Of a DNA stretch of 64,000 nt, positions 1 through 64,000 are shown piece by piece. The notes below the pieces were generated by a model that saw only the letters and a program-made list of their open reading frames with translations, was not told the origin of the DNA and did not search any database. The position numbers were made by a program, and so were the translations under genes. The stretch covers positions 4,666 through 68,665 of the forward strand of contig CANQKO010000004.1 in the NCBI GenBank assembly GCA_947624505.1. Reading direction: 5' to 3'. Numbering within the stretch: position 1 is the stretch's first letter; each line of letters starts with the position of its first letter. This DNA comes from an uncultured Bacilli bacterium. Lineage in GTDB: Bacteria; Bacillota_I; Bacilli_A; RF39; UBA660.

Positions 1-240
1 AATAAAAATAAAGATTTTACTAAAATAGTAGATTATTTTATTTTAAAAAAAGATGCCTATTATTTAGAAGAACTTGTAAGTGCTGTTAAAGATGATTTAG
101 ATATGGAGCATTTACTTAAAAAAGTCAAAGAAACGAATGATAAAAATTTTATTAATGAAATAATTAGAAGAGGCAAAGACGTAGAATATTTATTTAGTGA
201 TGAAGAATTAAAGAAAATAAAAGAATTTTTATTAAAATAA
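1..240 (+). CDS. 3' end of an upstream gene (partial, hypothetical protein)
   Basis: Frame +1 is open from base 1 to TAA at 238-240 (...RRGKDVEYLFSDEELKKIKEFLLK*). The listed minus ORF 60..254 looks like its antisense shadow. Confidence 0.5.
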   Translation, partial: NKNKDFTKIVDYFILKKDAYYLEELVSAVKDDLDMEHLLKKVKETNDKNFINEIIRRGKDVEYLFSDEELKKIKEFLLK

Positions 241-344
241 TAGAAGTATGGCAATTATTGACAGGTGTATAAGAATATGCTATATTTTTATTGGCAGCAA
301 GCTTTAAACTATTATATTTATTAAAAATTTGTGGGGGGATTTAA

Positions 345-1064
345 ATGAAAAATAAAGAAGGAAAAAAAGATTTAGAATTAAATGAAGAAAATCAAGAAAA
401 AGAAAATAAAGAAGATAAACTAGATAAAGTTCAAAAGACTCTAGTAAGTTTAGCCATAATTTTAAGCCTTTTAGGAGGAACTATAACCATCACAGGAATA
501 TATGATCATTCAATTGATCATACAGAAAAAGAATGCCCTTTTGCTAAAATTCTTCCTAAAGAGACGGCAATTAATCACCAAAAAAACGCAATAATTGATA
601 CTTATGCATCCAAAGATATTATTGCAGATGTTAAGTATATGGAATTTGATGGCAATGAACCAGTAAAAGAAATTTATGCTCCATCGGCAGTATCTACTGT
701 ACCAGAGGGTTTTGAATTATTTACTGATGAAGATGGTCGCCAATATTGGGTAGCATATGAATACACTGAACCAATTAAAAATGAAGTAGATGGAAAAGTA
801 TATTATACTGTGCCAGAAGGTTATACCATCGGTAGAGATAAAGATGGCAATCTTGTTGGAATGAAGCAAAGATTTATAAAAGTAGATTCCAATTCTTTTG
901 AAGATGATGAGAATTACAAAATTATTAATGGAATAGTTTATATTAAAATATCTGAAGAAGAAAGTATAGCTATTGATGGTTATGGTTACCGTTCAAGTTA
1001 TCTAGAAAAAAAGGCTTACGGCACTATAGAAGAAAAATCTGAATATTTAAAATTAGCAAGATAA
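345..1064 (+). CDS. hypothetical membrane-anchored protein
   Basis: Charged N-terminus, then one TM helix (LVSLAIILSLLGGTITITGIY). Extracellular part has an internal duplicated TVPEG(F/Y) motif. GGGGG RBS precedes the ATG. Confidence 0.6.
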   Translation: MKNKEGKKDLELNEENQEKENKEDKLDKVQKTLVSLAIILSLLGGTITITGIYDHSIDHTEKECPFAKILPKETAINHQKNAIIDTYASKDIIADVKYMEFDGNEPVKEIYAPSAVSTVPEGFELFTDEDGRQYWVAYEYTEPIKNEVDGKVYYTVPEGYTIGRDKDGNLVGMKQRFIKVDSNSFEDDENYKIINGIVYIKISEEESIAIDGYGYRSSYLEKKAYGTIEEKSEYLKLAR

Positions 1065-1171
1065 TTATAAATAAAAAAAATTAAAAGATTCATTATGAAG
1101 TTAAAGGAAATAACTTGTCAATGAATCTTTTTTTCTGTATAATTAAAGTTAGGAAAATAGGAGTGACAATT

Positions 1172-2413
1172 ATGCGTAAGTTCATAGCTAGTCTAGATAT
1201 TGGTTCTTCACTTATTAAATTAGTTGTTGGCGAAGTAGTGAAAAATAAAGTGAATATTTTAGCGTGTGTTGAAACTCCTGCCAGAGGAATTAAAAAAGGT
1301 TATATTATTAATCCCGAAAGTGCAACAGAAGCTTTAAGTGAAGTATTTAAAAATGCTGAAAATATTATTGGTATAAAAATAAAAAAAGTTATTGCCACTG
1401 TGCCTAGTGCTTATGCTGAATGTTTCTTATCAAGTGGAACAATTGCAACAATTAGTGAAGATAAAGTTATTCGAAATGCCGATATTGTGAAAGCAATGCA
1501 AAAATGTGTTTATAACAAAGTAATGGATCATAAAGAATTAGTTACAGTCTTACCAACAAGTTTTATTATCAATGATGAAGTGGTAAATAATCCTCTTAAT
1601 ATGATTTCTTCTAAATTATCAATGAAAGCTATTATCGTAACAGTTCCTAAGAAAAATATGGAAGGTATTAGTGCTTGTCTTAAAAATATTGGAGTAGAAC
1701 TCGTTGATATAGTTATTTCACCCTTAGCTGATTTTTATGAACATAAAATAAAAGATGCTAATAAAGAGGTTGGGGCAATTGTTAATATTGGTGAAGAGAC
1801 AACAACTGTCTCAATATTTAACCGAGGAATACTTACTAATTTAGAAGTAATTGATATTGGGGGTAGTAGTGTTACCAATGATTTAGCCTATGTTTATAAA
1901 ATAGGCTTAGAAGATGCTAGATATTTAAAAGAACATTTAGCTCTTGCTCATACAAGACTAGCTCAGCCAAACGAATCATTAACATTTAAAGATAAGTATG
2001 ATGAAAGCGTTAAAATAAATCAATATGATGCCTCAGAAATAGTAATGGGAAGATTAACAGAGATTATTAATTTAGCAAAAAAACAAATAAATCTCTTAAC
2101 AAAGAAAGAAATTAGTTATATAATACTTACAGGAGGAGTAACAGAAAGTGGGGATTTTGATATTCTTGTTGAAGAGTTACTCGGTAATTTAGGTATTATA
2201 GGTAATGTTTTAGAAATTGGGGCTAGAAATAATAAATATGCAACATCAGTAGGAATGATAAAATATTATAATAGTCGTCTAAAACTTAGAAATGTTGATT
2301 TTTCCATATTTACTATAGATGAACAAGAAAAATTAGGTGGTTTAGATAAAAGTATAAGTGTTTCAAATGATTCGCTTTTAGGAAAACTATTTGGATATTT
2401 TTTCGATAATTAA
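1172..2413 (+). CDS. ftsA: cell division protein FtsA
   Basis: Actin-like ATPase N-terminus (ASLDIGSSLIKLVVGE) and position immediately upstream of ftsZ. ATG 1172 has an AGGAG RBS 8 nt upstream, so the TTG 1115 extension is unlikely. Confidence 0.9.
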   Translation: MRKFIASLDIGSSLIKLVVGEVVKNKVNILACVETPARGIKKGYIINPESATEALSEVFKNAENIIGIKIKKVIATVPSAYAECFLSSGTIATISEDKVIRNADIVKAMQKCVYNKVMDHKELVTVLPTSFIINDEVVNNPLNMISSKLSMKAIIVTVPKKNMEGISACLKNIGVELVDIVISPLADFYEHKIKDANKEVGAIVNIGEETTTVSIFNRGILTNLEVIDIGGSSVTNDLAYVYKIGLEDARYLKEHLALAHTRLAQPNESLTFKDKYDESVKINQYDASEIVMGRLTEIINLAKKQINLLTKKEISYIILTGGVTESGDFDILVEELLGNLGIIGNVLEIGARNNKYATSVGMIKYYNSRLKLRNVDFSIFTIDEQEKLGGLDKSISVSNDSLLGKLFGYFFDN

Positions 2414-2425
2414 GGAGATGAAAAT

Positions 2426-3481
2426 ATGAACGAATTACAAATGGATCAAATTGCAAAGATTAAAGTTATAGGTGTTGGCGGTGGCGGTTGTAATGCCGTT
2501 AATAGAATGATTGAAGAAGGAGTAAAAAGTGTTGAATTTTATGTTGTCAATACGGATTTACAAGTTTTAAATATTTCTAAAGCTACTAATAAGATTCAAA
2601 TAGGAAAAACTATTACAGGTGGAAGAGGAGCTGGAGCTAATCCCGAAATAGGAAGAGCAGCAGCCTTAGAGAGTAAAGGCGAAATTGAAGATGCCCTTAA
2701 GGGTGCTGATATGGTCTTTGTCGCTTGTGGTATGGGTGGGGGAACTGGTACAGGAGCTGCCCCAATAATTGCCGAAATTGCTCAAGAACTTGGTGCTCTA
2801 ACGGTTGGTATAGTTACTAAACCTTTTAGATTTGAAGGCAAAAGAAGAAGTGAAAATGCCATTGTGGGTATTGAAGAATTAAAGAAACACGTTGATACTT
2901 TAATCGTTATTCCAAATGACAAATTAAGAGATATCATTGATAAAACTACGAGTTTCGATGATGCCTTTAAAGAAGTAGATAATGTTTTACATAGAGGTGT
3001 TCAATCAATCTCTGATTTAATTGCTGTTACCGGAGTTATTAACCTAGACTTTGCTGATGTTAAAGCCGTTATGGAAAAAAGTGGTACGGCCATTATTGGT
3101 ATTGGTTGCAATGCTGGTGAGAATAGAGCTGTTGAAGCTGCTAGACAAGCTGTTGCTAATAGCTTACTTGAGGCAACAATCGATGGTGCTACTAATGCGA
3201 TAGTTAATGTAACAGGGGGTAAAAACCTTACATTATTTGAAATTGAAGATGCGGTTGAAACTGTTAGAGAAGCTGCTAAAAGCGATATCAATATTATCTT
3301 TGGTGCAATCAAAAATGATAATTTAACAGATGAGGTTATCGTTACAGTCATTGCTACTGGTTTTGATGAAAGTAATGATGAAGAAATTTATGGTAAAGAA
3401 GAAGTACCAAAAAGAAGAACTGTTCCAACTGATGATGATTTAGAAATACCACCATTTTTAAGAAATAATGATTTATTTTAA
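2426..3481 (+). CDS. ftsZ: cell division protein FtsZ
   Basis: Tubulin signature [13 protein letters not shown]-terminal [13 protein letters not shown], and C-terminal peptide [11 protein letters not shown]. Confidence 0.98.
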
Positions 3482-3542
3482 ATAAGAACATAATACGACA
3501 AATTTTGCCGTATTTTTTTTATATAATATAATCGGTGATGAT

Positions 3543-4298
3543 ATGAAAGTATATATTGATTTATTATTTTTATTAAATTTAATATATGATTTCCTTTTAT
3601 TAATGACTGTTAGTGTAACTTTAAAAAGAAATATTAATTATAAAAGACTATTACTAGGTTCCTTAGTTGGGGCTTTATCAACTTTTATAATTTTTCTTCC
3701 TTTAAATAAATATCTTTTATTAGTTTTAAAAATTATAATGGGTTTAATAATGTTACTTGTAACTTTTAAATATAAAAATATTAAATATTTTTTGCATAAT
3801 ATTTTATATTTATATATGACAAGTGTTATTTTAGCTGGTTTTCTTTATTACTTAAAATTAGAATTTAAAAATTTAAGTTATTTATTAATATTAAGTATAG
3901 CTCCCCTTATTTTATATTTATATATAAAAGAACAAAAAGATTTAAAAAGCATAGTTAATTATTATCGTAAAGTAATTATTACTTTAAAAAATAATCAAGA
4001 AATTAATTTAACTGGTTTTATTGATAGTGGTAATAAACTTAAAGACCCAATTACCGGTAAATATATTATTTTAGTTAATAAAAATTTAATTGATGGCATA
4101 TATAATATTAGAAGTCCTATGTATGTACCTATAAAAACAGTTAATCAAAAAAGTTTACTCGAATGTATTAGTATTAAAAATATTAAGATTGATAATATAG
4201 TATATAATAATTATCTTTTAGGCTTATCGGATACTTTTAAAAGTAATGATTATGATTGCTTACTAAATTATCATTTACTGGAGGGTGAAAATGTTTAA
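3543..4298 (+). CDS. spoIIGA: sigma-E processing aspartic peptidase SpoIIGA
   Basis: Polytopic N-terminal half plus the GFIDSGN motif typical of SpoIIGA. Overlaps the start of sigE, as in the Bacillus spoIIG operon. Confidence 0.9.
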   Translation: MKVYIDLLFLLNLIYDFLLLMTVSVTLKRNINYKRLLLGSLVGALSTFIIFLPLNKYLLLVLKIIMGLIMLLVTFKYKNIKYFLHNILYLYMTSVILAGFLYYLKLEFKNLSYLLILSIAPLILYLYIKEQKDLKSIVNYYRKVIITLKNNQEINLTGFIDSGNKLKDPITGKYIILVNKNLIDGIYNIRSPMYVPIKTVNQKSLLECISIKNIKIDNIVYNNYLLGLSDTFKSNDYDCLLNYHLLEGENV

Positions 4299-4974
4299 AA
4301 AAATATTGCTGTTTTTAAAAAGAAAGTATCGGGAATGTTTCTTTGTGGGAGCAACCGATAAATTGCCACCGCCTCTACCTAAAAAAGAAGAACTAGAATA
4401 CTTAATTAAAGCTAAACAAGGTGATATTGAAGCAAGAAATATCTTAATTGAACATAATTTAAGATTAGTGGTATTTTTAGCTAAAAAATATGAAAATACA
4501 GGTTTTGATATTGAAGATTTAGTTTCAATTGGGTCAATTGGTTTAATCAAAGGAATAAATACTTATAAAATAGATAAAAATATTAAGCTGGCGACTTATG
4601 CTTCAAGATGTATTGCTAATGAAATATTAATGTTTTTAAGAAAAAATAAACGCAAAAAAGTAGAAATAAGTTTAGAAGAAACCCTTAATTATGATGCTGA
4701 GGGTAATGAATTAAGACTAGAAGATATCTTAGGAACAGAACAAGATGTGGTTCCTAAAGAGTTTGAAGATGTTTTAGATAAAGAATTATTAAAAAGAGAA
4801 ATAGAAACGCTAGAACCAAGAGAAAAAGAAATAATGACTTTAAGATATGGTCTTAATAATAGTGAAGAATATACGCAAAAAGAAGTAGCGGAAATGCTTG
4901 GCATAAGTCAGTCATATATTTCAAGAATTGAGAAAAAGATTGTTAAAAGGCTTCAAAATATAATGAAAATTTGA
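4291..4974 (+). CDS. sigE: RNA polymerase sporulation sigma factor SigE (pro-sigma-E)
   Basis: N-terminal pro-peptide, region 2 (NLRLVVFLAKKY, ASRCIANEILMFLRK), region 4 HTH (TQKEVAEMLGISQSYISRIEKK). GGAGGG RBS lies 5 nt upstream of ATG 4291. Confidence 0.93.
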   Translation: MFKKILLFLKRKYRECFFVGATDKLPPPLPKKEELEYLIKAKQGDIEARNILIEHNLRLVVFLAKKYENTGFDIEDLVSIGSIGLIKGINTYKIDKNIKLATYASRCIANEILMFLRKNKRKKVEISLEETLNYDAEGNELRLEDILGTEQDVVPKEFEDVLDKELLKREIETLEPREKEIMTLRYGLNNSEEYTQKEVAEMLGISQSYISRIEKKIVKRLQNIMKI

Positions 4975-5035
4975 AGTCTTTTTCTTTTGAATAAAAAATA
5001 AGAAAATTAGCCATAATTTAATTGAAAGGATTAAT

Positions 5036-5812
5036 ATGGCAAGATATAAAGTAGATATAACGGGAATTAATACAAATGATTTAATAGTATTAAAAAAAAG
5101 CGAATCAGAAGAATTATTTAGAAGATATCATAATGGTGATCCAAAAGCTAAAGAAGAATTAATTAATGGTAATTTAAGACTTGTTTTATCAACATTACAA
5201 CGTTTTAATAATACTAAATTTAATATGGATGATTTATTTCAAGTGGGTGTAATTGGTCTTATTAAAGCCATTGAGAATTTTGATACATCTTTGGGATTAC
5301 GCTTATCAACTTATGCTGTACCGCTTATCTTGGGAGAAGTAAAAAGATATATTAGAGATAATACGGAAATTAGAGTTAGTCGCAGTATTAAAGATTTAGC
5401 TTATAAAATAATTCGTTTTCAAGATGAATATATGAGTTTATATGGATCACTTCCATCTAATGAACAAATTGCCAAAGAATTAAATATTGAAGAATATGAA
5501 ATTGGTTATGCCCTTGATTCTTTAAAAGTCCCAATGAGTATTTTTGAACCTATTTATAATGATGGTGGTGATACCATTTATTTATCTGATCAAATTGCGG
5601 ATACGAAAGATCTAGCTAGTGATAAAGACTTATTAATTTCTTTAAGAAAAGCTTTACAAAAAATTAAGACACGTGAAAAAGAAATTTTAATTTCCAGATA
5701 TATTGTTGGTAAAACACAAATGGAAATTGCTGATCATTTAGGAATATCTCAAGCCCAAGTGTCAAGGATTGAAAAAACAGCAATTGAAAATGTACGAAAA
5801 CTAATTAAATAA
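5036..5812 (+). CDS. sigG: RNA polymerase sporulation sigma factor SigG
   Basis: NGNLRLVLSTLQRFNN, YAVPLILGEVKRYIRDN, QMEIADHLGISQAQVSRIEK. Follows sigE as in the Bacillus/Clostridium spoIIGA-sigE-sigG arrangement. Confidence 0.9.
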   Translation: MARYKVDITGINTNDLIVLKKSESEELFRRYHNGDPKAKEELINGNLRLVLSTLQRFNNTKFNMDDLFQVGVIGLIKAIENFDTSLGLRLSTYAVPLILGEVKRYIRDNTEIRVSRSIKDLAYKIIRFQDEYMSLYGSLPSNEQIAKELNIEEYEIGYALDSLKVPMSIFEPIYNDGGDTIYLSDQIADTKDLASDKDLLISLRKALQKIKTREKEILISRYIVGKTQMEIADHLGISQAQVSRIEKTAIENVRKLIK

Positions 5813-5883
5813 CCTAATCTTAATTCGGCTTAATTATAGACTATTTCTGCCTTATAATAAATACCTAAGGAATGAGGTTAATT

Positions 5884-7089
5884 ATGAGTCTATTTGAAGA
5901 ATTAATTAAAAAATGTGGTCGTGGTGAATTAAATCGTTTAGGTGAATTAAATTCTTTAGTTAGTTTTAATGTTATAAAGTTAGATGATGTTTATAAATGC
6001 GCAATGAATACTGATAGTGCTGAAGTGTTATATTATATTTTAGATCTTTTTAAATCAAATTCTAACGAATTTAAAACTATAAAAAAGAGATTATTAGCAA
6101 CAGGCAATTCTGAATATATTTATTATATGGTTACAAAATATGTTAAAGATTTTACGGTAAGAGAAATTAAAGAATGTGCTGAAGCTTTGATAGTTGAAGG
6201 TGAAAATGTTTTTGCCTCTGGAGATTATATTACTAGATTTGCCTTAGATATTCCCGATGCGTCATTAGATATTTTAGTTGATGCTATAATATCTTTAAAT
6301 AGGGGCATTGACGTTTATAATTTTGCTAAAAATGTTACAGCAACGAAACCAGGTTTACTAGATGAAGAGGCACTTAATAAACTTACTGATGTTATATGCA
6401 AAACTTTAGATGCAAAATTAATTTATAATTTTGCTAAAGATGTATCAGGAAGTAATAAAGAAAAATTAAGTCTAGCAATGGCGGATACTTTGAATCAAGA
6501 TTATATCTATTTTTTTGCTAGAGACATAATAGGAAGTTATAAAGAAAAATTGACGGAAGCTTTTATAAAAACTTTATATATAACTAAAAAGAATAATCAT
6601 GTAGTTGATTATTGCATTAATATGAATGTTGTTTTTATTGACGACTTAATTAAATTAAAAGATTATGAGGATATATATGAGCTTGCACTTTATATTATTG
6701 ATGAAAATTTGCTCAAAAAAATAATTGATTACTTCCGAAATGGAGGTTATAACAATTTAATATATAATTTAGCCTTTAAAAGGGAACATATAAGAAAATT
6801 TTTATTAAAAACTTATGGTGATACATATAGTGATATGGTTAAGAAAATAGAAGCACAAAGATTAGAGCAAAGAAAGAAAAATGAAGAAGTTAAACAAATT
6901 AATAGAAATGAATATAGCATACCTAATTTATCTCAAGAAGGATTAAAACAAGTATTATATAAACTTATTAAAGAACAACAATATGGCGAGATTAAAGCCA
7001 ATAGAATGTATTTTAGCCCATTTTTAACTTATAATGAAGATTTAAATGTCAATAATGGGTTAAAAAGAGAAATAAAGAAATTAAAATGA
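5884..7089 (+). CDS. hypothetical protein with internal helical repeats
   Basis: Long ORF. ATG 5884 sits 6 nt after GAGG, whereas ATG 5872 has no usable RBS spacing. Repeated (I/V)Y(N/F)FA(K/R)(N/D)(V/I)...KEKL units. Confidence 0.6.
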   Translation: MSLFEELIKKCGRGELNRLGELNSLVSFNVIKLDDVYKCAMNTDSAEVLYYILDLFKSNSNEFKTIKKRLLATGNSEYIYYMVTKYVKDFTVREIKECAEALIVEGENVFASGDYITRFALDIPDASLDILVDAIISLNRGIDVYNFAKNVTATKPGLLDEEALNKLTDVICKTLDAKLIYNFAKDVSGSNKEKLSLAMADTLNQDYIYFFARDIIGSYKEKLTEAFIKTLYITKKNNHVVDYCINMNVVFIDDLIKLKDYEDIYELALYIIDENLLKKIIDYFRNGGYNNLIYNLAFKREHIRKFLLKTYGDTYSDMVKKIEAQRLEQRKKNEEVKQINRNEYSIPNLSQEGLKQVLYKLIKEQQYGEIKANRMYFSPFLTYNEDLNVNNGLKREIKKLK

Positions 7090-7182
7090 GAAAAAGGTGT
7101 TAATTATGCTAGTTTTTGAAAATGCTGAAAAGCGATTACTTATAAAATAATAATTTTACCATATAATTTATTAGGTGGTTTT

Positions 7183-7407
7183 ATGTTACTTAGTGATTTA
7201 CAAACTAAAGATATCATAAATATTAAAGATGGCAATAATTTAGGAAGAATTATTGATGCTAAAATTGATAATTCTGGTAAAATTATTTATTTTGTTTCTG
7301 AGCCTAAAAAATTGATGCGTAAAGTAACCAGAGGGGGAGAGGCATCTTTTGATTTTGAAAAAATAAAAAAAATAGGTGAAGATGTTATTTTAGTTGATTT
7401 AACTTAA
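7183..7407 (+). CDS. YlmC/YmxH family sporulation protein (PRC-barrel)
   Basis: 74 aa. LSDLQTKDIINIKDGNNLGRIID...GEDVILVD is the characteristic YlmC/YmxH pattern. Confidence 0.8.
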   Translation: MLLSDLQTKDIINIKDGNNLGRIIDAKIDNSGKIIYFVSEPKKLMRKVTRGGEASFDFEKIKKIGEDVILVDLT

Positions 7408-7438
7408 TTTTTGCCTTATTATAAATATAGGAAAAGAA

Positions 7439-8956
7439 GTGATAATTTTGCATATTTATAAAATTAAAGATTATCTTAAGATATTAAAAGAAAATAATTT
7501 ATTTATTAAAACTAATATAAAAAATAGTGATGAAGAAGTTTTAAATATTTCTTATAATTCTAAAGAAATTAAATCTAAAACTTTATTTATTTGTAAGGGT
7601 ATCAAGTATAAAAATGAATATTTAGAAGAAGCTATTCTTAAAAATATTCTTTGTTATGTTGCGGAAGAAGATAAAGTTATAAAAGAAGATTATCCCTATA
7701 TTATGGTAAGTGATATAAGAGCTAGTTTGGCAATTATTTCCAAGTTATATTATAATAATGCTGATCAAAAACTTACCACCATTGGGATAACGGGGACAAA
7801 GGGCAAATCAACAACAGCCTATTATATTAAAAGTATTATTGATAATTTTACGAATAAAGAATCCGCTATCTCATCATCAATTGATACATATGATGGTATA
7901 AGTAAAAAAGAATCTTTAATAACTAGTCCAGAATCTTTAGAATTACAAAAATATTTTTATAATGCCTTTAAATCAGATATTAAATATTTTACAATGGAAG
8001 TAAGTAGTCAAGCTTTAAAATATAAAAGAGTTTTTGGCATAAATTATGATATTGGTGTTTTTTTAAATATTTCACCTGATCATATTAGTGAAGTTGAACA
8101 TAAAGATTATGATGATTATTTTTATTCTAAATTAGAATTATTTAAACAAGTTAAAAATCTAGTTTTAAATCTGGATACTGAAAGATTACCTGAAGTATTG
8201 GAAGCATCTAAACAAGTTAAAAATGTTATAACTTTTAGTACTAAGAATAAAGCTGCTGATATTTATGCTTATAAAATAAAAAAGTTAGATCACAAAACTA
8301 TTAAATTTAAAGTTAGAACTCCTAATTATGAAAAAGATATAATTCTTTCGATGCCTGGTTTATTTAATGTTGAAAATGCTTTGGCCGCCATCAGTGTTTC
8401 GTATATTTTAAATATTCCTTATGAAAATATTTATGAGGGATTAAAAATTGCTAAGGCAAGTGGAAGAATGGAAATATCGGTTACTAAAGATCAAAAAATA
8501 ATTGCCATTGTTGATTATGCTCATAATAAATTAAGTTTTGAAAAACTTTATAAATCAGTTAAAGAAGAATATCCTCTTAAGAAAATCATCACTGTTTTTG
8601 GCTGTCCTGGTGGTAAAGCCTTTAATAGAAGAGAAGACTTAGGATTGTTATCGGGCGAAAATTCTTATAAGACTTATCTTACTGCTGAAGATCCTGGGGT
8701 CGAAGATACCTATTCCATATGTGAAGAAATAGCTTATTATGTTTCTAAGAATAATGGAGCTTATGAAATAATTGAAAATAGAGAAGACGCTATTAAGAAA
8801 GCTATTTTAGATAATCCTGACAGTGTCATTTTAATAACGGGTAAAGGTAATGAAACAAGACAAAAATATGGTAATAAATATTTGCCTTGTAAAACAGATT
8901 CAGCAGTTGTTAAAGAAGCCTTTAAAGAATACGAAAGTAGTGTTATATCTAATTAA
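7439..8956 (+). CDS. murE: Mur ligase, UDP-MurNAc-L-Ala-D-Glu--diamino acid ligase (MurE)
   Basis: Mur ligase P-loop GITGTKGKSTT, DYAHN and GKGNE motifs, MurE-like length. No DNPR motif (LTAEDPG instead), so the added amino acid is uncertain. Confidence 0.8.
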   Translation: MIILHIYKIKDYLKILKENNLFIKTNIKNSDEEVLNISYNSKEIKSKTLFICKGIKYKNEYLEEAILKNILCYVAEEDKVIKEDYPYIMVSDIRASLAIISKLYYNNADQKLTTIGITGTKGKSTTAYYIKSIIDNFTNKESAISSSIDTYDGISKKESLITSPESLELQKYFYNAFKSDIKYFTMEVSSQALKYKRVFGINYDIGVFLNISPDHISEVEHKDYDDYFYSKLELFKQVKNLVLNLDTERLPEVLEASKQVKNVITFSTKNKAADIYAYKIKKLDHKTIKFKVRTPNYEKDIILSMPGLFNVENALAAISVSYILNIPYENIYEGLKIAKASGRMEISVTKDQKIIAIVDYAHNKLSFEKLYKSVKEEYPLKKIITVFGCPGGKAFNRREDLGLLSGENSYKTYLTAEDPGVEDTYSICEEIAYYVSKNNGAYEIIENREDAIKKAILDNPDSVILITGKGNETRQKYGNKYLPCKTDSAVVKEAFKEYESSVISN

Positions 8957-9036
8957 GAAGAACTATCTTCTTTTTTATTTTGTCCTCACACTTTTAAATA
9001 GGGTAATGTTATAATTTAAGAAAAGGTGATGAAGTA

Positions 9037-9414
9037 ATGGAAGATGTTAAAAAAGAATTAGTAGATTTTGATGAAGCATTCGATAGTTTATTATATTATG
9101 ATAAAAAGGCATTGGATGATAGCATAGCAATTGATGAAAATAATGAAAAAATAATAATTAGAATGTTAGAAAAAAATTATAGTATATCAGAAATTAAGGA
9201 TATTATTGGCTATACCGAAAAAGAAATTGAAAGAATATGGGAAGGATATTTACTAGAAGGTGCAATGGAAAAAAATGATGGTAGTGTCTATGAATTAATT
9301 AGAGAATTTATTAAAAAGCATCCGGGAGCAGAGTACGAATCCTTTATTGAAGTAATAACTAATTTTAATCCCCAAGAGATTGAAACTATTTTAAATGAAA
9401 AAACCCAAGCCTGA
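9037..9414 (+). CDS. hypothetical acidic protein
   Basis: Open frame with an AAGGTG RBS. No family recognised. Confidence 0.5.
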   Translation: MEDVKKELVDFDEAFDSLLYYDKKALDDSIAIDENNEKIIIRMLEKNYSISEIKDIIGYTEKEIERIWEGYLLEGAMEKNDGSVYELIREFIKKHPGAEYESFIEVITNFNPQEIETILNEKTQA

Positions 9415-9423
9415 ACTTGGGAC

Positions 9424-10317
9424 TTATTTTTCTTCTATTTTTTCTTTCATCATCTTAAGTAGTTTAATGGCAATATCATAAGTTTGGTTGTTTTTATCAT
9501 TTAAAGAGTTAAATTCCACTAAATCAATTGATACTACTTTTGGCATATCTTTAAGGAAAATTTCTAAAGCCTTAATTGCTTCTTCTTTAGTTATGCCATT
9601 AACCTCTGGGACAGATACCCCGGGAGCAATAAAAGGATCAATAACATCTAAATCATAACTAATATGAATACCTAAAGTGTTAGATGAGGCAATTTTAATC
9701 GCTTCTTCTAGGCAATAAGTAATTCCTTTTGTTTTAATATCTTCGGTAGTAAATACTTTTATGTGTTGTGCTTCTAAGTTTTTAAGCTCTAATGGATCAA
9801 TACTTCTAGCCCCAACTATACAAATATTTTCTGGTTTTACATAGTTATGATTATGAAATTTGGTTAAATCTTTTTCTAACCCTGCAATTGCTGCTAAGGG
9901 AAGACCGTGAATATTACCCGTGATTGTTGTTTTAAAAGTATTAAAATCAGGATGGGCATCAAACCAAATAATCCCAATATTTTTGTTATTTTTAGCACTA
10001 GCAAGAGCACTACCTATCGAAATAGAGTGATCTCCTCCAATAGTAATGGGAAAATAATCTTTATTATTTACAATACTATTGTATAATTTTTCGTTAAAAT
10101 AATTAACTTCTTCTAAGTTCTTTTTTAAATTATCTTTGCTTTTATCTTTAATAAAATTATCGCTGTTTTTAATATATAAAACATTCTCATTATTATTTTC
10201 TAAATATTTACCTAATAAAATTGCTCCCTCTTTAGCGCCATCAATATTAACACCTGCATCAGTCGCTGCACTCAAAAATAATGTTTTCAATCCTACCACC
10301 ATTAAAAATTGTATCAT
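9424..10317 (-). CDS. rocF: arginase (ureohydrolase family)
   Basis: Mn-binding motifs GGDHSISIG, WFDAHPDFNT, TGNIHGLPLA, SYDLDVIDP align colinearly with Bacillus RocF. The start may be an internal Met. Confidence 0.75.
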   Translation of the reverse strand: MIQFLMVVGLKTLFLSAATDAGVNIDGAKEGAILLGKYLENNNENVLYIKNSDNFIKDKSKDNLKKNLEEVNYFNEKLYNSIVNNKDYFPITIGGDHSISIGSALASAKNNKNIGIIWFDAHPDFNTFKTTITGNIHGLPLAAIAGLEKDLTKFHNHNYVKPENICIVGARSIDPLELKNLEAQHIKVFTTEDIKTKGITYCLEEAIKIASSNTLGIHISYDLDVIDPFIAPGVSVPEVNGITKEEAIKALEIFLKDMPKVVSIDLVEFNSLNDKNNQTYDIAIKLLKMMKEKIEEK

Positions 10318-10340
10318 AAAATAATAATTTTTACCATCGT

Positions 10341-10369
10341 TTGCACACTCTATTAGAACGTGTTATAAT
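10341..10369 (+). promoter_or_regulatory. sigma-A type promoter of lspA (TTGCAC-17-TGtTATAAT)
   Basis: -35 TTGCAC at 10341-10346, 17-nt spacer, extended -10 TGTTATAAT ending at 10369. The first start codons lie only 7-16 nt downstream. Confidence 0.45.
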
Positions 10370-10384
10370 TATATTGTGATTTTT

Positions 10385-10840
10385 ATGAAAAAAAGAATCT
10401 TGATATTAGCGATTATTTTTTTTGTAATTGATATTTTACTTAAATTATTAATTGATTTTAATATGCCTTTAGATAAAAGTATTATATTAATTCCGCACTT
10501 TTTTAATTTGACGAAAGTATATAATTATGGAGCTTCTTGGAGCTTTTTATCTGGTTATAATATATTATTAATTATTATTACAATTATTATGTTAATTATT
10601 TTATATAATTATCAAAAAAAATTTAAAGAAAACATTCGTAATACCATTGCTTTTAGTCTTTTATATGGAGGTATATGGGGTAATCTATTAAATCGTTTAG
10701 TTTATGGCTATGTTATTGATTTTTTAGATTTTAAAATCTTTGGTTATGATTTTCCCATCTTTAATTTCGCTGATATTTGGATTGTTTTGGGAATCTTATT
10801 GCTTTTTATAGCAATATTAAAAAAGGAAGATGAAATTTGA
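10385..10840 (+). CDS. lspA: lipoprotein signal peptidase II
   Basis: Four TM segments, NYGASWSF and FNFADIWIVLG motifs. GTG 10376 is an alternative start. Confidence 0.88.
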   Translation: MKKRILILAIIFFVIDILLKLLIDFNMPLDKSIILIPHFFNLTKVYNYGASWSFLSGYNILLIIITIIMLIILYNYQKKFKENIRNTIAFSLLYGGIWGNLLNRLVYGYVIDFLDFKIFGYDFPIFNFADIWIVLGILLLFIAILKKEDEI

Positions 10841-11718
10841 AATTAGTAGTTAATAATAGTGATATAAGAATTGATAAATATTTAAGTGAAAATACCTCTT
10901 ATAGTCGGGAATTTATTGTTAAAATGATTAAAGATGGTTATGTTTTAGTAAATCAAAAAAGTCCTAAACCAAGTTATAAAGTAAAAATAGATGATATTAT
11001 TGAAATAGATGAAAGTTATCAAATAGAAGATGATATAATACCAAGTAATATCCCTCTTAATATAGTTTATGAAGATGATTATTTAATGGTTATTGATAAA
11101 CCCAGTGGCTTAGTAGTACACCCGGGAGCTGGTAATCATAACAATACATTAGTTAACGGGCTTAAATATTACACCGATGAATTAAGTGATATTGGGGGGA
11201 GTGAGAGAGTAGGTATTGTTCATCGTCTTGATAAAGATACCTCAGGCTTAATGATGGTGGCTAAAACTAATGAAGTCCACGCCCTTTTAGCTCTTGATTT
11301 TAAAAATAAAAGAATTCATCGAGAATATATTGCTCTTCTTATTGGTAATTTCCCAGGAGAAAGTGCTTTTATCGATGCCCCGATAGGAAGAAGTAAGAAA
11401 AACTTTAATAAAATGGAAGTAACCAAAGATGGTAAGAGTGCTAGAACCCATTTAAAAGTTCTTAAAAGATATAAAGATTATACTTTAGTAAGTTTAGTTT
11501 TAGAAACGGGTAGAACCCATCAAATAAGAGTTCACTTAGCCTATATTGGTTATCCAATTTATAATGATCCAGTGTATCAAAATAAAAAAACAACGGAATT
11601 TGGGCAATTTTTACATTCACATTACTTAGAATTTACTCATCCAATTACTCATAAAAAAATGACTTTTGAAAGCCCCCTTCCAAAGCCATTTCAAGAATTT
11701 TTAGATTCTCTAGAGTAA
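10837..11718 (+). CDS. rluD: RluA-family 23S rRNA pseudouridine synthase (RluD-like)
   Basis: N-terminal S4 domain, catalytic HRLDKDTSGLMMVAKT, GRTHQIRVHL. Classic lspA-rluD pairing with a 4-nt overlap. Confidence 0.88.
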   Translation: MKLVVNNSDIRIDKYLSENTSYSREFIVKMIKDGYVLVNQKSPKPSYKVKIDDIIEIDESYQIEDDIIPSNIPLNIVYEDDYLMVIDKPSGLVVHPGAGNHNNTLVNGLKYYTDELSDIGGSERVGIVHRLDKDTSGLMMVAKTNEVHALLALDFKNKRIHREYIALLIGNFPGESAFIDAPIGRSKKNFNKMEVTKDGKSARTHLKVLKRYKDYTLVSLVLETGRTHQIRVHLAYIGYPIYNDPVYQNKKTTEFGQFLHSHYLEFTHPITHKKMTFESPLPKPFQEFLDSLE

Positions 11719-12030
11719 TATGAGAATATTACTAAAAACAAAGACGGTTAAAAAGAAGTAAGGTAGGCTTAGTAATTGATAATGACCACAAATTTTTTTC
11801 ATCTTTCTAATAAGGAAAAATGCTAGGATCATTAAAGACAGCGCTAGTAAAATATTGTAAATTATGAGACTAGGATTACCAATTAAAATAGTTAAAAGAA
11901 ATATTAATAAATAATTAGTACATAATAAAAATGTTAAATCTTTATCAAGACGGTCATACCATACTATTTTACAAATAGGTATTGTTATATAAATAATAAC
12001 TGCAACATAAATAAGAAAAAATATATTCAT
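11710..12030 (-). CDS. hypothetical small membrane protein
   Basis: 106 aa with three or four hydrophobic helices. No family recognised. Confidence 0.45.
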   Translation of the reverse strand: MNIFFLIYVAVIIYITIPICKIVWYDRLDKDLTFLLCTNYLLIFLLTILIGNPSLIIYNILLALSLMILAFFLIRKMKKICGHYQLLSLPYFFLTVFVFSNILILL

Positions 12031-12090
12031 CTAATCACCCTTTACTAATAATATGAAATAAGGTAAAATAATATGAAAGGAGCAAAATTA

Positions 12091-13254
12091 ATGAATGCTA
12101 TTGTAAATGAAAAAGACGAAATAACAATGAAATTAGTCCATTATTTTGTCACTGAAGAAAATTATACACCCATAAATGTTCAAGGAGCTAAAGATGAGAT
12201 TTGGCTTGAAAATCTAGATGGACCATATAAAATAATTAGAATTAATTCTAAATATATTCATAATAATGAACAATTAAATTTTGATTTATATAAAATGAGC
12301 TATGTTATAAAACAAATAAAAAGAAAGACTTTATCTTTTAAGATGAATGTTTTAAATATTTGTCTTGATTTAGGTAATGCCGTAAAATTAGATGAAAAAA
12401 ATAAAGTTATTGATACAGTTAATGTTGAAAGTTTAAGTGATATTAAGAAAAATAATGTTATTAAAAATGTTTTCCCTAAAATTAAAAATATGATTTTTAA
12501 GAAGAATGATGGTATTAAAGGCTTTGAAGATTTTATTCATATAACTGAAGATATTAATAATAAAACCCAAAAAGATAATAAAAAATATGAACAAGTTTTT
12601 AAACCCAAAAAAATTATTATGACCAAAATAATAATGTTATTATGTCTAATTATGTATATTGTTACTTTAATTATGAGTAAAGGAACTTCTAATAATCTTA
12701 CCTTTATTCTTTTAGGAGCAAATAACCGAGAATTAGTATTACAAGGTGAAGTATTTAGATTAATTACTTATGCTTTTTTGCACGGTAATTTAATTCATTT
12801 AATTGTTAATATGTATTCTTTATGGGTAATAGGTAGTCAAGTAGAAAATTATATTGGTCGTTGGAAATTCTTAGTTATCTATCTTCTTAGTGCTTTAATG
12901 GGTGGTTTAATGAGTATTGTTTTCCTAAATGATTATGGCCTTTCTGTTGGGGCGAGTGGAGCAATATTTGGTTTAATGGGATCTCTTCTTTACTTTGGTT
13001 ATCATTATCGCCTTTATTTATCAACAGCCCTTACGAGTCAAATAATTCCAATTATTATAGTAAATCTTATTTTAGGTTTTGCTTTAAATGGTATTGATAA
13101 TGCTTGCCATATTGGTGGTTTAATTGGTGGTTATTTAGCTACAATGATTGTAGGTATTAAATATAAAAGTAAAAAAGAAGAAACAATTAATGGTATTATT
13201 GTCTATATTTTACTTTTGGCCTTTTTAGTTTATGCGGCCTATAAATTTGCTTAG
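12091..13254 (+). CDS. rhomboid family intramembrane serine protease (GluP-like)
   Basis: C-terminal rhomboid core with HGNLIHLIVNM, catalytic GASGAIFGL and HIGGLIGG. AAGGAG RBS lies 8 nt before ATG 12091. Confidence 0.85.
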   Translation: MNAIVNEKDEITMKLVHYFVTEENYTPINVQGAKDEIWLENLDGPYKIIRINSKYIHNNEQLNFDLYKMSYVIKQIKRKTLSFKMNVLNICLDLGNAVKLDEKNKVIDTVNVESLSDIKKNNVIKNVFPKIKNMIFKKNDGIKGFEDFIHITEDINNKTQKDNKKYEQVFKPKKIIMTKIIMLLCLIMYIVTLIMSKGTSNNLTFILLGANNRELVLQGEVFRLITYAFLHGNLIHLIVNMYSLWVIGSQVENYIGRWKFLVIYLLSALMGGLMSIVFLNDYGLSVGASGAIFGLMGSLLYFGYHYRLYLSTALTSQIIPIIIVNLILGFALNGIDNACHIGGLIGGYLATMIVGIKYKSKKEETINGIIVYILLLAFLVYAAYKFA

Positions 13255-13443
13255 AATAGTTTTTTAGCCCCGTCACTTTAATTTATTTCGCATATCTTAT
13301 AAGTGAAAGGGCTTTTTAATTTCATTTACACTTTGCAAATATTTAAAATACCCTTTAATACCTCCTAGATTTTATTTTCCGCAAAATAATTATACACATT
13401 TTTCTTTTGGTTAAAATAATGGTTTTATTGCCATTATTTTTTC

Positions 13444-13472
13444 TTGCACTAGTAGTGAAATTATAATATAAT
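13444..13472 (+). promoter_or_regulatory. candidate sigma-A promoter of the paralog array (TTGCAC-17-TATAAT)
   Basis: TTGCAC at 13444-13449, 17-nt spacer, TATAAT at 13467-13472. Lies about 27 nt upstream of the GTG start with a GAGG RBS. Confidence 0.4.
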
Positions 13473-13498
13473 AATTCACTAGAAATGAGGATTTTATT

Positions 13499-14212
13499 GT
13501 GGAAAATTTATGGCAAATTTTAGAAGAAGAAAAGAGAAAAGCCCAAGTTGAAAAGATGAACAAAGAAAAATCAGAAATAATTAAAGAACAATATAATGTG
13601 ATGAAAAAGGAATATAATGAAGCATTAAGTATTATTGAAGCTAATTATATTTTTAATTATTTCTTACTCGAGACTTTTCCTGTATTTATTAAAAAATTAA
13701 TTGAAAATAATCATAATGCTTTATTGAAAGATAATATTATTAGTGGAAAAATTACACTTAGTTTAGAAACAAATAATTCGTTTGAATATGAACATATCCG
13801 TATTTTAAAAGGAATAGGGCTTAAAGATTTTTGCACTAATGAAATTATTTATTATTTTGAAAATGATGAGATAAAATTAATGTTTAAGAATCCTTTGATT
13901 TATAATGTTTTCAAAGAAAAACTTATTATATTTTTAGCTAAAAATAACATTATAAATCTTAAAACATCAAACGATTCTAATTTAATTTATGCTAATCCAA
14001 TATATTTTGAAGCGAATATTGAAGATTTAATTAATGCCGCGTATAATGCTCTTCAACAAATAGAAGAAGAAAAAGAAGATTTAAAGGTTTTAATGGATAT
14101 GTGGAATATTGAAGAAGGAAACATTTTAAGATGGCTTAATATTTTTAAGAATCATTATTATTATTTAATAAATTCTGCAAAAGAGGAAATAAAATTATCA
14201 CATAAAAAATAA
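13499..14212 (+). CDS. hypothetical protein, tandem paralog 1 of 4
   Basis: Shares EANYIFNYFL and LQQIEEEKEDLKxLMDxWNI blocks with the next ORF. GTG start 8 nt after GAGG. Confidence 0.65.
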   Translation: MENLWQILEEEKRKAQVEKMNKEKSEIIKEQYNVMKKEYNEALSIIEANYIFNYFLLETFPVFIKKLIENNHNALLKDNIISGKITLSLETNNSFEYEHIRILKGIGLKDFCTNEIIYYFENDEIKLMFKNPLIYNVFKEKLIIFLAKNNIINLKTSNDSNLIYANPIYFEANIEDLINAAYNALQQIEEEKEDLKVLMDMWNIEEGNILRWLNIFKNHYYYLINSAKEEIKLSHKK

Positions 14213-14350
14213 ATTTTTAAGTCAATATAAATAAATTACAATTAGATTAAATGAGTCATTTAGATAAAAAAGAAGAATTACATCCAGAATGTTACAGTGT
14301 AGATTTCAAATGGCGCAGGCTATCGGGTAAATACGAAAGGAAGAGAGAAA

Positions 14351-15202
14351 ATGAAAAAAGATGATCGCATTTGGGAAAGACTAACGTATGTGAAAGAAGA
14401 TAAATACCTCTGGGAAAGACTAGCGTATGTAAAAAACTCGAAAAGAAGAGTGCTTGCAAACGATTTGAATCAAAAAGCACCTGCATATAATTTTAAAAGA
14501 GAAATATTTTTTGATGAAGAAGAAAAAATTGAAATGTCAGAAGAAGATAAATTGCTATTAAAAAATAAAATAATAAAAAAACAGTATAAAAGGATGAAAA
14601 AGGAATATAAACAAGCTTTTGCTGTAGTTGAAGCTAATTATATTTTCAATTATTTTTTAACAGACATTTTTCCTAAATATATTGAGAACTTAACTATAGA
14701 AAGTCATAATGAATTATTGCAAGGAAATATTTCTCTTTTGGTAAAATCATATACTGATTTTAAGGAAGAGTCTTTAGATGCTTCTAATGGACTTCTCTTT
14801 GAAAAAATACTCTATTCTTTTGCAGATAACAGATTAGCAGTAATGTTTAAAGAACCATTAATTTATTTGGTTTTTAAAACAAAACTTAATCAATTTTTAA
14901 TTAAAAATCAAATTATAGCTATTGATGTTCCTATAATAACTAAACATTATAAAGTGGCTAAATATTTTCCATATACAAATCAAATAAATTTTGCAACTAA
15001 TCTTGATTCTTTAAATAAAGCATTAGAAAGTGGATTACAACAAATAGAAGAAGAAAAAGAAGATTTAAAAGCTTTAATGGATACTTGGAATATTTGTGAA
15101 AATGATATTGAAAAAGAGCTTGGCATTAATATTAATAATTATAATGCTTTAATTTCTGATACAAAAAAAGAAACTAAGTTAATACATAAAAAAGAAATTT
15201 AA
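14351..15202 (+). CDS. hypothetical protein, tandem paralog 2 of 4 (with N-terminal WERLxYVK duplication)
   Basis: Same conserved blocks as paralog 1. Extra N-terminus contains a 39-nt-phased duplication. Confidence 0.65.
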   Translation: MKKDDRIWERLTYVKEDKYLWERLAYVKNSKRRVLANDLNQKAPAYNFKREIFFDEEEKIEMSEEDKLLLKNKIIKKQYKRMKKEYKQAFAVVEANYIFNYFLTDIFPKYIENLTIESHNELLQGNISLLVKSYTDFKEESLDASNGLLFEKILYSFADNRLAVMFKEPLIYLVFKTKLNQFLIKNQIIAIDVPIITKHYKVAKYFPYTNQINFATNLDSLNKALESGLQQIEEEKEDLKALMDTWNICENDIEKELGININNYNALISDTKKETKLIHKKEI

Positions 15203-15220
15203 TTATAAGTAGGAGGCTTT

Positions 15221-15853
15221 ATGATTTATTTAGAAGAAGTTATTAAAAATAAAGGTAAATATTCTAAAAGAGCAGATGTGCAAACATATAAAGAAGTTTA
15301 TTATAAAATTTTTACTAATTATGTTTTCTCTTGTTTCTTAATTGATATTTTACCTAATTATATATCATATTTAATTAAAAATAGAGGAATGTTCTTTGTT
15401 AAAGAAGATAAAATAAATATCACTTTTAAAATATTAACTAATGGAGATTTTACTGATACCAAAGGTATTGTGACAAATAGTGAAATGATTTGGAAAAAAG
15501 ATAATCAAAATTTAATAGTATATTTTAAAGATAAAAAATTAATACCTCTTTTCATTGAAAAATTTAATGTATTTTTAAGTAAAAATAGAATTATTTATTA
15601 TAATAAAATAGTTAAAAATTATATTAATTATGGCCTACCTTTAGAAATATACGAAAATTATGTTACTAAAATAGATTTTAGTACCTTTATTAATAATTTT
15701 ATAAGGGCTTATGAAAATGGATTAGAAGAAATAAAGAAAGAAAAAGATAGTTTTAAAGAACTAATGAATGCTTTTAATATAACTGATGAAAATATTTTAG
15801 CATCCCTTAATGTTAATTCAGATGATTATTCAAAAAAGAGAATAAGAAAATAA
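15221..15853 (+). CDS. hypothetical protein, tandem paralog 3 of 4
   Basis: Divergent member (TNYVFSCFLIDILPNYI, GLEEIKKEKDSFKELMNAFNI). AGGAGG RBS. Confidence 0.6.
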   Translation: MIYLEEVIKNKGKYSKRADVQTYKEVYYKIFTNYVFSCFLIDILPNYISYLIKNRGMFFVKEDKINITFKILTNGDFTDTKGIVTNSEMIWKKDNQNLIVYFKDKKLIPLFIEKFNVFLSKNRIIYYNKIVKNYINYGLPLEIYENYVTKIDFSTFINNFIRAYENGLEEIKKEKDSFKELMNAFNITDENILASLNVNSDDYSKKRIRK

Positions 15854-15869
15854 GAAAGAAGGAAGATAA

Positions 15870-16586
15870 ATGGTTGATTTATGGAAATCTTTTGAAGAAG
15901 AAAAAAATAAAGCAATGAAAGAAAAAGAAGCAGTAGCTGAATTTTACAATAAAGCTAAAGAAGAGTATGAAAGTGCAATGTCCACTATTAGTGCTTGTTA
16001 TTTATTTAATTATTTTATCAAAGTAATTTACCCAGAATATATTCAAATTTTATTAAAAAAATATCATAAAGAATTACGATTAGAATGTGTGGGTGAAAAA
16101 ACTACATTACCAATCAGTATTGGTTATGAATTACGAGACAGTTTTGATTATTTTAAAATGTTAGAAAATGCCGGATATTCATTAGATGATTTAAGAAGTG
16201 TTGCAAGAAAAGTTACCTATTGTTTTGCTTATAAAATAAAAAATAGTCAGTTAAGCATTGCTTTTAGAGAAGATAACGACGAAATTTGTGATGTTTTTGC
16301 TAAAAAGTTATATTCGTTTTTACGTAATAATAATTTAATGAATCAATTAGTTACGCCAGAAACTTTAAGTTTAGGGCAAAAGTTAATTTACGAATTTAAT
16401 GCCTCAATCCCTGATTTAATAAGAGCTTATTATAATGGCTTACAACAAATAATATATGAAGAAGACGCTTTAAAAGAACTAATGGATACTTATCAAATAA
16501 CTTTTGAACAAATTATAAATACATTAGGTATTCGTGGCGGAGAATATGTAAATTTTGTTAGTGAAGATGAAAGTCTTAAAAGATAG
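15870..16586 (+). CDS. hypothetical protein, tandem paralog 4 of 4
   Basis: Divergent member (SACYLFNYFIKVIYPEYI, GLQQIIYEEDALKELMDTYQI). GAAGGAAG RBS. Confidence 0.6.
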   Translation: MVDLWKSFEEEKNKAMKEKEAVAEFYNKAKEEYESAMSTISACYLFNYFIKVIYPEYIQILLKKYHKELRLECVGEKTTLPISIGYELRDSFDYFKMLENAGYSLDDLRSVARKVTYCFAYKIKNSQLSIAFREDNDEICDVFAKKLYSFLRNNNLMNQLVTPETLSLGQKLIYEFNASIPDLIRAYYNGLQQIIYEEDALKELMDTYQITFEQIINTLGIRGGEYVNFVSEDESLKR

Positions 16587-16799
16587 GAAGCAAGATTATT
16601 CTTGTTTTTTTCTTTATGTCAATATACGTCAAAAATGATTAAAAATATAGATTTATTAAATTAACATTTGTTAAAATCCTGGTAGGAGAGTATATGAATA
16701 TAAAAAGATGGTTACAAAATATTAAAAATAATACTCTAGCTACTAGTAATAGAGAAGATAAATGTTTTTAGAAAAAGATCGAGATAAAGAAATTACTAT

Positions 16800-17588
16800 T
16801 TAATTACTTAAATAATAAGAAATAATAAAACTTAATATAGCTATAATAATACTTATAATATTTATATTACCAGGATAGATAAATAAAATAGAAGATATAA
16901 TAAAACCAATAATGGCACTATAAGTATGACGGAAATGATTATTAAGTAAATAATTAATTAATTTTAAAATTAAATATCCACTTATGATAAATGTTATAAT
17001 AAAGGGAATAAATATTATAATTGTGTGAATATTAATTGCTAAAGGATTAGAAATAATACTAAGAAAATATTTATAAATGCCTAAAAACATTAATAAAGCG
17101 GCTCCACTAATACCAGGAACTATTTTACCAATGGCATAAAATATACCCGCTATACTCATTTTTAGAATACTAGGACTACTAATTATTTCAGTAGTCTTTT
17201 TTTGAAATAAATATAAAAATAGACCAATAACTAACGCAATTATAAAAGATATTAAAGATATATTTTTATTAGTTTTACTTTTTATTTCTTTAATTAAATA
17301 GGGAATACAACCTAATATTAAACCGATAAAAACATAAGAAATAAACATTAAACGATTATCAAGTAAATATAATATTATTTTACTAAATAGTAAGATACTT
17401 ATTAATATACCAATTATTATGGGAGTTAGATATAATAAATTATTTTTAAAATCTTTATTTATATTAAGTATTCTTTTCACAATTTCATCGTATGTTCCTA
17501 GTATTGTAGCTAATACTCCACCAGATACTCCCGGAATAATAAAACCAAGACCAATTATTAAACCATATAAAAAGTTGTGTAAAATCAT
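16800..17588 (-). CDS. DUF368 family membrane protein (putative undecaprenyl-phosphate translocase family)
   Basis: Polytopic protein with duplicated IPGVSGG / VPGISGA motifs typical of DUF368. Confidence 0.75.
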   Translation of the reverse strand: MILHNFLYGLIIGLGFIIPGVSGGVLATILGTYDEIVKRILNINKDFKNNLLYLTPIIIGILISILLFSKIILYLLDNRLMFISYVFIGLILGCIPYLIKEIKSKTNKNISLISFIIALVIGLFLYLFQKKTTEIISSPSILKMSIAGIFYAIGKIVPGISGAALLMFLGIYKYFLSIISNPLAINIHTIIIFIPFIITFIISGYLILKLINYLLNNHFRHTYSAIIGFIISSILFIYPGNINIISIIIAILSFIISYYLSN

Positions 17589-17654
17589 TTAAAATCCCTC
17601 TTATTAATATTTATTATTAATTTAAATATGTTATACTCGTATTAGAGGTTAGAT

Positions 17655-18233
17655 ATGAAAAAATTAAAAATATTTATAATTATTTGTTTAATAATTTTAC
17701 TTATTCCAATTATTATTAATGCTATTGTTATCTTTAGTGTAAATAAACAAATCAAAAAAGTAGATGAAATAAAAGATATTTATGATATAGGAATGGTTCT
17801 TGGCTGTGGTATTAAAAATAATGAACCTAGTTTAATGCTAAGAGATCGTTTAGATAAGGCAATTGAATTGTATCAAAAAGGCATTATAAAAAGTATTTTA
17901 ATAACAGGTGATCATAAAGAAAATTATAGTGAAGTAAATGTTATGGAGAAATATTTAAAAGAAAATAATATTCCCGATAATGATATTATTAAAGATTATC
18001 AAGGTTATAATACTAGTTTAAGTATTAAAAATTATAATGCAAATTATAAAGATAAAAGCTTAATTGTTATTACGCAAAAATACCATATTTATCGTTCTTT
18101 ATATATTGCTAATTATTATAATTTAAATAGTATTGGCACCATTGCTTTAAATAAAAGATATAAAGGACAATTTATAAGAGATATAAGAGAAGTATTAGCT
18201 AGATGTAAAGATTTTCTTCAATTTCTTAACTAA
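17655..18233 (+). CDS. SanA/YdcF (DUF218) family envelope protein
   Basis: N-terminal TM anchor, then GMVLGCG...LRDRLDKAIELYQKG...ILITGDH, the DUF218 core pattern. Confidence 0.7.
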   Translation: MKKLKIFIIICLIILLIPIIINAIVIFSVNKQIKKVDEIKDIYDIGMVLGCGIKNNEPSLMLRDRLDKAIELYQKGIIKSILITGDHKENYSEVNVMEKYLKENNIPDNDIIKDYQGYNTSLSIKNYNANYKDKSLIVITQKYHIYRSLYIANYYNLNSIGTIALNKRYKGQFIRDIREVLARCKDFLQFLN

Positions 18234-18250
18234 AAAATAGGCTTTAATGC

Positions 18251-19219
18251 CTATTTTTCGCCTTCTTCTAACATTTTAGTTATAAATAATCCATATCCTT
18301 TAGTGGGATTATCTACAATAACGTGGGTAACAACCCCAACAATTTTACCATTTTGCATAATTGGTGAACCACTCATTCCTTGAACAACCCCACCAGTTTT
18401 ATTAAGTAGTTCTTCATCAGTTATTTCAAATGTGATATTTTTAGTATCACTTGTTTCATTTATTTTGGTTATTCTAATAGTAAATTCTTCAACTTTTTCA
18501 CCATTTAAAACTGTGTATAATTGAGCATTCCCAATTTTAATATCAGCTTTATCACCAACCGGAACCAGTTTTAAATTATCTAGTCCTTTATCATAAGTAC
18601 CAAAAATACCATAATTAGTATTTTTATCTATATTACCATAGAGAGTATTATAATAATATTTGGCATTTTTACTACCAGCTTCCCCAACTTTTGATTTATC
18701 AATTGAGGTAATTACATTTTTAAATATTAAACCCGATTTAATTTCTACCATTCTTTTAGTATTGCTTTCAATTACTTCGTGTCCTAAAGCTCCATAAATA
18801 TTGGTTCCAGGATCTATATATGTAAGTGTACCAATACCAGTTATACTATCTTTAACATATAAGCCGGTTTTATATATCCCATCATCATAAACTAAAGATA
18901 ACTTAGTTTGATATTCTTTATTATTTCTTTTATAAGTAATATTAACACTCGCTGCAGATGTATATTTTTCAATTTCTTCCGTTAAATCTGATAAAGTATT
19001 TACTTCATTACCATTAACTTTAGTTATATAATCGCCCTTAGCTAAATTAGGATTACCTTTATTATATTTACCATCAATTTCATAAAATCCGACGACTAAA
19101 ATACCATCACAATCAAGTTCTATACCCAAAGTATTACCACCTAAATAGATTTCTTTAGAGTAGGCAAATACTTCTAAAGGCATAAATAATACCCATAATA
19201 TTAATAAAAATTTTTTCAT
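18251..19219 (-). CDS. spoIVB: SpoIVB peptidase (S55 family, PDZ domain)
   Basis: Signal peptide, PDZ segment (GDYITKVNG), S55 core GIGTLTYIDP...GALGHEV and catalytic QGMSGSPI. Confidence 0.85.
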   Translation of the reverse strand: MKKFLLILWVLFMPLEVFAYSKEIYLGGNTLGIELDCDGILVVGFYEIDGKYNKGNPNLAKGDYITKVNGNEVNTLSDLTEEIEKYTSAASVNITYKRNNKEYQTKLSLVYDDGIYKTGLYVKDSITGIGTLTYIDPGTNIYGALGHEVIESNTKRMVEIKSGLIFKNVITSIDKSKVGEAGSKNAKYYYNTLYGNIDKNTNYGIFGTYDKGLDNLKLVPVGDKADIKIGNAQLYTVLNGEKVEEFTIRITKINETSDTKNITFEITDEELLNKTGGVVQGMSGSPIMQNGKIVGVVTHVIVDNPTKGYGLFITKMLEEGEK

Positions 19220-19283
19220 TTTTTATCACCTTACAATTATATTATGGCTATTATTTATGAAAATAAAAAGCCAATATATGGCA

Positions 19284-19568
19284 TTATTTTTTCTTAATTA
19301 AATAATCATTTATTTTATTAATTCTTACTCTTTTACTTCCATAAATAAAGACAACTGAGGCAATTAAAAGTGATATACCACTTAAAATATCCCAAATACT
19401 TGTATTAGTTATAATTAAAAATAGTCCAAAAGCAATAGACATTATACCTATTACAAAAACTCTATCTAATCTTTTTTTAATCATTTTTCCATAATCTGTT
19501 TGATAAAATTCTTTAGTTAGTTTTTCTTTTTCTTCTTTTGTTAAAGAATAATATTTTAATTTATACAT
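19284..19568 (-). CDS. hypothetical small membrane protein
   Basis: 94 aa with two TM helices. No family recognised. Confidence 0.45.
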   Translation of the reverse strand: MYKLKYYSLTKEEKEKLTKEFYQTDYGKMIKKRLDRVFVIGIMSIAFGLFLIITNTSIWDILSGISLLIASVVFIYGSKRVRINKINDYLIKKK

Positions 19569-19663
19569 TTAACTTCACCAATTAAATTATAACCGAGAAT
19601 TTATTTGAAGTAAATATTTTAATTTTTTAATTCTTTTGGTATAATTTTACTGGTGATTGGTTT

Positions 19664-20146
19664 ATGTTAATTAAATTAAATGAATTAAATTATCAAAAAG
19701 AAATAAATATAGATTATGAAGTATTTAAAGATGATGATTTAGATAAAAGAATAATTGATTTAAAAAATAGTCGAGTAGTTGGACGAATCTATTTAAATAG
19801 TAATAATGATATTAATATGGAATTAAAATTTGTTGGAACAATGATTATTAAAGATTCTATTACTTTAGAAGACATTCCTTATGATTTTTCTATAAATATA
19901 GAGGAAAATTTAGAAAGTATTGAAGAAAATTATGACAATTGTTATGAAAATGTTCAAAATACACTTGATTTAAAGCAACTTTTATGGCAAAATATTGTAT
20001 TAGAGGTTCCCATTAGTTATTCTCTAAATGGTGATGCAAATTTAAAAGGTAATGGTTGGGAATTAGTTAATGAAGATAATAAGACTGTGGATAGTATTGA
20101 TCCAAGGCTTAAAAAATTAGAAGATTTATTGAAAGGTGATGATTAG
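19664..20146 (+). CDS. yceD: YceD (DUF177) family protein
   Basis: Acidic 160-aa protein directly upstream of rpmF with the C-terminal [11 protein letters not shown] motif. Conserved yceD-rpmF pairing. Confidence 0.75.
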
Positions 20147-20148
20147 TT

Positions 20149-20334
20149 ATGGCAGTTCCTTTTAGAAGAACAAGTAAAACTAAAAAAAGAATGAGAAGAA
20201 CTCATTTGAAAAAAGAAGTTGGAGCAGTTACTACTTGTCCTAAATGTGGGGCAGCATTAAGACCTCATAGAGCTTGTACAAAATGTGGTAATTACAAAGG
20301 CGAAAATGTTTTAAAAATTGAAGAAGAAAAATAA
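20149..20334 (+). CDS. rpmF: 50S ribosomal protein L32
   Basis: [20 protein letters not shown]-terminus and a CPKCG...CTKCG zinc ribbon. Confidence 0.95.
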
Positions 20335-20348
20335 TTCTTTTACAATAC

Positions 20349-20371
20349 AAGAGTAGTAATACTCTTTTTTT
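20349..20371 (+). terminator. rho-independent terminator after rpmF
   Basis: AAGAGTA-gtaa-TACTCTT hairpin followed by a T-run. Confidence 0.6.
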
Positions 20372-20454
20372 AATGTCTCCTTAATTGACAAAAAACAACA
20401 ATTATTTTATTATTAATTTGATACTAGAGAGTAGTATCAAGAGGAGTTAAGTTT

Positions 20455-22623
20455 ATGAAAATTAAGAGAGTCTATGGGCTAATTGCACCCATATTGTTTA
20501 TTATGGAACTCTGTTCCATAATTTTAGTAATGCAGAATTACAATAATAAAGATAAGCTAGAGGTATATAAAACCGAAAAAACATATACAAGTGGCTTTGC
20601 AATGTACAAGCAAAGAACAGATAAAACATATGAAGAGATAAATGATACAGCATTTCCTACAAGTGGTTATTTATTAAATAATGAACAAAGTAAATGTTAT
20701 GGGTATGATAATAAACCAATAACACCAATACCTGTTACACAAGGATTAACAAAAGGAAGTATAGATGGAAGAGTAACAATAGAAAGTAGTAATACGATTT
20801 ATTGTGTATTGTATTTTGATTTAGATAATAAAGTACCAGAAGTAAATGAATTTAGTATAACCGGAAAGACAAGTAGTGGTACTATATTAAATAATGGTTA
20901 TACCTATCAAACAGATAATATACCATATACATTAGAATATGTTGATACAGATGTAACACAATATTGTATAAGTAATACAAGTGAATGTACAGAATGGAAA
21001 GAAATAAGTGAAAAAATAGATACATTAACCATAGATAATTCTGATGGAGAAAAAACAATGTATATATATTTAAAAGATAAAGCCAATAATGTATCAGTAA
21101 CAACAACTAAATCAACAGCAAAGATAATAGTAGATCAAACAAAACCAGTAATAAATACTTTCACCTTAACAGGAACAGCAGATGAAGGACAACAATTAAG
21201 TGATAGTTCACAATATACTCATACAAATAATATAACATATAATGCAACAATAACCGAGAGTAATATATCTGAGTATTGTGTATATGAAGATAATTGTAGT
21301 TATACAAGTTTAACATCAACAACATTAACAAATCAAAATTATACATTAAAAGATACAGAAGGAAGTCATACAGTTAATATAAGAGTAAAAGATAAAGCAG
21401 GAAATGAATCAGCTGTAGAAACCAAAAGTATAACATTAGATAAAACAAATCCAGTGGCAACCATTTCATCTAGTTCTAAAGATACAAGTAGTATAACAGT
21501 AACAGTAGGTTATAGTGGAAATGACTCAATAATAGGAAGACAATGTAGAATAAGTAATGGAAGTTGGGTAACAGCATCTAATACAAATGGAAGTTGTACA
21601 ATAAGTAATTTAAAAGATGGAACACAATATACCATAGAAGGAAGAGTAAGAGATGCATCAGGAAGATGGAATACAACATACCCAAGTGTTAATGTAACAA
21701 CAGATAAAAAAGAAATAACGGGAAGTTATTTATATAGTAATCCACCAAAAGGATTAACGACAACTAAATTAGGAGGAATGAAGAGATTTGTAGGACAATG
21801 TGATGCAGCTGATGGTTCTTGTTCAAATGTGGTCGACAATTTCGTGTGTTTCGGATATACTGCTGAATCAGAATGTGCAGCACCAGTGAGCGAAAACGAT
21901 TACTTATATCGTATAATTGGAATTACGAGCAATGGAAGAATGAAATTAATTAAGAATAAACCGTTGAGTGGAAGTTTTGTTTGGGACAGTAACTCTAGAA
22001 GTAATATAACTTGGCCAAATAGCGAGTTATTTAGTAAGTTGAATGGAAACGAATTCTTAACGAATTTATCTTCTAATTGGGTAGATAAAATAGTACTGAC
22101 GTCTTGGTTATATGGAAATTATCGTGATGGTCTCAGTACCACTGATCATAACTACGACAATGAGACGGCAATTAACCAGTACTACGTGGAAACCGGCCAA
22201 CGAGAGGTAATGGGAGGTAGTGGAGATCCCGTGGGTGGATCAATGTCGAGGTGGACTTTGAGTGCTCCCGGTAGAGTTAGTCTGATGACACCGAGTGATT
22301 TTACGTTCGCAGCGTATGGTCTAGGAACAAAGAGGTGTATCGCTGGGGTGCCGTGTGAGAAAAGCTGGATGCATGTTGGGAATAATGGTTGTTCGCAAAC
22401 TTATCCAGAAGGTCTTTTCAGAGAATGGACAATGGTTCGTGAAGGGTATGTGTCAGAAATTTTTCAGTATTCTGTGGTAGCGGAGCACGTCCGTGGTGGA
22501 TATGCGACAGGGGGCGTGACTACTGAAGTTGGTATAGTGAGACCGGTCTTCTTCCTTTCTCCAACAACTGTGATTTCCTCTGGTTCTGGAACTTCAACAG
22601 ATCCTTATATTATAAGCAAATAA
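20455..22623 (+). CDS. large secreted/anchored surface protein with Ig-like repeats and a compositionally foreign C-terminal domain
   Basis: N-terminal hydrophobic anchor. Three modules end in KDKA(N/G)N(V/E)S-type strands. The C-terminal ~280 aa end in GIVRPVFFL (reminiscent of DUF6273-type domains, from memory). Sharp GC jump near 21790. Confidence 0.7.
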   Translation: MKIKRVYGLIAPILFIMELCSIILVMQNYNNKDKLEVYKTEKTYTSGFAMYKQRTDKTYEEINDTAFPTSGYLLNNEQSKCYGYDNKPITPIPVTQGLTKGSIDGRVTIESSNTIYCVLYFDLDNKVPEVNEFSITGKTSSGTILNNGYTYQTDNIPYTLEYVDTDVTQYCISNTSECTEWKEISEKIDTLTIDNSDGEKTMYIYLKDKANNVSVTTTKSTAKIIVDQTKPVINTFTLTGTADEGQQLSDSSQYTHTNNITYNATITESNISEYCVYEDNCSYTSLTSTTLTNQNYTLKDTEGSHTVNIRVKDKAGNESAVETKSITLDKTNPVATISSSSKDTSSITVTVGYSGNDSIIGRQCRISNGSWVTASNTNGSCTISNLKDGTQYTIEGRVRDASGRWNTTYPSVNVTTDKKEITGSYLYSNPPKGLTTTKLGGMKRFVGQCDAADGSCSNVVDNFVCFGYTAESECAAPVSENDYLYRIIGITSNGRMKLIKNKPLSGSFVWDSNSRSNITWPNSELFSKLNGNEFLTNLSSNWVDKIVLTSWLYGNYRDGLSTTDHNYDNETAINQYYVETGQREVMGGSGDPVGGSMSRWTLSAPGRVSLMTPSDFTFAAYGLGTKRCIAGVPCEKSWMHVGNNGCSQTYPEGLFREWTMVREGYVSEIFQYSVVAEHVRGGYATGGVTTEVGIVRPVFFLSPTTVISSGSGTSTDPYIISK

Positions 22624-22649
22624 ATTATTATTAAAGAATAATGTTATAA

Positions 22650-22680
22650 AGTAATATTGAAAAAGATATTACTTTTTCTT
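22650..22680 (+). terminator. rho-independent terminator
   Basis: AGTAATAT-8 nt loop-ATATTACT hairpin followed by TTTT. Confidence 0.6.
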
Positions 22681-22731
22681 TACAAAAAAATGTCAAGAGA
22701 AAAAATTAAGACAAATATTTGGGAATATTTA

Positions 22732-22760
22732 TTTACAATTGGCAATTATTAAAGTATAAT
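22732..22760 (+). promoter_or_regulatory. Pmra promoter (TTTACA-17-TATAAT)
   Basis: TTTACA at 22732-22737, 17-nt spacer, TATAAT at 22755-22760, about 45 nt upstream of mraZ. Confidence 0.6.
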
Positions 22761-22761
22761 A

Positions 22762-22795
22762 GTGGTAGACAGTGGATATCTGTGGCAGAAAGTGG
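22762..22795 (+). promoter_or_regulatory. four GTGG direct repeats at exact 10-bp phasing (probable MraZ operator)
   Basis: GTGG at 22762, 22772, 22782 and 22792 (aGTGGtagac aGTGGatatc tGTGGcagaa aGTGGgggat), between the -10 box and the mraZ start. Confidence 0.6.
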
Positions 22796-22804
22796 GGGAT
22801 GTAA

Positions 22805-23245
22805 ATGTTCATTGGTGAGTATCATCATAATATTGATGAAAAAGGGCGGATTGTTCTACCTGGAAAATTTAGAAATAATGATATGACAAAGATCGTTGTA
22901 ACGCGTGGACTAGAAAAGTGCCTTTATTTGTACACCGTTGAAGATTGGGAAAAAGTTGTTTCTAAATTAAATACTTTACCTTTTACTAAAAAGGATGCCA
23001 GAACATTTATGAGATCATTTTTTGCCGGAGCCTCTGTATGCGAATTCGACAAAATGGGTCGAATCAATATTACCTCCCCGCTGGTTAGCTACGCCAATCT
23101 AACAAAAGAATGTGTTGTGATTGGCGTAAATGACCGCATTGAAATCTGGAACGAGGAAGAATATAACAATTATATGAATGAAAATTCATCTAAATTAGAA
23201 GAAATTGCTGAACACTTATTTGAGGTATCTAATGAAACATTATAG
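22805..23245 (+). CDS. mraZ: transcriptional regulator MraZ
   Basis: MFIGEYHHNIDEKGRIVLP N-terminus and a second DKMGRI SpoVT-AbrB-like repeat. Confidence 0.95.
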   Translation: MFIGEYHHNIDEKGRIVLPGKFRNNDMTKIVVTRGLEKCLYLYTVEDWEKVVSKLNTLPFTKKDARTFMRSFFAGASVCEFDKMGRINITSPLVSYANLTKECVVIGVNDRIEIWNEEEYNNYMNENSSKLEEIAEHLFEVSNETL

Positions 23246-24158
23246 TGTAATGAAAAATGAAGTTATTGATAACTTAAACATTAAAGCTAATGGAATCTAT
23301 GTTGATGCTACCCTTGGGTATGCTGGGATGAGTCTAGAAATTTTAAAAAGACTTAACAAGGATGGTTTACTTATCGGTATAGATCAAGATGAAGAAGCAA
23401 GAAATTATTCTAAAGTTATTCTAGATGAGGTAGGGAGTAATTATCAAATATTACCAATTAATTTTAAAGATATGCAAAAATATTTAAAAGAAATGGGTAT
23501 AGAAAAAGTTGATGGTGTAATATTTGATTTAGGGTTTTCATCACCACAAGTGGATGATGGAAAACGAGGATTTTCTTTTATGGTTGATGCACCACTTGAT
23601 ATGCGGATGAACTTAGATAATGAATTAACAGCAAGAGATATTGTGAATAATTATAGTGAAGAAGAATTAACTAAATATTTTTATAAATATGGAGAAGAAA
23701 AGTTATCAAAAGTTATAAGCAAAGAAATAATAAAGAAAAGAAAAGAAAAAAAGATTGAGACAACATTAGAATTGGTTGAAATTATTAAAAGTTCTGTTGG
23801 AGCTAATTATTTTTTTAAAAATCATCCGGAAAGAAAAATATTTCAAGCCTTAAGAATATTAGTAAATGATGAATTAAACGTTTTAGAAAGCGTTTTACCA
23901 GATGCTATTAAAATGCTTAATAAAGGTGGAAGAATATGTGTTATAACATTCCATTCTTTAGAAGATAGGATAGTTAAAAATATTTTTAAAAAATATAGTG
24001 AAGTACCAGACATAGTAAAGGGACTTCCTAGTATTCCTGAAGAATATAAACCAATTATTAAATTAATAAATAAAAAACCAATAATAGCTAGTGATAAAGA
24101 ATTAAGTGAAAATAGTCGAAGTCATAGTGCTAAACTTCGCGTTATAGAAAGGATATAA
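23232..24158 (+). CDS. rsmH: 16S rRNA (cytosine1402-N4)-methyltransferase RsmH
   Basis: HYSVMKNEV, GVIFDLGFSSPQVD, ITFHSLEDRIVK. ATG 23232 follows GAGG and overlaps the mraZ end. Confidence 0.93.
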   Translation: MKHYSVMKNEVIDNLNIKANGIYVDATLGYAGMSLEILKRLNKDGLLIGIDQDEEARNYSKVILDEVGSNYQILPINFKDMQKYLKEMGIEKVDGVIFDLGFSSPQVDDGKRGFSFMVDAPLDMRMNLDNELTARDIVNNYSEEELTKYFYKYGEEKLSKVISKEIIKKRKEKKIETTLELVEIIKSSVGANYFFKNHPERKIFQALRILVNDELNVLESVLPDAIKMLNKGGRICVITFHSLEDRIVKNIFKKYSEVPDIVKGLPSIPEEYKPIIKLINKKPIIASDKELSENSRSHSAKLRVIERI

Positions 24159-24160
24159 TT

Positions 24161-24481
24161 ATGAGTAATAAAAGAAAAATACATTATAAATATTTAAAAG
24201 GAGAAAAATTTATGTATGTTTTAATTATGCTATTAATTATTGCAATTCCAACTGTTAATATCTTTACCAAAGCATTATTATCTAAAACTATCATTGAAAC
24301 TGAAAATATTCAAGATAAGATTAATAAACAAGAAAATATAAATGAAGGATTATCTATGCAAAAAGATGAACTTGTAAGTATGGAAAATATTCAAAAAGTA
24401 GCATCAGAGTATGGGCTTTCTTATCGTAGTGATAATATTGTTAAAGTTACTTATGATGAAGAATTAAATAGTGAAAACTAG
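24161..24481 (+). CDS. ftsL: cell division protein FtsL
   Basis: 106-aa bitopic protein: TM helix, coiled coil, then IQKVASEYGL. Sits in the canonical position after rsmH. Confidence 0.7.
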   Translation: MSNKRKIHYKYLKGEKFMYVLIMLLIIAIPTVNIFTKALLSKTIIETENIQDKINKQENINEGLSMQKDELVSMENIQKVASEYGLSYRSDNIVKVTYDEELNSEN

Positions 24482-24491
24482 GAGGTAAATA

Positions 24492-26624
24492 ATGAGAAAA
24501 GTTACAGTAAAAATTCCAAGAATTCTTATTTTTATTGTGACTTTTCTTTTTATTGCTATAATAATTAGATTATCATATGTGGCCTTAAGCCCTAATATTG
24601 ATGGCATTAATTTAAAAGAATTTGCCAGTAATAGAAATACTAAAGAAGAAGCTATTTATGCTAAAAGAGGAGCAATATATTCAAAAGATGGGAAAACTTT
24701 AGCCTCAATGGTTAATTCTTATACTTTAATTGCTTATCTAGAGCCATCTAGAACAAAAGACGCTAGTGATCCCCAACATGTAGTTGATAAAGAAGGAACA
24801 GCTAAAATATTAAGTGAAAAATTGGGATTATCATATGATTATTTATTGGAAAGATTAAATACAGATGCTTATCAAGTAGAATTTGTGGGAGCTAAAAATA
24901 TATCTGAGTCAAAGAAAAATGAAATAGAAGCATTAAAGTTACCAGGAATTGGTTTTCTTGTTAGTCAAAAAAGAAATTATCCAATGGGTTCATTTGCCTC
25001 ATATATCTTAGGTTATGCCAAAAAAGATGAAGATGGGGAAATTATCGGAGAATTAGGAATAGAAAATGCTTATAATGATATATTAAAAGGAGAAGATGGT
25101 AAACTTACTTATGAAACTGATGCTTATGGTTATCGTCTTCCTAGTGCTAATGTGCAAAAAGAAGAAGCTGTTGAAGGTGATGAGATATATTTAACAATTG
25201 ATAGTAAGATACAATTATTTGCTGAAGATGTTACGGATAACTTAGCTAAAACTCTAACTGATGCAGTAAGTAAAAAAGTTAAAATGGATTGGATGATTTT
25301 TACGGTAATGGATGCTAAAACAGGAGCAATAGTGGCTAGTAGTACTTATCCTGATTTTAATCCTAATGATTTAAGCAGTCTAAAAAATTATGTTAATCCT
25401 TTAGTAAGTTATCCTTATGAACCAGGAAGTGTTATGAAAGTATTTACTTGGGCATCCGCCATTGAAAATGGTGTTTATGATGGTTCAACTGAATATTTAT
25501 CTGGTAAAATTAAAGTAGGTGATTATACTATCAAAGATCACATTGGTGAACAAGGATGGGGAACAATAACTTATGATGAAGGTTTTGCTAAATCTTCCAA
25601 TGTAGCAGCGACTTTAATATCAAGAGGCCTTGGGGCAAATAACTTAAAAAATTATTTATCAGAACTTGGTTTTGGTAAAAGAACTGGTATTGAATTATTT
25701 AATAAGAGTGATAAAGATGATGAACCGGCGGGGACAATTGATTTTCGAGGTGAAGTAGGTCTTGCTACCGCTTCATTTGGTCAAGGTATTATGGTTACCC
25801 CTATTCAAATGTTACAAGGACTCACGGCAATTACTAATGATGGAACAGTCATTAAACCTTATATTGTTGATAAAATAGTTAATGGTAATAATGAAGTCAT
25901 CTATCAAGGGGGAAGAGAAGAGTTAAATAAAGTTTATTCTAAAGAAACAGTAGAACAAATGAAAGATTTAATGTATGAAGTAGTTTATCATGGTTCATCT
26001 GGTGGTATTTGGAAATCTAAAAAAACAACCATTATTGGTAAAACGGGAACAGCACAAATTGGTAGTGCTAATGGTTATCTTACCGGTCATTATGATTATA
26101 TTCAAAGTTTTGCAGGCATTTTCCCAAAAGAAGATCCTCAATATATTTTCTATGTTGCCGCTGAAAAAGCACAAACTAACGCTGGAACAATAGCTAAAGA
26201 AGTTATTAAAGCTGTTGATAATATTGTATCTTATATGGGCCTTGAAGAAAAAGAAGATGATGTATCTAATTTAACCTTTAAGTTAGATAATTATATAAGT
26301 AATGATGTAACTACTACTAAAGAAGAATTAAAAAATAAAAAATTACAAGTTTATGTTTTAGGAAGTGGTAAATATATTACTAATCAATATCCTTTAAAAG
26401 ATATGAAAGTTTTAGAAGGTAGTAAAGTATTTTTAACTACTAATTCAGATGATTATAAATTAGAAGATTTAACCAATTGGAGTTTAAATGAAGTTAAAAC
26501 TTATGCTAACTTACTAGGAATAAACTTAGAAGTTGAAGGATCAGGAAAAGTAATTAGTCAAAGTATTGCTAAAAATACTTTAGTAAATAAAAATACAACT
26601 TTAAAAGTTGTACTTAGTAAATAA
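24492..26624 (+). CDS. class B penicillin-binding protein, PBP2B/FtsI-like, two PASTA domains
   Basis: TM anchor, SXXK (EPGSVMK), SXN (KSSN), KTG (GKTGTA). Two C-terminal PASTA-like modules. Confidence 0.88.
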   Translation: MRKVTVKIPRILIFIVTFLFIAIIIRLSYVALSPNIDGINLKEFASNRNTKEEAIYAKRGAIYSKDGKTLASMVNSYTLIAYLEPSRTKDASDPQHVVDKEGTAKILSEKLGLSYDYLLERLNTDAYQVEFVGAKNISESKKNEIEALKLPGIGFLVSQKRNYPMGSFASYILGYAKKDEDGEIIGELGIENAYNDILKGEDGKLTYETDAYGYRLPSANVQKEEAVEGDEIYLTIDSKIQLFAEDVTDNLAKTLTDAVSKKVKMDWMIFTVMDAKTGAIVASSTYPDFNPNDLSSLKNYVNPLVSYPYEPGSVMKVFTWASAIENGVYDGSTEYLSGKIKVGDYTIKDHIGEQGWGTITYDEGFAKSSNVAATLISRGLGANNLKNYLSELGFGKRTGIELFNKSDKDDEPAGTIDFRGEVGLATASFGQGIMVTPIQMLQGLTAITNDGTVIKPYIVDKIVNGNNEVIYQGGREELNKVYSKETVEQMKDLMYEVVYHGSSGGIWKSKKTTIIGKTGTAQIGSANGYLTGHYDYIQSFAGIFPKEDPQYIFYVAAEKAQTNAGTIAKEVIKAVDNIVSYMGLEEKEDDVSNLTFKLDNYISNDVTTTKEELKNKKLQVYVLGSGKYITNQYPLKDMKVLEGSKVFLTTNSDDYKLEDLTNWSLNEVKTYANLLGINLEVEGSGKVISQSIAKNTLVNKNTTLKVVLSK

Positions 26625-26744
26625 CTAAAAACGTTTTAATTTAGGACTATTTTGTTCTTTATTTAAGGAATTAAATAATTGGACAAAATAGTTCATTTCA
26701 TTTTAATTATTATCTAATAAGTAAAAGATATTTAAAAGTTTAAA

Positions 26745-27827
26745 TTAACTATTCTTACTGATATTTAGTAATATTCCAATTGAGGCCATACTGACAAGCA
26801 AACTTGATCCCCCATAAGATAAGAAGGGAAGAGTAACACCAGTTACGGGAATAAGACCAACGACAACCATTAAATTTAAAACAGCTTGAATAATAAGACC
26901 AAAAGACAACCCAAAGGCTAAAAATTTACCAAATAAATCTTTGCTTTTTAAGGAAATCGTCATCCCCCGATAGAAGATAATAAAAAATAAACTACTCACA
27001 ATTAAGATACCTAAGAAACCTAATTCTTCACTAATAATAGAAAAGATAAAATCAGTTTGGGGTTCTGGTAAATAAAAATATTTTTGTCTTGATTTTAAAA
27101 ATCCTTGTCCTAACAAGCCACCAGGACCAATGGCATATAGACTTTGAAGTATTTGATACCCACTTCCTAAGGGGTCACTCCAAGGATTAAGAAAACTAAC
27201 GATTCTTTTCATTCGGTAAGGAGCAGCGATAATGATGCTTACTATACCTAGTAAACCAAGAAGACCAATTTTGACAAAGAAAGATATATTAACACCACTA
27301 GTAAAAATTAACACAACTAAAGTGATGACGATAACCATTGCGGTTCCAAAATCTGGTTCCATCATAATGATAAGAAAGAAAAAAGCAATAACTCCTAAAA
27401 TAGGTAAAACACCCTTGGTAATACTTTTCATTGTTTTTTTATTATTAGTTAAATATTTAGAAACATAAATAATCAACCCAATTTTCGCAAATTCACTTGG
27501 CTGGATTCCTAAAGAACCGATCCCAAACCAACTTCTAGAACCATTTCTAATACTACCTATACCAGGAATTAAAACAAGTATTAATAAAGTAGCACAAATA
27601 ATTAAGATAATATTAGCATATTTATAATAGATATGATAATCTAATTTAGTTAAGAAATACATTATAACTAAACCGATTAAAAAGAAAATTGTTTGCATTT
27701 TAACAAATTTATATGGATCTTGAAATTTATATTCTGCCCAAACAAAACTAGCTGAATAAATCATTACAAGCCCAAATATTGCTATTAAAAGACAAACAAT
27801 TAATAAAGGTTTATCAATCTTTTTCAA
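26745..27827 (-). CDS. SEDS family peptidoglycan polymerase (FtsW/SpoVE/RodA family)
   Basis: Ten TM segments, RNGSRSWF, PEPQTDFIFS, LPFLSYGGSS motifs. Lies downstream of mraY on the minus strand. Confidence 0.88.
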   Translation of the reverse strand: MKKIDKPLLIVCLLIAIFGLVMIYSASFVWAEYKFQDPYKFVKMQTIFFLIGLVIMYFLTKLDYHIYYKYANIILIICATLLILVLIPGIGSIRNGSRSWFGIGSLGIQPSEFAKIGLIIYVSKYLTNNKKTMKSITKGVLPILGVIAFFFLIIMMEPDFGTAMVIVITLVVLIFTSGVNISFFVKIGLLGLLGIVSIIIAAPYRMKRIVSFLNPWSDPLGSGYQILQSLYAIGPGGLLGQGFLKSRQKYFYLPEPQTDFIFSIISEELGFLGILIVSSLFFIIFYRGMTISLKSKDLFGKFLAFGLSFGLIIQAVLNLMVVVGLIPVTGVTLPFLSYGGSSLLVSMASIGILLNISKNS

Positions 27828-27850
27828 AACCCCAACCCCCTAAATATATT

Positions 27851-28843
27851 TTATAACCAAACTCCGTAAGTAATCGCTGCCATTGCGAGTAACAACCCAA
27901 CCACATAGAATAATTTTATAATATCACTTTCATTCCATTTTAATTCTTCGAAATGGTGATGCAGTGGAGCTTTTAAAAATACTTTTTTATGAAATTCTCT
28001 AATACCAATAATTTGAATAAAACTACTTAATGTTTCAATAACAAAGACCCCGCCAATAATTGCTAAAGATAATTCGTGTCTTGTTAGAATAGCAATAGTT
28101 GCTAAAGCACCTCCTAAGGAAAGTGAACCTAAATCCCCCATAAATACTTTAGCTGGATGAGAGTTAAAGACTAGAAAGCCAAGAAGAGCACCAACAATTA
28201 AGAAACAAAAGATAGCTATTTCTTGATATCCTTCAAGCCAACCACAATTCCAAGAGATAATACCATAAGCAAGAAAAGCAATGGCGGAAAGTCCTGCACA
28301 TAGTCCATCAAGCCCATCCGTAATATTAACTGCATTAGTAGTACCTACTAATAAGAAGAGAATAAATAAACCAAAGGTCCAACCTAATGGAATAATTAAA
28401 TTTAAGGCTGTAAATTCTATTGTTGAAGAACCACCACTTCGCATAAAGAAGTAAAAGAATACTAAAGCAATAATAACTTGAATTAAAAATTTAGTAACTA
28501 AGCTTAAACCGGCATTATTTTTATATTTAACTTTTAAAAAGTCATCAACTCCCCCTAAAATAGCATAGGCAAGAAAGACAAAAATTAGAATAAAGATATT
28601 AAAACTCAGTTCAATACTGCCATTTATGTAGAGGAGTATTAAAGAAAGAATAACCGGAATGATAAAAATAATTCCGCCCATTGTGGGTGTTCCTTCTTTT
28701 TTTAAATGCCTTTTATTGATATCGCGACTAACGCTTTGGCCAATATGAAATTTTTTTAAAATAGGAATAAAGATTAGTCCACAAGATATGGCTAGGGTAA
28801 AACCTAACATCATTGCCATTGCCGCTTTTGCTAGAATTAACAT
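27851..28843 (-). CDS. mraY: phospho-N-acetylmuramoyl-pentapeptide transferase MraY
   Basis: PTMGGIIF, NAVNITDGLDGL, FMGDLGSLSLGG, APLHHHFE motifs. Confidence 0.95.
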   Translation of the reverse strand: MLILAKAAMAMMLGFTLAISCGLIFIPILKKFHIGQSVSRDINKRHLKKEGTPTMGGIIFIIPVILSLILLYINGSIELSFNIFILIFVFLAYAILGGVDDFLKVKYKNNAGLSLVTKFLIQVIIALVFFYFFMRSGGSSTIEFTALNLIIPLGWTFGLFILFLLVGTTNAVNITDGLDGLCAGLSAIAFLAYGIISWNCGWLEGYQEIAIFCFLIVGALLGFLVFNSHPAKVFMGDLGSLSLGGALATIAILTRHELSLAIIGGVFVIETLSSFIQIIGIREFHKKVFLKAPLHHHFEELKWNESDIIKLFYVVGLLLAMAAITYGVWL

Positions 28844-28924
28844 AAGTAATTCACCTCTTTTTAATTATACAACATCGTTGTAGCTTTTATTAAAGACGAT
28901 AATAATTATTTACAAAAATTGACA

Positions 28925-29953
28925 TTAGTTTAGTAAAAGAGTTATAGTTGTATCAACGCTTTGAAATGTATTAGCTGCTGGAGACATATAAACAACTTTA
29001 TCACCATTACCACTATATTTAACTTTAAAATCTTTTAAGGCTTTGGTGGCCTCGCTCTTACTCGTTCCTACCACATCAGGGACAACTAAATATTTAACAT
29101 CTAAATAAGAATATTCTTTAAGCATTCCACCACTTTGTTCTTTAATTCCTAATGTTTCTATAGCGCTCATTAGAATACTTCTCGCAATTGGCGCCGAGAC
29201 GGTTCCACCATATTGAGTGACACCTTTAGGATTATCGATAGCAACATAGACAATTACTTCAGGATCATTTGCGGGCAAAAAGCCAATAAAAGAAAGGGTA
29301 TAATTACCAACCATATATTTGCCATCTTTAACTTTTTGCGCCGTTCCAGTTTTACCACCAACACGGTAATTTTCAATGTAAGCATTTTTACCTGTTCCAT
29401 TAGCAACGACACTTTCAAGAGCAAAGCGAGCAGTGGCGGATGTCTCTGGGGAAATAACTCTTCTTTTTTCTTTCGGCTTATTTTCAAAAACAATGGTTTT
29501 ACTTACTTCATCAGTGGTATTCATAACTACATAAGGGGTATATAAAATACCACCATTAATCACAGCAGATACTGCCGTTATTTGTTGAATTGGCGTAACA
29601 CTTATACCTTGGCCAAAAGCGGTAGTGGCAAGTTCTAATGGCCCCATTTTTTCTTCTTTAAATAGAATACCATTTCCTTCACCATTTAAGTCAATACCCG
29701 TTTTACTCCCAAACCCAAAGTTTTTGATATAACTCATTAGTTTTTCTATGCCCAGTTTATTTCCTAAGGAAACAAAACCCGGATTACAAGAATTTTCAAC
29801 TACTTCTAGGTAGGTTTGCGTACCGTGCCCACCTCTTTTCCAACAGTGAAGAGTCCCTCCATCTACACTTATGGCCCCACTATCAGTAAAAGTATCTTTA
29901 AATAAATCAACTGTACCTTCTTCAATGGAAGATGCTAAAGTAATTATTTTAAA
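28925..29953 (-). CDS. SpoVD-like class B PBP, C-terminal fragment (transpeptidase remainder plus one PASTA domain), split by the element
   Basis: Begins ...TFKIITLASSIEEG, i.e. just after the SXXK serine. Contains SXN (SCNPGF), KTG (GKTGTAQK) and one PASTA domain. The annotated MVV start is element-derived sequence. Confidence 0.85.
   Translation of the reverse strand, partial: FKIITLASSIEEGTVDLFKDTFTDSGAISVDGGTLHCWKRGGHGTQTYLEVVENSCNPGFVSLGNKLGIEKLMSYIKNFGFGSKTGIDLNGEGNGILFKEEKMGPLELATTAFGQGISVTPIQQITAVSAVINGGILYTPYVVMNTTDEVSKTIVFENKPKEKRRVISPETSATARFALESVVANGTGKNAYIENYRVGGKTGTAQKVKDGKYMVGNYTLSFIGFLPANDPEVIVYVAIDNPKGVTQYGGTVSAPIARSILMSAIETLGIKEQSGGMLKEYSYLDVKYLVVPDVVGTSKSEATKALKDFKVKYSGNGDKVVYMSPAANTFQSVDTTITLLLN
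29946..29953. repeat. element junction core ATTTTAAA (copy 1)
   Basis: Identical to 33323-33330. The extended match is ATTTTAAAnGT. Confidence 0.8.
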
Positions 29954-29977
29954 CGTCACTACCATTTAGTGACGTTT
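29951..29977. repeat. 11-bp perfect inverted repeat at the element end (AAACGTCACTA-ccatt-TAGTGACGTTT)
   Basis: Read directly. Abuts the core repeat on the element side. Candidate recombinase half-site or a hairpin after the ATPase gene. Confidence 0.7.
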
Positions 29978-29985
29978 AATATTAT

Positions 29986-31278
29986 TTAATCTTTTAGAGC
30001 TGTTATAGGAATAACTATAACGCCATCACTTCTAGTATAAATAGCATTAGAAAGTCCACAAATAACGCATAAGCTTTTTGGAGGATTACCCCCTTTTTCT
30101 TTAATAATATTACTAACTTTAATTAAATTATTCGCTGCCTCTTCGATTTGACCAGCCCCAAGTTTAATTTCAAATGCTATATAATTACCGTCTTCAATTT
30201 CCACTACTGCATCAAATTCATTACCATCATAGTCTTGATAATGAAACAAATTCCAATTATTTGCTTCAGCATATATTCTTAAATCTCTTACTACCATTGC
30301 TTCAAAGAAAAAACCAAAAGTGAGTAAATCATTAACGCACATATCAACTGTCATATTGAGTAGAGAAGTAGCAATAGAAGGATCAACAAAATGCCTTTTC
30401 TCCATTTGTTTTACACGCATACTACTTCTAATATTAGAATTAAAAGGCAATTGATTTTCTATTAAATATAATTTACTTAAATCTTCCAAATATTCGGTAA
30501 TAGTTTTTACATCGATATCTAAATTATCTACCCCTTGAATATCGCTTCTTAATTTAGCAATTGATGAAGTTGTAGATTCATTCCTTGAAAGTGATCTAAG
30601 TAATAACATCATTTTATTTAAATCTCTTTTAGAATCACTAATTCTATTTATATCTGTATCAATAATTTCTTTAATATATTCTTTAGGTAATTTAATAGCT
30701 TCATCAAAAGGAACATCAATGCTTCCAGGAAATCCTCCTCTTAAAACTAACTTTATAATATCTTTCAAATTAATATCTCGTGTTTTTTTACTTTTAACTT
30801 TATTATTATAAATATCTTTTAAAGAAACATCTCCCGAAGAATCGCCAGATTCATATAAACTCATTGGATACATTTTTAATTTTTTTATCCTTCCAGCTCC
30901 TGAATGTTTAATTTTATCTAATTTCTTTTTTGGTAATACAGTAGAGCCCGTTAAAATATATTTACCTTTAACTCCATCTTCATCACACTTATATCTAGTT
31001 GCATCCCAAATCTCTGGCACCTCTTGCCATTCATCAATTAATCTTGGTGCTTCACCTTCAAAAATAAGTGATATATCAGTTTCGGCAAGCCTTCTATTTT
31101 GATAATTACCGCTAGGATCCATAAGTAAAAATTCGCTTTTAGCATGTTTCCTTCCTGCCCAAGTTTTACCAATCCACTTGGCTCCAACAATGTTTATTGC
31201 CCCATAAGCTTTTAAACTATTTTCTATTTGCTTATCAATTAATCTTGGTTTATATTGTGACAATTTCATCAACTCCAT
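29986..31278 (-). CDS. AAA-type ATP-binding protein (AAA_14/DUF4143-like) with a C-terminal PD-(D/E)xK-like motif
   Basis: Walker A GAKWIGKT, Walker B RLIDEWQ, C-terminal DAVVEIEDGNYIAFEIKLG. Domain order is typical of the DUF4143 ATPase family. Confidence 0.7.
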   Translation of the reverse strand: MELMKLSQYKPRLIDKQIENSLKAYGAINIVGAKWIGKTWAGRKHAKSEFLLMDPSGNYQNRRLAETDISLIFEGEAPRLIDEWQEVPEIWDATRYKCDEDGVKGKYILTGSTVLPKKKLDKIKHSGAGRIKKLKMYPMSLYESGDSSGDVSLKDIYNNKVKSKKTRDINLKDIIKLVLRGGFPGSIDVPFDEAIKLPKEYIKEIIDTDINRISDSKRDLNKMMLLLRSLSRNESTTSSIAKLRSDIQGVDNLDIDVKTITEYLEDLSKLYLIENQLPFNSNIRSSMRVKQMEKRHFVDPSIATSLLNMTVDMCVNDLLTFGFFFEAMVVRDLRIYAEANNWNLFHYQDYDGNEFDAVVEIEDGNYIAFEIKLGAGQIEEAANNLIKVSNIIKEKGGNPPKSLCVICGLSNAIYTRSDGVIVIPITALKD

Positions 31279-31401
31279 ATATTTATTATATAATATTAAG
31301 TAAATATTGTCTATTATATCGGATGATTTTTTGACATTTTATTGGATGAAATTTTTGAATTTCATTGGATAGCTTTTTTCGATGATAAAGTGTTAAAAAA
31401 A

Positions 31402-33129
31402 TTATAATGTTTCAAGATAAACATTATAATTATAATTGTTTTGTTTTTTATCTTTTCTTTTAGCATCTTTTGAGACATAATTTTTATTATCTATATATAA
31501 TATTTCGTTATCTAATGAGCCATTTAAATGTTTTGCTCCTTTATTTTTTTCTATTAATAAATCATTTAGGTTTAAATAGATATCTAAGTGAACTCTATAT
31601 CTATCATTATCAATTTTAGATACAATAATTTCATCTAAAAATTTTTTAATAAAGTCTTCTAATAAATTATATTCTAATTCATTTTCTATATATTTTTTAA
31701 TATCTAATCTATTTTTTTTAAAATTTAAAATATTTTCTTTTTCTCTTAAAATATCTTCTTTTTGTCTAATTAAAATATTTAACTCTTTTTCATACTTTTT
31801 AAATTGGATTTTTAGTTCATCTTTAGTTAGATCTTTATTAAATACTAAATCAAGAGCCATTGTTTTTTTATCTTCAATTCTGCTTATATTATCTTCAATA
31901 TTTTGTAAGTCATCATCTTGATTAAAATTTTCAATATCTTTATATAACATATATAGATCATTTACAATTTTCTTTTTATTTATAGGAATCTTTTTCATAA
32001 TATCATCCATAATTTTATATAAGTCAGCTTCCGCAATAATTGGTGTTTCACAAGCCATAAGACGATACTTTAAATACATACCACAACACCATACAGGACG
32101 CCTTTTTTTCTTACTACCATGACTTCTTTGAAAGTTAGTATTATGATATTTACAATATAATTTAGAAGAAAAAGCGTATTTTAATCCGCCATTAAAAGAA
32201 TTATTATTTTGATAATTTTTAGTTCTTATTTTTAAAATATCATTTGCTTTATTCCATAATTCTTCCGCCACTATTGGGGGAATTATTGTTTCGTTTGCCC
32301 TATATATAACTTGTTTATCTTCACTTATTTTAATTCTTTTTTTAGTTCGATAATCAATAACTTCACTTGTTTTGCCCCGATAATATCCTTTATATTTAGG
32401 ATTAGATATTATTCTTTTTAAAGTATCTTTATCATAATAATTACCATTTTTATTATAATAATTAAGACTTGCTAATACTTTTGCTAATTTATATAAACCA
32501 TAATTTCCACTAGCATATAATTCAAATATTTTTCGGACTAATTTGGCTTCACTTGGAACAATCACTAATTTACAATTTTCTTTTTTATACCCAATAATAT
32601 TAGATGAGCCTAAAACATGGCCTTTTTTTATTGCTTCCATATGGCCAAATTTTATTCTTCCCGATAATTTTCTTGATTCATCTTGAGCCAAATTAAACAT
32701 TATATTTAAAATAAGTTCTGAATTAGCATCAAAAGTATTTAAATTTTGATTTTCGAAATAAATACCAACATTAGCGTTTTTTAATATGCGTATGTAATGA
32801 ATACTATCTTCTAAATCTCGAGCAAAACGGGATACTTCTTTAGTAATTATTAAATCAAATTTGCCTTTTTTGGCATCATCAATCATTTTTTTAAATCCCC
32901 ATCTTTTTTCAACTCTTACTCCCGATATTCCTTCGTCAATATAACCATTCACATATGTCCAGTTTGGTTTAGATTTAATATAATTTTCATAATAACTTTG
33001 TTGATTTTCTAAACTATTTAATTGATTATCACTTTCGGTTGACACTCTTGCATAAAAGCATACTCTAAGGGGTAAATTAACTATTTTTTCACCATTCATA
33101 ACTAATTTAGCAATTTCTAAAAAATTCAT
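31402..33129 (-). CDS. large serine recombinase (resolvase N-domain, recombinase domain, zinc ribbon, coiled coil)
   Basis: Catalytic-serine motif FYARVSTESDNQ, VSRFARD, Cys cluster CKYH...CCGMY...C, long C-terminal coiled coil. 575 aa. Confidence 0.9.
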   Translation of the reverse strand: MNFLEIAKLVMNGEKIVNLPLRVCFYARVSTESDNQLNSLENQQSYYENYIKSKPNWTYVNGYIDEGISGVRVEKRWGFKKMIDDAKKGKFDLIITKEVSRFARDLEDSIHYIRILKNANVGIYFENQNLNTFDANSELILNIMFNLAQDESRKLSGRIKFGHMEAIKKGHVLGSSNIIGYKKENCKLVIVPSEAKLVRKIFELYASGNYGLYKLAKVLASLNYYNKNGNYYDKDTLKRIISNPKYKGYYRGKTSEVIDYRTKKRIKISEDKQVIYRANETIIPPIVAEELWNKANDILKIRTKNYQNNNSFNGGLKYAFSSKLYCKYHNTNFQRSHGSKKKRRPVWCCGMYLKYRLMACETPIIAEADLYKIMDDIMKKIPINKKKIVNDLYMLYKDIENFNQDDDLQNIEDNISRIEDKKTMALDLVFNKDLTKDELKIQFKKYEKELNILIRQKEDILREKENILNFKKNRLDIKKYIENELEYNLLEDFIKKFLDEIIVSKIDNDRYRVHLDIYLNLNDLLIEKNKGAKHLNGSLDNEILYIDNKNYVSKDAKRKDKKQNNYNYNVYLETL

Positions 33130-33260
33130 TTATATTCCTCACATTTTTTTAATAACTTTTCATTAACACATAAAAATGTTTTTTCGTCAATAAGATTTTT
33201 TTTATATAAATTTTGATTAATAATTATTTCAATATTTAAATAAAACAAATAATTATCCAT
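33126..33260 (-). CDS. 44-aa ORF translationally coupled to the recombinase (ATGA overlap)
   Basis: MDNYLFYLNIEIIINQNLYKKNLIDEKTFLCVNEKLLKKCEEYK*. Its TGA overlaps the recombinase ATG. It lies inside the element and no family was recognised. Confidence 0.3.
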   Translation of the reverse strand: MDNYLFYLNIEIIINQNLYKKNLIDEKTFLCVNEKLLKKCEEYK

Positions 33261-33322
33261 TCTCATCACCACTTAATAATACGTTTTTATAACTTTTATT
33301 ATGTCTATAAACTGGCGTTGCA

Positions 33323-33330
33323 ATTTTAAA
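33323..33330. repeat. element junction core ATTTTAAA (copy 2)
   Basis: Identical to 29946-29953. Encodes F-K-I of the STFKI active-site segment on the minus strand. Confidence 0.8.
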
Positions 33331-34215
33331 AGTACTACCAGGTTCAAAAGTCATCCAAATGGGTAAGTTTCTATTAATAACTTCTTCTGAGTAATCTTGA
33401 TATTTAGATGGATTAAAAGAGGGCAGACTTCCCATTGCTAGTATTTCGCCTGTTTTAGGTTTCATTACAATACTTAAAGCAGCATCAGCATTATATTTAT
33501 CGGTGGCATTTTTAAGTTCATTATCAACAGCTTTAACAAGTTCAATATCGAGTGTTAATTTTAAAGTCATTCCTTTAGTCGGAGCAACATAACTATCCGG
33601 TATTTCTAATTTATTTCCTTTGCCATCACTATAATATTTAAGTTCCCCATTCGTTCCTTTTAAATATTCATCATAGGTAAGTTCAAGTCCTGATAATCCT
33701 TGATTATCACTTCCAACAAAACCTATAATATGAGCTAAAGTTTCTCCATAAGGATAATATCTTTTAGAATCAACTACTAAATAAACTCCATCATATCCTA
33801 AAGCTTCAATTTTATCAGCAACTTCGCTATCTAAATCCATTCCTTTACGAATAATTTCCATACTACTATTTTTGGCAACATATTTATATACATCATCATA
33901 AGAACAATTTAATACCTCGGCAATATCTTTGGCAACTTTTTCTTTATCTTTAATTTGATTAGGCACTACATAAATTGTGGTTGTAACTATACTAGTAGCT
34001 AGAATATTACCGTTTCGATCAACTATGTCTCCTCTTGGGGCATTAATAGTCATTTTTCTACTCCATAAATCTTCAGTTATCTTGGATAATTTATTATAAG
34101 ATATTACTTGAATATAAAATACTTTACCAATAATTAATAGAAGCGCAATAGATACAACAATTACCACAAATCTAATTCTTATATGAATATCATTAAAAAA
34201 CATCTTCTTCACCAC
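33323..34215 (-). CDS. SpoVD-like class B PBP, N-terminal fragment (TM anchor, dimerisation domain, up to the SXXK motif)
   Basis: TM anchor, PBP dimer domain, ends at FEPGSTFK-I. The listed ORF then runs 22 more codons into the element (ATPVYRHNK...) before a stop at 33253. Confidence 0.85.
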
Positions 34216-34331
34216 TAAATAATATGTTTAAATAAAATGAATTATTAATTTGCCAATTTACATATAATTTATTATAAATAAATTGAAAAATAAAGTTATG
34301 TATGATATTATTTTTCTATAAGGAGGATAAA

Positions 34332-34883
34332 ATGAGTTGGTGGATAATTTTAATTATTGTGGCTGTTTTAATTATTTTATATGTAATAAGCATCTATAAT
34401 AGTCTTGTTAGTTTGAAAAACAAAGTAGACGATCAAAAAAGTCAAATTGATGTTGAACTTAAAAGAAGATTTGATTTAGTACCTAATTTAGTTGAAACAG
34501 TTAAAGGCTATACTAAACACGAGAAAGAAACTTTAGAGGATGTTGTTAAAGCTAGAAATGCTTATGCAACTGCAAATAGCACCGAAGAATCTTTAAAAGC
34601 TGATGGTGAATTAACTAAAGCTATTAACAAATTATTTGCTTTATCAGAAAGTTATCCTGATTTAAAAGCTAATCAAAACTTTATTGATTTACAAAATGAA
34701 CTTTCTGAAATAGAACAAAAAATTGTTTATGCTAGAGGATTCTATAATGATTCTATCTTAAAATATAATAATAAAGTTCAAATGTTTCCATCTAATATAA
34801 TTGCTAAAATATTTGGCTTTACTAAAGGTGCTTTCTTTGAAGCTAGTAGTGAAGAAAGAGAAAATGTTAAAGTTAAATTCTAA
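34332..34883 (+). CDS. lemA: LemA family protein
   Basis: TM helix plus YPDLKANQNF and FYNDSILKYNNKVQMFPSNIIA motifs. AGGAGG RBS 5 nt before ATG 34332. Confidence 0.85.
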   Translation: MSWWIILIIVAVLIILYVISIYNSLVSLKNKVDDQKSQIDVELKRRFDLVPNLVETVKGYTKHEKETLEDVVKARNAYATANSTEESLKADGELTKAINKLFALSESYPDLKANQNFIDLQNELSEIEQKIVYARGFYNDSILKYNNKVQMFPSNIIAKIFGFTKGAFFEASSEERENVKVKF

Positions 34884-34921
34884 AGGCATTAGTTAATGCC
34901 TTTTAATTTTTGAGGTGACTT

Positions 34922-36598
34922 ATGATAAAAAAATTATCTTATTTAATAATATTATTAGTAACTTTGTTTATAAGTAGTGAAGTGTACGCAAATGATATAA
35001 AAAAAATAACTATGGATATCTATGTTAATAATAATGGGGATGCCTTAGTTACGGAAGAATGGACGGCTGATTTAGACAGAGGAACAGAAGGGTATAAGCC
35101 ATATTATAATTTAGGTAATAGTGAAATTAAAAATTTTAAAGTTTATTTAAATAATTATGAATATGAAACATTATCTAGTTGGAATGTTAATGCATCATTT
35201 AATGAAAAAGCTTACAAAGCTGGAATAAACAAAATAAATAATGGCTATGAATTATGCTTTGGCATTAGTAAGTATGGTCTTAATACCTACAGAATGGTTT
35301 ATACAATTACTAATTTTGTTTCTAGTGTTAATGATGCTGATATGATTTACTGGCAATTAGTTCCTTATGATTTATCTGATAAACCTGATTATGTTTATAT
35401 TAAAATCCATAGTGATTTTGCTTATGCTAATGACCTACCTGTCTGGGGTTATGGTAATTATGGAGGGTATGCTTATGTTTATGATGGGTATATCGAAATG
35501 TTAAAAGAAGATGGTCTTGATAGCGATGAATATATGACTATTTTAGTTAAGTTTCCCAAAGGAACTTTTAATACTTCTTCAAAATTAAATAAAGATTTTA
35601 CTTATTATTTAGATATGGCTAACGATGGCGCTAAAACATATTCTAATAAACCCAATTGGAAAAATATTTTTATAGGTATAATAATTGCCATATTTGGCCT
35701 TATTATAAACTTTTTACCTTATATAATTATCCTTTTTGTTATTTATAAAATATTTAGTCAAAGTAAATATGGTACTAAAAAATTAAAGTTTGGTAAAATT
35801 GGTAAAAAAGTAAAAAATTCGCCATATTTTAGAGATATTCCTTTAAATAAAGATATATTTAAAGCTTATTGGGTAGCTTGTGAATATAATTTAATTAAAA
35901 AACAAACCGATTTTTTAGGAGCAATTCTTTTAAAATGGTTAAAAAATAATAACATTGAAAATGTAACTATTGAAGGTAAAAGTGATAAAGCTCTTAAACT
36001 AATTAGTAGTGATAATTTATCGGTAAGAGAAAAAGAGTTATTTGATATGATGTTAAAAGCATCAGTTGATGGCGTGTTAGAAAGTAATGAATTTACTAAA
36101 TGGTGTAAAAATAATTATAATAAGATATTATCTTGGTTTAATAATGTTATTGATGATCAAACAATTAATTTTGTTAATGAAGGTTTAATTAGAGAAGAAA
36201 AAGGGAAATTTACTGCAACTTATTATGTTGATGATAAAATGATGGAATATGCCATTCAAATGGATGGATTAAAAAATTTCTTAAATGATTTTTCGAATAT
36301 TAAAGATCGGGAAGCAATTGAAGTTAAAATCTGGGAATACTATTTAATGTATGCCCAAATATTTGGTATAGCTGAAAAAGTAGCTAAAGAATTTAAAAGA
36401 TTATATCCAGATATTTTAACGGATGATTATTATAATGATGTAATATTTATTCATACAATTTCAGCTAAAGGAGTAAGCGCTGCAAGCACAGCCAAAAGTA
36501 GAGCTGAGAGTTATTCATCGGGTGGAGGAGGATTCTCATCCGGTGGTGGTGGAGGTGGCTCCTTCGGTGGCGGAGGCGGCGGAGGCGGTTTCCGTTAA
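34922..36598 (+). CDS. DUF2207 domain membrane protein with glycine-rich tail
   Basis: Signal peptide, DUF2207-like N-domain, TM pair, C-terminal SSGGGGFSSGGGGGGSFGGGGGGGGFR. Common LemA-DUF2207 gene pair. Confidence 0.75.
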   Translation: MIKKLSYLIILLVTLFISSEVYANDIKKITMDIYVNNNGDALVTEEWTADLDRGTEGYKPYYNLGNSEIKNFKVYLNNYEYETLSSWNVNASFNEKAYKAGINKINNGYELCFGISKYGLNTYRMVYTITNFVSSVNDADMIYWQLVPYDLSDKPDYVYIKIHSDFAYANDLPVWGYGNYGGYAYVYDGYIEMLKEDGLDSDEYMTILVKFPKGTFNTSSKLNKDFTYYLDMANDGAKTYSNKPNWKNIFIGIIIAIFGLIINFLPYIIILFVIYKIFSQSKYGTKKLKFGKIGKKVKNSPYFRDIPLNKDIFKAYWVACEYNLIKKQTDFLGAILLKWLKNNNIENVTIEGKSDKALKLISSDNLSVREKELFDMMLKASVDGVLESNEFTKWCKNNYNKILSWFNNVIDDQTINFVNEGLIREEKGKFTATYYVDDKMMEYAIQMDGLKNFLNDFSNIKDREAIEVKIWEYYLMYAQIFGIAEKVAKEFKRLYPDILTDDYYNDVIFIHTISAKGVSAASTAKSRAESYSSGGGGFSSGGGGGGSFGGGGGGGGFR

Positions 36599-36609
36599 AC
36601 CATAATCTT

Positions 36610-36633
36610 AAGAAAGCAATGCTTTCTTTTTTT
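36610..36633 (+). terminator. rho-independent terminator
   Basis: AAGAAAG-caatg-CTTTCTT hairpin followed by TTTTT. Confidence 0.6.
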
Positions 36634-36674
36634 ATCATAATAAAACTAGTCATATAGACTAGCAAAAGATTTAA

Positions 36675-37298
36675 TTAAAATTTACGATATAAGCCTATAG
36701 CAACTCCTAAAATGGTACAATTACTTAATATAATTGGTTCCATTGTATCATTTTCTGGTTGTAATCTGATATGGCCATTTTCTTTATAGAATCTTTTTAG
36801 CGTTGCTTCATTTTCCATAGTCATTGCAACAACTATATCGCCATTTTTGGCATTGCTTTGCTTTTTAACAATAACATAATCACCATCAAAGATACCAGCA
36901 TTAATCATACTTTCACCACTTACGTGAAGAGTAAATACCTCTTCTTTAGCGGGAATCAAAGATGCCGGTAAATCAAAAAACTCATTAGGTTGTTCAATGG
37001 CAGTAATGGGACTACCGGCTGTTATTTTACCAAGAAGAGGAACTTTAACAACATCTTCATTAGTTTTTAAATATTCATTTTCACATAATATTTCAATTGT
37101 TCTAAATTTGTTACTTGTTGTTTTTATATAACCTAATTGTTCAAGATTTTTTAAATGAACAAAGACTGTTGCGGGACTTGATAATCCAACACCTTTACAT
37201 ATTTCTCTAATTGCAGGTGGATATCCGTGTTCAGCCGTATATTTTTTGACATAATCTAAAATATCGTTTTGTCTTTTAGTTAATTCTTTAGTATTCAT
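36675..37298 (-). CDS. lexA: LexA repressor
   Basis: Winged HTH (IREICKGVGLSSPATVFVHLKNLEQLGYI), cleavage-site region, S24 peptidase motifs SGESMINAGI and ATLKRF. Confidence 0.95.
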   Translation of the reverse strand: MNTKELTKRQNDILDYVKKYTAEHGYPPAIREICKGVGLSSPATVFVHLKNLEQLGYIKTTSNKFRTIEILCENEYLKTNEDVVKVPLLGKITAGSPITAIEQPNEFFDLPASLIPAKEEVFTLHVSGESMINAGIFDGDYVIVKKQSNAKNGDIVVAMTMENEATLKRFYKENGHIRLQPENDTMEPIILSNCTILGVAIGLYRKF

Positions 37299-37342
37299 TT
37301 CATCACTCCTAAATTCATTTTACACTAAATATTGTTAAATGT

Positions 37343-37355
37343 CAAACAATTGTTT
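37343..37355. promoter_or_regulatory. SOS (Cheo-type) box 1, cAAACaattGTTT
   Basis: Palindrome resembling the Gram-positive LexA operator GAAC-N4-GTTC. Lies 45 nt upstream of the lexA start. Confidence 0.6.
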
Positions 37356-37382
37356 AATTTTAATAAAATTTTCAAAAAAAGC

Positions 37383-37413
37383 TTGAAACGAACAATTGTT
37401 TTTTGGTAAGATG
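37383..37413 (+). promoter_or_regulatory. promoter TTGAAA-18-TAAGAT with embedded SOS box 2 (CGAACaattGTTt, 37389-37401)
   Basis: -35 TTGAAA at 37383-37388. A near-consensus Cheo box fills the spacer. Drives the divergent small ORF at 37438. Confidence 0.6.
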
Positions 37414-37437
37414 ATAGGGAAAGAAGGAGTGATAATT

Positions 37438-37575
37438 ATGAAAAAAACATTAATTGATTTAGGAGGGATTATATTATTTTATTTAATATTAATTTTTGGC
37501 GTAATTATCCTGAACAATCGATTTACCGAACTAAATAAAAATATTAATGCTGGTTTAATAGTAAGTACTCATTGA
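37438..37575 (+). CDS. 45-aa single-pass membrane peptide, divergent from lexA (candidate SOS-induced division inhibitor, YneA-position)
   Basis: GAAGGAG RBS 8 nt upstream. MKKTLIDLGGIILFYLILIFGVIILNNRF... has one TM helix. Not in the supplied ORF track because it is too short. Confidence 0.5.
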   Translation: MKKTLIDLGGIILFYLILIFGVIILNNRFTELNKNINAGLIVSTH

Positions 37576-37629
37576 CATAAGTACTTTTTTTCTTTAAAAT
37601 ATCATTTTGACAGTGAAAAGAGGAATATA

Positions 37630-38421
37630 ATGGAAATAACTTCAATCGATAAAATAAAGAAAGCTTATTCTTTTAGCAATGAAAATTTAACTGCCTATCA
37701 AAACATTATTGATTTTAAAGGTAAAAATGTTTTATCAGTTGTGGGAAGTGGTGACCAATACTTTTCTTTTCTTCTTTTTGGGGCAAAAGAAATAGACTTG
37801 TTTGATAACAATTTGATGGCATTATATTATTTTTATTTAAAATATTATGCTATTATTTTATTAAACTATAAAGAATTTATTGATAGTTTTTATTATTATA
37901 AAAATACTCAGAAAAATTATAGTAAAATTAGAGATTGCCTCCCAGATGAAATAAAAACTTTTTTTGATGAGGTTTTAAAAAATAAGGTCTTAAACTCGTT
38001 ATTATATAAGCCTATTCCTTTATCAATTCATACTGATAATGTTGATAGAACAATTCCTTATTTAAAAGGTAAACGTTATTATGAATTAAAAGAATTACTT
38101 AAAAGCACACCTTTTCCCAATTTGTTTTTACATGATTTACGCGATTTATATGCATCATTAGATAGAAATTATGATATTATGATATTTTCTAATATATATG
38201 CTTATTTAAATATGGAAGTTAAAGCATATCGTCAATTTTTAAAAAAATATGAAAAATTTTTAAATGATGGTGGTGTTATTGAAGCTAACTATGAATGGAT
38301 ATCCTTTGAACGCGATTTTAAAAAGTATGGTTTTAAAAAACATTATGTTGATTCTGCCAATGATAAAATGATGGCTTTAAATGATAAAGATAATATCATA
38401 ACTTTAAAAAAACACTTTTAA
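37630..38421 (+). CDS. DUF3419 (BtaA-like SAM-dependent transferase fold) family protein, tentative
   Basis: VLSVVGSGDQYFSFLL...IDLFDNNLMALYYFYLK...LNYKEF matches my memory of the DUF3419 pattern (ItSaGcNaLdyll...aVDlNpaQ.aLLeLK...L.yeeF). Needs an HMM check. Confidence 0.45.
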   Translation: MEITSIDKIKKAYSFSNENLTAYQNIIDFKGKNVLSVVGSGDQYFSFLLFGAKEIDLFDNNLMALYYFYLKYYAIILLNYKEFIDSFYYYKNTQKNYSKIRDCLPDEIKTFFDEVLKNKVLNSLLYKPIPLSIHTDNVDRTIPYLKGKRYYELKELLKSTPFPNLFLHDLRDLYASLDRNYDIMIFSNIYAYLNMEVKAYRQFLKKYEKFLNDGGVIEANYEWISFERDFKKYGFKKHYVDSANDKMMALNDKDNIITLKKHF

Positions 38422-38569
38422 ATGAATGTTGCAAAATAACGCAAAAAGTTAAAAAAATAAGTTAGAAAGCAACAAATTAAACCAAAACATACTAATATAT
38501 TAAGATAAAATAAATATTAATTAATTGTTTTATTTGTAAATTAAGTTTATAATTATTATGAGGGATGAT

Positions 38570-39697
38570 ATGAAAAAGAAAATATTAGTGATGTATGCAA
38601 GATATGGTTCAGGACATAAAGCAATTGCGGAATATGTGGCATCATACATAGCTACTCATAATGATTATGAAGTAAAAATAATTGATATAACTGATTATGG
38701 TAATAAACTTGCTAAATTCACCATCAAGTTAATGGATTTTGTTTTAAATCATCATCAAGAATTTTTGTTCAATGTTGGTTATGAACTTGTTGATAATCGC
38801 ATATCATCATTTGGCAATAACAAACTAGTAAAAGGTTTGTACGATAATAAACTATTAAGAGAAGAAATAATAAACTTTAAACCGGATATTACTATTTCTA
38901 GTCATTTTTATTGTAGTAATTTAATAACTTATTATAATAAATTAGGCTTAATTAAAAGTAAATTATTAACGATTATTACTGATTATCGGGCTCACGAATT
39001 TTGGATTAGAAATAAAAATAGTGAAGATGGTTATATAGTTGGTAATAAAATAGTTAAAGAAGAATTAATAAAAAGAGGAGTCGATCATAAGAAAATATAT
39101 CCTTATGGTTTGCCTTTAAATATTACTAAAATAAATAATTTAGATAAAGAAGAGGTTATATATAAAAGATATAATATTAAAAATAATCAAAAAGTTTATT
39201 TATTTTTTGGTGGTTCATCGGGGGGAAGTATGTATTATTTTAACTATTTTAAAACAATTTGCAAATTAGAATTAAATAAAGATATCATTTTTATAAGTGG
39301 AAAAAATACTAAATTAAAAAATGCTTGTGAAAAATATGTTAAGAAAAATAATATTAAGAATATTAAAGTATTAGGATATTCAACTGATGTTTTAAATTTA
39401 ATGAAAATAAGTGATTTAGTAATTAGTAAACCTGGTGGGGCTACGGTAACCGAATGTTTAGAAATGAAAGTGCCAATGCTTTTAGTACCAGGAATTGGGG
39501 GTCAAGAAAAATATAATGCAAGATTTGTGGCCAGAAAAAAATATGGCATTAAAGTAAGAGGAACTTTTTCTTTTAAAAGAAATTTAAAAAGATTAGAAAA
39601 TAATCCTTCTTTAATAAGAAAGATGGAAGAAAGATTAAATACACTAGATAATAATGATTCGATTGTTAAAATAAATAATTTAATTAAGAAGATGTAG
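38570..39697 (+). CDS. GT28 MGDG-synthase-family diacylglycerol glycosyltransferase (UgtP-like)
   Basis: KILVMYARYGSGHKAIAEY N-terminus and SKPGGATVTECLEMKVPML...GQEKYNA C-terminal motif. Confidence 0.75.
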   Translation: MKKKILVMYARYGSGHKAIAEYVASYIATHNDYEVKIIDITDYGNKLAKFTIKLMDFVLNHHQEFLFNVGYELVDNRISSFGNNKLVKGLYDNKLLREEIINFKPDITISSHFYCSNLITYYNKLGLIKSKLLTIITDYRAHEFWIRNKNSEDGYIVGNKIVKEELIKRGVDHKKIYPYGLPLNITKINNLDKEEVIYKRYNIKNNQKVYLFFGGSSGGSMYYFNYFKTICKLELNKDIIFISGKNTKLKNACEKYVKKNNIKNIKVLGYSTDVLNLMKISDLVISKPGGATVTECLEMKVPMLLVPGIGGQEKYNARFVARKKYGIKVRGTFSFKRNLKRLENNPSLIRKMEERLNTLDNNDSIVKINNLIKKM

Positions 39698-39706
39698 GTG
39701 GTATTA

Positions 39707-41668
39707 ATGAGTAAAATAAACGAAAAAATAATTAATAATATCAAAATGCTTAGTTTAGATATGATTTATAAAGCGAGAAGTGGTGATGCTGGAATTGTTT
39801 TTTCAGCTGTTAATGTCTTTTATAGTTTATTTATGGATCATTTAATATTTGATCCTAATGATATTTCTTTTATTAATAAAGATCGTTTATTAGTATCAAA
39901 TAGATTATTACCTCTTTTTTATAGTTGTAATTATTTATTTTATAAAGATATGCCTTTAGATGATTTAAAAGATTATAAAACATTTAAATCCAATATCACT
40001 GGTAATAATAGAATGAGCAAACTTAATCCAATTAGTAGTTTAATTAATAGTGATATTGTCTCATCATCAGTAGGAGTATCTTTAGGAAGAGAATATTTAA
40101 ATGGTTTACTAACTATTGAAGATAGTAAAAATAAATTAGTTAATTTTAAAACTTATTGTATTATTACTTTAGATGAGCTAATGAGTGGCATCGCTTATGA
40201 AGCAATGAGTTTTGCTAGTATTCAAAATTTAAATAATTTAATCTTTATAGTTATCAAAGATGAAGTAGGGAAAGATAGTAGTAATAAAGAAACATTTAAT
40301 GAAGATTTAATCGATCGTTTCATTGCTCTAAATTATAATGTAGAAGAAATAAATGATAATTTAAATTCGATTGATGGAGCATTAATTGATGCTAAAAACA
40401 GTAAAAAGCCATCAATCATTATTGTTAAAAGTATTTATGGTAAATCATCTAAAATTGAAAATAGCAATAAATTATATAATAAACCTTTAAGTGAAGAAGA
40501 GATGACCGAATTAAGAAGTAAATATGGTTTAGCTAATCCTTTTGATGTGTCTTTAGAAGTAATAAAAGAAATAAGAAAAAATATTAGTAAAAGATTAAGT
40601 AAATATTTAATTAATTATCAAACACTTAAACAAGAAGGAATGAAAGATTTAAAAATAAAAGAAATAATAGATTTTTTAACGAATAAAAAAGTAAATGTGG
40701 AAATTAATCCCGCTAATATTAAAATTAATGAAAGCTATGAAGAAGAATTAGTAAAAAGTAATAGTAAAATTTTAAATCTAATTGCTAATAAAAGTCCATT
40801 TATAATTTGTGCCAGTGATGATAATTTCTTATATACTTTAGCAAGTATTAAAAAATCTGGAATTATGTCTAAAGAAAATCGAACCGGAAGAAATATCTTA
40901 TTTGGTAATCGTGTATTAGCTATGGGAGGGGTGTGTTATGGTCTTGCTAGTCTCGGCTTTAAAGTTTTTGTTAGTACTCCTTTAATTAATGAAAGCTTTT
41001 TAAAAAATACGCTGCGTTTATCAACTCTTACTAATGTTGATCTTAACTTTATTTTTACTCAAGATAGTTTTACTAATTCCTATTTAGATAATGAGTTTTT
41101 TGCAAGTAGCGAAATAAATGATTTAAGAAGTATTCATAATTTAGTGTTATATAGGCCTTGTGATATTAAAGAAATAATTGGGGTTTATAGTACTATATGT
41201 AAACTTAATAAACCATCTGCTTTAGTTATCGGTAGTGAAGTAGTAAATGTTTTAAAAGGAACACATGAAAAATATGTTTTAGCAGGAGCTTACCGAGTAA
41301 AAAAAGAAAGCGATGATTTGGTGGATGCAATAATTGTCGCAACTGGTAGTGAAGTATCTCTCGCCACAAATATTATTGAAGAATTAAAACAATATGATTT
41401 AAATATTCGTCTTGTTTCTTTAGTTTCCTCAACTTTATTTGAATTACAAAGTGAAAAATATCAAAATATGTTACTTCCTAAAGACATTAAAACTTTTACT
41501 TTAGAATTTGGTAATCCAACTTATTTAGAAAAATACGCTACTAGTAAAGATTATGCTTTGGGAGTTAATGAATTTTTTGTTGGGGGTACTAAAGAAGAAA
41601 AATTAAATTATTATCATCTTAATAAAGATGCCATTAAAGCTAAAATAATTGATTTATTAAAAAAATAA
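39707..41668 (+). CDS. transketolase homolog with degenerate cofactor and catalytic motifs (probable pseudoenzyme)
   Basis: Colinear with Bacillus Tkt over its full length, but the motifs are replaced: SGHPG to SGDAG, SAGHGS to SNRLLP, GDGDLMEG to TLDELMSG, YDSNDISLDG to IKDEVGKDS, GVREFAMG to GNRVLAMG, THDSIAVGEDGPTHEP to TQDSFTNSYLDNEFFAS. Confidence 0.8.
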   Translation: MSKINEKIINNIKMLSLDMIYKARSGDAGIVFSAVNVFYSLFMDHLIFDPNDISFINKDRLLVSNRLLPLFYSCNYLFYKDMPLDDLKDYKTFKSNITGNNRMSKLNPISSLINSDIVSSSVGVSLGREYLNGLLTIEDSKNKLVNFKTYCIITLDELMSGIAYEAMSFASIQNLNNLIFIVIKDEVGKDSSNKETFNEDLIDRFIALNYNVEEINDNLNSIDGALIDAKNSKKPSIIIVKSIYGKSSKIENSNKLYNKPLSEEEMTELRSKYGLANPFDVSLEVIKEIRKNISKRLSKYLINYQTLKQEGMKDLKIKEIIDFLTNKKVNVEINPANIKINESYEEELVKSNSKILNLIANKSPFIICASDDNFLYTLASIKKSGIMSKENRTGRNILFGNRVLAMGGVCYGLASLGFKVFVSTPLINESFLKNTLRLSTLTNVDLNFIFTQDSFTNSYLDNEFFASSEINDLRSIHNLVLYRPCDIKEIIGVYSTICKLNKPSALVIGSEVVNVLKGTHEKYVLAGAYRVKKESDDLVDAIIVATGSEVSLATNIIEELKQYDLNIRLVSLVSSTLFELQSEKYQNMLLPKDIKTFTLEFGNPTYLEKYATSKDYALGVNEFFVGGTKEEKLNYYHLNKDAIKAKIIDLLKK

Positions 41669-41733
41669 AATCTCCGACATAAACTGACATTTATTTTAAT
41701 GAATGTTTTATATAATATCTATAAGGTGATATT

Positions 41734-42150
41734 ATGCGTAGTTTTTATATTTTTAAAATCAAAAGAGAAATAAGTATTTTAACAAGAGAAATACCTTACA
41801 ATTTATATAAAACAATTGATAATTTATATTATTTAGATACTAACAATATTGATGTATCATTTCAAGTTTATAAAGATTTATTTGATACTTTTGATATTAA
41901 TTATATGAATAAAAGAATATATAATTTATTTAAAAGTAATAGATATTATACTTATGAAAATAATATTCATAAAATAGAAAATAAATATCGTCCCGAAAAG
42001 ACAATCTTAAAAGTTTACAAATCACATTTATATATTAAAAGTGATGCAATAAATCCAACTCTTTTAGTTAATTATTTAATGAGTGATAATCTTTTTGTTT
42101 GTGATTTTAAAAATAAAGATTATTTTTGGTTAAATGAATTTGTGAGGTAG
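41734..42150 (+). CDS. sirA: SirA-like sporulation inhibitor of replication (tentative)
   Basis: 138 aa directly after tkt, as in B. subtilis (tkt-sirA). N-terminus FYIFKIKRE and C-terminus FVCDFKNKDYFWLNE resemble SirA YYTYLIKEE and FLAMDFNSKRYGWLNP (recalled from memory). Confidence 0.5.
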   Translation: MRSFYIFKIKREISILTREIPYNLYKTIDNLYYLDTNNIDVSFQVYKDLFDTFDINYMNKRIYNLFKSNRYYTYENNIHKIENKYRPEKTILKVYKSHLYIKSDAINPTLLVNYLMSDNLFVCDFKNKDYFWLNEFVR

Positions 42151-42197
42151 CTATAGCACAAAATATTATTTTATGTTAGAATTAAGAAGTGGTAAAG

Positions 42198-42830
42198 ATG
42201 AAATTTAAATTAAATGATTATATAATTGAATATGATATAGTTAGAAAAGATAATAAAAATCTTTATTTTCGTTTTGATGAAAATTGTCATCTTATTATTA
42301 CGGCTCCAAAATTTATTACTGATTTAGAAGTAAAAAATTTAATAACGAAAAATTCTAAAGCTATTTTAAAAATGTATGAAGATGCAATAATGCGCAGTGA
42401 TCGAGATGGTTTATTTAAGTATTTAGGTAAAAAATATAAAGTTGTTTTTGATAACCGTGTTAAAGACGTTTGCTTTGAAGATGATACTATAACTTGCTTT
42501 AGTGAAGAAGAATTAGATAAGTTTTATCATAGTGAATGTGAAAGAGTATTTAATGAAGAGATTAACATATGTCGAAAATGTTTTAATAATTTACCAGAAT
42601 TTAAACTAAGGATTAGAAAGATGAAAACAAGATGGGGAGTATGTAATACAAAAGATAAGATAATTACTTTGAATAGTGATTTATTAAAAAAAGATATTGC
42701 TTTAATTGATTATGTAGTGGTTCACGAAATGGCTCATTTTTATGAGGGTAACCATAGTAAGAATTTTTGGAAAATAGTTGAAGCAGTCATTCCAGATTAT
42801 AAAGAAAGACGTAAAAAATTAAAATACTAA
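42198..42830 (+). CDS. YgjP-like (DUF45/M48 family) metallopeptidase
   Basis: C-terminal HEMAHFYEGNHSKNFWKIVE zinc motif in the typical DUF45 layout. GTG 42189 is an alternative start. Confidence 0.75.
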   Translation: MKFKLNDYIIEYDIVRKDNKNLYFRFDENCHLIITAPKFITDLEVKNLITKNSKAILKMYEDAIMRSDRDGLFKYLGKKYKVVFDNRVKDVCFEDDTITCFSEEELDKFYHSECERVFNEEINICRKCFNNLPEFKLRIRKMKTRWGVCNTKDKIITLNSDLLKKDIALIDYVVVHEMAHFYEGNHSKNFWKIVEAVIPDYKERRKKLKY

Positions 42831-42883
42831 CGTCTTTTTCTTTTCATTAGTTTATTTTTTTGCTATTATATTAATAGTAGGTT

Positions 42884-44185
42884 ATGGATATGTACGAAGA
42901 ATATTTAAAAGATGTTTTTGATAATGCTTATGTGGTGGCATTACCTTTAGTAGAAAAAATTAATACCGTTAGTGTATGTCCTCATTGTGGTGGAACTTAT
43001 ATAGATACCTATTGCAAGTATTGCGAGCAAGAAAATAAGGATTTAGAAGAAAGTGTCGTTGCTTTAAAAACACTTTTATCACGTATCCAAGAAATGCTTA
43101 CCAATATTCCGGTAACGAAAACTAAATATCATCAATTTTTAACTCTTTTAGCTAAACTTAAAAATGTTAATCTTCCCGAAGTAGAAGAATTATTTTCAAA
43201 ATTTAATTATAATGAAGTTTTAGAAAAAATCTATTTAGATATTAAAAATAAAGGAATGAATGATATACCTTTAAACAAATCAGAAATTGATGTTAGTGAG
43301 GCTCTCGTTTATCGTAATTTAGATCGTAAAAAACGTAATAATAAGCAAGTTTTAGATTTAGTTAGTTTATATTTAAGAAAAATAATTATTAATTCTATAA
43401 AAGATGAAAAAGAATTAATCATAAGTTATGAGGCTTTTCAAACTCTAATAAAAGAATTTACCGAGGTAGAAATTAGTTACTTTTATAAGCAAGGTAGATG
43501 TCAAATTTTTGAAGGACCTATTTTCGAAAGAGATAATAGTGTTGTTTTAGGCTTGGCTGATTATAACTCTGTTTCTTTATCTGATATTGATATTAAAGCC
43601 TTTTATTATGATGGTAATAATTCATTACTTGAAACGATTTTTCACGAAATAAATCACGTAAGACAACAAGCTATAACTTATAAACAAAAAGCAGTTTCAG
43701 AGCTTGACTTATTACAAATAAAAGACCGTGTAATAGGACGTTATTTAAAAAATTATATTAATGAAAATTATGCCAATCTTTCTTATGAAATTGAAGCTTA
43801 CTATTGTGGTTTAAGAGATCAAAGACTAGCTTTAAATAGTATTGGAATTAATTTTAATCAAGAAACCAATTTGCGAGTGGAGAGAGATTTAGAAGCTTTA
43901 GCTAAAAAAATGTTAAATAAAGAAAGAACTTTAAATGGTAAGAGTATCGATATGGATCAAGAATTTGCCAAAATACTATCTACGCGTCCCCAACTCTTAA
44001 ATGAATATCCTTGTTTAAAAAGATTATATAAGTTAGAAAATAATGGTGTTGTAAGAAAAAGTGATGAAGAATTAACAAATGAATTAAAAGATATTTTAGC
44101 AAGTGGTATAAGTGAAGAAGAAAAACAAAAATATGTGACAATGTATGGAATTTATGGTATAAATGTGCTTGACTTTAAAAGATAA
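42884..44185 (+). CDS. hypothetical protein with N-terminal zinc ribbon and HExxH motif
   Basis: CPHCGG...CKYCEQ ribbon and internal FHEINHVRQQ. No family recognised. Confidence 0.55.
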   Translation: MDMYEEYLKDVFDNAYVVALPLVEKINTVSVCPHCGGTYIDTYCKYCEQENKDLEESVVALKTLLSRIQEMLTNIPVTKTKYHQFLTLLAKLKNVNLPEVEELFSKFNYNEVLEKIYLDIKNKGMNDIPLNKSEIDVSEALVYRNLDRKKRNNKQVLDLVSLYLRKIIINSIKDEKELIISYEAFQTLIKEFTEVEISYFYKQGRCQIFEGPIFERDNSVVLGLADYNSVSLSDIDIKAFYYDGNNSLLETIFHEINHVRQQAITYKQKAVSELDLLQIKDRVIGRYLKNYINENYANLSYEIEAYYCGLRDQRLALNSIGINFNQETNLRVERDLEALAKKMLNKERTLNGKSIDMDQEFAKILSTRPQLLNEYPCLKRLYKLENNGVVRKSDEELTNELKDILASGISEEEKQKYVTMYGIYGINVLDFKR

Positions 44186-44197
44186 AAATAGTATATT
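44169..44197 (+). promoter_or_regulatory. promoter of the type III TA locus (TTGACT-17-TATATT)
   Basis: TTGACT at 44169-44174, 17-nt spacer, TATATT at 44192-44197. About 24 nt upstream of the first repeat and overlapping the 3' end of the preceding gene. Confidence 0.55.
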
Positions 44198-44220
44198 AAA
44201 AATACATAAGAAATTATGTA

Positions 44221-44333
44221 AAAAAAGCGGTGATTCCAGCCATTAAATGGGAAACGAAAAAAGCGGTGATTCCAGCCATAAATGGGAAACGAAAAAAGCG
44301 GTGATTCCAGCCATAAATGGGAAACGAAAAAAG
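44221..44333 (+). ncRNA. type III antitoxin RNA: 3.2 head-to-tail repeats of 35-36 nt
   Basis: AAAAAAGCGGTGATTCCAGCCAT(T)AAATGGGAAACG at 44221-44256 (36 nt, one extra T), 44257-44291 and 44292-44326 (35 nt, identical), plus a 7-nt partial fourth unit. Sits between a promoter and a terminator, directly upstream of a ToxN/AbiQ-like gene. Confidence 0.8.
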
Positions 44334-44335
44334 TT

Positions 44336-44368
44336 GATTAGAGACTAAACTCTAATCTTTTCTTTTTT
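44336..44368 (+). terminator. rho-independent terminator between antitoxin repeats and toxin gene
   Basis: GATTAGAG-actaaa-CTCTAATC hairpin followed by TTTTCTTTTTT. Confidence 0.75.
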
Positions 44369-44418
44369 ATAAAAGTATTATATAATAAATATAGGTTTTA
44401 TAGAGGGGGAAATAATAA

Positions 44419-44937
44419 ATGAAAAATAAATTTAAATTAGTAATTGTAGATTCCAATTATTGTGATTATTTAAGACAATTTGATTATAAAGTGGCTTATA
44501 ATAAAGACGAAAAGTCATTAAGGCCTTTTGTTGGAGTTTTATTTACATTAAATGATATTGAATATTTTGCACCGTTATCTAGTCCAAAATTAAAACATCA
44601 AAAGATGCATAATACTATTGATTTTATTAAACTTGATGGTGGTTTTTTAGGAGCTTTAAATATTAATAATATGATACCTGTAAAAAAAGATAATTATGAG
44701 ATCTTTGAATTTCAAGAAGATTCTACTAATCTTAAAGATAAACAATATTATAATTTATTAAGAAAACAGTTGTTATGGCTTAATTCTAGATATCGTTATA
44801 TAAAAAATAAATCTTTAAATTTATATAATAGTTATTTAAATGATAAATTACCAATAAAAGTAAAAGAAAGATGTTGTAATTTCATATTGCTTGAAAAGAA
44901 ATGTTTAGAATATGAAAAAAGTTTTATCAAAGGATAG
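44419..44937 (+). CDS. ToxN/AbiQ family type III toxin endoribonuclease
   Basis: 172 aa. YCDYLRQFDYKV...RPFVGVLF...YFAPLSSPKLKH...NINNMIPV matches the conserved ToxN/AbiQ blocks (Y.EYLK.FD.KV, AFIGI, YLAPLTSPK, N...MIP). GAGGGGG RBS. Confidence 0.8.
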   Translation: MKNKFKLVIVDSNYCDYLRQFDYKVAYNKDEKSLRPFVGVLFTLNDIEYFAPLSSPKLKHQKMHNTIDFIKLDGGFLGALNINNMIPVKKDNYEIFEFQEDSTNLKDKQYYNLLRKQLLWLNSRYRYIKNKSLNLYNSYLNDKLPIKVKERCCNFILLEKKCLEYEKSFIKG

Positions 44938-44993
44938 TTGCTAAAATATGAGGATTTTAGTAAAATATAGGTAGTTATAAGGCGTGTGGTAAT

Positions 44994-45713
44994 ATGTTTT
45001 TAACAAGTATTAATAATGATAAAGTTAAATTTTGGGAAAAATTACATAATAAGAGATTTCGCGATATAAATCAGCTATTTTTAATTGAAGATGAACATTT
45101 AATTAAAGAAGCTTTAAAATACAATATAGTTAAAGAAATAATTACAACTGATGAAACCAAAACATATGCTATACCAACATATTATGTTAATGATAAGATA
45201 ATGAAAAAAATATCAAATCAAGAAAGTGGCGCTACAGAAATTGCTGTAACAGAGTTTTTAAAAACAAGAGAAATTTTAGGTAATATATTAGTCTTAGATA
45301 ATTTACAAGATCCTGGTAATTTAGGAACGATTATTAGAAGTGCTGTTGCCTTTAACTTTGACTCAATTATTTTAAGTGATAATTCTGTTGATTTATATAA
45401 TCCTAAAGTTGTAAGGGCTAGTGAAGGGATGTTATTTCATATAAATATTGTAAGATGTAATATCATTGAGTTTTTAAAAAAAATAGATAAAGATTATAAA
45501 ATAATTGGTACTGATGTTTTAAAGGGTAAAAATATAAAAGATATTAAGTTTAATAAATGTGCTATATGTATCGGTAATGAAGGTAATGGCTTAAGTAAAG
45601 AAGTGAAAGAATTATGTAATGATTTTGCTTATATTAAAATGAATGATAAATGTGAAAGCTTAAATGCTGGTGTTTCAGCAAGTATTTTAATGTATGAGGT
45701 AGCCAATGAATAA
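44994..45713 (+). CDS. TrmH/SpoU family RNA 2'-O-methyltransferase
   Basis: LDNLQDPGNLGTIIRSA, IGNEGNGLS, LNAGVSASILMYE motifs. Confidence 0.85.
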   Translation: MFLTSINNDKVKFWEKLHNKRFRDINQLFLIEDEHLIKEALKYNIVKEIITTDETKTYAIPTYYVNDKIMKKISNQESGATEIAVTEFLKTREILGNILVLDNLQDPGNLGTIIRSAVAFNFDSIILSDNSVDLYNPKVVRASEGMLFHINIVRCNIIEFLKKIDKDYKIIGTDVLKGKNIKDIKFNKCAICIGNEGNGLSKEVKELCNDFAYIKMNDKCESLNAGVSASILMYEVANE

Positions 45714-46197
45714 TTATTTATTAGTGGGAAAAATTATTAATACTTTTGGTATTAAAGGAGAAGTTAAAGTATTATCAGATTTTGAATATAAAGAAAGAAT
45801 ATTTAAAAATGGTTTTAGTATTTATATTGGGGAAGATTATAATAAAGAAGTTATAAATACTTATCGTGTTCATAAAAATTATGATTTATTAACATTTATG
45901 GGTTACACTAACATTAATGAAATATTAAAATATAAAGGTTTAAATATCTATATTAATAAAGATGATTTAAAATTACAAGATAATGAATACTTACTTAGTG
46001 ATTTAATTGGCTTAGAAGTCTATGATAATGCCTCTTTAATTGGGGTAGTTATAGATTATGAATTAAATAATACGGTGTTATTAAAAATTAAAGGTGAAAA
46101 AAATTTTTATATTCCTTTAGTAGATGAATATATTAAAAAAGTTGATTTAAAGAATAGAAAAATAATAACGAATGGGGGAAGTAATTTAATATTATGA
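45706..46197 (+). CDS. rimM: 16S rRNA processing protein RimM
   Basis: VGKIINTFGIKGEVKV N-terminus, PRC barrel, position upstream of trmD. Confidence 0.88.
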   Translation: MNNYLLVGKIINTFGIKGEVKVLSDFEYKERIFKNGFSIYIGEDYNKEVINTYRVHKNYDLLTFMGYTNINEILKYKGLNIYINKDDLKLQDNEYLLSDLIGLEVYDNASLIGVVIDYELNNTVLLKIKGEKNFYIPLVDEYIKKVDLKNRKIITNGGSNLIL

Positions 46198-46868
46198 AAA
46201 TTGATATTTTAACTCTTTTTCCTAATATGTTTCAGGGGTTTTTAACTGAATCAATTATTAAAAGAGCAATTCAAAAAGATTTAGTAGAAATTAATATAAT
46301 TGATTTTCGTGACTATTCTTTGGATAAGCATAAAAAAGTTGATGATACTCCTTATGGGGGAGGAGCAGGAATGGTTTTAATGTGTGAACCCGTTGTTAGG
46401 GCAATTGAAGATTTATGGGGTGATGATTCCCTTGTGATTCTTACTTGTCCACAAGGAAAAACCTTTAATGAAGGCATTGCCACTAAATTAAAAGAATATC
46501 ACCATTTAATTATTGTCTGTGGTCATTATGAAGGTTATGATGAGCGTATTAGAAATTTTGTTGATATGGAAATAAGTATTGGAGATTATGTTTTAACTGG
46601 GGGTGAAATACCCGCAATGGCCATTACTGATTCAGTGGTAAGATTATTAGATGGGGTAATTAATACGGAATCATCAACTTTTGATTCTTACACTGATAAT
46701 TTGCTTGATTATCCAACTTATACTAAACCCGAGAATTTTAGAGGGTTAAAAGTTCCCGAAATTCTTCTTAGTGGTAATCACGAAAAAATTAAGGAATATC
46801 GTAAATTAGAACAAATAAAAAATACGCAAAAAAGAAGACCAGATCTTTTGGAGAAGAAAAATGATTAA
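46194..46868 (+). CDS. trmD: tRNA (guanine37-N1)-methyltransferase TrmD
   Basis: ILTLFPNMF, DDTPYGGGAGMVL, CGHYEGYDERI, LTGGEIPAM motifs. Confidence 0.95.
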   Translation: MKIDILTLFPNMFQGFLTESIIKRAIQKDLVEINIIDFRDYSLDKHKKVDDTPYGGGAGMVLMCEPVVRAIEDLWGDDSLVILTCPQGKTFNEGIATKLKEYHHLIIVCGHYEGYDERIRNFVDMEISIGDYVLTGGEIPAMAITDSVVRLLDGVINTESSTFDSYTDNLLDYPTYTKPENFRGLKVPEILLSGNHEKIKEYRKLEQIKNTQKRRPDLLEKKND

Positions 46869-47226
46869 ATTAGAAGAAGTTAGTTGTAATTTTGAAATAG
46901 TAGAAATGCCCAATTTGGAAGGAATTACTCTAAATAAAAATAATGCTAAAATTACTATTTATGATAAAGAGATTATTGAAAAAGTAATTGATGAAAATTT
47001 TAATAAAAAATATCGGACTTTACTATATTTAATTATGAGTTTAAATGATAGCGAAGATACCACCGAAACAGATACGGAATTAGCTTTTTTAAAAATTGAT
47101 GATTTAAAAAATCATTTACTTAAATATTATAAATTTATTAGTAAAGATTTATTAGATAAATATTTAAGTATGTTGATGATTTTGGGGGAAAAAATCCCTT
47201 ATGTTGAAAAAAATCGCGGAAGATAA
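46861..47226 (+). CDS. hypothetical protein
   Basis: 121-aa ORF overlapping the trmD end. No family recognised. Confidence 0.5.
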   Translation: MIKLEEVSCNFEIVEMPNLEGITLNKNNAKITIYDKEIIEKVIDENFNKKYRTLLYLIMSLNDSEDTTETDTELAFLKIDDLKNHLLKYYKFISKDLLDKYLSMLMILGEKIPYVEKNRGR

Positions 47227-47301
47227 GTAAAAAAGATTGAATCTCCACCTAAAAATTTATATAATTATATTGGATATAGATTAAAGGTAGGGGATTTTTA
47301 T

Positions 47302-48159
47302 ATGAAAAAAAATAAGTTGGTTGGCACTATTTTAGGCCTTTGGGTTTTTGTTATTGCTCTTTTAGTAGGTAAAGTAGTATATGATGATGTTAAAAAGGTT
47401 AATAATCCTGCCTCAGTTGATAAAAGTATTCCTTTTAATGCTGTTGTAGGTAATATTGATGAAAAAAATGAAAAAGAAGAAGAGGATAAGACAGATAACA
47501 AGACGCAAAATAAAGAGGCATTAAATAATGAAAAAGCTGATAATGAAGAAAGTAAAATAGATAATGAAATAGCTTTAGTAAATCCAAAAGATGTAAATGA
47601 TAATAGGGAAAAAGTATTAGTTAAAGAAATATATGGAACGAAGATTTATGATGAAATAACTTATGCTCTTAAAAATGGTGAAAAAGTTAAAACGAGTTCG
47701 AAGAGAATAGTTGATGCTTCTAATTACAATGCTTCATTAAATGATTTAGTTAATGAGGCTTTAATTTTAATTAATAATAATGAATCTATTTATAAAGAGG
47801 TTTTAGATTATACAAATCTTTATCGTAATGAAGTAAATGTTTCTAAACTTACTATTGACTCAAAGCTAAATATCCTAGCTACAATTAGAGCTTTAGAAAT
47901 GGCTTATAGCAATAATTTTAGTCATACCCGTCTTGATGGAACTAACTGTACTAAGCTTGCGAAAGAGTTAGGCATATCTTTTAAAGTAATGGGTGAAAAT
48001 ATTGCTTATGGTTATAAAAATAGTTTAAGTGTTTCCAAGGGTTGGAAAAATAGTAAAGGACATTACGCTAATATGATAAATGCAAGTTATAATAAGATAG
48101 GAATTGGTTTATTTAACTTTAATGGTAATATTTATTGGGTTCAAATATTTAGTGATTAA
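47302..48159 (+). CDS. CAP/SCP (YkwD-like) domain secreted protein
   Basis: TM/signal anchor, low-complexity linker, C-terminal CAP domain (FSHTR, GENIAYG, GHYANMIN, YWVQIF). Confidence 0.75.
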   Translation: MKKNKLVGTILGLWVFVIALLVGKVVYDDVKKVNNPASVDKSIPFNAVVGNIDEKNEKEEEDKTDNKTQNKEALNNEKADNEESKIDNEIALVNPKDVNDNREKVLVKEIYGTKIYDEITYALKNGEKVKTSSKRIVDASNYNASLNDLVNEALILINNNESIYKEVLDYTNLYRNEVNVSKLTIDSKLNILATIRALEMAYSNNFSHTRLDGTNCTKLAKELGISFKVMGENIAYGYKNSLSVSKGWKNSKGHYANMINASYNKIGIGLFNFNGNIYWVQIFSD

Positions 48160-48534
48160 AATTTTTTTGATAATAATTTTTGGATAGGTGATTTATCCGA
48201 TGTATTAAATAATATTGATGAACATAAAAGCTCGTTACTTAACACGCCTTTATTTAATGCGTTTTTAAATGATTTTCGAAAATTAATTCCGTGCCATTTT
48301 ATTACTGGTAAAGTTTTATTAGCAAATAACTATTTATTAACGCATACCAATGGCGAATATTTAGGTATCAATCTTGATTACTCAAAAGAGCAACGTGAAT
48401 TTAAAAAAGAAATTATTAATAGTCTTGATAATCCTAGAGATAAGGAAAATGTTAGAAGATTATTAAAAGAAAGAAAATACTTATAATAAATTTCTGATTA
48501 TTGATATAATATTAAGTGAGCATTCAAAAATTAG

Positions 48535-48563
48535 TTGAAACCCACAGTAAGTTGTGCTATAAT
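48535..48563 (+). promoter_or_regulatory. rplS promoter (TTGAAA-17-TGcTATAAT) with about 85-nt leader
   Basis: TTGAAA at 48535-48540, 17-nt spacer, extended -10 TGCTATAAT ending at 48563. The leader could correspond to the Firmicute L19 leader, which I did not verify. Confidence 0.55.
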
Positions 48564-48650
48564 GTTTAGTGCCCAAAGGTATGTAATCCGCTTAAATAAT
48601 TTATTTTAATGATTACAGGTAATTTTATTTATAAGAAAGGAGTGTATCTG

Positions 48651-48992
48651 ATGGCTAATTTAGTTGATAAAATAAATGAACGTCAAATACGTAAAGACAT
48701 TCCTGAATTTCGTGTTGGTGACACAGTTCGTGTCGATGTATGGGTAAAAGAAGGGAAAAAAGAAAGAATCCAAGCTTTTGAAGGATTAGTAATTGCTAAA
48801 AAAGGTGGCAGTGTATCTGAAACTTTTTCGGTTCGTAAAACTTCATCAGGTGTTGGTGTAACAAGAATTTTTCCAGTCAATGCTCCCACTATTGATAAAA
48901 TAGTTGTTATCAAAAAAGGAATGGTTAGAAGAGGTAAACTTAACTTTATTAAGAAAATGCGTAAAGGCTATAAGGTTAAAGAAAGAAATTAA
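48651..48992 (+). CDS. rplS: 50S ribosomal protein L19
   Basis: MANLVDKINERQIRKDIPEFRVGDTVRVDVWVKEG...; AAAGGAG RBS before ATG 48651, so the upstream extension to 48609 is unlikely. Confidence 0.95.
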   Translation: MANLVDKINERQIRKDIPEFRVGDTVRVDVWVKEGKKERIQAFEGLVIAKKGGSVSETFSVRKTSSGVGVTRIFPVNAPTIDKIVVIKKGMVRRGKLNFIKKMRKGYKVKERN

Positions 48993-49019
48993 GGTAATTA
49001 ACCTTAATTTCTTTTGTTT
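48982..49019 (+). terminator. 13-bp stem hairpin overlapping the rplS stop codon (terminator/attenuator before lepB)
   Basis: AAAGAAATTAAGG-taattaa-CCTTAATTTCTTT followed by TGTTT. Confidence 0.5.
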
Positions 49020-49034
49020 AAAAAGGAGACTAGG

Positions 49035-49520
49035 ATGAAAATAATTAAAAGTTTAATACCATATTTAGTAATAATAATTGTGGTAATGATTATTAGAACG
49101 TTTATTGTAACTCCGATAATTGTGCAAGGCGGAAGTATGCAACCAACTTTATCTGGTAATGAGTTAATGATCTTAAAAAAATATGACACTAATTATAAAA
49201 GGTTTGATATTGTAGTTGTTAATAAAAGTGTCGAAGGTGATAATTTAATTAAAAGAGTTATCGGCCTACCGGGAGAAACAATTAGATATGATAATGAAAA
49301 ATTATATATCAATGATGAAGTTTTTGAAGATCCATATGCAAGTGGAGTCACTGGTACTTTTCAAAGTATAACTTTAGGTGAAGATGAATACTTTGTGATG
49401 GGTGATAACAGAACTATATCTCTTGATAGTAGGGTACTTGGTCCAATTAAAAAGGCGGAAATTGAGGGAACAGTTAATTTTATTATCTATCCTTTTAAAG
49501 AATTCGGTAACGTAAACTAA
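49035..49520 (+). CDS. lepB: signal peptidase I
   Basis: TM anchor, GGSMQPTL (catalytic Ser), KRVIGLPGE (Lys), GDNRTISLDSR. AAGGAG RBS 6 nt before ATG 49035. Confidence 0.9.
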   Translation: MKIIKSLIPYLVIIIVVMIIRTFIVTPIIVQGGSMQPTLSGNELMILKKYDTNYKRFDIVVVNKSVEGDNLIKRVIGLPGETIRYDNEKLYINDEVFEDPYASGVTGTFQSITLGEDEYFVMGDNRTISLDSRVLGPIKKAEIEGTVNFIIYPFKEFGNVN

Positions 49521-49573
49521 GTATAAAAATGCTTAGTTTTTATATATGATAGCAAGTATGAGGTGTAGTATTA

Positions 49574-50242
49574 ATGGAAATAGCGGATTTAAAAAAAGAA
49601 TATGATAAAATGCAAATTAAGTATGGTGCTAAAGAATTAGATTCAATCTATAATGGTGGCTGTGAAGAAAATCCCGATATATGTTTTGTCTTTATGAATC
49701 CAACCGGTAGAAATATTGCCAGTGATAAATCGTGGAAAGGTAGAAAATCTCCTTGGATAGGAACAAAAAATATTTGGAAATTATTTTATAAAGTTAATTT
49801 ATTAAGCGAAGATACATTTAAACAAATTCAAGAAAAGAAACCTAAAGATTGGGACTATGAATTTAGTGATAAAGTTTATGGAGAAATAGCTAGTAATAAA
49901 ATATTTATTACAAATTTAGGCAAATGTACTCAAATAGATGCAAGACCTTTAACTAATGAAGTATTAAAACAATATTTAATCTTGTTATTTAAAGAAATAG
50001 ATATCATAAACCCTAAAGTAATTATTACCTTTGGTAATCAAGTAAGCTCTATTATTTTAAATAGAAATATTTCTGTATCGGAAAATAGAAAAACTTATTA
50101 TGAAATAAATGTTAATAATAATATTTATAAAGTATATCCAGTATACTATCCTGTTGGTAATGGAATATTTAATATAGATAAAGCAATTGAAGATATCAAT
50201 TGGATAATAGATAACGAAATAAAAAATAAAGTAGCAATGTAA
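49574..50242 (+). CDS. uracil-DNA glycosylase superfamily protein (divergent motifs)
   Basis: CFVFMNPTGRN (motif A-like), ITNLGKCT, and C-terminal YPVYYPVGNG (motif B position). Family assignment is from memory. Confidence 0.5.
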   Translation: MEIADLKKEYDKMQIKYGAKELDSIYNGGCEENPDICFVFMNPTGRNIASDKSWKGRKSPWIGTKNIWKLFYKVNLLSEDTFKQIQEKKPKDWDYEFSDKVYGEIASNKIFITNLGKCTQIDARPLTNEVLKQYLILLFKEIDIINPKVIITFGNQVSSIILNRNISVSENRKTYYEINVNNNIYKVYPVYYPVGNGIFNIDKAIEDINWIIDNEIKNKVAM

Positions 50243-50257
50243 AGGTATTTTGGAGTT

Positions 50258-50677
50258 ATGAAGAAAAATAGCAACGTTTTGATTTTAAATAATAATAATT
50301 TAGAAATAGGTAAAATTGTCTTAGATAAAGCTGATTTAAAAATTTTTGATAAGTCTTTTAAATATTGTCTTCGGGTTGTTTTATTTTATAATTGGCAAGA
50401 TATTCTTGATATTAAAATAGGAGAAAAGAAACAAATTGATTTTAACGAATATATTTTATCAGAAAATGATGAACCAGCCTTAATTATACCATCTGAAAGT
50501 TATGTAGAAAAAATAAATGATAAAGAATTATGTTTTTATTTTAATTTTAAAAAGAAAGCCCAAAATATATGTTATATGAATGAGAGAAATAGGTTTGATA
50601 TTATGCTAAAATCTCTTGAAGCTAGGGTATTTATAGATTTTAAAGATGCTAAAGATGGTATTATTATATATGATTAG
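50258..50677 (+). CDS. hypothetical protein
   Basis: 139-aa ORF. No family recognised. Confidence 0.45.
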   Translation: MKKNSNVLILNNNNLEIGKIVLDKADLKIFDKSFKYCLRVVLFYNWQDILDIKIGEKKQIDFNEYILSENDEPALIIPSESYVEKINDKELCFYFNFKKKAQNICYMNERNRFDIMLKSLEARVFIDFKDAKDGIIIYD

Positions 50678-51012
50678 ATTAGGGGATAGAATATATAAAA
50701 TAATCTAAAATGTTTTTAAAAATATGAGAATCATTTCTCGTATTTTTTTGTGTAAGATTTTTATCTTTTAACAGCAAAAAGCATTTACAAACATATGTTT
50801 TAATGATAAAATGTATTTAAATTACAAGAAATGGGGGGTAAATTAAAAAAAGAATTTATAAAAGTAAAAAAGAAACAAGTGAAATGGGCTATAATATTAA
50901 TTAAAAATTTAGTATAATGATAGATAAGAACATCTATAAAGTTCTAAAATTAATATTTAAAGAAAGGCATTAATTAGTAAAAGATAGATAAAAGAATTAA
51001 TGAAAAATAGAA

Positions 51013-51420
51013 ATGAATGTTAAAAAAATGAAAGTAATAACAATTAAACAACCATGGGCAACGTTAATAGCTAAAGGCTATAAAGAATATGAATTTAGAA
51101 CTTGGAAAACTAAATATCGGGGAGATATATTAATTCACGCTGGTAAAGGGATTGATAAAGAAGCTATGAAGCGTTTTAAACATTTAAATTTAGAATATCC
51201 CGCTGGTAAAATAATTGCTCGGGCAACTATTACAGACTGTATATATGTTGATAAAAGTTTTGTCGAAAAGTTGGTTAAAAAAGATCCCCTTGTATATAAA
51301 AATTTAATAAATGAAAAAAATTGGGAGGGATATGGTTTTAAATTAGAAAATGTTCTGGAAATAAAACCCATTCAAGTAAAGGGTAAATTAAGTCTATGGG
51401 ACTATGAATATAAAAGCTAG
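51013..51420 (+). CDS. ASCH domain protein
   Basis: ITIKQPWATLIAKGYKEYEFRTWKTKYRGDILIHAG is the PUA-like ASCH pattern. Confidence 0.7.
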   Translation: MNVKKMKVITIKQPWATLIAKGYKEYEFRTWKTKYRGDILIHAGKGIDKEAMKRFKHLNLEYPAGKIIARATITDCIYVDKSFVEKLVKKDPLVYKNLINEKNWEGYGFKLENVLEIKPIQVKGKLSLWDYEYKS

Positions 51421-51442
51421 GTTAAAATTTACGGAGGCAAAT

Positions 51443-51790
51443 ATGAAATATAATATGAATTTAAATAATGATGTTTTTAATTTAATAAAGGCTGGAACTA
51501 AGACAATAGAAATGAGATTAAATGATGAAAAAAGACAATTATTAAAAGAAAATGATTTGATTGAATTTACTAATAGAACTACTTTAGAGGTAATCTTGAC
51601 AAAGGTAGTAAAATTATATAAATTTCCAAGTTTTGCTGAATTATATAAAAATTTTGATAAGGTATCACTAGGTTATGATAAAAATGATGTTGCAAATCCT
51701 GAAGATATGGGGAAATACTATTCAAAAGAAGAGCAAGATAAATATGGGGTTATAGGAATAGAAATAAGAGTAATTGATTCACAAAAATAA
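51443..51790 (+). CDS. ASCH domain protein (second copy, different subfamily)
   Basis: FNLIKAGTKTIEMRLNDEKRQ...GDLIEF-type ASCH N-terminus. GGAGG RBS before ATG 51443. Confidence 0.65.
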   Translation: MKYNMNLNNDVFNLIKAGTKTIEMRLNDEKRQLLKENDLIEFTNRTTLEVILTKVVKLYKFPSFAELYKNFDKVSLGYDKNDVANPEDMGKYYSKEEQDKYGVIGIEIRVIDSQK

Positions 51791-51829
51791 ATGTTATAAT
51801 TGATAAAAATTTAGATTGGAGATAATAAA

Positions 51830-52564
51830 ATGAATAAAATAGAAGAACAAAATAATTTATTAATATATAAAAATAAAGATGGTAATGTAGTTGTTGATGC
51901 TATTTATAAAGATGAAACTTTGTGGCTTACACAAAAGGGAATGGCTAAAGTTTTTGATTGTTCTACTGATAATATCTCGTTACATTTAAAAAATATTTTT
52001 AAAGTTAATGAACTTGATGAAAAATCAGTTGTTGAGTTTTCCTCGGTAACTGCTTCTGATGGAAAAAACTATAAAACTAAAATTTATAATTTAGATGCTA
52101 TAATTGCCGTTGGTTATCGTGTTAATTCTAAAAAAGCAACTGAATTTAGAATATGGGCCACTAAATTATTAGAAAGGATTAAAACAATTAGAGTAAGTGA
52201 AAGAATGGCTTATCAAAAAATTACTGATTTATTTATTGCTACTTCTGCTGATTATAATCCTTTAAATGAAGAAGCTTACACTTTTTTAAAATTGTTCAAA
52301 ATAAACTACATTATGCGATAAGTGGTTCATACTGCGGCTGAACTAATATATTTAAGAGCCAATGCCAATAAAGAAAATATGGGTCTTACTAATTGGAAAA
52401 ATAGCCCTGATGGGTTAATTTATAAGTATGATGTTTCAATAGCCGAAAACTATTTAAAGAAGAAGAATTAAATAAATTAAATCGTCTCACAGTAGTGTTT
52501 TTAGATTATGCTGGAAGATATGGCTTATGAACACAAAATAATGACTATGAAAGATTTAATATAA
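51830..52564 (+). pseudogene. RhuM family virulence/antirepressor-like gene, disrupted
   Basis: N-terminal 163 codons match RhuM (GNVVVDAIYKDETLWLTQKGMAKVFD...AVGYRVNSKKATEFRIWATKLL). The remainder (AAELIYLRANANKENMGLTNWKNSPDG...LDYAEDMAYEHKIMTMKDL) continues in other frames after stops at 52319 and about 52470. Confidence 0.7.
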
Positions 52565-52582
52565 AAATAAGGGAGCAAAATT

Positions 52583-53173
52583 ATGGAAAAAATATTTTTA
52601 GAAATTCCTACAATAAATAGAAAACAGGAAGCACTAGACTATTTAAAAGAAAATATTGAATATAATTCAGATTTAAATGGTACAGGTAATATGGATATGT
52701 GCCTTTATGGAGTAACTTATGAAGAATGGTTGTTAGAACTTAAAAAAAGAGAAGATATAGAATATTTAAAGCAAATAAATCGCTGCCAATCAAAAACGTT
52801 TTTTGTAGTAAGAGATAGTGATGATAAAATAGTTGGTATGATAAATGTAAGATATAATATTTCAGAAGATAAATTAAAAACTTGGGCATCACATATTGGC
52901 TATGGCATAAGACCTACTGAAAGACGAAAAGGATACGCTAAAATAGCTCTATATTTGGGATTGTTAGAAGAAAGAAAGTTAGGAGAAGAAAAAGTATTAT
53001 TAAATTGCGCTGTTGATAATGTTGGCTCAAATAAAACAATCTTATCTTTAGGTGGAAAATTAGAAAAAACAATATTTGATGAATATGATAAAACGATGAC
53101 AAATTATTATTGGATAAATGTTAATGATTCGATTGAAAAAAATTATGACAATTATAAAAATTATATAAAGTAG
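52583..53173 (+). CDS. GNAT family N-acetyltransferase
   Basis: IGYGIRPTERRKGYAKIAL acetyl-CoA binding segment. Length and layout resemble COG3981-type acetyltransferases. Confidence 0.7.
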   Translation: MEKIFLEIPTINRKQEALDYLKENIEYNSDLNGTGNMDMCLYGVTYEEWLLELKKREDIEYLKQINRCQSKTFFVVRDSDDKIVGMINVRYNISEDKLKTWASHIGYGIRPTERRKGYAKIALYLGLLEERKLGEEKVLLNCAVDNVGSNKTILSLGGKLEKTIFDEYDKTMTNYYWINVNDSIEKNYDNYKNYIK

Positions 53174-53268
53174 CCTTTAAAATAAAAAAGTTATATATGA
53201 TAAGTGGATAATAGAGAAAAGTAAGAATATTGGTGATAGAGATAAATAAATGAAAGGAAGTGACTTTT

Positions 53269-54132
53269 ATGCTGAATAAAAAAACAAATAAAATAGTAAA
53301 TAAAGGTGCAAGTAACCAATATACTGATAATGTTTTTGAAGGTATAAAACATTTAGATGAATATGGGAAAGAATATTGGTATGCCAGGGAACTTTCAAAG
53401 GCATTAGAATATAGTGATTGGCGCAACTTTTTAAAAGTTTTAAATAAAGCAAAAGTGGCTTGTAAAAACTCAGGATTGAATGTAGATGAACAACTCGTTG
53501 AAGTCAACAAGTTGTCAAAGAGAAACAATAATGCTAATGTTAACATACAAGATTATAAACTATCGAGATATATATGTTATCTTATAGTACAAAATGCTGA
53601 TCCAAGTAAAGAAGTTGTTGCTTTAGGGCAAACTTACTTTGCTATTCAAACAAGAAAACAGGAAATTACAGAACAAGTATATGATTCACTATCAGATGAT
53701 GAGAAAAGATTTTATCAAAGAAAGTTAACTAGAGAAGGTAATTATACACTTCAAAAAGTTGCTTCATCTGCTGGTGTTAAAAATATGGCAGAATTTCATA
53801 ATGCAGGTTATAGAGGGTTGTATAATGGCGAAACAGCTGATGATATTTTTAAAAGAAAGAAATTACGCTATAGAGAAGATATATTAGACAATATGAGCGA
53901 AGATGAATTAGTGGCTAATCTGTTGAGAATAAATCAAACAATAATGTAAAAGGTGAGAATAATGCCAGGAATGTTCATTATGAAGTTGGTAAAAAGGTAC
54001 GAAAAGCTATTCAAGATATTGGTGGAATGATGGCGGATATATGCCAACACCTAAGAAAAGTTTAAAAGAACTTGAAAGAGAAAAGAAACAACTCGAAAAT
54101 GTAAAACCAGAAAAACTTATGGAAACATTTTA
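53269..54132 (+). pseudogene. dinD: DNA damage-inducible protein D (DinD/BRO-N-like), C-terminus frameshifted
   Basis: FEGIKHLDEYGKEYWYARELSKALEYSDWRNF...GQTYFAIQTRKQE matches DinD. After the stop at 53947-53949 the expected tail (HYEVGKKVRKAIQDIGG, then PTPKKSLKELEREKKQLE) continues in two other frames. Confidence 0.65.
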
Positions 54133-54234
54133 ACAAGACCTTATAAATAAAGGAAATTGTCAAAAAAGTTTTTACATTTTTGAGAAAAAAAGTTTTATTT
54201 GAAATACGTTTGATTAAAATTAGGAGGTGAATAT

Positions 54235-55092
54235 ATGTCTAATAAAATATTAGAAGTTCAAAACATAAAAGTTAATGTTACAAAGCTAAACGATAATGAT
54301 TATATTTGTATTTCTGATTTTGGTAAATATAAAGAAGGAAATTCAAAATCTGATGATATAATACGCAATTGGTTAAGAAATCGGATAACTTTAGAGTTTT
54401 TAGGCACTTGGGAATCAATTTATAATCCAGATTTTAATTCCGTCGAATTCGACGGATTTAGAAAAAATGCTGGCCTTCATACCTTTACACTTAGTGTAAC
54501 TGAATGGTGTGAAAAAACTAATGCTATTGGTATTTATTCTAAACGAGGAAAATATGGTGGAACTTATGCCTATAAAGATATTGCCTTTGAATTTGCATCT
54601 GCTATAAGTCCAGTATTTAAATTATATTTAATAAAAGAATTTGAAAGGTTAAAAGAAATAGAAAATCAAAATAGAGAATGGGATGTAAAAAGAATACTTA
54701 CAAAGAATAATTATTTAATTCATACGGATGCTATAAAAAGATATATATTACCAGATAATGATTATTTTAAAAATAGAGAATGGCTAAAATATGCTGAAGA
54801 AGCTGATATTTTAAATGTTGTATTATTTCATACGACAGCAAAAACATGGAGAGAACTTAATCCTAATTTAGCAAAAAACTCTAATATTAGAGACTATGCT
54901 TCCATTAATGAATTAACAGTATTATCAAATCTTGAGTCACATAATGCAGAATTAATTAAAGAAGGGAAAAGCAAAGAAGAGAGATTTGATATATTAAGTG
55001 TTATTGCGAAATATCAATTAGGTATACTTAATAATGCTGAAGAAATCAAATTATTAAAAGAAACTAAAGAGAGTAGTGATAAGAATGAATGA
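54235..55092 (+). CDS. KilA-N domain-containing protein
   Basis: N-terminal KilA-N pattern (YICISDF...IRNWLRNRITLEFLGTWE...GGTYAYKDIAFEFASAISP). Intact ORF overlapping the rbgA start. Confidence 0.7.
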   Translation: MSNKILEVQNIKVNVTKLNDNDYICISDFGKYKEGNSKSDDIIRNWLRNRITLEFLGTWESIYNPDFNSVEFDGFRKNAGLHTFTLSVTEWCEKTNAIGIYSKRGKYGGTYAYKDIAFEFASAISPVFKLYLIKEFERLKEIENQNREWDVKRILTKNNYLIHTDAIKRYILPDNDYFKNREWLKYAEEADILNVVLFHTTAKTWRELNPNLAKNSNIRDYASINELTVLSNLESHNAELIKEGKSKEERFDILSVIAKYQLGILNNAEEIKLLKETKESSDKNE

Positions 55093-55954
55093 AAATAAAA
55101 CAAACATCAACTGGTATCCTGGCCATATGGCTAAAACAAAAAGATTAATAAAAGAAGAAATTAAAAATATCGATATTGTTTATGAAATAATTGATGCTCG
55201 GATACCATATTCAAGTAAGATAAAAAATATCGATGAAGTTATTCAAAATAAAATAAAAATTTTAATTATGACTAAAAAAGACTTATGTAATTTAGAAATG
55301 ACTAATAAGTGGGTAAAATATTATGAAGGACTAGGTTATAATGTTATTCTTTTAGATTTAAAAAATAGTAAAGACTATGAAAAAGTAATTGAATTAACCC
55401 ATACCTTAACTAAAGATATGCAAAACAAAAGACAAGAAAAAGGCTTAAATGAAAAAGAAATAAGAGCTTTAGTTATTGGTATTCCTAATGTTGGGAAAAG
55501 TACTCTTATTAATAGGCTAACTGGTAAAAATGTTTGTAATGTAGAAAATAAACCAGGAGTAACTAAAAAATTAACTTATCTTAAAACATCTAAAAATATT
55601 GTTATATTAGATACGCCAGGGATTCTTTGGCCTAAACTTGATGATCGAATAGTTGCCCTAAATATTGCATCTTTTGGGGGCATTAAAAAAGAAATATTAA
55701 ATATGTTTGATATAGCTAATCATATTTTAAATACTCTATATGATAATTATCCTAACGTTTTAAAAGAAAAATATGGAATTACTAATAATGATCTAATGGA
55801 TATGTATGAAGTAATTGCCAAAAGGATAGGAGCTTTTAAAAATAACGAAGTTGACTATGACAAAGTTAGTGAAAAGGTGTATAATGACATTGTTGGGGGT
55901 ATTATTAAAGGAGTAACATTTGATATTTATGAAAGTAGATTTACTAAAATATGA
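55085..55954 (+). CDS. rbgA: ribosome biogenesis GTPase A (YlqF/RbgA)
   Basis: INWYPGHMAKTKR and the circularly permuted GTPase order (DARIP..., TKKDL, then GIPNVGKSTLINRL, DTPGIL). Confidence 0.92.
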   Translation: MNENKTNINWYPGHMAKTKRLIKEEIKNIDIVYEIIDARIPYSSKIKNIDEVIQNKIKILIMTKKDLCNLEMTNKWVKYYEGLGYNVILLDLKNSKDYEKVIELTHTLTKDMQNKRQEKGLNEKEIRALVIGIPNVGKSTLINRLTGKNVCNVENKPGVTKKLTYLKTSKNIVILDTPGILWPKLDDRIVALNIASFGGIKKEILNMFDIANHILNTLYDNYPNVLKEKYGITNNDLMDMYEVIAKRIGAFKNNEVDYDKVSEKVYNDIVGGIIKGVTFDIYESRFTKI

Positions 55955-56546
55955 AACAGATTTATATAATAAAGGGTATCATTTAATAGCAGGTACAGAT
56001 GAAGCGGGAAGAGGTCCTTTAGTTGGCCCCGTTGTTGCCGGAGCCGTTATTTTGCCACCTAATTATTATTTGGAAGGTCTTACGGATTCCAAACAACTTA
56101 GTGAGAAAAAAAGAGAAGCTTATTATGACATCATTATGAAAGATGCCATAAGTGTTGGGGTAGGAATTGTTGGACCCGAAGAAATTGATAAAATAAATAT
56201 TTTAGAAGCATCGAGAAAAGCTATGAATATTGCTTTAGATAATTTGAATGTAAGTCCTGATTATATTCTAACTGATGCAATGAAACTTTCAAGAGATGTT
56301 CCCGTGTTCCCGATAATTCACGGGGATGCTCTAAGCCTTAGTATAGCCGCCGCTTCTGTTATTGCCAAAGTCACAAGAGATCGTTTAATGATTGAATTTG
56401 GTCGTCTTCATCCTGAGTATGAATTTGAACATCATAAAGGCTATCCAACAAAAAAACATATTGAACTTATTAAAAAATATGGTATACTTAATGAGTATCG
56501 CAAAACATTTAAACCCATTAAAGATATGTTAGAGGAGATTAAGTAA
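55920..56546 (+). CDS. rnhB: ribonuclease HII
   Basis: GTDEAGRGPLVGPVV, DSKQLS, HKGY motifs. TTG 55920 is 6 nt after AAGGAG; ATG 55929 is the alternative start. Confidence 0.92.
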   Translation: MIFMKVDLLKYETDLYNKGYHLIAGTDEAGRGPLVGPVVAGAVILPPNYYLEGLTDSKQLSEKKREAYYDIIMKDAISVGVGIVGPEEIDKINILEASRKAMNIALDNLNVSPDYILTDAMKLSRDVPVFPIIHGDALSLSIAAASVIAKVTRDRLMIEFGRLHPEYEFEHHKGYPTKKHIELIKKYGILNEYRKTFKPIKDMLEEIK

Positions 56547-56549
56547 AAA

Positions 56550-58643
56550 ATGAGTAGAAGTAGTAAAAATGAAGAAATAGAGAGTTTAGAGAAAGAAGAA
56601 TTTGCTCCCATATTAGATCCAGAAAAGAAATATCAAGACAACTATTTAAAAAACTTTTTAGTTTTATTATTAACATTATTTGCTATTGAAATAATTTTTA
56701 AATTATCAAGTGGTTTTCAAATTTTATCATATGCCACTTTAAGAATATTATTAAGTGATATAATTATCTCTTTAATTATTACCACTCTTAGTACTATTAC
56801 GAAAAGAAGATGGTTAAAAAATACAATTAATATTGTCTTTGTTTTAATTTATAGTATTTATGTATGGTTACAAAGAGGTTTTATTAACTTTTTAGGAGTC
56901 TATATTTCATTTCATACCTCTAGTCAATTTGGGGCTGTTACCGATTATATTGGTGATTTTTTGGCCTCAATTAAAATAAGTTATTATTTAGTTTTTATTC
57001 CGTTTATAATATATATTGTCTATTTAATTTTAATAAGAAATTCTCATTATGAAAAACTTAAGTTTAATTTGAAATCATTATTTATTTTAGGGGGATTAGT
57101 ACTAACGACAGCTCTTTACTATTTAACTTTTAATTTATCATTTATGCAAGAGGCATTACAAGTTAAAACTAATAAAGAATTATTTAAATCCCCTGATGTA
57201 CCAACCATTGCTGTTAATCAATTTGGTCCTATTGTTTTTGGTATCCTTGATTTTAAAACATTCATTTTCCCGGTTGAAGAAAGCGAAGTAGTATTTGAAG
57301 GTGAAAATGAGACAACTGAACCAGTAAAAAGAGAAGTAAGCGAAGCTTTAAGTAAAATAGCAGAAGAAGAAACTAATAAAAAATATAAAAGTTTAAATAA
57401 TTATTTTGCGACGCGAAAAGTTACCGATTTTAATGACTATACGGGAAAATTTGAAGGGAAAAATGTTATTGTTATTCTAATGGAATCAGTAAATAACGCC
57501 ATTATCAATGAAAAATATTTTCCTAATTATTATAATTTATATACTAATGGTTGGAGTTTTGCAAATAATTACTCACCAAGAAACAGTTGTGCTACCGGTA
57601 ATAATGAATTTAGTGCAATGACTAGTTTATACTCCATATATAATACTTGTACCTCTAATGTTTATAAAGATAATACTTATTTTGAAGCTATCTTTAATTT
57701 ATTTAATAATAAAGGTTATACTACAACAAGTATGCACGATTTTATTGAGTGGTATTACTATCGTAAAACAATTCATCCAAATATGGGAAGTGGTAAGTAT
57801 TATAATGCTTCTAGTTTGGGTATTGAAACAGCGGGTTATTATGGTGAATGGCCAAGTGATGAAGAATTATTTGATAAAGGTTTAGATATCATTTTAAATA
57901 GTGATGATGATAAACCATTTATGACTTGGTTTACGACAGTTACTTCGCATCAACCTTATTCTGTGTCATCAACCTATGGTGATTTATATAAAGATTATTT
58001 TATGGATGAGGGTTATTCTGAACAAAATAGTCGTTATCTATCTAAACTAAAAGTTTTAGATAACGCAATAGGTATTTTAGTTGATAAATTAAAAGAAGCT
58101 AATAAATTTGATGATACCGTTATAGTTTTACTAGCTGATCATTATCCTTATGGTTTAAATAAAAGTAATGTTAGTAAATTAGTATCTCACGAACTTGATG
58201 ATTATGAAATTGAAAGAACACCATTTGTAATATATAATAGTAGTATGAAGCCAAAAGTATTTAATCAATATAATTCATATATTAATTTGTTGCCTACTAT
58301 TGCTAATTTACTTAATCTTGATTATGATCCAAGACTTTATATGGGTACCGATTTATTTAGTCCAGACTATGTTTCAAGAGTGGTTTTTGCTGATGGTTCT
58401 TGGAAAGATGAATATGCATACTATAATGCATCAAATAGTAAAATAAAATATTTTACTGATAAAGAATATACTAATGAAGAAATAATTGAAATTAATAACG
58501 CTATTACTTTAAAAATTGAAATGAGTAGTAAAGCTATTAAAAATGATTATTTTACCTACTTAAAAGAAAAAATTGATGAATATAATGCTAAAGTAGAAGA
58601 AGAAAACAATAAAGAAAATAACGAAAGTGAAGAAGAAAATTAA
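56550..58643 (+). CDS. LTA synthase family protein (membrane-anchored sulfatase-domain phosphoglycerol transferase)
   Basis: Five N-terminal TM helices plus an extracellular sulfatase domain (VIVILMESVNN, TTVTSHQPY, LLADHYPYG). Confidence 0.8.
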   Translation: MSRSSKNEEIESLEKEEFAPILDPEKKYQDNYLKNFLVLLLTLFAIEIIFKLSSGFQILSYATLRILLSDIIISLIITTLSTITKRRWLKNTINIVFVLIYSIYVWLQRGFINFLGVYISFHTSSQFGAVTDYIGDFLASIKISYYLVFIPFIIYIVYLILIRNSHYEKLKFNLKSLFILGGLVLTTALYYLTFNLSFMQEALQVKTNKELFKSPDVPTIAVNQFGPIVFGILDFKTFIFPVEESEVVFEGENETTEPVKREVSEALSKIAEEETNKKYKSLNNYFATRKVTDFNDYTGKFEGKNVIVILMESVNNAIINEKYFPNYYNLYTNGWSFANNYSPRNSCATGNNEFSAMTSLYSIYNTCTSNVYKDNTYFEAIFNLFNNKGYTTTSMHDFIEWYYYRKTIHPNMGSGKYYNASSLGIETAGYYGEWPSDEELFDKGLDIILNSDDDKPFMTWFTTVTSHQPYSVSSTYGDLYKDYFMDEGYSEQNSRYLSKLKVLDNAIGILVDKLKEANKFDDTVIVLLADHYPYGLNKSNVSKLVSHELDDYEIERTPFVIYNSSMKPKVFNQYNSYINLLPTIANLLNLDYDPRLYMGTDLFSPDYVSRVVFADGSWKDEYAYYNASNSKIKYFTDKEYTNEEIIEINNAITLKIEMSSKAIKNDYFTYLKEKIDEYNAKVEEENNKENNESEEEN

Positions 58644-58740
58644 CTATTTACGCTATGTAAGTAGTTTTTTTCACCAAAAATAATTGACATTAAATAAAAT
58701 TCATTGTATAAATTATTATTGATAGGAGAAAAAAATTTTT

Positions 58741-60774
58741 ATGAAAAATGTTGTCATTGTAGAATCTCCAGCTAAAAGTAAAACAATTGAAAAGTACTTA
58801 GCAGGTGATTATAAAGTAGTATCATCAAAAGGCCATATTAGAGATTTAGCTACCTCTGGTAAATATGGTTTAGGTGTGGATTTGGATAATGATTTTAAAC
58901 CTAATTATGTAATTATAAAAGGTAAAAATAAAGATGTTAAAGAATTAAAAAAGCTGGTTGATAGTGCTGATCACGTATATCTTGCCACCGACCCTGATCG
59001 AGAGGGAGAAATTATTTCTTGGCATTTAAAAGATGAATTAAAAATACCGGAAGAGAAATATTCCCGTGTAACATTTAGAGAAATAACGAAAGATGTTGTT
59101 TTAAATTCGATTAAAGAAGAAGCGAAAATTGATATGAATTTAGTTAAAGGGGCAGAAACGAGAAGAATTCTTGACCGAATAATTGGTTTTCGTTTATCTA
59201 AATTAATGCAATATAAAACGGGAGGTAAAAGTGCTGGAAGAGTTCAATCAGTGGCTTTAAAATTAATTGTTGATAGGGAAAGAGAAATTTTGGCTTTTGT
59301 TCCCGAAGAATACTGGACAATTGAAGCCGATTTTAAAGACTTTACAGCGGAATTAATTAAATATCAAGATAAAGATATAGAAATTCATAATGAGACAGAA
59401 GCTGATCTAATTCTATCTAAGCTATCAAAATCATTTACCATTAAAGATATTGAAGAAAAAGATAAAAAGAAACAAGCAAGAGAAGTTTTTAAAACTTCAA
59501 CTTTACAACAAATGGCTTCGACTAAACTTAATTTTGCGGCCTCAAAAACTATGAAAATAGCGCAAAAATTATATGAAGGTGTCGATTTAGCCAAAGAAAC
59601 TGTCGGGCTTATTACTTATATGCGTACTGATAGTGTTCGTCTTTCTGATGAATTTGTTAGAGAGACTAAAGGCTTTATTAATGGGACATATGGTAAAGAA
59701 TATGTTGGTTTTGCTAAAGTTGGTAAGAAAAATGCTAATATTCAAGATGCTCACGAAGGTATTAGACCAACAAGCATTAATAGAACCCCGGAATCTGTGA
59801 AACCTTATTTATCAAATGATGAATATAAATTATATAAATTAATTTATACAAGAGCTTTAGCATCTATTATGGCTGATGCTAAAGTGAAAGTAACAACTGT
59901 AACTTTCTTAAATAATGACTATTTATTTAAAACTACAGGTAGTGTTTTAGTATTTGATGGTTATTTAAAAGTTTATAAAGAATATGAAGATAGTGAAGAT
60001 AAAATATTACCAGATTTTAAAAGTTTTCAAAGTAATGTTTTAGTAGCGGATGCTATTAATAAATTCCAACACTTTACAAAACCAGCAAGTAGATATACAG
60101 AAAGTAGTTTAATTAAGGAATTAGAAAGTTTAGGAATTGGTAGACCATCAACTTATGCTACTATTATATCAACACTTAAAGATCACGATTATGTTAAATT
60201 AGAAGATAAGAAATTTATTCCTACAGAAATGGGAATGGAAACAACTGATAAATTACAAGAATATTTTAGTGATATTATTAATGTTAAATATACGGCAAAT
60301 ATGGAATCAGATTTAGATGAAATTGCCGAAGCTAAAAAAGATAATATTAAAGTATTGCACGAATTTTATGATAAGTTTGCTCCCATTATGGATGATGCCC
60401 TAAAAAATATGGAAAAAAAGAAACCGGAAGAAACGGGAGAAGTATGTCCTGAGTGTGGTGGTAATCTGGTTATTAGAAAGGGCAAATATGGCGAATTTGT
60501 GGCTTGTTCTAATTACCCTAAATGTAAATATGTTAAAAAGGAAGAAAAAGAAGCTAAAGTAGTAGAAAAAGTAGCTGAATGTCCTAAATGTCATAAAGAT
60601 ATTGTGGCAAGAAAAACAAAAAGAGGTAAAATATTTTATGGATGTTCTGGGTACCCTAAATGTGATTATGCTACTTGGAATAAACCAACGGGTAATATTT
60701 GCCAAACTTGTGGTAATTTACTAGTTGATAAAAATGGCACCGAAATATGTGAAGTTTGTGATAAAGAAAAATAA
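58741..60774 (+). CDS. topA: DNA topoisomerase I
   Basis: Toprim VIVESPAKSKTIEKYL, DPDREGE, active-site ITYMRTDS, three C-terminal CxxC...CxxC zinc ribbons. Confidence 0.97.
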   Translation: MKNVVIVESPAKSKTIEKYLAGDYKVVSSKGHIRDLATSGKYGLGVDLDNDFKPNYVIIKGKNKDVKELKKLVDSADHVYLATDPDREGEIISWHLKDELKIPEEKYSRVTFREITKDVVLNSIKEEAKIDMNLVKGAETRRILDRIIGFRLSKLMQYKTGGKSAGRVQSVALKLIVDREREILAFVPEEYWTIEADFKDFTAELIKYQDKDIEIHNETEADLILSKLSKSFTIKDIEEKDKKKQAREVFKTSTLQQMASTKLNFAASKTMKIAQKLYEGVDLAKETVGLITYMRTDSVRLSDEFVRETKGFINGTYGKEYVGFAKVGKKNANIQDAHEGIRPTSINRTPESVKPYLSNDEYKLYKLIYTRALASIMADAKVKVTTVTFLNNDYLFKTTGSVLVFDGYLKVYKEYEDSEDKILPDFKSFQSNVLVADAINKFQHFTKPASRYTESSLIKELESLGIGRPSTYATIISTLKDHDYVKLEDKKFIPTEMGMETTDKLQEYFSDIINVKYTANMESDLDEIAEAKKDNIKVLHEFYDKFAPIMDDALKNMEKKKPEETGEVCPECGGNLVIRKGKYGEFVACSNYPKCKYVKKEEKEAKVVEKVAECPKCHKDIVARKTKRGKIFYGCSGYPKCDYATWNKPTGNICQTCGNLLVDKNGTEICEVCDKEK

Positions 60775-60879
60775 CCCCTCGGTTATTTTTTTTCTTGTAT
60801 ACAATTAATTGACATATATAATATTTGATCTATTAAAAAAATGATAAAAATTTGATATACTATAAATAAGGTGTTTGGT

Positions 60880-61476
60880 ATGAAAAAGACTAAATTATAT
60901 AAGAGTACGGCCCAAATGATTATTTATACTATTATTTTTATTATTTGTCTTGTTTTGTGTATTATTATTGGAACAAAAGATTATTCAAAAGATAAATTAA
61001 GTGATAATTTAAGATTTAGTAGTATTTATGATAAAGTAAGTGAAGATAATGTTTATAAATTTGCTACCGCGACTGATGTTTTAAGCATAATTAATAATGG
61101 AAGTGGTATTATATTAATGGGTTTTCCTCTTAATAAATGGACTAATGATTATGCTTATATTATAAACGATGTGGCTAAAGAGAAAAATATTAAAGAAATT
61201 TATTATTATGATTTTTTAGATGATCGCGAAAATAAAAATGGAACATATGAAACAATCGTTAATGAATTATCAGTTTATACAATTACAGATGATTTGGGAA
61301 AAAATAATATATATGCCCCAACTTTAATGGTTGTTAAAGAAGGCAAGGTTATTGGTTATTTTGATGATACAGCAATTATGAAGGGGAGTACCAAACCAGA
61401 GCTTTATTATACTGATGGGGAAGTTAGTAGAATAAAAAGAGAAATTGGGTTAGTTTTTGATGAGTATTTGAAATAG
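60880..61476 (+). CDS. hypothetical membrane-anchored protein
   Basis: One N-terminal TM helix. AAGGTG RBS 6 nt before ATG 60880. No family recognised. Confidence 0.5.
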   Translation: MKKTKLYKSTAQMIIYTIIFIICLVLCIIIGTKDYSKDKLSDNLRFSSIYDKVSEDNVYKFATATDVLSIINNGSGIILMGFPLNKWTNDYAYIINDVAKEKNIKEIYYYDFLDDRENKNGTYETIVNELSVYTITDDLGKNNIYAPTLMVVKEGKVIGYFDDTAIMKGSTKPELYYTDGEVSRIKREIGLVFDEYLK

Positions 61477-61484
61477 AGGTTAAT

Positions 61485-62252
61485 ATGGAAGAAAATTTTA
61501 AAAGTAAAATAGGTTTTAGTATCTTTATTATCTTCATTTTATTTTTATTAATTGGTGGCTATTTTTTTACTAAATATATGACTGATGAAGATTATCAAAA
61601 GAAAGTTAATAAAAATACTTTTGAAGATGTTAATTATAAAATAGAAAAAGATAAAGATTATATCTATTTTGTTAATGAAAAAGTTATTAGTGAAGATGCC
61701 AATTTAATTTATAAAGATGCTGTTATTAATATTTTAGGCGAAGAAGAATTAACAGAAAATTTAGAAGATGAAAATAAAGAAAATAAAAATACGATTAAAT
61801 ATATAAGTGATGTTGAAGGAATAGATAGATTAGATGATATCTATAAATATGATAATTTATATTATTTATATCATCGAAATTATGAAGTATATGAATTTGA
61901 TAAATATGTTAGTTTAGTAATTAAAGATTATGCTTATTCTTGTTATGATTTATTAACTTTTAAAAGTACTAAAAGTTATGTTTATGATGTAAATAAAGGA
62001 GTGAGATTAAGTAATGATGATTTATTAAAAATTTTTAATGTAACCATTGATGAAATAAAGGAAAAAATAAGAGAAGAATTAAATAAAAGTCAAACAACAG
62101 AAGATGGAGTAGAAGTTATTAAAATAGATGAAACATTAAATAACTTTAATAATTATTCTTTATATGTCAATGATTTGGGTAAACTTTGTATTACTTATCT
62201 TGTCAAATCAATTGAGAAAGATTATAATTTAAGTATGGAGGTTTTTAAATGA
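61485..62252 (+). CDS. hypothetical membrane-anchored protein
   Basis: One N-terminal TM helix and an acidic extracellular domain. No family recognised. Confidence 0.5.
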   Translation: MEENFKSKIGFSIFIIFILFLLIGGYFFTKYMTDEDYQKKVNKNTFEDVNYKIEKDKDYIYFVNEKVISEDANLIYKDAVINILGEEELTENLEDENKENKNTIKYISDVEGIDRLDDIYKYDNLYYLYHRNYEVYEFDKYVSLVIKDYAYSCYDLLTFKSTKSYVYDVNKGVRLSNDDLLKIFNVTIDEIKEKIREELNKSQTTEDGVEVIKIDETLNNFNNYSLYVNDLGKLCITYLVKSIEKDYNLSMEVFK

Positions 62253-62782
62253 ATTTAGATACAGAAGTAAAAATGCAAAAAGCAATGGAAACTTTAGATA
62301 ATAAATTATTATCCATCAGAGCCGGAAGAGCTAATCCAGCAATGTTACAAGGTTTAATGGTTGATTATTATGGAACGTTAACGCCAATAAATAGTATTTG
62401 TAATATTACGGTTCCGGAGGCTCGCCAACTTTTTATTAAACCATTTGATCGCAGTGCTTTAAAAAATATTGAGAAAGCTATTAATGAGTCGAATATTGGA
62501 ATTGCCCCAAGTAATAATGGTGAAGTTATTATTTTAACTGTTCCTGAGCTTACAGAAGATAGAAGAAAAGAATATGCTAAACAAGCTAAATCTTTAGGAG
62601 AAGAAGCTAAAATTACTCTTCGTAATATTCGTCAAGAAGATAATGATAAAATTAAGAAAGCTGAATTACCTGAAGATGAAGAAAAATTATATTTAGAAGA
62701 TGTTCAAGATTTAATAAATAAATATAACAAAATTGTTGATGATAAAATTAAAGAAAAAGAAGAAGAATTAATGAGAATATAA
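62249..62782 (+). CDS. frr: ribosome recycling factor
   Basis: LSIRAGRANPAMLQGLMVDYYGTLTPINSICNITVPEARQLFIKPFD and TEDRRKEYAKQAK motifs. Confidence 0.93.
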   Translation: MNLDTEVKMQKAMETLDNKLLSIRAGRANPAMLQGLMVDYYGTLTPINSICNITVPEARQLFIKPFDRSALKNIEKAINESNIGIAPSNNGEVIILTVPELTEDRRKEYAKQAKSLGEEAKITLRNIRQEDNDKIKKAELPEDEEKLYLEDVQDLINKYNKIVDDKIKEKEEELMRI

Positions 62783-62798
62783 AGGGTGATTAAATAAT

Positions 62799-63245
62799 AT
62801 GGAAAGCAAAAAAATAAAAGATGAGTCATTTCATTTACCGCTTATCATAAGTACATTTTTAGTAGTAGATATAATTATATTATTTTTCTTATGTTTATTA
62901 GAATTATCAGGTGTAAATCATTTAATTGTTTTAAGCATAAGTTTTCTAGTAGAATTTTTAGCGACATTATTGGTGGTGTGGAAAGGTAATATTAGATCTT
63001 CTATTATTTTATATATTTTATTTTTAGTTTCTCCTGTTTTTTTAAATTTAATTGCAATGGGTATGCATTACATAACTAATGCAATGCCTTTTACGCCAAC
63101 TATTTTGGTATTATTCCGTAGTGGTTATGATTTAAAAGGCAATTTAATGAATTTCCTAATGCGTAGTGTTATAACCTTCCGTTTGCCATCTTTAATGGGA
63201 ATAATTCTCTCATCCATCCTTTATTTGTTTAAAAAAAGAAAATAA
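62799..63245 (+). CDS. hypothetical membrane protein
   Basis: 148 aa with four hydrophobic helices. No family recognised. Confidence 0.5.
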   Translation: MESKKIKDESFHLPLIISTFLVVDIIILFFLCLLELSGVNHLIVLSISFLVEFLATLLVVWKGNIRSSIILYILFLVSPVFLNLIAMGMHYITNAMPFTPTILVLFRSGYDLKGNLMNFLMRSVITFRLPSLMGIILSSILYLFKKRK

Positions 63246-63336
63246 AGTAATGTTAGAAAGTAATTTTTCTAGCATTTTTTCTTTTCAATAAATTTATTTA
63301 TTGTATTTTGAATTTAAAAAATGTATAATAAAAATT

Positions 63337-64000
63337 ATGAAAAGAAATGAAGTAGATCGAAGTAAATTAAGTCCAATGATGAGACAATATATGGAAATAA
63401 AAGATCAATATAAAGAAGAGCTTTTATTTTTTCGCCTTGGGGATTTTTATGAATTATTCTTTGAAGATGGCCTTATTGCTTCAAGAGAATTAGAATTAAC
63501 ATTAACAGGAAAACAAGCAGGGCTTGATGAAAAAGTACCTATGTGTGGTGTTCCTTATCACGCTGTTAAAGGCTATATTGAAAAGCTCGTTAATAAAGGT
63601 TATCGAGTAGCCATTTGTGAGCAATTAGAAGACCCTAAAAGCACTAAAGATATGGTTAAAAGAGGGGTAATTGATGTTATTAGTAAGGGAACTGTAACTG
63701 ATTTTGAACTATTAGATGCTAAAAATAATTCTTATATTGCCAGTATTTTAGAATTTAATGATATATATATTGTTACTTATGCTGATATTACAACAGGTGA
63801 ATTAAATAGTGTTAGTTTACCTAAAAATGATGAAAAATTGCTAAGTGAAATATTAAGTTTAGGAATTAAAGAAGTAATATTAATAAATAATAATAATGTC
63901 TTTTTAACGGACTTACTTAAAAATAAATATGCTATTGAAATTGCTATTAGTAGTGAATACTATAGCGATGATGTTGCCTTTTTAAATAATTTAACTGATA
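63337..64000 (+). CDS. mutS: DNA mismatch repair protein MutS (5' part, runs off the window)
   Basis: LSPMMRQYMEIKDQYKEELLFFRLGDFYELFFEDG...VPMCGVPYHA...GYRVAICEQLEDP. Not in the ORF track because it has no stop within the window. Confidence 0.93.
   Translation, partial: MKRNEVDRSKLSPMMRQYMEIKDQYKEELLFFRLGDFYELFFEDGLIASRELELTLTGKQAGLDEKVPMCGVPYHAVKGYIEKLVNKGYRVAICEQLEDPKSTKDMVKRGVIDVISKGTVTDFELLDAKNNSYIASILEFNDIYIVTYADITTGELNSVSLPKNDEKLLSEILSLGIKEVILINNNNVFLTDLLKNKYAIEIAISSEYYSDDVAFLNNLTD

Follow-up and report, generated by a model that had tools for sequence, protein, structure and literature searches.

A small serine-recombinase element at the SXXK codons of spoVD in an uncultured Bacilli bacterium, probably excised during sporulation

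Skin interrupts sigK and is served by SpoIVCA with Skr in B. subtilis and by CD1231 with CD1234 in C. difficile. The heterocyst-specific elements of cyanobacteria lie in nifD, fdxN and hupL (with XisA, XisF and XisC, of which XisF is a large serine recombinase, LSR); they are several independent elements in genes needed only in the terminally differentiated cell, and more than one per gene or operon is possible. The SCCmec elements, with CcrA/B/C, are small, cargo-carrying, non-phage, site-specific islands; they insert at the 3′ end of rlmH, which has no part in sporulation, and reconstitute no gene. Among sporulation genes, spsM carries SPbeta (SprA with SprB) and spoVFB and spoVR carry vfbin and vrin; they are (defective) prophages measuring tens of kb, unlike the element described here, which has the same attL-rdf-int-attR order with a candidate rdf and would likewise have a mother-cell-specific host gene and be kept by the spore, and in SPbeta the integrase is constitutive and the recombination directionality factor (RDF) alone is sporulation-controlled (PMC4191935, PMC6957869). 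The gin element in gerE of Bacillus cereus is non-phage, with a serine recombinase (GirC), a small RDF (GirX, 42 aa) and defence-type (restriction-modification) cargo (PMC5595907). We found no published case of an element interrupting spoVD in the literature.

The locus considered here lies in a 64,000-nucleotide stretch of DNA from an uncultured Bacilli bacterium (GCA_947624505.1 CANQKO010000004.1:4666-68665), hereafter the window. Its spoVD gene is interrupted by an element of 3377 bp (29954-33330, minus strand, counted as one core copy plus the interior). Like skin, this is an LSR element within the ORF of a probable mother-cell sporulation gene, with a precise in-frame join, and its small gene orfX parallels the upstream or overlapping RDF gene skr, the orders skr-spoIVCA and sprB-sprA resembling orfX-recombinase (PMC6957869). 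It differs from skin in its target, an enzyme gene rather than a sigma factor gene, in being polymorphic, horizontally mobile among species and without prophage genes, and in that excision is what we infer here. The original prediction of a skin-like element stands in that an LSR insert sits exactly in the SXXK codons and that its precise excision restores the gene, and the comparative data fit the role. Its contrast in size with the skin of B. subtilis does not make the element unprecedented, as skin elements as small as 2.6 kb, with two genes, have been published (bioRxiv 10.1101/2022.02.25.481979).

The original sequence observations are all borne out. As predicted, the gene is spread over two minus-strand ORFs. 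The first (33253-34215) holds the N-terminal part of SpoVD and a 23-codon tail encoded by the element; the second (28925-29965), the C-terminal part, begins MVVTFK. The 5′ fragment of spoVD itself (33331..34203, minus; amino acids 1-292 from the ATG, with an alternative GTG start at 34215) encodes a TM segment and the PBP dimerisation domain and extends into the transpeptidase domain as far as the Thr codon of EPGST; beyond the att core that follows, the element-encoded tail (33253..33322, minus) reads IATPVYRHNKSYKNVLLSGDENG and ends at a stop that overlaps the orfX start. The 3′ fragment (28925..29945, minus) runs from IITLASS to the stop and carries SXN, KTG and one PASTA domain, with no signal or TM segment.

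Both break points carry the same 8-bp repeat ATTTTAAA, at 29946-29953 and 33323-33330, 3377 bp apart as originally stated, yet the 8-mer recurs at 33558 in DNA of 27% GC, so that by itself it is weak evidence. On the gene strand (the sites being undirected) the attL core (33323..33330) and the attR core (29946..29953) read TTTAAAAT, and the attL core carries the Phe and Lys codons of FK. The crossover dinucleotide is most likely AA (33327-33326 in attL, 29950-29949 in attR), a position placed by sequence comparison rather than by mapping; the identity blocks of eight elements share only AA, being TTTAA in L002 and L003 and AAAGTTGTAAC in L004. In attL this AA opens the codon for the catalytic Lys. 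The arms are symmetric at 13/24 positions in attP and 9/24 in attB, and in families B and C, introduced below, the attP arms are clear inverted repeats. A perfect 11-bp inverted repeat (AAACGTCACTA / TAGTGACGTTT, 29949..29979) at the right element end overlaps the attR half-site; its left arm was found in this window only.

Deleting 29954-33330 produces, as had been calculated, an in-frame 1914-nt ORF of 637 codons counted from the GTG at 34215, although the true start is likely the ATG at 34203, giving 633 aa. The joined protein contains SXXK, SXN and KTG and, by Pfam profile search, PBP_dimer, Transpeptidase and one PASTA domain. The model alignment proposed originally gave TIGR02214 (spoVD_pbp) as the best match, colinear over profile positions 4-632/636 with 686.2 bits, which is 1.8 below the cut-off of 688; more than 100 intact proteins of 633-637 aa cover 99-100% of the joined protein at 63-89% identity. 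Precise excision would thus restore an intact spoVD ORF, as joined in silico, with a product predicted to function. The 710-aa paralogue (24492-26624), present as described with two PASTA stretches, reaches only 334.6 bits on TIGR02214 and matches PBP2X best; this vegetative PBP2B-like gene, with its own SXXK, is uninterrupted in the window and in the related loci.

Could the gene work without any rearrangement, its two fragments being translated apart and assembling into a functional two-piece PBP? The 5′ fragment keeps the full SXXK motif, and the 3′ fragment has an ATG in frame ahead of it (MV-x-TFK) in 18/18 family-A (site-1) clusters among the best 120 C-terminal fragment clusters. However, the conserved attP half-site AAATGGTAG accounts for this ATG, the break falls inside the catalytic fold, and the 3′ fragment has neither signal peptide nor TM segment although the transpeptidase domain works outside the membrane. 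We consider this reading highly improbable.

The empty site came from a close relative. Locus L184, with 94% nucleotide identity to the window and the same synteny, has an uninterrupted 633-aa spoVD, as the proposed survey of related genomes had sought. The attB predicted from attL and attR agrees with L184 at 75/76 positions, which we regard as decisive, and the alignment breaks exactly at the element ends, 29954 and 33330, with colinear flanks on both sides. Empty spoVD sites are common among related loci, and the element is therefore dispensable; it is not a domesticated, fixed insert. The same evidence bears on an assembly chimera or MAG binning artefact, which might be feared for a window derived from a metagenome-assembled contig but is scarcely credible, given the colinear L184 flanks and a split junction whose architecture recurs unchanged in eight species and across independent assemblies from NCBI, ENA and Logan.

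Directly downstream of spoVD is a minus-strand block (26745..28843) of mraY (27851-28843; TIGR00445, 298.6 bits) and spoVE (26745-27827; TIGR02615, 453.1 bits against a cut-off of 448.8), giving spoVD-mraY-spoVE synteny. Further away, spoIIGA-sigE-sigG (3543..5812, plus) follow ftsA-ftsZ; their best matches are SpoIIGA, SigE (323.6 bits) and SigG (332.4 bits), with all three scores falling slightly short of the equivalog cut-offs. Judged by these matches, the window encodes a mother-cell/forespore sigma programme. SpoIVB and YlmC are also encoded, and the neighbouring sporulation genes are intact. Upstream of spoVD is a promoter-like region (34219..34247, minus) with TAATAAT, a 14-nt spacer and CATATTAT, its −10-like box lying 23 nt upstream of the ATG; a CATAnnnT box sits at exactly this distance in 22/34 clade loci, CATACACT included. 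We take the −10-like box to be of sigma-E/K type, as a resemblance to the B. subtilis consensus. In B. subtilis, spoVD and spoVE are sigma-E-dependent cortex genes (PMC517825). The source lineage consists of uncultured MAGs in which sporulation is predicted only (PMC10868615).

The 575-aa LSR predicted in the interior (31402..33129, minus) is present, with Resolvase, Recombinase and Zn_ribbon_recom domains above their cut-offs (PF00239, 105.3 bits; PF07508, 60.3 bits; PF13408, 27.1 bits). Its catalytic serine motif YARVST (S30) is invariant in eight recombinase copies, its gene begins 194 bp from the attL core in all family-A copies, and omega among close copies is 0.12-0.19. Against PHROGs it matches the integrase phrog_95 (339.7 bits), and the closest phage integrases are at most 44% identical. 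The best NCBIfam matches are CcrC (94.7 bits) and CcrB (88.5 bits), with cut-offs of 900, about ten-fold higher; the XisF model gives 66 bits against a cut-off of 375.

Two further genes had been missed. One, orfX (33126..33266, minus), encodes 46 aa beginning MRMDNYLFYLNIEIIINQNLYKKNLIDEKTF, and its TGA overlaps the recombinase ATG (ATGA). It is present in 9/9 family-A elements with pS > pN, that is, under purifying selection, and homologues of 41-68 aa lie directly upstream of, or overlap, the recombinase genes across families A, B and C; 56 clusters were found among 1.84 billion representatives. OrfX is modelled by AF2 as a helical hairpin (pLDDT 91.6). It has no match in Pfam or among PDB structures, its weak PHROGs match is not to a known RDF, and we found no similarity to any named RDF. 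It is a candidate RDF, close in size to GirX. In this element no terminator is predicted between the truncated spoVD and the recombinase gene, and the orfX-recombinase module always points the same way as spoVD. Families B and C have a strong terminator ahead of orfX, so read-through from the spoVD promoter cannot be the general route; no dedicated orfX-recombinase promoter was identified.

The other gene is the cargo (29986..31278, minus), a 430-aa AAA_14/DUF4143 ATPase by Pfam with a full-length match to the PADLOC phage-defence candidate PDC-S01 (PDLC04790, 206 bits). Copies in L004, L006 and L007 are 89-96% identical. Ahead of it is a sigma-70-like promoter match (31285..31313, minus; TAGACA, 17 nt, TATAAT; 11/12), by consensus. 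The cargo class resembles that of gin, which has 28.6 kb and three recombinases against 2.8-4.3 kb and one here (PMC5595907). We rejected a prophage or defective prophage, as there are only three ORFs and PHROGs returns an integrase alone.

Family-A homologues of 2.8-4.3 kb occupy the same spoVD codon in seven other species-level genomes, with recombinases 59-87% identical and conserved att half-sites. The original prediction considered a single site; this was right for SXXK, but two further recombinase families (B and C) cut spoVD, one at the SXN codons and one at the TPIQ codons. Families A, B and C are only 39-42% identical and have the orfX-recombinase module in common. At least six split alleles, taken from different species and reconstructed in full, give 633-635 aa on rejoining, with neither stops nor frameshifts; one of them comes from a genome in which two elements divide spoVD into three parts, and it too is in frame after the join. 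Of the best 120 C-terminal fragment clusters nearly all reach the native C-terminus. Independent inactivating mutations, named at the outset as evidence against developmental excision, were absent from 6/6 rejoined alleles; decay was likewise absent from most of the best 120 fragment clusters, across 58-99% divergence. The dN/dS of spoVD is 0.07-0.13 in split alleles and 0.07-0.16 in intact ones, although these low values may largely predate insertion, since the elements are younger than the host splits. Recombinase dS (0.45-0.6) is below that of the host spoVD (1.1-2.3), and the element is therefore horizontally mobile.

These data also bear on the idea of a selfish element that lands safely in a conserved, non-essential gene, knocks out spoVD and excises sporadically in transfer or loss, its carriers sporulating poorly, if at all, until the loss. 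We consider this rather unlikely. The three target sites are indeed the most invariant blocks of spoVD, as target-site conservation alone predicts, and the element moves horizontally and differs in presence even among genomes that are 94% identical; its defence-type cargo could offset a cost to sporulation, the assemblies searched yielded no excision product, and related orders have repeatedly lost sporulation (PMC10868615). However, decay is missing from the six rebuilt alleles and most of the fragment clusters, the doubly interrupted allele is still perfectly restorable, and the neighbouring sporulation genes are intact. Moreover, only the sporulation paralogue is hit and never the PBP2B-like one (in the window and related loci), the recombinase module lies right behind the spoVD promoter in a constant orientation, and the well-studied serine-recombinase elements in mother-cell genes all excise developmentally (PMC4191935, PMC5595907, PMC5025042).

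Split and empty spoVD alleles coexist in very close relatives, and a recombinase that has a possible RDF could drive the reaction both ways. This would suit a heritable on/off switch, in which low-frequency excision, and possibly re-integration, in dividing cells creates sporulating and non-sporulating bet-hedging subpopulations. But the 3.4-kb circle, once excised, lacks replication genes and would be lost on division, making the switch one-directional; a search of 185,579 species genomes and of IMG/VR turned up no attP junction, and horizontal gain explains the coexistence of alleles equally well. Such a switch is quite improbable.

Excision during sporulation is the best explanation of the intact split alleles, the sporulation genes in the window and the mother-cell-type −10 box: probably, this is a small integrative element of family A, one of at least three families, inserted by its LSR at the SXXK codons of the sporulation transpeptidase gene spoVD and removed during sporulation. 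The element's ends and att sites, the empty site, the genes carried, the conservation between species and the intact fragments are established from sequence; we infer the timing, cell specificity, OrfX role and promoter route as follows. Vegetative cells and spores (the germ line) would carry spoVD split and inactive, which would be harmless, as only the synthesis of spore cortex requires SpoVD. In the sporulating mother cell, the recombinase and the small co-translated OrfX, as directionality factor, would be made by read-through from the directly upstream mother-cell-type spoVD promoter, with no terminator between, or from a dedicated promoter. Recombination of attL with attR would release a 3377-bp circle and rebuild the 633-aa spoVD. 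The mother cell would then lyse, and for this reason the spore would keep the element. Persistence might be paid for by the single candidate anti-phage gene or be persistence alone, with horizontal spread to empty spoVD sites.

More tentatively, spoVD may be a multi-site landing pad in an uncultured lineage of gut Bacilli with reduced genomes, where three unrelated-looking families at the SXXK, SXN and TPIQ codons, at most two per gene and bearing anti-phage or other cargo, are all removed from the mother-cell genome at sporulation, family A being timed by the sigma-E-type spoVD promoter. If so, the promoter behind family A would first make OrfX and recombinase and then, after excision, SpoVD; defence islands would be hidden in the germ line without burdening vegetative cells; and spoVD would be a Firmicute counterpart, in a different phylum and developmental programme, of the nif genes that several elements interrupt in heterocystous cyanobacteria. 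As a hot spot, spoVD indicates that several independent elements can target one gene at its most conserved codons. The OrfX proteins form a compact family of possible directionality factors for serine integrases, enzymes that are useful tools in genome engineering. Gene calling breaks a split spoVD into two or three fragments; this may be part of the reason why spoVD is reported as less often present in RF39-type genomes (PMC10868615), and it could distort predictions of which gut bacteria sporulate. If excision is confirmed, spoVD would join sigK, spsM, spoVFB, spoVR, gerE, yabG, cotJC and spoIIID among the sporulation genes restored through a programmed rearrangement of DNA, in a lineage known only from metagenomes.

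A class B PBP N-terminus of 297 residues, the last of them ...FEPGSTFK, is encoded by the minus-strand ORF at 33253-34215, which then runs on for 23 unrelated codons; the minus-strand ORF at 28925-29965 begins MVVTFKIITLASS... and encodes the remaining transpeptidase domain and one PASTA domain. The octamer ATTTTAAA (plus strand) occurs at 29946-29953 and at 33323-33330, although a further copy lies nearby and the DNA is only 27% GC, so that the repeat alone carries little weight. Removing 29954-33330 (3377 bp) yields a single ORF of 637 codons from a GTG, or 633 if counted from the conserved ATG at 34203. The two PBP-type ORFs, their shared octamer 3377 bp apart and the in-frame 637-codon join of the original prediction are thus all present. 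The joined protein has PBP_dimer and Transpeptidase (262.6 bits) domains and one PASTA stretch, and aligns over 99-100% of its length with more than 100 intact proteins of 633-637 aa (63-89% identity). It is colinear end to end with the TIGR02214 spoVD_pbp model, though at 686.2 bits it falls 1.8 bits below the cut-off. The intact 710-aa paralogue at 24492-26624, with its two PASTA stretches, is best matched by PBP2X-type division PBPs, in keeping with its earlier assignment. On the 3' side of the split spoVD lie mraY and then a SEDS gene scoring 453.1 bits on the spoVE model, above its cut-off of 448.8. The predicted junctions are GGTAGTACTTTTAAAATAATTACTT for the excised chromosome (attB) and AAATGGTAGTGACGTTTAAAATTGCAACGCCAG for the circle (attP).

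Along the spoVD strand, the element consists of the attL core, a small ORF (orfX), the recombinase gene, a sigma-70-like promoter match, an ATPase gene, a short hairpin and the attR core. The start of orfX (33126-33266, minus strand, 46 aa) overlaps the stop codon of SpoVD', the truncated 5' product, and its TGA overlaps the ATG of the recombinase gene (31402-33129, minus strand). The latter encodes the 575-aa large serine recombinase already noticed in the interior, with Resolvase, Recombinase and Zn_ribbon_recom domains. The promoter match (31285-31313, minus strand) precedes the ATPase gene (29986-31278, minus strand), whose 430-aa AAA_14/DUF4143 product matches PADLOC PDC-S01, a single-gene phage-defence candidate, over its full length (206 bits). 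An Rfam search of 26000-35000 found no RNA family. We considered and rejected a phage origin: there is no close viral relative, the best phage integrases reach 39-44% identity, and PHROGs matches in the element are to the integrase only, with no phage genes.

The strongest support for a precise insertion is a natural empty site, of the kind that a survey of relatives was to look for. The protein P0242, from the same 90% cluster, is 98.5% identical to the joined protein and unbroken across the junction. The contig that encodes it (L184) aligns colinearly with the window to either side, at ~94% nucleotide identity, and shares an unusual order in which lexA, DUF2207 and lemA are divergent from spoVD-mraY-spoVE, the latter being convergent with pbp2B. 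The alignment is interrupted precisely at the two octamers; the L184 spoVD is uninterrupted (633-aa SpoVD), and the attB predicted from attL and attR agrees with L184 at 75 of 76 positions. We conclude that the insertion is real, precise and recent enough to be polymorphic. The spoVD-mraY-spoVE block (26745-34215; compare 24492-26624 and 34302-34883) is inverted relative to the canonical order mraZ-mraW-ftsL-pbp2B-spoVD-mraY-spoVE, which is found in two related loci (L008 and L002); L184 has the same inversion, which is therefore a feature of the lineage rather than a fault of assembly. Further relatives place spoVD in still different contexts (L009).

Elements of this family, here termed A, occur at the same codon elsewhere. 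Seven species-representative MAGs (rabbit gut, "uncultured Bacilli") have recombinases 59-87% identical to that of the window, in all seven directly after spoVD codon ~297. The conserved half-sites are GAACCNGGNNNNACNTTTAA and AATTGYNNCNCCA at attL, and AAATGGTAGNNACGTTYAA and AATNATNACTTTAGC at attR. The attL/attR identity block is no longer than TTTAA in two loci and AAAGTTGTAAC in one other, leaving only the first two A's of the Lys codon common to all family-A blocks; we infer that this AA would be the crossover dinucleotide. The attP half-site AAATGGTAG, kept in every family-A attR junction, provides an in-frame ATG-GTN before the 3' fragment (29960-29965 in the window), so that gene callers list a 346-aa protein beginning MV-x-TFK, a convenient signature for spotting such split genes. 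Element lengths are 2763, 2802, 3377, 3674, 4261 and 4298 bp, and cargo differs (DUF4143 ATPase copies that are 89-96% identical, a Fic-domain protein with a 320-bit match to PDC-S04, and unknown proteins), with every element gene co-oriented with spoVD. At a further locus (L096, JAEEGL015661443.1, 6800-9990) a family-A orfX-recombinase pair lies directly upstream of a spoVD 3' fragment, whereas the 7 kb upstream contain a 2102-aa ORF and no 5' fragment; either the locus is rearranged or the contig is chimeric.

In all nine family-A copies, attL and the recombinase gene are separated by orfX, whose product has the core ...IIINxNLYKKNIIDEKTFxxVNExLLKK..., and synonymous differences exceed non-synonymous ones in nearly all pairs. 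Its profile found 56 clusters among 1.84 billion representatives, nearly all of 41-92 aa, and AlphaFold models a confident two-helix hairpin (pLDDT 91.6). Searches gave no significant fold match in the PDB (generic helical hairpins, E > 5), no match in Pfam, none to phages by tblastn, and only a weak one in PHROGs (phrog_2996, E 0.005). In MT837325, a small ORF adjoining a recombinase of 37% identity shares a 12-residue motif with OrfX, which is no more than suggestive. Among sporulation elements, the recombination directionality factors (RDFs) include sprB, upstream of sprA, skr, which overlaps spoIVCA, and the 42-aa GirX (PMC6957869, PMC5595907). Since orfX occupies the same kind of position next to its recombinase gene, we propose by analogy that OrfX may be the RDF. 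P0276 (337 aa) comes from a strain that shares ~99% identity with the window; a short deletion there has joined the C-terminal half of orfX, in frame, to the SpoVD' tail (...SGDEN followed by LIDEKTFLCVNEKLLKKCEEYK). This could be a natural orfX-defective element.

Two further families interrupt spoVD at other codons, family B at SXN and family C at TPIQ, and homologous small ORFs directly precede their recombinase genes. On contig CANRQF010000014 (L006/L092) spoVD is in three pieces, divided by a family-A element of 4298 bp at SXXK and by a 6091-bp element (core AACC, inverted-repeat ends GCAAGAGATAC) that directly follows the SCN (SXN) codons; when joined, the pieces still give a 635-aa ORF. 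A related family-B element is present in L181. The third element follows ...GQGxSVTPI (core ATACA, arms GTCTAATAAATGA), its left end common to L001 and L030 and its right end found in L183. The three recombinase families are 39-42% identical to one another, and all three sites fall within the longest invariant blocks of SpoVD. The SXN- and TPIQ-site elements (L006/L092, L004, L001, L030, L181, L183) range from 6 kb to >10 kb, with an HTH regulator, ABC-type ATPases, a zeta toxin and sugar-modifying enzymes among their cargo; L004 and L006 differ in the left end of their second element. We then read where homology starts in the best 120 database clusters of C-terminal SpoVD fragments, a search that listed no full-length proteins and from which frequencies of split versus intact genes are not derivable: 18 clusters start at residues 292-295, 24 at 349-352, 43 more at 358-368 (the next in-frame Met) and a few at 414-417, nearly all complete to the native C-terminus. 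Across the lineage, then, split spoVD is widespread. The complete MAG OZ007038.1 has an intact spoVD and, ~1.8 kb upstream of it (L020, 8063-8197), a 45-codon decayed copy of the gene's att region (RKLPIWATYEPWSNFKIITLVATLEKGK...), perhaps left behind by an earlier rearrangement that involved an element.

The elements are mobile. Recombinase dS is 0.45-0.60 where host spoVD dS is 1.1-2.3 for the same genome pairs (about half or less), and the two sets of trees and identities are incongruent (at L001, 87% for the recombinase but 55% for SpoVD), indicating movement between species. The recombinase itself is constrained (omega 0.12-0.19 in close pairs). The insertions may therefore be recent. For that reason we rejected low spoVD dN/dS (at dS ~1, 0.07-0.13 in split-split pairs and 0.07-0.16 in intact-intact pairs) as proof of function while split; it is no proof of long residence, and we keep it as supportive, not decisive. 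The stronger point is that the inactivating mutations envisaged earlier for relatives were not seen: none of the split alleles looked at was decayed. The main rival explanation, that the element is a non-programmed selfish insertion, we consider unlikely.

The window carries sporulation genes: best matches identify ftsA-ftsZ-spoIIGA-sigE-sigG, a YlmC/YmxH protein and SpoIVB, mostly slightly below equivalog cut-offs, as expected for a divergent lineage. Relatives go by the titles uncultured Bacilli/Tenericutes, Mycoplasma sp. CAG:611 and Candidatus Faecisoma, with one complete MAG of 1.54 Mb, and would belong to the reduced-genome orders RF39, RFN20 or ML615J-28. In 22 of the 34 clade loci the spoVD ATG is preceded, at a distance of exactly 23 nt, by a CATAnnnT box (CATATTAT in the window, CATACACT in two others), which resembles the -10 box of sigma-E/sigma-K promoters. 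The B. subtilis cortex genes spoVD and spoVE depend on sigma-E (PMC517825). Many strains here live with an interrupted spoVD, so the gene is dispensable for growth. A sigma-E promoter belonging to orfX itself was rejected: the spoVD leader matches at 24 of 30 positions upstream of orfX, but the best chance match in the window reaches 22 of 30.

Other loci in the window include a type III toxin-antitoxin locus (ToxIN/AbiQ-like, 44221-44937), in which a 35-nt repeat present in 3.2 tandem copies (44221-44333, 98% matches), as expected for the RNA antitoxin array, precedes a ToxN_toxin gene (44419-44937; PF13958, 156 bits). Four consecutive paralogous ORFs (13499-16586; 237, 283, 210 and 238 aa) have alike N-termini and no Pfam family. 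A mobile-element-type cluster (51013-55092) encodes proteins with ASCH, Virulence_RhuM, Bro-N and KilA-N domains; in the related loci L009 and L092, spoVE too has ORF6N/KilA-N-type genes beside it.

Serine integrases, bound as dimers to attL and attR, cleave at the central dinucleotide, rotate and rejoin the ends; an RDF turns the reaction towards excision. In family A the orfX-recombinase pair lies directly behind the spoVD 5' fragment, co-oriented and with overlapping stop and start codons, and no terminator is predicted upstream of it, so transcription from the spoVD promoter could express it. We propose that this promoter would read into orfX-recombinase and, after excision, would serve the restored spoVD. 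A terminator precedes orfX in families B and C, where a separate promoter must therefore exist, and there may be one in family A as well. A degenerate 32-nt pattern for the attP circle junction had no match in the genome_contigs or IMG/VR public assemblies, a negative that carries no information, given how rare mother-cell DNA is.

The structure first noticed is confirmed and extended, and developmental excision is the best-supported explanation, one that the sequence comparisons make reasonably probable. Interruptions are known in sigK, spsM, spoVFB, spoVR, gerE, yabG, cotJC and spoIIID, and our literature search found no published case in spoVD. The element is small, as first remarked in comparison with skin, but 3.4 kb is not unprecedented, since published skin elements go down to 2.6 kb (bioRxiv 10.1101/2022.02.25.481979). 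What is unusual is the occurrence of three families at three sites, the double interruption, the defence-type cargo and the uncultured reduced-genome host. Several of the RF39, RFN20 and ML615J-28 orders are predicted to sporulate, with spoVD presence reduced in RF39 (PMC10868615); split spoVD genes might partly account for that reported reduction.

What the first reader, a model, noticed from the sequence alone, without database searches (positions are those of the whole stretch)
39707..41668. Syntenic, full-length transketolase homolog that has lost essentially all ThDP-binding and catalytic motifs
**Seen in sequence**
- The 653-aa ORF aligns end to end with Bacillus Tkt as I recall it, and sits in the Bacillus position (between lexA and sirA).
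- Every motif I can check is replaced:
  - SGHPG to SGDAG
  - SAGHGS to SNRLLP
  - TPGHPE to ITGNNR
  - GDGDLMEG to TLDELMSG
  - YDSNDISLDG to IKDEVGKDS
  - HGAPLG to YNKPLS
  - GGSADL to CASDDN
  - GVREFAMG to GNRVLAMG
  - THDSIAVGEDGPTHEP to TQDSFTNSYLDNEFFAS
- The reading frame is nonetheless intact over about 2 kb in very AT-rich DNA, where random frames close quickly.

**Established knowledge**
- These residues bind ThDP and the metal ion, and supply the catalytic histidines and glutamate.

**Inference**
- This is a maintained, catalytically dead transketolase-fold protein with a new role (scaffold or regulator).
- It may be translationally linked to the upstream glycosyltransferase, whose stop abuts its RBS and start.
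Basis: partly seen in the sequence, partly recalled or inferred. Interest (0 to 1): 0.7.

Follow-up and report, generated by a model that had tools for sequence, protein, structure and literature searches.

The report
Dead transketolase kept by selection
An uncultured gut bacterium carries, in the normal transketolase gene position, a full-length transketolase look-alike that has lost almost every residue needed for catalysis yet is still preserved by natural selection, so it probably now does a non-enzymatic job that is still unknown.

Summary
ORF 39707-41668 (+, 653 aa) is a full-length, three-domain transketolase homologue. The AlphaFold model has pLDDT 89.8 and matches solved transketolases at TM 0.93. 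Only 2 of 15 cofactor, metal and substrate positions keep the canonical residue. It scores 325 bits against the NCBIfam transketolase model, whose cut-off is 682.

It is not a decaying pseudogene. At least 38 species of uncultured gut Bacilli keep an open, syntenic orthologue (related genomes belong to GTDB order RF39). dN/dS is 0.03-0.22 in close pairs, against 0.02-0.05 for close pairs of intact transketolases.

- Catalytic residues were lost independently at least five times among relatives that otherwise keep an intact tkt at the same lexA-tkt-sirA locus.
- One subclade has deleted the former active-site loops outright and still keeps a 552-554 aa ORF.
- Many related genomes have no tkt next to sirA at all.

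The tight junction with the upstream glycosyltransferase is real and conserved. It predates the inactivation and is not universal.

My best reading is a thiamine-free, non-catalytic transketolase-fold protein that acts by binding. Its partner is unknown. I could not determine whether the same genome also has a working transketolase.

The parts
39707..41668 (+). Coding sequence of the degenerate transketolase-like protein (653 aa plus TAA stop).
   Evidence: ORF list. Pfam and NCBIfam. PDB alignment. AF2 model with pLDDT 89.8. Foldseek TM 0.93 to S. aureus, S. pneumoniae and B. anthracis transketolases.
39696..39701 (+). Shine-Dalgarno AGGTGG for the gene. It overlaps the TAG stop (39695-39697) of the upstream glycosyltransferase and lies 5 nt before the ATG.
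   Evidence: Sequence. The stop-to-start gap is -1 to 20 nt in almost all of the main degenerate clade.
39707..40666 (+). N-terminal (PP) domain, aa 1-320. The ThDP diphosphate and metal motif GDG...N is replaced by TLD...D.
   Evidence: Transketolase_N matches aa 5-295. Key columns.
39779..39793 (+). SGDAG, replacing SGHPG. The His26 equivalent is Asp27.
39896..39913 (+). SNRLLP, replacing S(A/G)GHGS. The His66 equivalent is Arg66.
39995..40012 (+). ITGNNR, replacing TPGHPE. The His100 equivalent is Asn100. The loop has low model confidence and is deleted in the short-form relatives.
   Evidence: pLDDT 76-79 for aa 91-110. Deletion seen in L181, L185, L187 and L192.
40166..40189 (+). TLDELMSG, replacing GDGDLMEG. 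The metal-ligand Asp155 equivalent is Leu155 and the Gly156 equivalent is Asp156.
40253..40279 (+). IKDEVGKDS, replacing YDSNDISLDG. The Asn185 equivalent is Asp185. The adjacent loop has the lowest model confidence in the protein.
   Evidence: pLDDT 55 for aa 191-200.
40475..40492 (+). YNKPLS, replacing HGAPLG. The His261 equivalent is Tyr257.
40724..41281 (+). Middle (Pyr-like) domain, aa 340-525. The fold is kept but Pfam Transket_pyr no longer detects it.
   Evidence: No PF02779 hit. Secondary structure and Foldseek alignment over the full length.
40808..40825 (+). CASDDN, replacing GGSADL. The Ser385 equivalent is kept (Ser370). S-(N/D)-D-N is conserved within the degenerate clade.
40904..40927 (+). 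GNRVLAMG, replacing GVREFAMG. The cofactor-activating Glu411 equivalent is Val403.
41057..41107 (+). TQDSFTNSYLDNEFFAS, replacing THDSIAVGEDGPTHEP. His461 becomes Gln452, Asp469 becomes Leu460 and His473 becomes Phe464.
   Evidence: pLDDT 75-76 for aa 451-470. The loop is deleted in short-form relatives.
41282..41665 (+). C-terminal domain, aa 526-653. It is more conserved within the degenerate clade than among intact relatives.
   Evidence: Transketolase_C_1 3.6e-19. Mean column conservation 0.69 against 0.61.
38558..39697 (+). Upstream glycosyltransferase, similar to MGDG synthase, UgtP and diglucosyl-diacylglycerol synthase. It is probably co-translated with the gene.
   Evidence: Pfam MGDG_synth 5.2e-20 and Glyco_tran_28_C 1.3e-13. 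NCBIfam PRK13609 scores 149 bits against a cut-off of 500.
37630..38421 (+). DUF3419-like gene, the first long gene of the apparent operon.
   Evidence: Pfam DUF3419 1.2e-07. The best promoter-like site on the + strand is at 37572-37600, and no terminator-like site lies between 37.6 and 44.3 kb.
41734..42150 (+). SirA-family gene immediately downstream. This neighbour is conserved both with intact tkt and with degenerate copies.
   Evidence: Pfam SirA 24.9 bits against a cut-off of 26. 13 of 13 relatives match SirA, best E 3.2e-8. Synteny.
36675..37298 (-). lexA, transcribed divergently.
   Evidence: LexA_DNA_bind 1e-19 and Peptidase_S24 3.5e-35.

Best explanation
The gene is the positional orthologue of the Bacillus-type transketolase gene. 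In this lineage of uncultured, AT-rich gut Bacilli it has become a pseudoenzyme.

**Shown.**
- The protein still folds as a three-domain transketolase.
- It can no longer bind Mg-thiamine diphosphate in the canonical way. The GDG...N motif, the activating glutamate and the aromatic residues that stack on the cofactor are all replaced.
- It has lost the histidines, arginines and aspartate that hold and turn over sugar phosphates.
- Purifying selection keeps it open and full length across a clade of at least 38 species.

**Inferred.**
- It acts through binding, as a structural or regulatory subunit, and not through catalysis.
- It probably still forms a homodimer.
- The selected part is the scaffold and not the old pocket.
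- The same loss of catalytic residues happened independently several times in related lineages while the gene was kept. The simplest reading is that the ancestral enzyme already had a second, non-catalytic role. That role remained under selection once pentose-phosphate catalysis became dispensable in these reduced genomes.

**Partner.** The partner is not identified. The candidates are the products of its own operon: the translationally coupled glycolipid glycosyltransferase upstream and the SirA-family protein downstream.
For: **Dead for the transketolase reaction.**
- 13 of 15 key positions are replaced, including D155>L, G156>D, N185>D, E411>V and all five histidines.
- The protein scores less than half the NCBIfam equivalog cut-off.

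**Fold kept.** pLDDT 89.8 and pTM 0.90. TM 0.93 at 2.4-2.5 Å over about 665 aligned columns to solved transketolases, at 21-27% identity.

**Orthologue, not a stray paralogue.** The order lexA(-) - [glycosyltransferase] - tkt - sirA-like is shared by degenerate, partly degenerate and intact relatives, and by Bacillaceae.

**Under selection.**
- dN/dS is 0.22 against the closest relative (neighbouring genes 0.01-0.43).
- It is 0.03-0.11 in eight other close pairs, with dS 0.2-0.7. Close intact pairs give 0.02-0.05.
- Every region of the protein has dN/dS of 0.12 or less, and the first 20 residues give 0.027.
- All 46 degenerate orthologues are open reading frames.

**Scaffold, not pocket.**
- Across the clade, conservation is lost at 32 positions that are at least 90% conserved in intact enzymes. 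Nearly all are active-site positions.
- Conservation is gained at 29 others, concentrated in the N-terminus, the interdomain linker (aa 295-345), aa 381-400 and the C-terminal domain.
- The low-confidence parts of the model are the former active-site loops.
- In L181, L185, L187 and L192 those loops are deleted, yet a 552-554 aa ORF persists in the same operon.

**Independent losses.** The tree places partly degenerate groups next to intact sisters, each with a different substitution pattern. They are L046; L039; L065/70/73/81 (Mycoplasma sp. CAG:472); L044/55/56/58/61/82; and L048.
Against: - No direct evidence exists for any binding partner or for dimerisation.
- In close pairs the former active-site segments are as constrained (dN/dS 0.10) as the rest of the protein.
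- Several new polar residues in the pocket are conserved in the main clade: D27, D116, D185, D190, S370-(N/D)-D-N373, R402 and D453. A remodelled ligand site is therefore not excluded for this clade.
- About 36 of 79 related loci carry the SirA-like gene with no transketolase-like gene within 4 kb upstream. Whatever the protein does is dispensable, or is encoded elsewhere, in many relatives.
- The protein is the fastest-evolving gene of its neighbourhood apart from one ORF. Its mean distance is 0.82, against 0.14-0.42 for its neighbours.
- Co-evolution tests gave no stable partner.
- Absence of activity is inferred from sequence only.
Confidence: 0.6

Rival explanations
1. The protein has been neofunctionalised as an enzyme or small-molecule sensor. 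The former cofactor and substrate cleft has been rebuilt into a new, thiamine-independent ligand site, and that site is what selection maintains.
For: - Family-specific motifs sit exactly at the old pocket and are fairly conserved in the main clade: SGD.G, SNR(L/F)LP, T..DLMSG, IKD...KDS, S.(N/D)DN, G.RTLAMG, STPL and TQDTF.NTYE.
- dN/dS of these segments is 0.10 in close pairs.
- The basic His and Arg lining is replaced by Asp, Asn, Glu and hydrophobic residues. This is a consistent change of character and not random scatter.
Against: - Across the whole clade these positions are the least conserved.
- Several are occupied by five or more different residues, including H100, G114-L116, D155, D469 and H473.
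- The loops that form the cleft are deleted in the short-form subclade, which still keeps the ORF.
- These loops have the lowest model confidence.
Confidence: 0.15
2. The protein is a non-catalytic partner of a working transketolase encoded elsewhere in the genome. It would form heterodimers and regulate the enzyme, as proposed for human TKTL1 with TKT.
For: - Transketolase active sites lie at the dimer interface (established knowledge). A dead subunit could therefore modulate a live one.
- The rest of the genome could not be searched, so a second gene is not excluded.
Against: - The dead gene occupies the ancestral tkt locus, so it is not a duplicate.
- None of the assemblies carrying a degenerate copy appears among the hits of a scan with an intact-transketolase profile from close relatives, or twice in the first scan.
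- Independent degenerations in several lineages would each need a second copy.
Confidence: 0.1
3. The gene is a pseudogene in slow decay, or a recently inactivated gene whose open frame is a leftover.
For: - It evolves faster than its neighbours.
- Some lineages show loop deletions.
- Many related genomes have lost the gene from this locus.
Against: - There are 46 open orthologues in very AT-rich DNA, at identities down to 32%.
- dN/dS is 0.03-0.22 with dS up to 0.7.
- The N-terminus, start context and Shine-Dalgarno are conserved.
- The deletions are in frame and confined to surface loops.
Confidence: 0.03
4. The alignment register is wrong, or the residues are relocated, and the protein is still a thiamine-dependent transketolase.
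For: None found. One metal-ligand position (I187, a backbone ligand) and Ser385 are retained.
Against: - Three independent alignments agree on the register: HMMER to PDB sequences, MAFFT with 35 intact relatives, and structure-based Foldseek over the full length.
- The flanking structural motifs are in register: NRDR, GRNI, RPxDxxE, GGY and ATGSEV.
Confidence: 0.02

Closest known systems
Bacterial transketolase (Tkt/TktA, EC 2.2.1.1; NCBIfam TIGR00232; solved structures 8r3r, 8r3s, 3m49)
   Same: - Same three-domain fold over the full length (TM 0.93).
- Same length.
- Same chromosomal position, lexA ... tkt - sirA, as in Bacillaceae.
- Shared structural motifs NRDR, GRNI, RPxDxxE and GGY.
   Different: - 13 of 15 cofactor, metal and substrate positions are replaced.
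- 325 bits against a cut-off of 682.
- Pfam Transket_pyr is not detected.
- 21-27% identity to solved enzymes.
- It should not be annotated as transketolase.
Human transketolase-like protein 1 (TKTL1), a transketolase paralogue with an internal deletion in the cofactor-binding domain. Its catalytic competence is disputed. This comparison is from memory and was not tested here.
   Same: A transketolase-derived protein that has lost part of the cofactor site, is nevertheless retained, and is thought to act at least partly through protein-protein association.
   Different: - TKTL1 is a duplicate that coexists with an active TKT. The protein here is the orthologue at the ancestral locus.
- TKTL1 keeps most catalytic residues and lacks one 38-residue segment. 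Here nearly all residues are substituted while the length is kept.
- Human-type transketolases match only the N-terminal domain, at E about 2e-6.
Partly degenerate transketolase orthologues of related gut Bacilli, for example Mycoplasma sp. CAG:472 (L073) and the L044/55/56/58/61/82 group
   Same: Same locus, same length, also open and under purifying selection (dN/dS 0.06-0.14).
   Different: - They arose independently.
- They still keep the activating Glu411 equivalent, and some keep the Asp155 or His66/His461 equivalents.
- They may represent earlier stages of the same process, or altered enzymes.

Membership tests
Transketolase (EC 2.2.1.1; NCBIfam TIGR00232 equivalog) | Three-domain PP / Pyr / C-terminal fold of about 650-680 residues. 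| tested here: met
   AF2 pLDDT 89.8 and pTM 0.90. Foldseek TM 0.93 over the full length to 8r3s, 8r3r and 3m49.
Transketolase (EC 2.2.1.1; NCBIfam TIGR00232 equivalog) | Score at or above the curated equivalog cut-off. | tested here: not met
   325.5 bits against a cut-off of 682.25. PRK05899.2-4 gives 302.8 against 788.
Transketolase (EC 2.2.1.1; NCBIfam TIGR00232 equivalog) | ThDP and metal motif G-D-G-X(25-30)-N (Asp155 and Asn185 in E. coli numbering). | tested here: not met
   T-L-D...D in the window protein. Asp155 is replaced by Leu, Gly156 by Asp and Asn185 by Asp.
Transketolase (EC 2.2.1.1; NCBIfam TIGR00232 equivalog) | Glutamate that activates the cofactor's aminopyrimidine (Glu411), and the aromatic residues that stack on it. 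| tested here: not met
   Glu411 is replaced by Val403, Phe434 by Pro425 and Phe437 by Asn428.
Transketolase (EC 2.2.1.1; NCBIfam TIGR00232 equivalog) | Substrate-binding and catalytic His26, His66, His100, His261, His461 and His473, plus Arg358, Arg520 and Asp469. | tested here: not met
   The window protein has D, R, N, Y, Q, F, V, S and L respectively. Only the Ser385 equivalent is kept.
Transketolase (EC 2.2.1.1; NCBIfam TIGR00232 equivalog) | Ketol transfer activity and ThDP binding of the protein. | not testable with these tools
   This needs purified protein.
Pseudoenzyme (a catalytically dead homologue of an enzyme, retained by selection) | Clear homology to an enzyme family, with loss of the residues essential for catalysis. 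| tested here: met
Pseudoenzyme (a catalytically dead homologue of an enzyme, retained by selection) | Maintained by purifying selection and not decaying. | tested here: met
   dN/dS 0.03-0.22. 46 open orthologues.
Pseudoenzyme (a catalytically dead homologue of an enzyme, retained by selection) | Demonstrated non-catalytic function. | not testable with these tools
   No partner was identified. Co-evolution signals were unstable.
TKTL1-type transketolase-like proteins | A paralogue that coexists with an active transketolase and has an internal deletion in the PP domain. | tested here: inconclusive
   The gene is a positional orthologue and has no such deletion.
SirA family (the downstream neighbour used for the synteny claim) | A match to Pfam PF10747 above the gathering score. 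| tested here: inconclusive
   The window protein scores 24.9 bits against a cut-off of 26. 13 of 13 relatives match, best E 3.2e-8. A profile search found no significant match to solved structures.

The most novel reading that the evidence does not exclude
Transketolase in this order of gut Bacilli has an ancestral second function that does not need catalysis. Candidates suggested by its conserved lexA - glycolipid glycosyltransferase - tkt - sirA operon context are envelope glycolipid synthesis or the coupling of metabolism to replication and the cell cycle. That function would be the reason the gene survives repeated, independent loss of its active site. The lineage would then offer a natural separation-of-function series: intact, partly dead, fully dead, loop-deleted and absent. 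Such a series could be used to find a moonlighting role of a central metabolic enzyme.
Probability: 0.3. Interest if true: 0.75.

Novelty: new variant of a known kind. Interest (0 to 1): 0.62.

Why it matters
- **Annotation.** Automatic annotation would call this gene transketolase and credit these uncultured gut bacteria with a pentose-phosphate step they very probably cannot perform. That would distort metabolic reconstructions of a widespread, reduced-genome gut lineage.
- **Biology.** My full-text searches turned up no description of a bacterial pseudo-transketolase. A central-metabolism enzyme that is inactivated again and again yet kept under selection points to an unrecognised non-catalytic role of the transketolase fold.
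- **Test material.** The graded series of natural variants gives direct material for testing that role.

Tried and rejected
1. **Search for a working transketolase in the same genomes.** No assembly carrying a degenerate copy appeared, but the test is not exhaustive.
2. **Co-evolution (mirror-tree) with neighbours.**
   - With the short forms included, LexA gave the highest partial correlation (0.54-0.59).
   - Without them, the glycosyltransferase (0.54) and SirA-like (0.37) did.
   - The result is unstable and confounded by linkage, so I did not use it as evidence.
3. **Charge and composition.** There is no shift in pI or net charge between degenerate and intact proteins, except that the four short forms are basic (pI 8.7). 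His, Gly and Pro content falls, as expected from the loss of active-site loops.
4. **RNA elements.** There are no Rfam matches anywhere in the window, so no thiamine riboswitch.
5. **Solved-structure match for the SirA-like neighbour.** Nothing significant.
6. **Literature.** No paper in the held library describes a bacterial transketolase pseudoenzyme, and none reconstructs the pentose-phosphate pathway of order RF39 in a way that helps.
7. **Public names for family members.** None are on record.
8. **Exact Bacillus SOS box GAAC-N4-GTTC.** No match in the window. Only relaxed palindromes are present.
9. **A self-correction.** I first mis-registered three key columns (D155, N185, R358). I corrected them after inspecting the alignments.
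Full report
**1. What is in the sequence**

The ORF at 39707-41668 (+) encodes 653 aa. A Shine-Dalgarno AGGTGG at 39696-39701 overlaps the TAG stop of the upstream glycosyltransferase and lies 5 nt before the ATG. The conserved N-terminus MSK(I/L)D in relatives supports this start over the GTG at 39698.

The region is 23-24% G+C. By my own arithmetic a 653-codon open frame has a chance probability of order 1e-27. The identical protein occurs on four independent metagenome assemblies with the same neighbours.

**2. It is a transketolase homologue that has lost the active site**

- Pfam finds Transketolase_N (4.5e-46) and Transketolase_C_1 (3.6e-19) but not the middle Transket_pyr domain.
- The NCBIfam transketolase equivalog aligns end to end but scores 325.5 bits against a cut-off of 682.25.

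I then compared the protein with 35 intact relatives. I scored 15 positions that established knowledge assigns to metal and cofactor binding, cofactor activation and substrate binding (E. coli numbering, recalled from memory). Only the I187 equivalent (a backbone ligand) and the S385 equivalent are retained. The window protein reads D R N L D D V Y V S V Q L F S for H26 H66 H100 D155 G156 N185 I187 H261 R358 S385 E411 H461 D469 H473 R520.

The fold is nevertheless intact. The AlphaFold2 model has pLDDT 89.8 and pTM 0.90. Foldseek matches S. aureus, S. pneumoniae and B. anthracis transketolases at TM 0.93 and rmsd 2.4-2.5 Å, with only 21-27% identity. The few low-confidence stretches (aa 91-110, 181-200, 241-260, 451-470) are the former active-site loops.

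**3. It is a family, and it is under purifying selection**

A protein search found about 60 clusters, 39-82% identical and almost all full length, that share the degenerate motifs. The next hits, at about 30% identity, are mostly intact transketolases.

A scan of one genome per species found orthologues in uncultured gut 'Bacilli bacterium' genomes from rabbit, goat, sheep, human and mouse. Related loci include Candidatus Coprovivens, which GTDB places in order RF39 (PMC8035907).

All extracted genes are open. Nei-Gojobori dN/dS values are:

| Comparison | dN/dS | Note |
|---|---|---|
| Window vs closest relative L005 | 0.22 | dN 0.117, dS 0.527 |
| Neighbouring genes, same pair | 0.01-0.43 | |
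| Eight other close pairs in the degenerate clade | 0.03-0.11 | dS 0.2-0.7 |
| Close pairs of intact transketolases | 0.02-0.05 | |
| Each region of the degenerate protein, pooled | 0.12 or less | N-terminal 20 residues 0.027 |

So the gene is not decaying. Over long distances, however, it evolves about twice as fast as its neighbours or faster. Its mean distance is 0.82, against 0.14-0.42 for them.

**4. It is the orthologue at the ancestral locus**

The order lexA(-) - [glycosyltransferase] - tkt - SirA-like is shared by degenerate, partly degenerate and intact relatives. In Bacillaceae loci fetched here, lexA lies 1.6-2.3 kb upstream of tkt and a SirA-profile hit lies immediately downstream (L117, L121, L127, L148). 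The window's SirA-like protein is just under Pfam's cut-off, but all 13 relatives tested match SirA.

**5.

(a) *Repeated inactivation.* On a neighbour-joining tree the window's clade is monophyletic and fully degenerate. It contains the window plus 32 species in the first scan, and more were found later.

Partly degenerate forms are nested next to intact sisters, each with a different substitution pattern:
- L046, next to intact L043;
- L039;
- the Mycoplasma sp. CAG:472 group (L065, L070, L073, L081);
- L044, L055, L056, L058, L061, L082;
- L048.

That makes at least five further independent events. Among the 90 species loci classified, 46 are degenerate, 9 partial and 35 intact. This sample is biased by the query. 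An exhaustive profile search of 1.84 billion cluster representatives listed the 150 best hits. Among the 134 near-full-length ones, 29 are degenerate and 6 partial.

(b) *Loop deletion.* In L181, L185, L187 and L192 the orthologue is 552-554 aa and 32-36% identical to the window protein, while their neighbours are 57-87% identical. The missing segments are the H26, H100, N185, H261 and H461-H473 loops. The ORFs are intact and sit in the same operon.

(c) *Loss.* About 36 of 79 loci found with a SirA-like profile have no transketolase-like gene within 4 kb upstream. In L238, lexA abuts sirA directly.

(d) *Shift of constraint.* Compared with intact relatives, the clade has lost conservation at 32 positions, mostly active-site ones. 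It has gained conservation at 29 others, concentrated in the first 20 residues, the interdomain linker (aa 295-345), aa 381-400 and the C-terminal domain.

**6. The link with the glycosyltransferase**

The stop-to-start gap is -1 to 20 nt in almost all of the main degenerate clade, which is consistent with translational coupling. The exceptions are L023, where my start call gives 59 nt, and L027, which has no upstream ORF. The closest intact relative, L034, has the same junction (11 nt).

Other intact lineages have 53-112 nt spacers. In the short-form subclade, L185, L187 and L192 have 49-65 nt spacers (L181 could not be measured). Many of these spacers contain a TATAAT-like box. Many relatives have no glycosyltransferase at the locus.

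The coupling is therefore real, but it predates inactivation and is not required.

**7. Interpretation**

*Shown:*
- the protein is dead for canonical ThDP chemistry, at the level of sequence;
- the fold is intact;
- it is the positional orthologue;
- it is under purifying selection;
- inactivation recurred independently.

*Inferred:*
- it acts by binding rather than by catalysis;
- the scaffold, not the pocket, is what is selected;
- a second function probably existed before inactivation.

The main rival is a rebuilt ligand site. It is kept alive by the clade-specific conserved pocket residues and by the low short-term dN/dS of those segments. It is weakened by their long-term variability and by the loop deletions.

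Decay and mis-registration are rejected.

**8. Comparison with what is known, and novelty**

The protein fails the defining sequence features of transketolase and should not be annotated as one. The nearest analogue is human TKTL1 (from memory). TKTL1 differs in being a paralogue with a single deletion.

Full-text searches found no description of a bacterial transketolase pseudoenzyme. Public records give these proteins no name.

I rate it a new variant of a known kind: a pseudoenzyme derived from a central-metabolism enzyme. Its unusual feature is an evolutionary series running from intact to deleted.

Noticed in passing
window 28925-34215 (- strand): A class-B penicillin-binding protein gene is split by an insert of about 3.3 kb. 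The N-terminal part is ORF 33253-34215 (PBP dimerisation domain, running up to the STFK active-site motif). The C-terminal part is ORF 28925-29965 (transpeptidase plus PASTA). The insert encodes a large serine recombinase (31402-33129) and an AAA_14/DUF4143 ATPase (29986-31278). In the closest relative, L005, the two parts are contiguous in one gene, so this is a recent insertion. It could be a mobile element or a sporulation-type intervening element.
   Followed up: partly
window 37299-37600: The lexA upstream region carries two LexA-box-like palindromes, AAACAATTGTTT (37345-37356) and GAACAATTGTTT (37391-37402). They overlap the two best promoter-like sites. A 45-aa single-pass membrane ORF follows (37439-37576, MKKTLIDLGGIILFYLILIFGVIILNN...). 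It is transcribed divergently from lexA, in the position of the SOS cell-division inhibitors yneA and sosA of other Bacillota (that comparison is from memory). The strict GAAC-N4-GTTC box is absent.
   Followed up: partly
window 18251-19219 (-) and 41734-42150 (+): A SpoIVB peptidase (Peptidase_S55, 4.2e-70) and a SirA-family protein are present. These reduced-genome gut Bacilli, which are often labelled Mycoplasma or Tenericutes in public records, may therefore sporulate.
   Followed up: no
window 39707-41668 compared with L005: Between the window and its closest relative the transketolase-like gene has dS 0.53. Genes to its right have dS 0.05-0.16 and genes to its left 0.04-0.38. This mosaic of divergence suggests recombination within the locus.
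   Followed up: no
window 42884-44185 (+): A 433-aa ORF has no Pfam match and contains an HEINH (HExxH-type) motif. It evolves very fast among relatives (22-94% identity; dN/dS 0.18-0.85) while its neighbours are conserved.
   Followed up: no
window 20455-22623 (+): A 722-aa ORF has no Pfam family at E 1e-5. It lies next to the mraW / PBP / ftsW / mraY cell-wall cluster.
   Followed up: no
window 41669-41733: The 65-nt spacer before the SirA-like gene contains TCCGACA. That is one mismatch from the reverse complement of the Spo0A box TGTCGAA (consensus recalled from memory). It also contains a TATAAT box, so the SirA-like gene may have its own sporulation-controlled promoter. Exact TGTCGAA boxes in the window are no more frequent than chance.
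   Followed up: no
L048 (CAKOMQ010000009.1) and L193 (CAKOMQ010000013.1): In one genome the partly degenerate transketolase-like gene and the SirA-like gene lie on different contigs. The locus is therefore rearranged in some lineages.
   Followed up: no

Follow-up and report, generated by a model that had tools for sequence, protein, structure and literature searches.

Positions 44169-44937 of the 64-kb window (the whole stretch of DNA that was analysed, from an uncultured member of the Bacilli) very probably make up a chromosomal toxin-antitoxin module of type III that belongs to the ToxIN family and is intact. A promoter, an array of short tandem repeats, a terminator and a toxin gene follow one another on one strand; this layout, proposed in a preliminary description of the sequence, fits the published criteria for type III loci and recurs in 83 of 89 related loci. 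All four features by which such loci are recognized (Blower et al. 2012, PMC3401426; Manikandan et al. 2022, PMC8860590) were found: a toxin homologue, a tandem array detected by TRF, a palindromic terminator before the toxin gene, and a promoter, which is a preferred rather than strict feature and was identified here by sequence match. The antitoxin unit likewise agrees with what defines the ToxIN family, being 35/36 nt long, with two interleaved covarying helices (H1 and H2) and A-rich tails that flank the core. The elements of the module, all on the forward (+) strand, are as follows.

44169..44197, +, sigma-70-type promoter (putative function): -35 TTGACT (44169-44174), 17-nt spacer, -10 TATATT (44192-44197)
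44204..44219, +, 5' leader hairpin ACATAA-GAAA-TTATGT: 6-bp stem, GNRA-type loop, ending directly before the first A-tract
44220..44226, +, first A-tract, 7 A: putative 5' processing site of unit 1
44221..44256, +, ToxI-like unit 1, 36 nt: TRF; 54.6 bits with covariance model R1
44257..44291, +, ToxI-like unit 2, 35 nt: TRF; 43.6 bits with R1
44292..44326, +, ToxI-like unit 3, 35 nt, identical to unit 2: TRF; 43.6 bits with R1
44327..44333, +, partial unit AAAAAAG, 7 nt: closing A-tract, which would give the 3' processing site of unit 3
44336..44368, +, intrinsic-terminator-like element: hairpin GATTAGAG/ACTAAA/CTCTAATC with an 8-bp stem (44336-44357), then T-tract TTTTCTTTTTT (44358-44368)
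44403..44409, +, ribosome-binding site GAGGGGG, as read from the sequence, 9 nt upstream of the ATG
44419..44937, +, toxN, coding for a 172-aa ToxN/AbiQ-family endoribonuclease toxin, stop codon included

The toxin

The 172-aa open reading frame had been assigned to the ToxN/AbiQ family on the basis of short conserved blocks, with an HMM search proposed as a check, and this assignment is borne out both at the level of sequence and at the level of the predicted fold. The product matches the Pfam family ToxN_toxin with 156 bits (cut-off 25; E = 1.1e-45) over positions 2-159 of the 159 in the profile, and a search of Pfam returned no other family. It is also recognized by the AbiQ model of PADLOC (8.6e-34) and, in sequence searches against solved structures, by 4ATO (4.5e-24), 2XD0 (1e-13), 7D8O (1e-11) and 4GLK (1.4e-9). 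The AlphaFold2 (AF2) model of the product, with a pLDDT of 88, was compared with these structures by Foldseek, and the predicted fold matches those of ToxN from B. thuringiensis, E. coli and Pectobacterium as well as that of AbiQ, with TM-scores of 0.74-0.80.

The residues S54-S55-P56-K57 and R35 align with Thr52-Ser53-Pro54-Lys55 and Lys33 of the Pectobacterium toxin, ToxN_Pa, and across 26 relatives S55, P56, K57 and R35 do not vary; an arginine at the position of Lys33 is also present in clusters 4 and 5 of the E. coli ToxN proteins (PMC8860590). Tyr29 of ToxN_Pa lies opposite a gap in the alignment, with no clear counterpart in the window protein, so that four of the five positions of the ToxN_Pa active-site set (Tyr29, Lys33, Thr52, Ser53, Lys55) are accounted for in the alignment.

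The antitoxin RNA

The three head-to-tail repeats of 36, 35 and 35 nt and the 7-nt partial copy reported in the preliminary description were all recovered by TRF, which delimits an array at 44221-44333 with a period of 35, 3.2 copies, 98% matches and a score of 217. Unit 1 is distinguished from units 2 and 3 by one extra T, and because the partial unit closes the array, the array is composed of three cores bounded by four A-tracts. R1, a covariance model built from other genomes, detected nothing in the 64-kb window beyond the three units, and its only matches in 640 kb of control loci were a genuine orthologous array and a remnant. Such an array greatly exceeds what chance would give. A search for the repeat in relatives, which had been suggested earlier, located tandem arrays ahead of the toxin gene in the 83 loci mentioned above, with units mostly of 34-41 nt and a copy number of 3.2 in 55 of the 83 arrays.

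In unit 1, helix H1 is formed by G44229, G44230 and T44231 with C44241, C44240 and G44239, and helix H2 by TTCCA (44234-44238) with TGGGAA (44248-44253). These interleaved helices (GGU with GCC in H1, UUCC with GGAA in H2) covary across about 80 genomes. The H2 pair 21-71 occurs as UA 60 times, CG 34, GC 9, AU 4 and UG 4, with 2 sequences unpaired; the covariation score of H2 was reached by none of 500 shuffles, and the helix was recovered independently by RNAalifold. H1, which had been left out of the model, forms pairs in 94/95, 95/95 and 95/95 copies at its three positions, and its variation (UG/UA/CG, plus six double changes from G-C to A-U) was matched by none of 2000 shuffles. As a caveat, the sequences counted for covariation are related to one another, and their alignment was fitted to H2. 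The repeat unit is a conserved RNA, and the pattern of covariation identifies its predicted structure as an H-type pseudoknot, the form reported for ToxI_Pa and ToxI_Bt, both of which carry single-stranded tails (PMC5086642); base triplexes are a further feature of the crystal structures. The model-based alignment was used instead of a MAFFT alignment of 59 units, which had no internal gaps and left the 3' halves out of register. Folding with RNAfold yielded a stability not significantly above that of shuffles for the whole leader-array-terminator region (z = -1.5) and no better than shuffles for single units (z = -0.3 to -0.7); this is expected, since nested-only folding cannot represent a pseudoknot, and the result offers no independent support.

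The columns of the A-run are at least 90% conserved across units. [quoted passage not shown] A covariance search against Rfam (release 15) returned no match at E <= 10 in 43800-45200, and none at the gathering score in the whole window. The earlier suggestion that the RNA component would be invisible to protein-centred annotation thus stands for the RNA, but it does not extend to the toxin, which in relatives is already publicly annotated as 'type III toxin-antitoxin system ToxN/AbiQ family toxin'.

Promoter, leader and terminator

The near-consensus promoter TTGACT-17-TATATT, present as first described, agrees with the consensus at 10 of 12 positions and shares the top score in a promoter scan of the region. 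Promoter-like sites are no commoner in the scanned region than expected by chance (14 observed vs 12.3 expected), so that, taken by itself, the match carries little weight. At the syntenic orthologous locus, L001, the promoter is conserved as TTGACA-17-TATATT, and in the near-identical genome carrying locus L149 (described below) it reads TTGATT-17-TATATT, with TTGATT as the -35 element. It overlaps the final codons of the upstream ORF (stop codon at 44183-44185) and ends 23 nt ahead of the repeat array.

The conserved hairpin of the leader was not among the features of the first reading. Its sequence is the same in L001, compensatory variants of the stem are found in loci L085 and L003, and a hairpin (stem of 5 bp or longer) ending no more than 4 nt from the first A-tract is present in 60 of 76 loci, compared with 24% of shuffles. 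It may serve as a 5' stabilizer of the transcript.

The hairpin and T-tract noticed at the outset between the array and the toxin gene are present at 44336-44368, where the hairpin has a fold energy of -9.2 kcal/mol (z = -3.7); three terminator-like sites were found in the scanned region, with 0.3 expected. In 69 of 77 loci the array and the ORF are separated by a hairpin with a T-run, which presumably acts as an attenuator governing how much antitoxin RNA is made relative to toxin mRNA. As a further observation, going beyond the first reading, the stem is unusually constrained in sequence: the exact core TAGAG-N-CTCTA is found in 49 of the 77 loci and the outer pairs covary, the background being 6 matches in 1.24 Mb.

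Genomic context and a toxin-deleted relative

The neighbours of the module encode a YgjP-like protein, a SpoU methylase, rimM and trmD. We considered and rejected a defence island, as PADLOC identified no credible defence protein among ten neighbours, with weak CARF-like matches (E ~1e-3) on one protein, and no compositional anomaly was found at the module. A family-wide insertion site was also rejected, the neighbours in the window being shared by L001 and L002 only. In the near-identical conspecific genome (L149), the toxin gene and two of the repeats are deleted, while the promoter, the leader, one unit and the terminator stem remain; because these parts are retained, L149 is a deletion derivative, and its interpretation as an empty site that predates insertion was rejected. 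The toxin-deleted one-unit allele provides a natural comparison for the function of the module. A search for phage-borne pseudo-ToxI with the conserved 18-nt core returned two single chance matches in high-GC coding DNA and no arrays, and the viral contigs contain only distant relatives of ToxN, with at most 46% identity.

Relationship to characterized systems

Among solved structures, the best match in sequence, and also in fold (TM 0.76/0.78, 36% identity), is 4ATO, the ToxIN_Bt system of the B. thuringiensis plasmid pAW63. It exhibits the same layout with about three repeats (34 nt x 3.1 by TRF; 2.9 in PMC5086642), and the cleavage specificity of its toxin fits the A6 tract of the window. 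The order of segments in ToxI_Bt is also the same: A-tract, NN, GGUG, 2 nt, 5' strand of H2, 3' strand of H1, loop, 3' strand of H2 and tail. The pAW63 unit and a C. botulinum unit share this order with the window, but the sequences of their helices are different. R1 assigns no more than 6.5 bits to ToxI_Bt, and it likewise fails to recognize the C. botulinum ToxI; the relationship to both rests on shared architecture, since no RNA sequence homology is detectable. The proteins differ as well, with only about 35% identity between ToxIN_Bt and the window toxin and with T-S-R-N in ToxN_Bt in place of S-S-P-K, and ToxIN_Bt is plasmid-borne, whereas the module in the window is chromosomal.

ToxIN_Pa of the Pectobacterium atrosepticum plasmid pECA1039 (2XD0, 2XDB, 2XDD) exhibits the same fold (TM 0.75/0.80), and in this system, too, a 36-nt repeat is followed by a terminator before the toxin gene, and the S-S-P-K motif and Arg35 of the window protein have counterparts in T52-S53-P54-K55 and Lys33. 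It differs in having 5.5 repeats and AA/AU cleavage (PMC5086642), in a protein identity of 26% and in its Tyr29, and its host, in which it lies on a plasmid, is Gram-negative. AbiQ/antiQ of the Lactococcus lactis plasmid pSRQ900 (4GLK) has a repeat of 35 nt x 2.8 (PMC5086642), and its catalytic Ser51 corresponds to S54 of the window toxin, a serine and not a threonine; it is plasmid-borne and, of the four relatives of known structure, stands farthest from the window toxin, with 24% identity.

The closest relatives of the module belong to a ToxIN subfamily from gut metagenome-assembled genomes (MAGs), found in no fewer than 520 species-representative genomes, the majority of uncultured Bacilli, Clostridia and 'Tenericutes', whose proteins are 51-77% identical to the window toxin. 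Its members have in common the ToxI consensus AAAAAAGCGGTGAATCCAGCCATTAAATTGGAACTT, arrays of 3.2 copies and the terminator core TAGAG-N6-CTCTA. L001 and L002 are syntenic orthologues of the window locus, and elsewhere the context differs. The window unit, with AUUCC...GGGAA and an AACG tail, departs from the subfamily consensus, with AAUCC...UGGAA and a CUU tail. Structured-RNA candidates directly upstream of ToxN in gut bacteria (HMP2_3156, HMP2_5421 and HMP2_14852) have been proposed to be ToxI (PMC8040213); these motifs, from Clostridiales and Leptotrichia of the human microbiome, resemble the window RNA in their position and setting.

Proposed mode of action

By analogy with the characterized systems, the majority of transcripts would end at the terminator, so that repeat RNA is produced in excess, while read-through would give the toxN mRNA. 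ToxN would cut the precursor within the A-tracts, most likely at A/AAAA as ToxN_Bt does, which would free 35/36-nt pseudoknots with single-stranded A-rich tails and, as is typical of the family, leave a 2'-3' cyclic phosphate. Each pseudoknot would bind two ToxN molecules head to tail and occlude their active sites, probably in a closed 3:3 ring; the conserved count of three units hints at such a heterohexamer but is only suggestive, since ToxI_Pa, with 5.5 repeats, still forms a 3:3 complex. Upon shut-off of transcription or turnover of the RNA, as in phage infection, free ToxN would cleave A-rich cellular and phage RNAs, and this activity would stop growth and abort the infection. The toxicity, RNA processing and phage defence of the module are inferred in this scheme from the comparative analysis, and a role in abortive infection would follow from its membership in the family. 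Indirect hints come, for processing, from the conserved A-tracts around each unit and the cut specificities of relatives and, for toxicity and its neutralization, from purifying selection on toxN and from the loss of the toxin before the antitoxin in L149.

We further consider, as a rather unlikely extension, that in this gut-bacterial subfamily the conserved RNA elements that flank the array (the GNRA-capped hairpin abutting the first A-tract, and the sequence-invariant TAGAG-N6-CTCTA core a few nt past the last one) may be functional parts of the antitoxin transcript and not generic signals and that, separately, the one-unit toxin-less remnant could be maintained as an orphan antitoxin. The leader hairpin could, for instance, shield the 5' terminus and set where the first cut falls; binding or cleavage of the 3' hairpin could depend on ToxN, with feedback on read-through into toxN; and the orphan antitoxin could guard against phage-borne ToxN or renewed acquisition of the module.

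Alternative explanations

The alternative with the best standing, though one we consider improbable on balance, is that the locus encodes a working type III pair that does not serve phage defence, being instead a selfish cassette for addiction or stabilization or one without benefit at the level of the host. The module is located among housekeeping genes with no defence genes nearby; the near-identical genome that has lost the toxin gene but kept one antitoxin unit, the promoter and the terminator stem presents the pattern of toxin-first decay of an addiction module; and ToxIN_Bt has been reported to promote plasmid retention (PMC4615649). On the other hand, several characterized systems of the ToxIN family (ToxIN_Pa, AbiQ) give abortive infection (PMC5086642, PMC3401426), polymorphism of presence and absence and the varied genomic contexts of about 88 other loci are typical of defence genes too, and the roles of addiction and defence are not mutually exclusive.

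Far less probable is that the locus is an inactive, decaying remnant, with a toxin that is catalytically dead or unexpressed and repeats that are relics. The deletion of the toxin gene in the conspecific genome favours decay to the extent that it makes the module dispensable, but the ORF of the window is full-length and covers the entire Pfam profile, every residue that is invariant in the family is present, and the dN/dS of toxN relative to the L001 orthologue is 0.21 over a dS of 0.77, a value that identifies the gene, from sequence comparison, as being under purifying selection. The non-coding part is even more conserved than the synonymous sites of toxN, with 187 of 201 nt (93%) identical to L001 from promoter to terminator, while synonymous sites differ at pS = 0.48; units 2 and 3 have the same sequence, and each of the three units scores 43-55 bits.

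That the repeats act as DNA, either as protein-binding iterons or as a recombination-prone minisatellite unrelated to control of the toxin, appears highly implausible. A regulator could in principle recognize tandem 35-nt repeats, and the copy number differs between strains (three units in the window, one in L149), but compensatory base changes maintain both interleaved helices on a single strand, the array and the toxin gene invariably share a strand, with the array between promoter and terminator, and the unit has the architecture of a crystallized antitoxin RNA. Finally, assignment to another type III family, CptIN or TenpIN, for which one could invoke a gene layout common to all three families (PMC3401426), can practically be discounted, as the Pfam match is to ToxN_toxin only, the predicted fold is nearer to the four ToxN/AbiQ structures than to CptN (4RMO; TM-scores of 0.47-0.51, 14% identity), and the 35/36-nt unit fits the ToxI class of 34-36 nt (PMC5086642).

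Conclusions

The module is a textbook member of the known ToxIN family and leaves the understanding of type III systems unchanged. With it, ToxIN gains a clean chromosomal representative in a gut lineage of Bacilli that is uncultured and very AT-rich (about 24% GC). Because the RNA of this subfamily is absent from Rfam, genome annotation misses the antitoxin half of such modules, and the covariance model and alignment obtained in this analysis could seed an RNA family.

Organization of the module

The preliminary description had read this region, from the sequence alone, as a complete type III toxin-antitoxin/abortive-infection module, comprising a promoter, tandem repeats, a hairpin with a T-tract and a 172-aa ORF. 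All of these elements were recovered at their stated positions, the 36/35/35-nt units and the 7-nt remainder by Tandem Repeats Finder (TRF), by eye and with a covariance model, and the interpretation is supported. The locus has every feature that defines a type III system at the locus level, and those of the ToxN clade that sequence and predicted fold can show, apart from one active-site residue, the equivalent of Tyr29 of Pectobacterium ToxN (ToxN_Pa).

Features of the module (window positions)
44169-44197, +, putative promoter, -35/-10 pair TTGACT-17-TATATT (hexamer scan)
44204-44219, +, 5' leader hairpin ACATAA-GAAA-TTATGT, 6-bp stem and GAAA loop, 3' of the -10 element and adjoining the first A-tract
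44221-44333, +, tandem array, period 35, 3.2 copies, 98% matches, score 217 (TRF)
44221-44256, +, repeat unit 1, 36 nt (by eye and covariance-model match)
44257-44291, +, repeat unit 2, 35 nt (by eye and covariance-model match)
44292-44326, +, repeat unit 3, 35 nt, same sequence as unit 2 (by eye and covariance-model match)
directly 3' of unit 3, 7-nt partial unit AAAAAAG
44336-44357, +, 8-bp terminator-like hairpin GATTAGAG/ACTAAA/CTCTAATC (terminator scan and folding)
directly 3' of this hairpin, TTTTCTTTTTT
upstream of the 172-aa ORF, ribosome-binding site GAGGGGG (read from the sequence)
44419-44937, +, toxN ORF, 172 aa

The toxin

The assignment of the ORF to the ToxN/AbiQ family is borne out by a match to the entire Pfam ToxN_toxin profile (E = 1.1e-45, 156 bits vs. 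a cut-off of 25) and by the PADLOC AbiQ model (8.6e-34). Among solved structures, its sequence matches ToxN of B. thuringiensis (4ATO, 4.5e-24), Pectobacterium (2XD0, 1e-13) and E. coli (7D8O, 1e-11) and AbiQ (4GLK, 1.4e-9), and the same four head the Foldseek results (TM-scores 0.74-0.80) for an AlphaFold2 model made with 26 homologues as input (pLDDT 88.3, pTM 0.84), followed by CptN (4RMO, TM 0.47-0.51) and, below it, MazF-like toxins. Sequence and predicted fold together establish the family membership of the toxin.

In the pairwise alignment with ToxN_Pa, S54-S55-P56-K57 of the window toxin aligns with Thr52-Ser53-Pro54-Lys55, R35 lies opposite Lys33, and Tyr29 falls in a gap; R35, S55, P56 and K57 are invariant in 26 relatives. 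The Lys-to-Arg replacement at the Lys33 position has also been reported for clusters 4 and 5 of E. coli ToxN (PMC8860590), and the catalytic residue of AbiQ, Ser51 (PMC5086642), matches the serine at the first motif position (S54). Compared with the syntenic orthologue in locus L001, toxN exhibits a dN/dS of 0.21 (dS ~0.77) and is therefore under purifying selection. A large protein database contains >1000 homologues of the toxin, and relatives are encoded by 520 or more species-representative genomes.

The antitoxin RNA

A tandem array precedes the toxin gene in 83 of the 89 loci examined, with a period of 34-41 nt in 78 of the 83 and a copy number of exactly 3.2 in 55; four A-tracts bounding three cores would explain this recurrent value. 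The consensus unit is AAAAAAGCGGTGAATCCAGCCATTAAATTGGAACTT, with conservation of 90% or more in its 5' A-run. The remaining five arrays have periods of 50-77 nt: two unit types alternate in three of them, a fourth carries a loop insertion, and in the fifth TRF chose an unrelated 50-nt repeat. The alternation of two different ToxI-type units explains the TRF periods of 71-77 nt in L046 (1251-1420), L085 (1238-1386) and L092 (1254-1401). In L083 (1177-1370) the units are 59 nt long, with 23 extra nt inserted into the loop that joins the 3' strands of H1 and H2, and both helices are kept. In L003 (2047-3516) and L090 (504-2004) the complete ToxIN module is present twice in succession, each array being followed by its own toxN, and the units of the two L003 arrays differ (35 nt x 4 vs. 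41 nt x 3.1).

The covariance model R1, built from 13 units of other genomes and encoding a single hairpin, H2, scores the window units at 54.6, 43.6 and 43.6 bits, finds no further match in the 64-kb window, and in 640 kb drawn from 80 loci of unrelated context matches only one true orthologous array and one remnant. In the alignment of 114 distinct repeat copies made with R1, the H2 pair 21-71 occurs as U-A (60), C-G (34), G-C (9), A-U (4) and G·U (4) and is unpaired in just two cells. The H2 covariation score was reached by 0/500 column shuffles, all slid registers collapse, RNAalifold finds H2 independently, and one array (L048) holds both variants, AUC...GAA and ACC...GGA. A second helix, H1, which is interleaved with H2 and absent from R1, consists of three stacked pairs, present in 94, 95 and 95 of 95 distinct copies; it varies at one position (U·G 80, U-A 12, C-G 2) and at another (G-C 89, A-U 6, i.e. 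six compensatory double changes), and its pairing was reached by 0/2000 shuffles. In the window, H1 pairs G-G-U with G-C-C (44229-44231 with 44239-44241 in unit 1) and H2 pairs UUCC(A) with (U)GGGAA, whose three-G run permits two registers.

The strand order H1-5', H2-5', H1-3', H2-3' is that of an H-type pseudoknot, the fold reported for ToxI_Pa and ToxI_Bt, which has single-stranded tails on both sides (PMC5086642). The segment order is shared with ToxI_Bt of pAW63 and with a C. botulinum plasmid unit, but the helices differ (GGU/ACC with ACCU/AGGU, and CAGUG/CACUG with CCUC/GAGG, respectively). Since R1 detects neither of these units and the repeat RNA matches no Rfam family, we regard it as a divergent ToxI-class antitoxin outside the curated families.

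Regulatory elements

Promoter-like hexamer pairs are as frequent in the region as in shuffled sequence (14 vs. 12.3 expected), so the promoter owes its credibility only to where it lies and to being conserved in relatives. Terminator-like sites number 3 vs. 0.3 expected. The 44336-44357 hairpin has a fold energy of -9.2 kcal/mol (z = -3.7), and a hairpin with a T-run separates array and ORF in 69/77 loci. The stem core is almost invariant: the exact sequence TAGAG-N-CTCTA recurs in 49/77 loci (6-nt loop in 46/49), against a background of 6 matches in 1.24 Mb, and the three outer pairs covary; the constraint on the TAGAG-N6-CTCTA core exceeds the needs of a plain intrinsic terminator.

The leader hairpin, which sits just 3' of the -10 element and adjoins the first A-tract, has the same sequence in L001 and compensatory stem variants in other relatives (e.g. 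ACACAA...UUGUGU). In 60/76 loci, vs. 24% of shuffles, a hairpin (stem of 5 bp or more) ends no more than 4 nt from the first A-tract. We know of no description of a conserved leader hairpin abutting the array for ToxIN. Of the two halves of the module, the non-coding one is the more constrained, because 187/201 nt from promoter to terminator are identical in L001, vs. pS = 0.48 at toxN synonymous sites. Judged from these comparisons, selection acts on both halves.

Genomic context and a toxin-deleted allele

On one side the module is flanked by the gene for a fast-evolving 433-aa protein without assigned function, and on the other by that for a SpoU-family methyltransferase and then rimM and trmD. 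The DNA has ~24% GC (38000-50000) with no compositional step at the module, and PADLOC identified no defence genes nearby. Only L001 and L002, both from rabbit-gut 'uncultured Bacilli' MAGs (77% toxin identity), have this neighbourhood; the other ~88 loci lie in different contexts, and the module therefore moves between genomes. More distant relatives occur in 180 plasmid records and on a few viral contigs (at most 46% identity).

The 433-aa ORF (42884-44185, +) has no Pfam or PADLOC match but carries an N-terminal CxxC...CxxC pair and a HEINH (HExxH) motif. It evolves much faster than its neighbours, with 36% identity to the L001 orthologue (flanks 72-83%) and 94% to L149 (neighbours 99%); many relatives lack it, and YgjP there directly adjoins SpoU. 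A 206-aa protein (36675-37298, -) gave PADLOC CARF/Csa3-type matches (E ~1e-3, 14-17 bits), which are probably not significant. No Rfam family reaches its gathering score in the whole window (1-64000), so no riboswitch or tRNA-independent RNA gene is recognised in it.

A search anchored on the SpoU gene recovered 80 relatives, only one of which has toxN at this site. Among those without it, L149 is effectively conspecific, as its flanking genes are 94-100% identical to the window. Its remnant (CANRDM010000004.1, 3780-3941, corresponding to window 44150-44937) retains the promoter (-35 altered to TTGATT), the leader hairpin and the terminator stem together with a single repeat unit (43.6 bits with R1), and lacks the other two units and the whole of toxN, realigning with the window at 44935 after 26 unrelated nt. 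These retained elements exclude an empty site. L149, a metagenome-assembled genome whose deletion junction is read from the assembly, is by its sequence a deletion derivative, an orphan-antitoxin remnant with one antitoxin unit and the signals. It also has ~1.2 kb of extra DNA (587-1820) between the SirA-like and YgjP-like genes, which are adjacent in the window (42151-42188).

Proposed mechanism and significance

By analogy with characterised relatives, the terminator would limit read-through, giving an excess of RNA over toxin, and ToxN would cut the precursor within the A-tracts (PMC5086642, PMC3401426, PMC8860590). Head-to-tail binding of ToxN by the processed pseudoknots would give a closed ring, probably 3:3, in which the active site is blocked; once transcription stops or the RNA decays, free ToxN would cleave A-rich RNAs, so that growth is arrested and the infection aborts. 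Least secure among these steps is the role in defence against phages. That the module is instead a selfish-addiction element is a live alternative, with which the toxin-first decay in L149 is consistent.

ToxIN_Bt is the nearest characterised system, with ToxIN_Pa, ToxIN_Ec and AbiQ/antiQ next in that order. Relatives of the toxin are already named as such in public annotation, and for gut Clostridiales candidate ToxI motifs located 5' of ToxN have been reported previously (PMC8040213). The new points are minor ones: a large gut subfamily with unannotated RNA, a conserved leader hairpin and a sequence-constrained terminator core, and a natural toxin-deleted allele.
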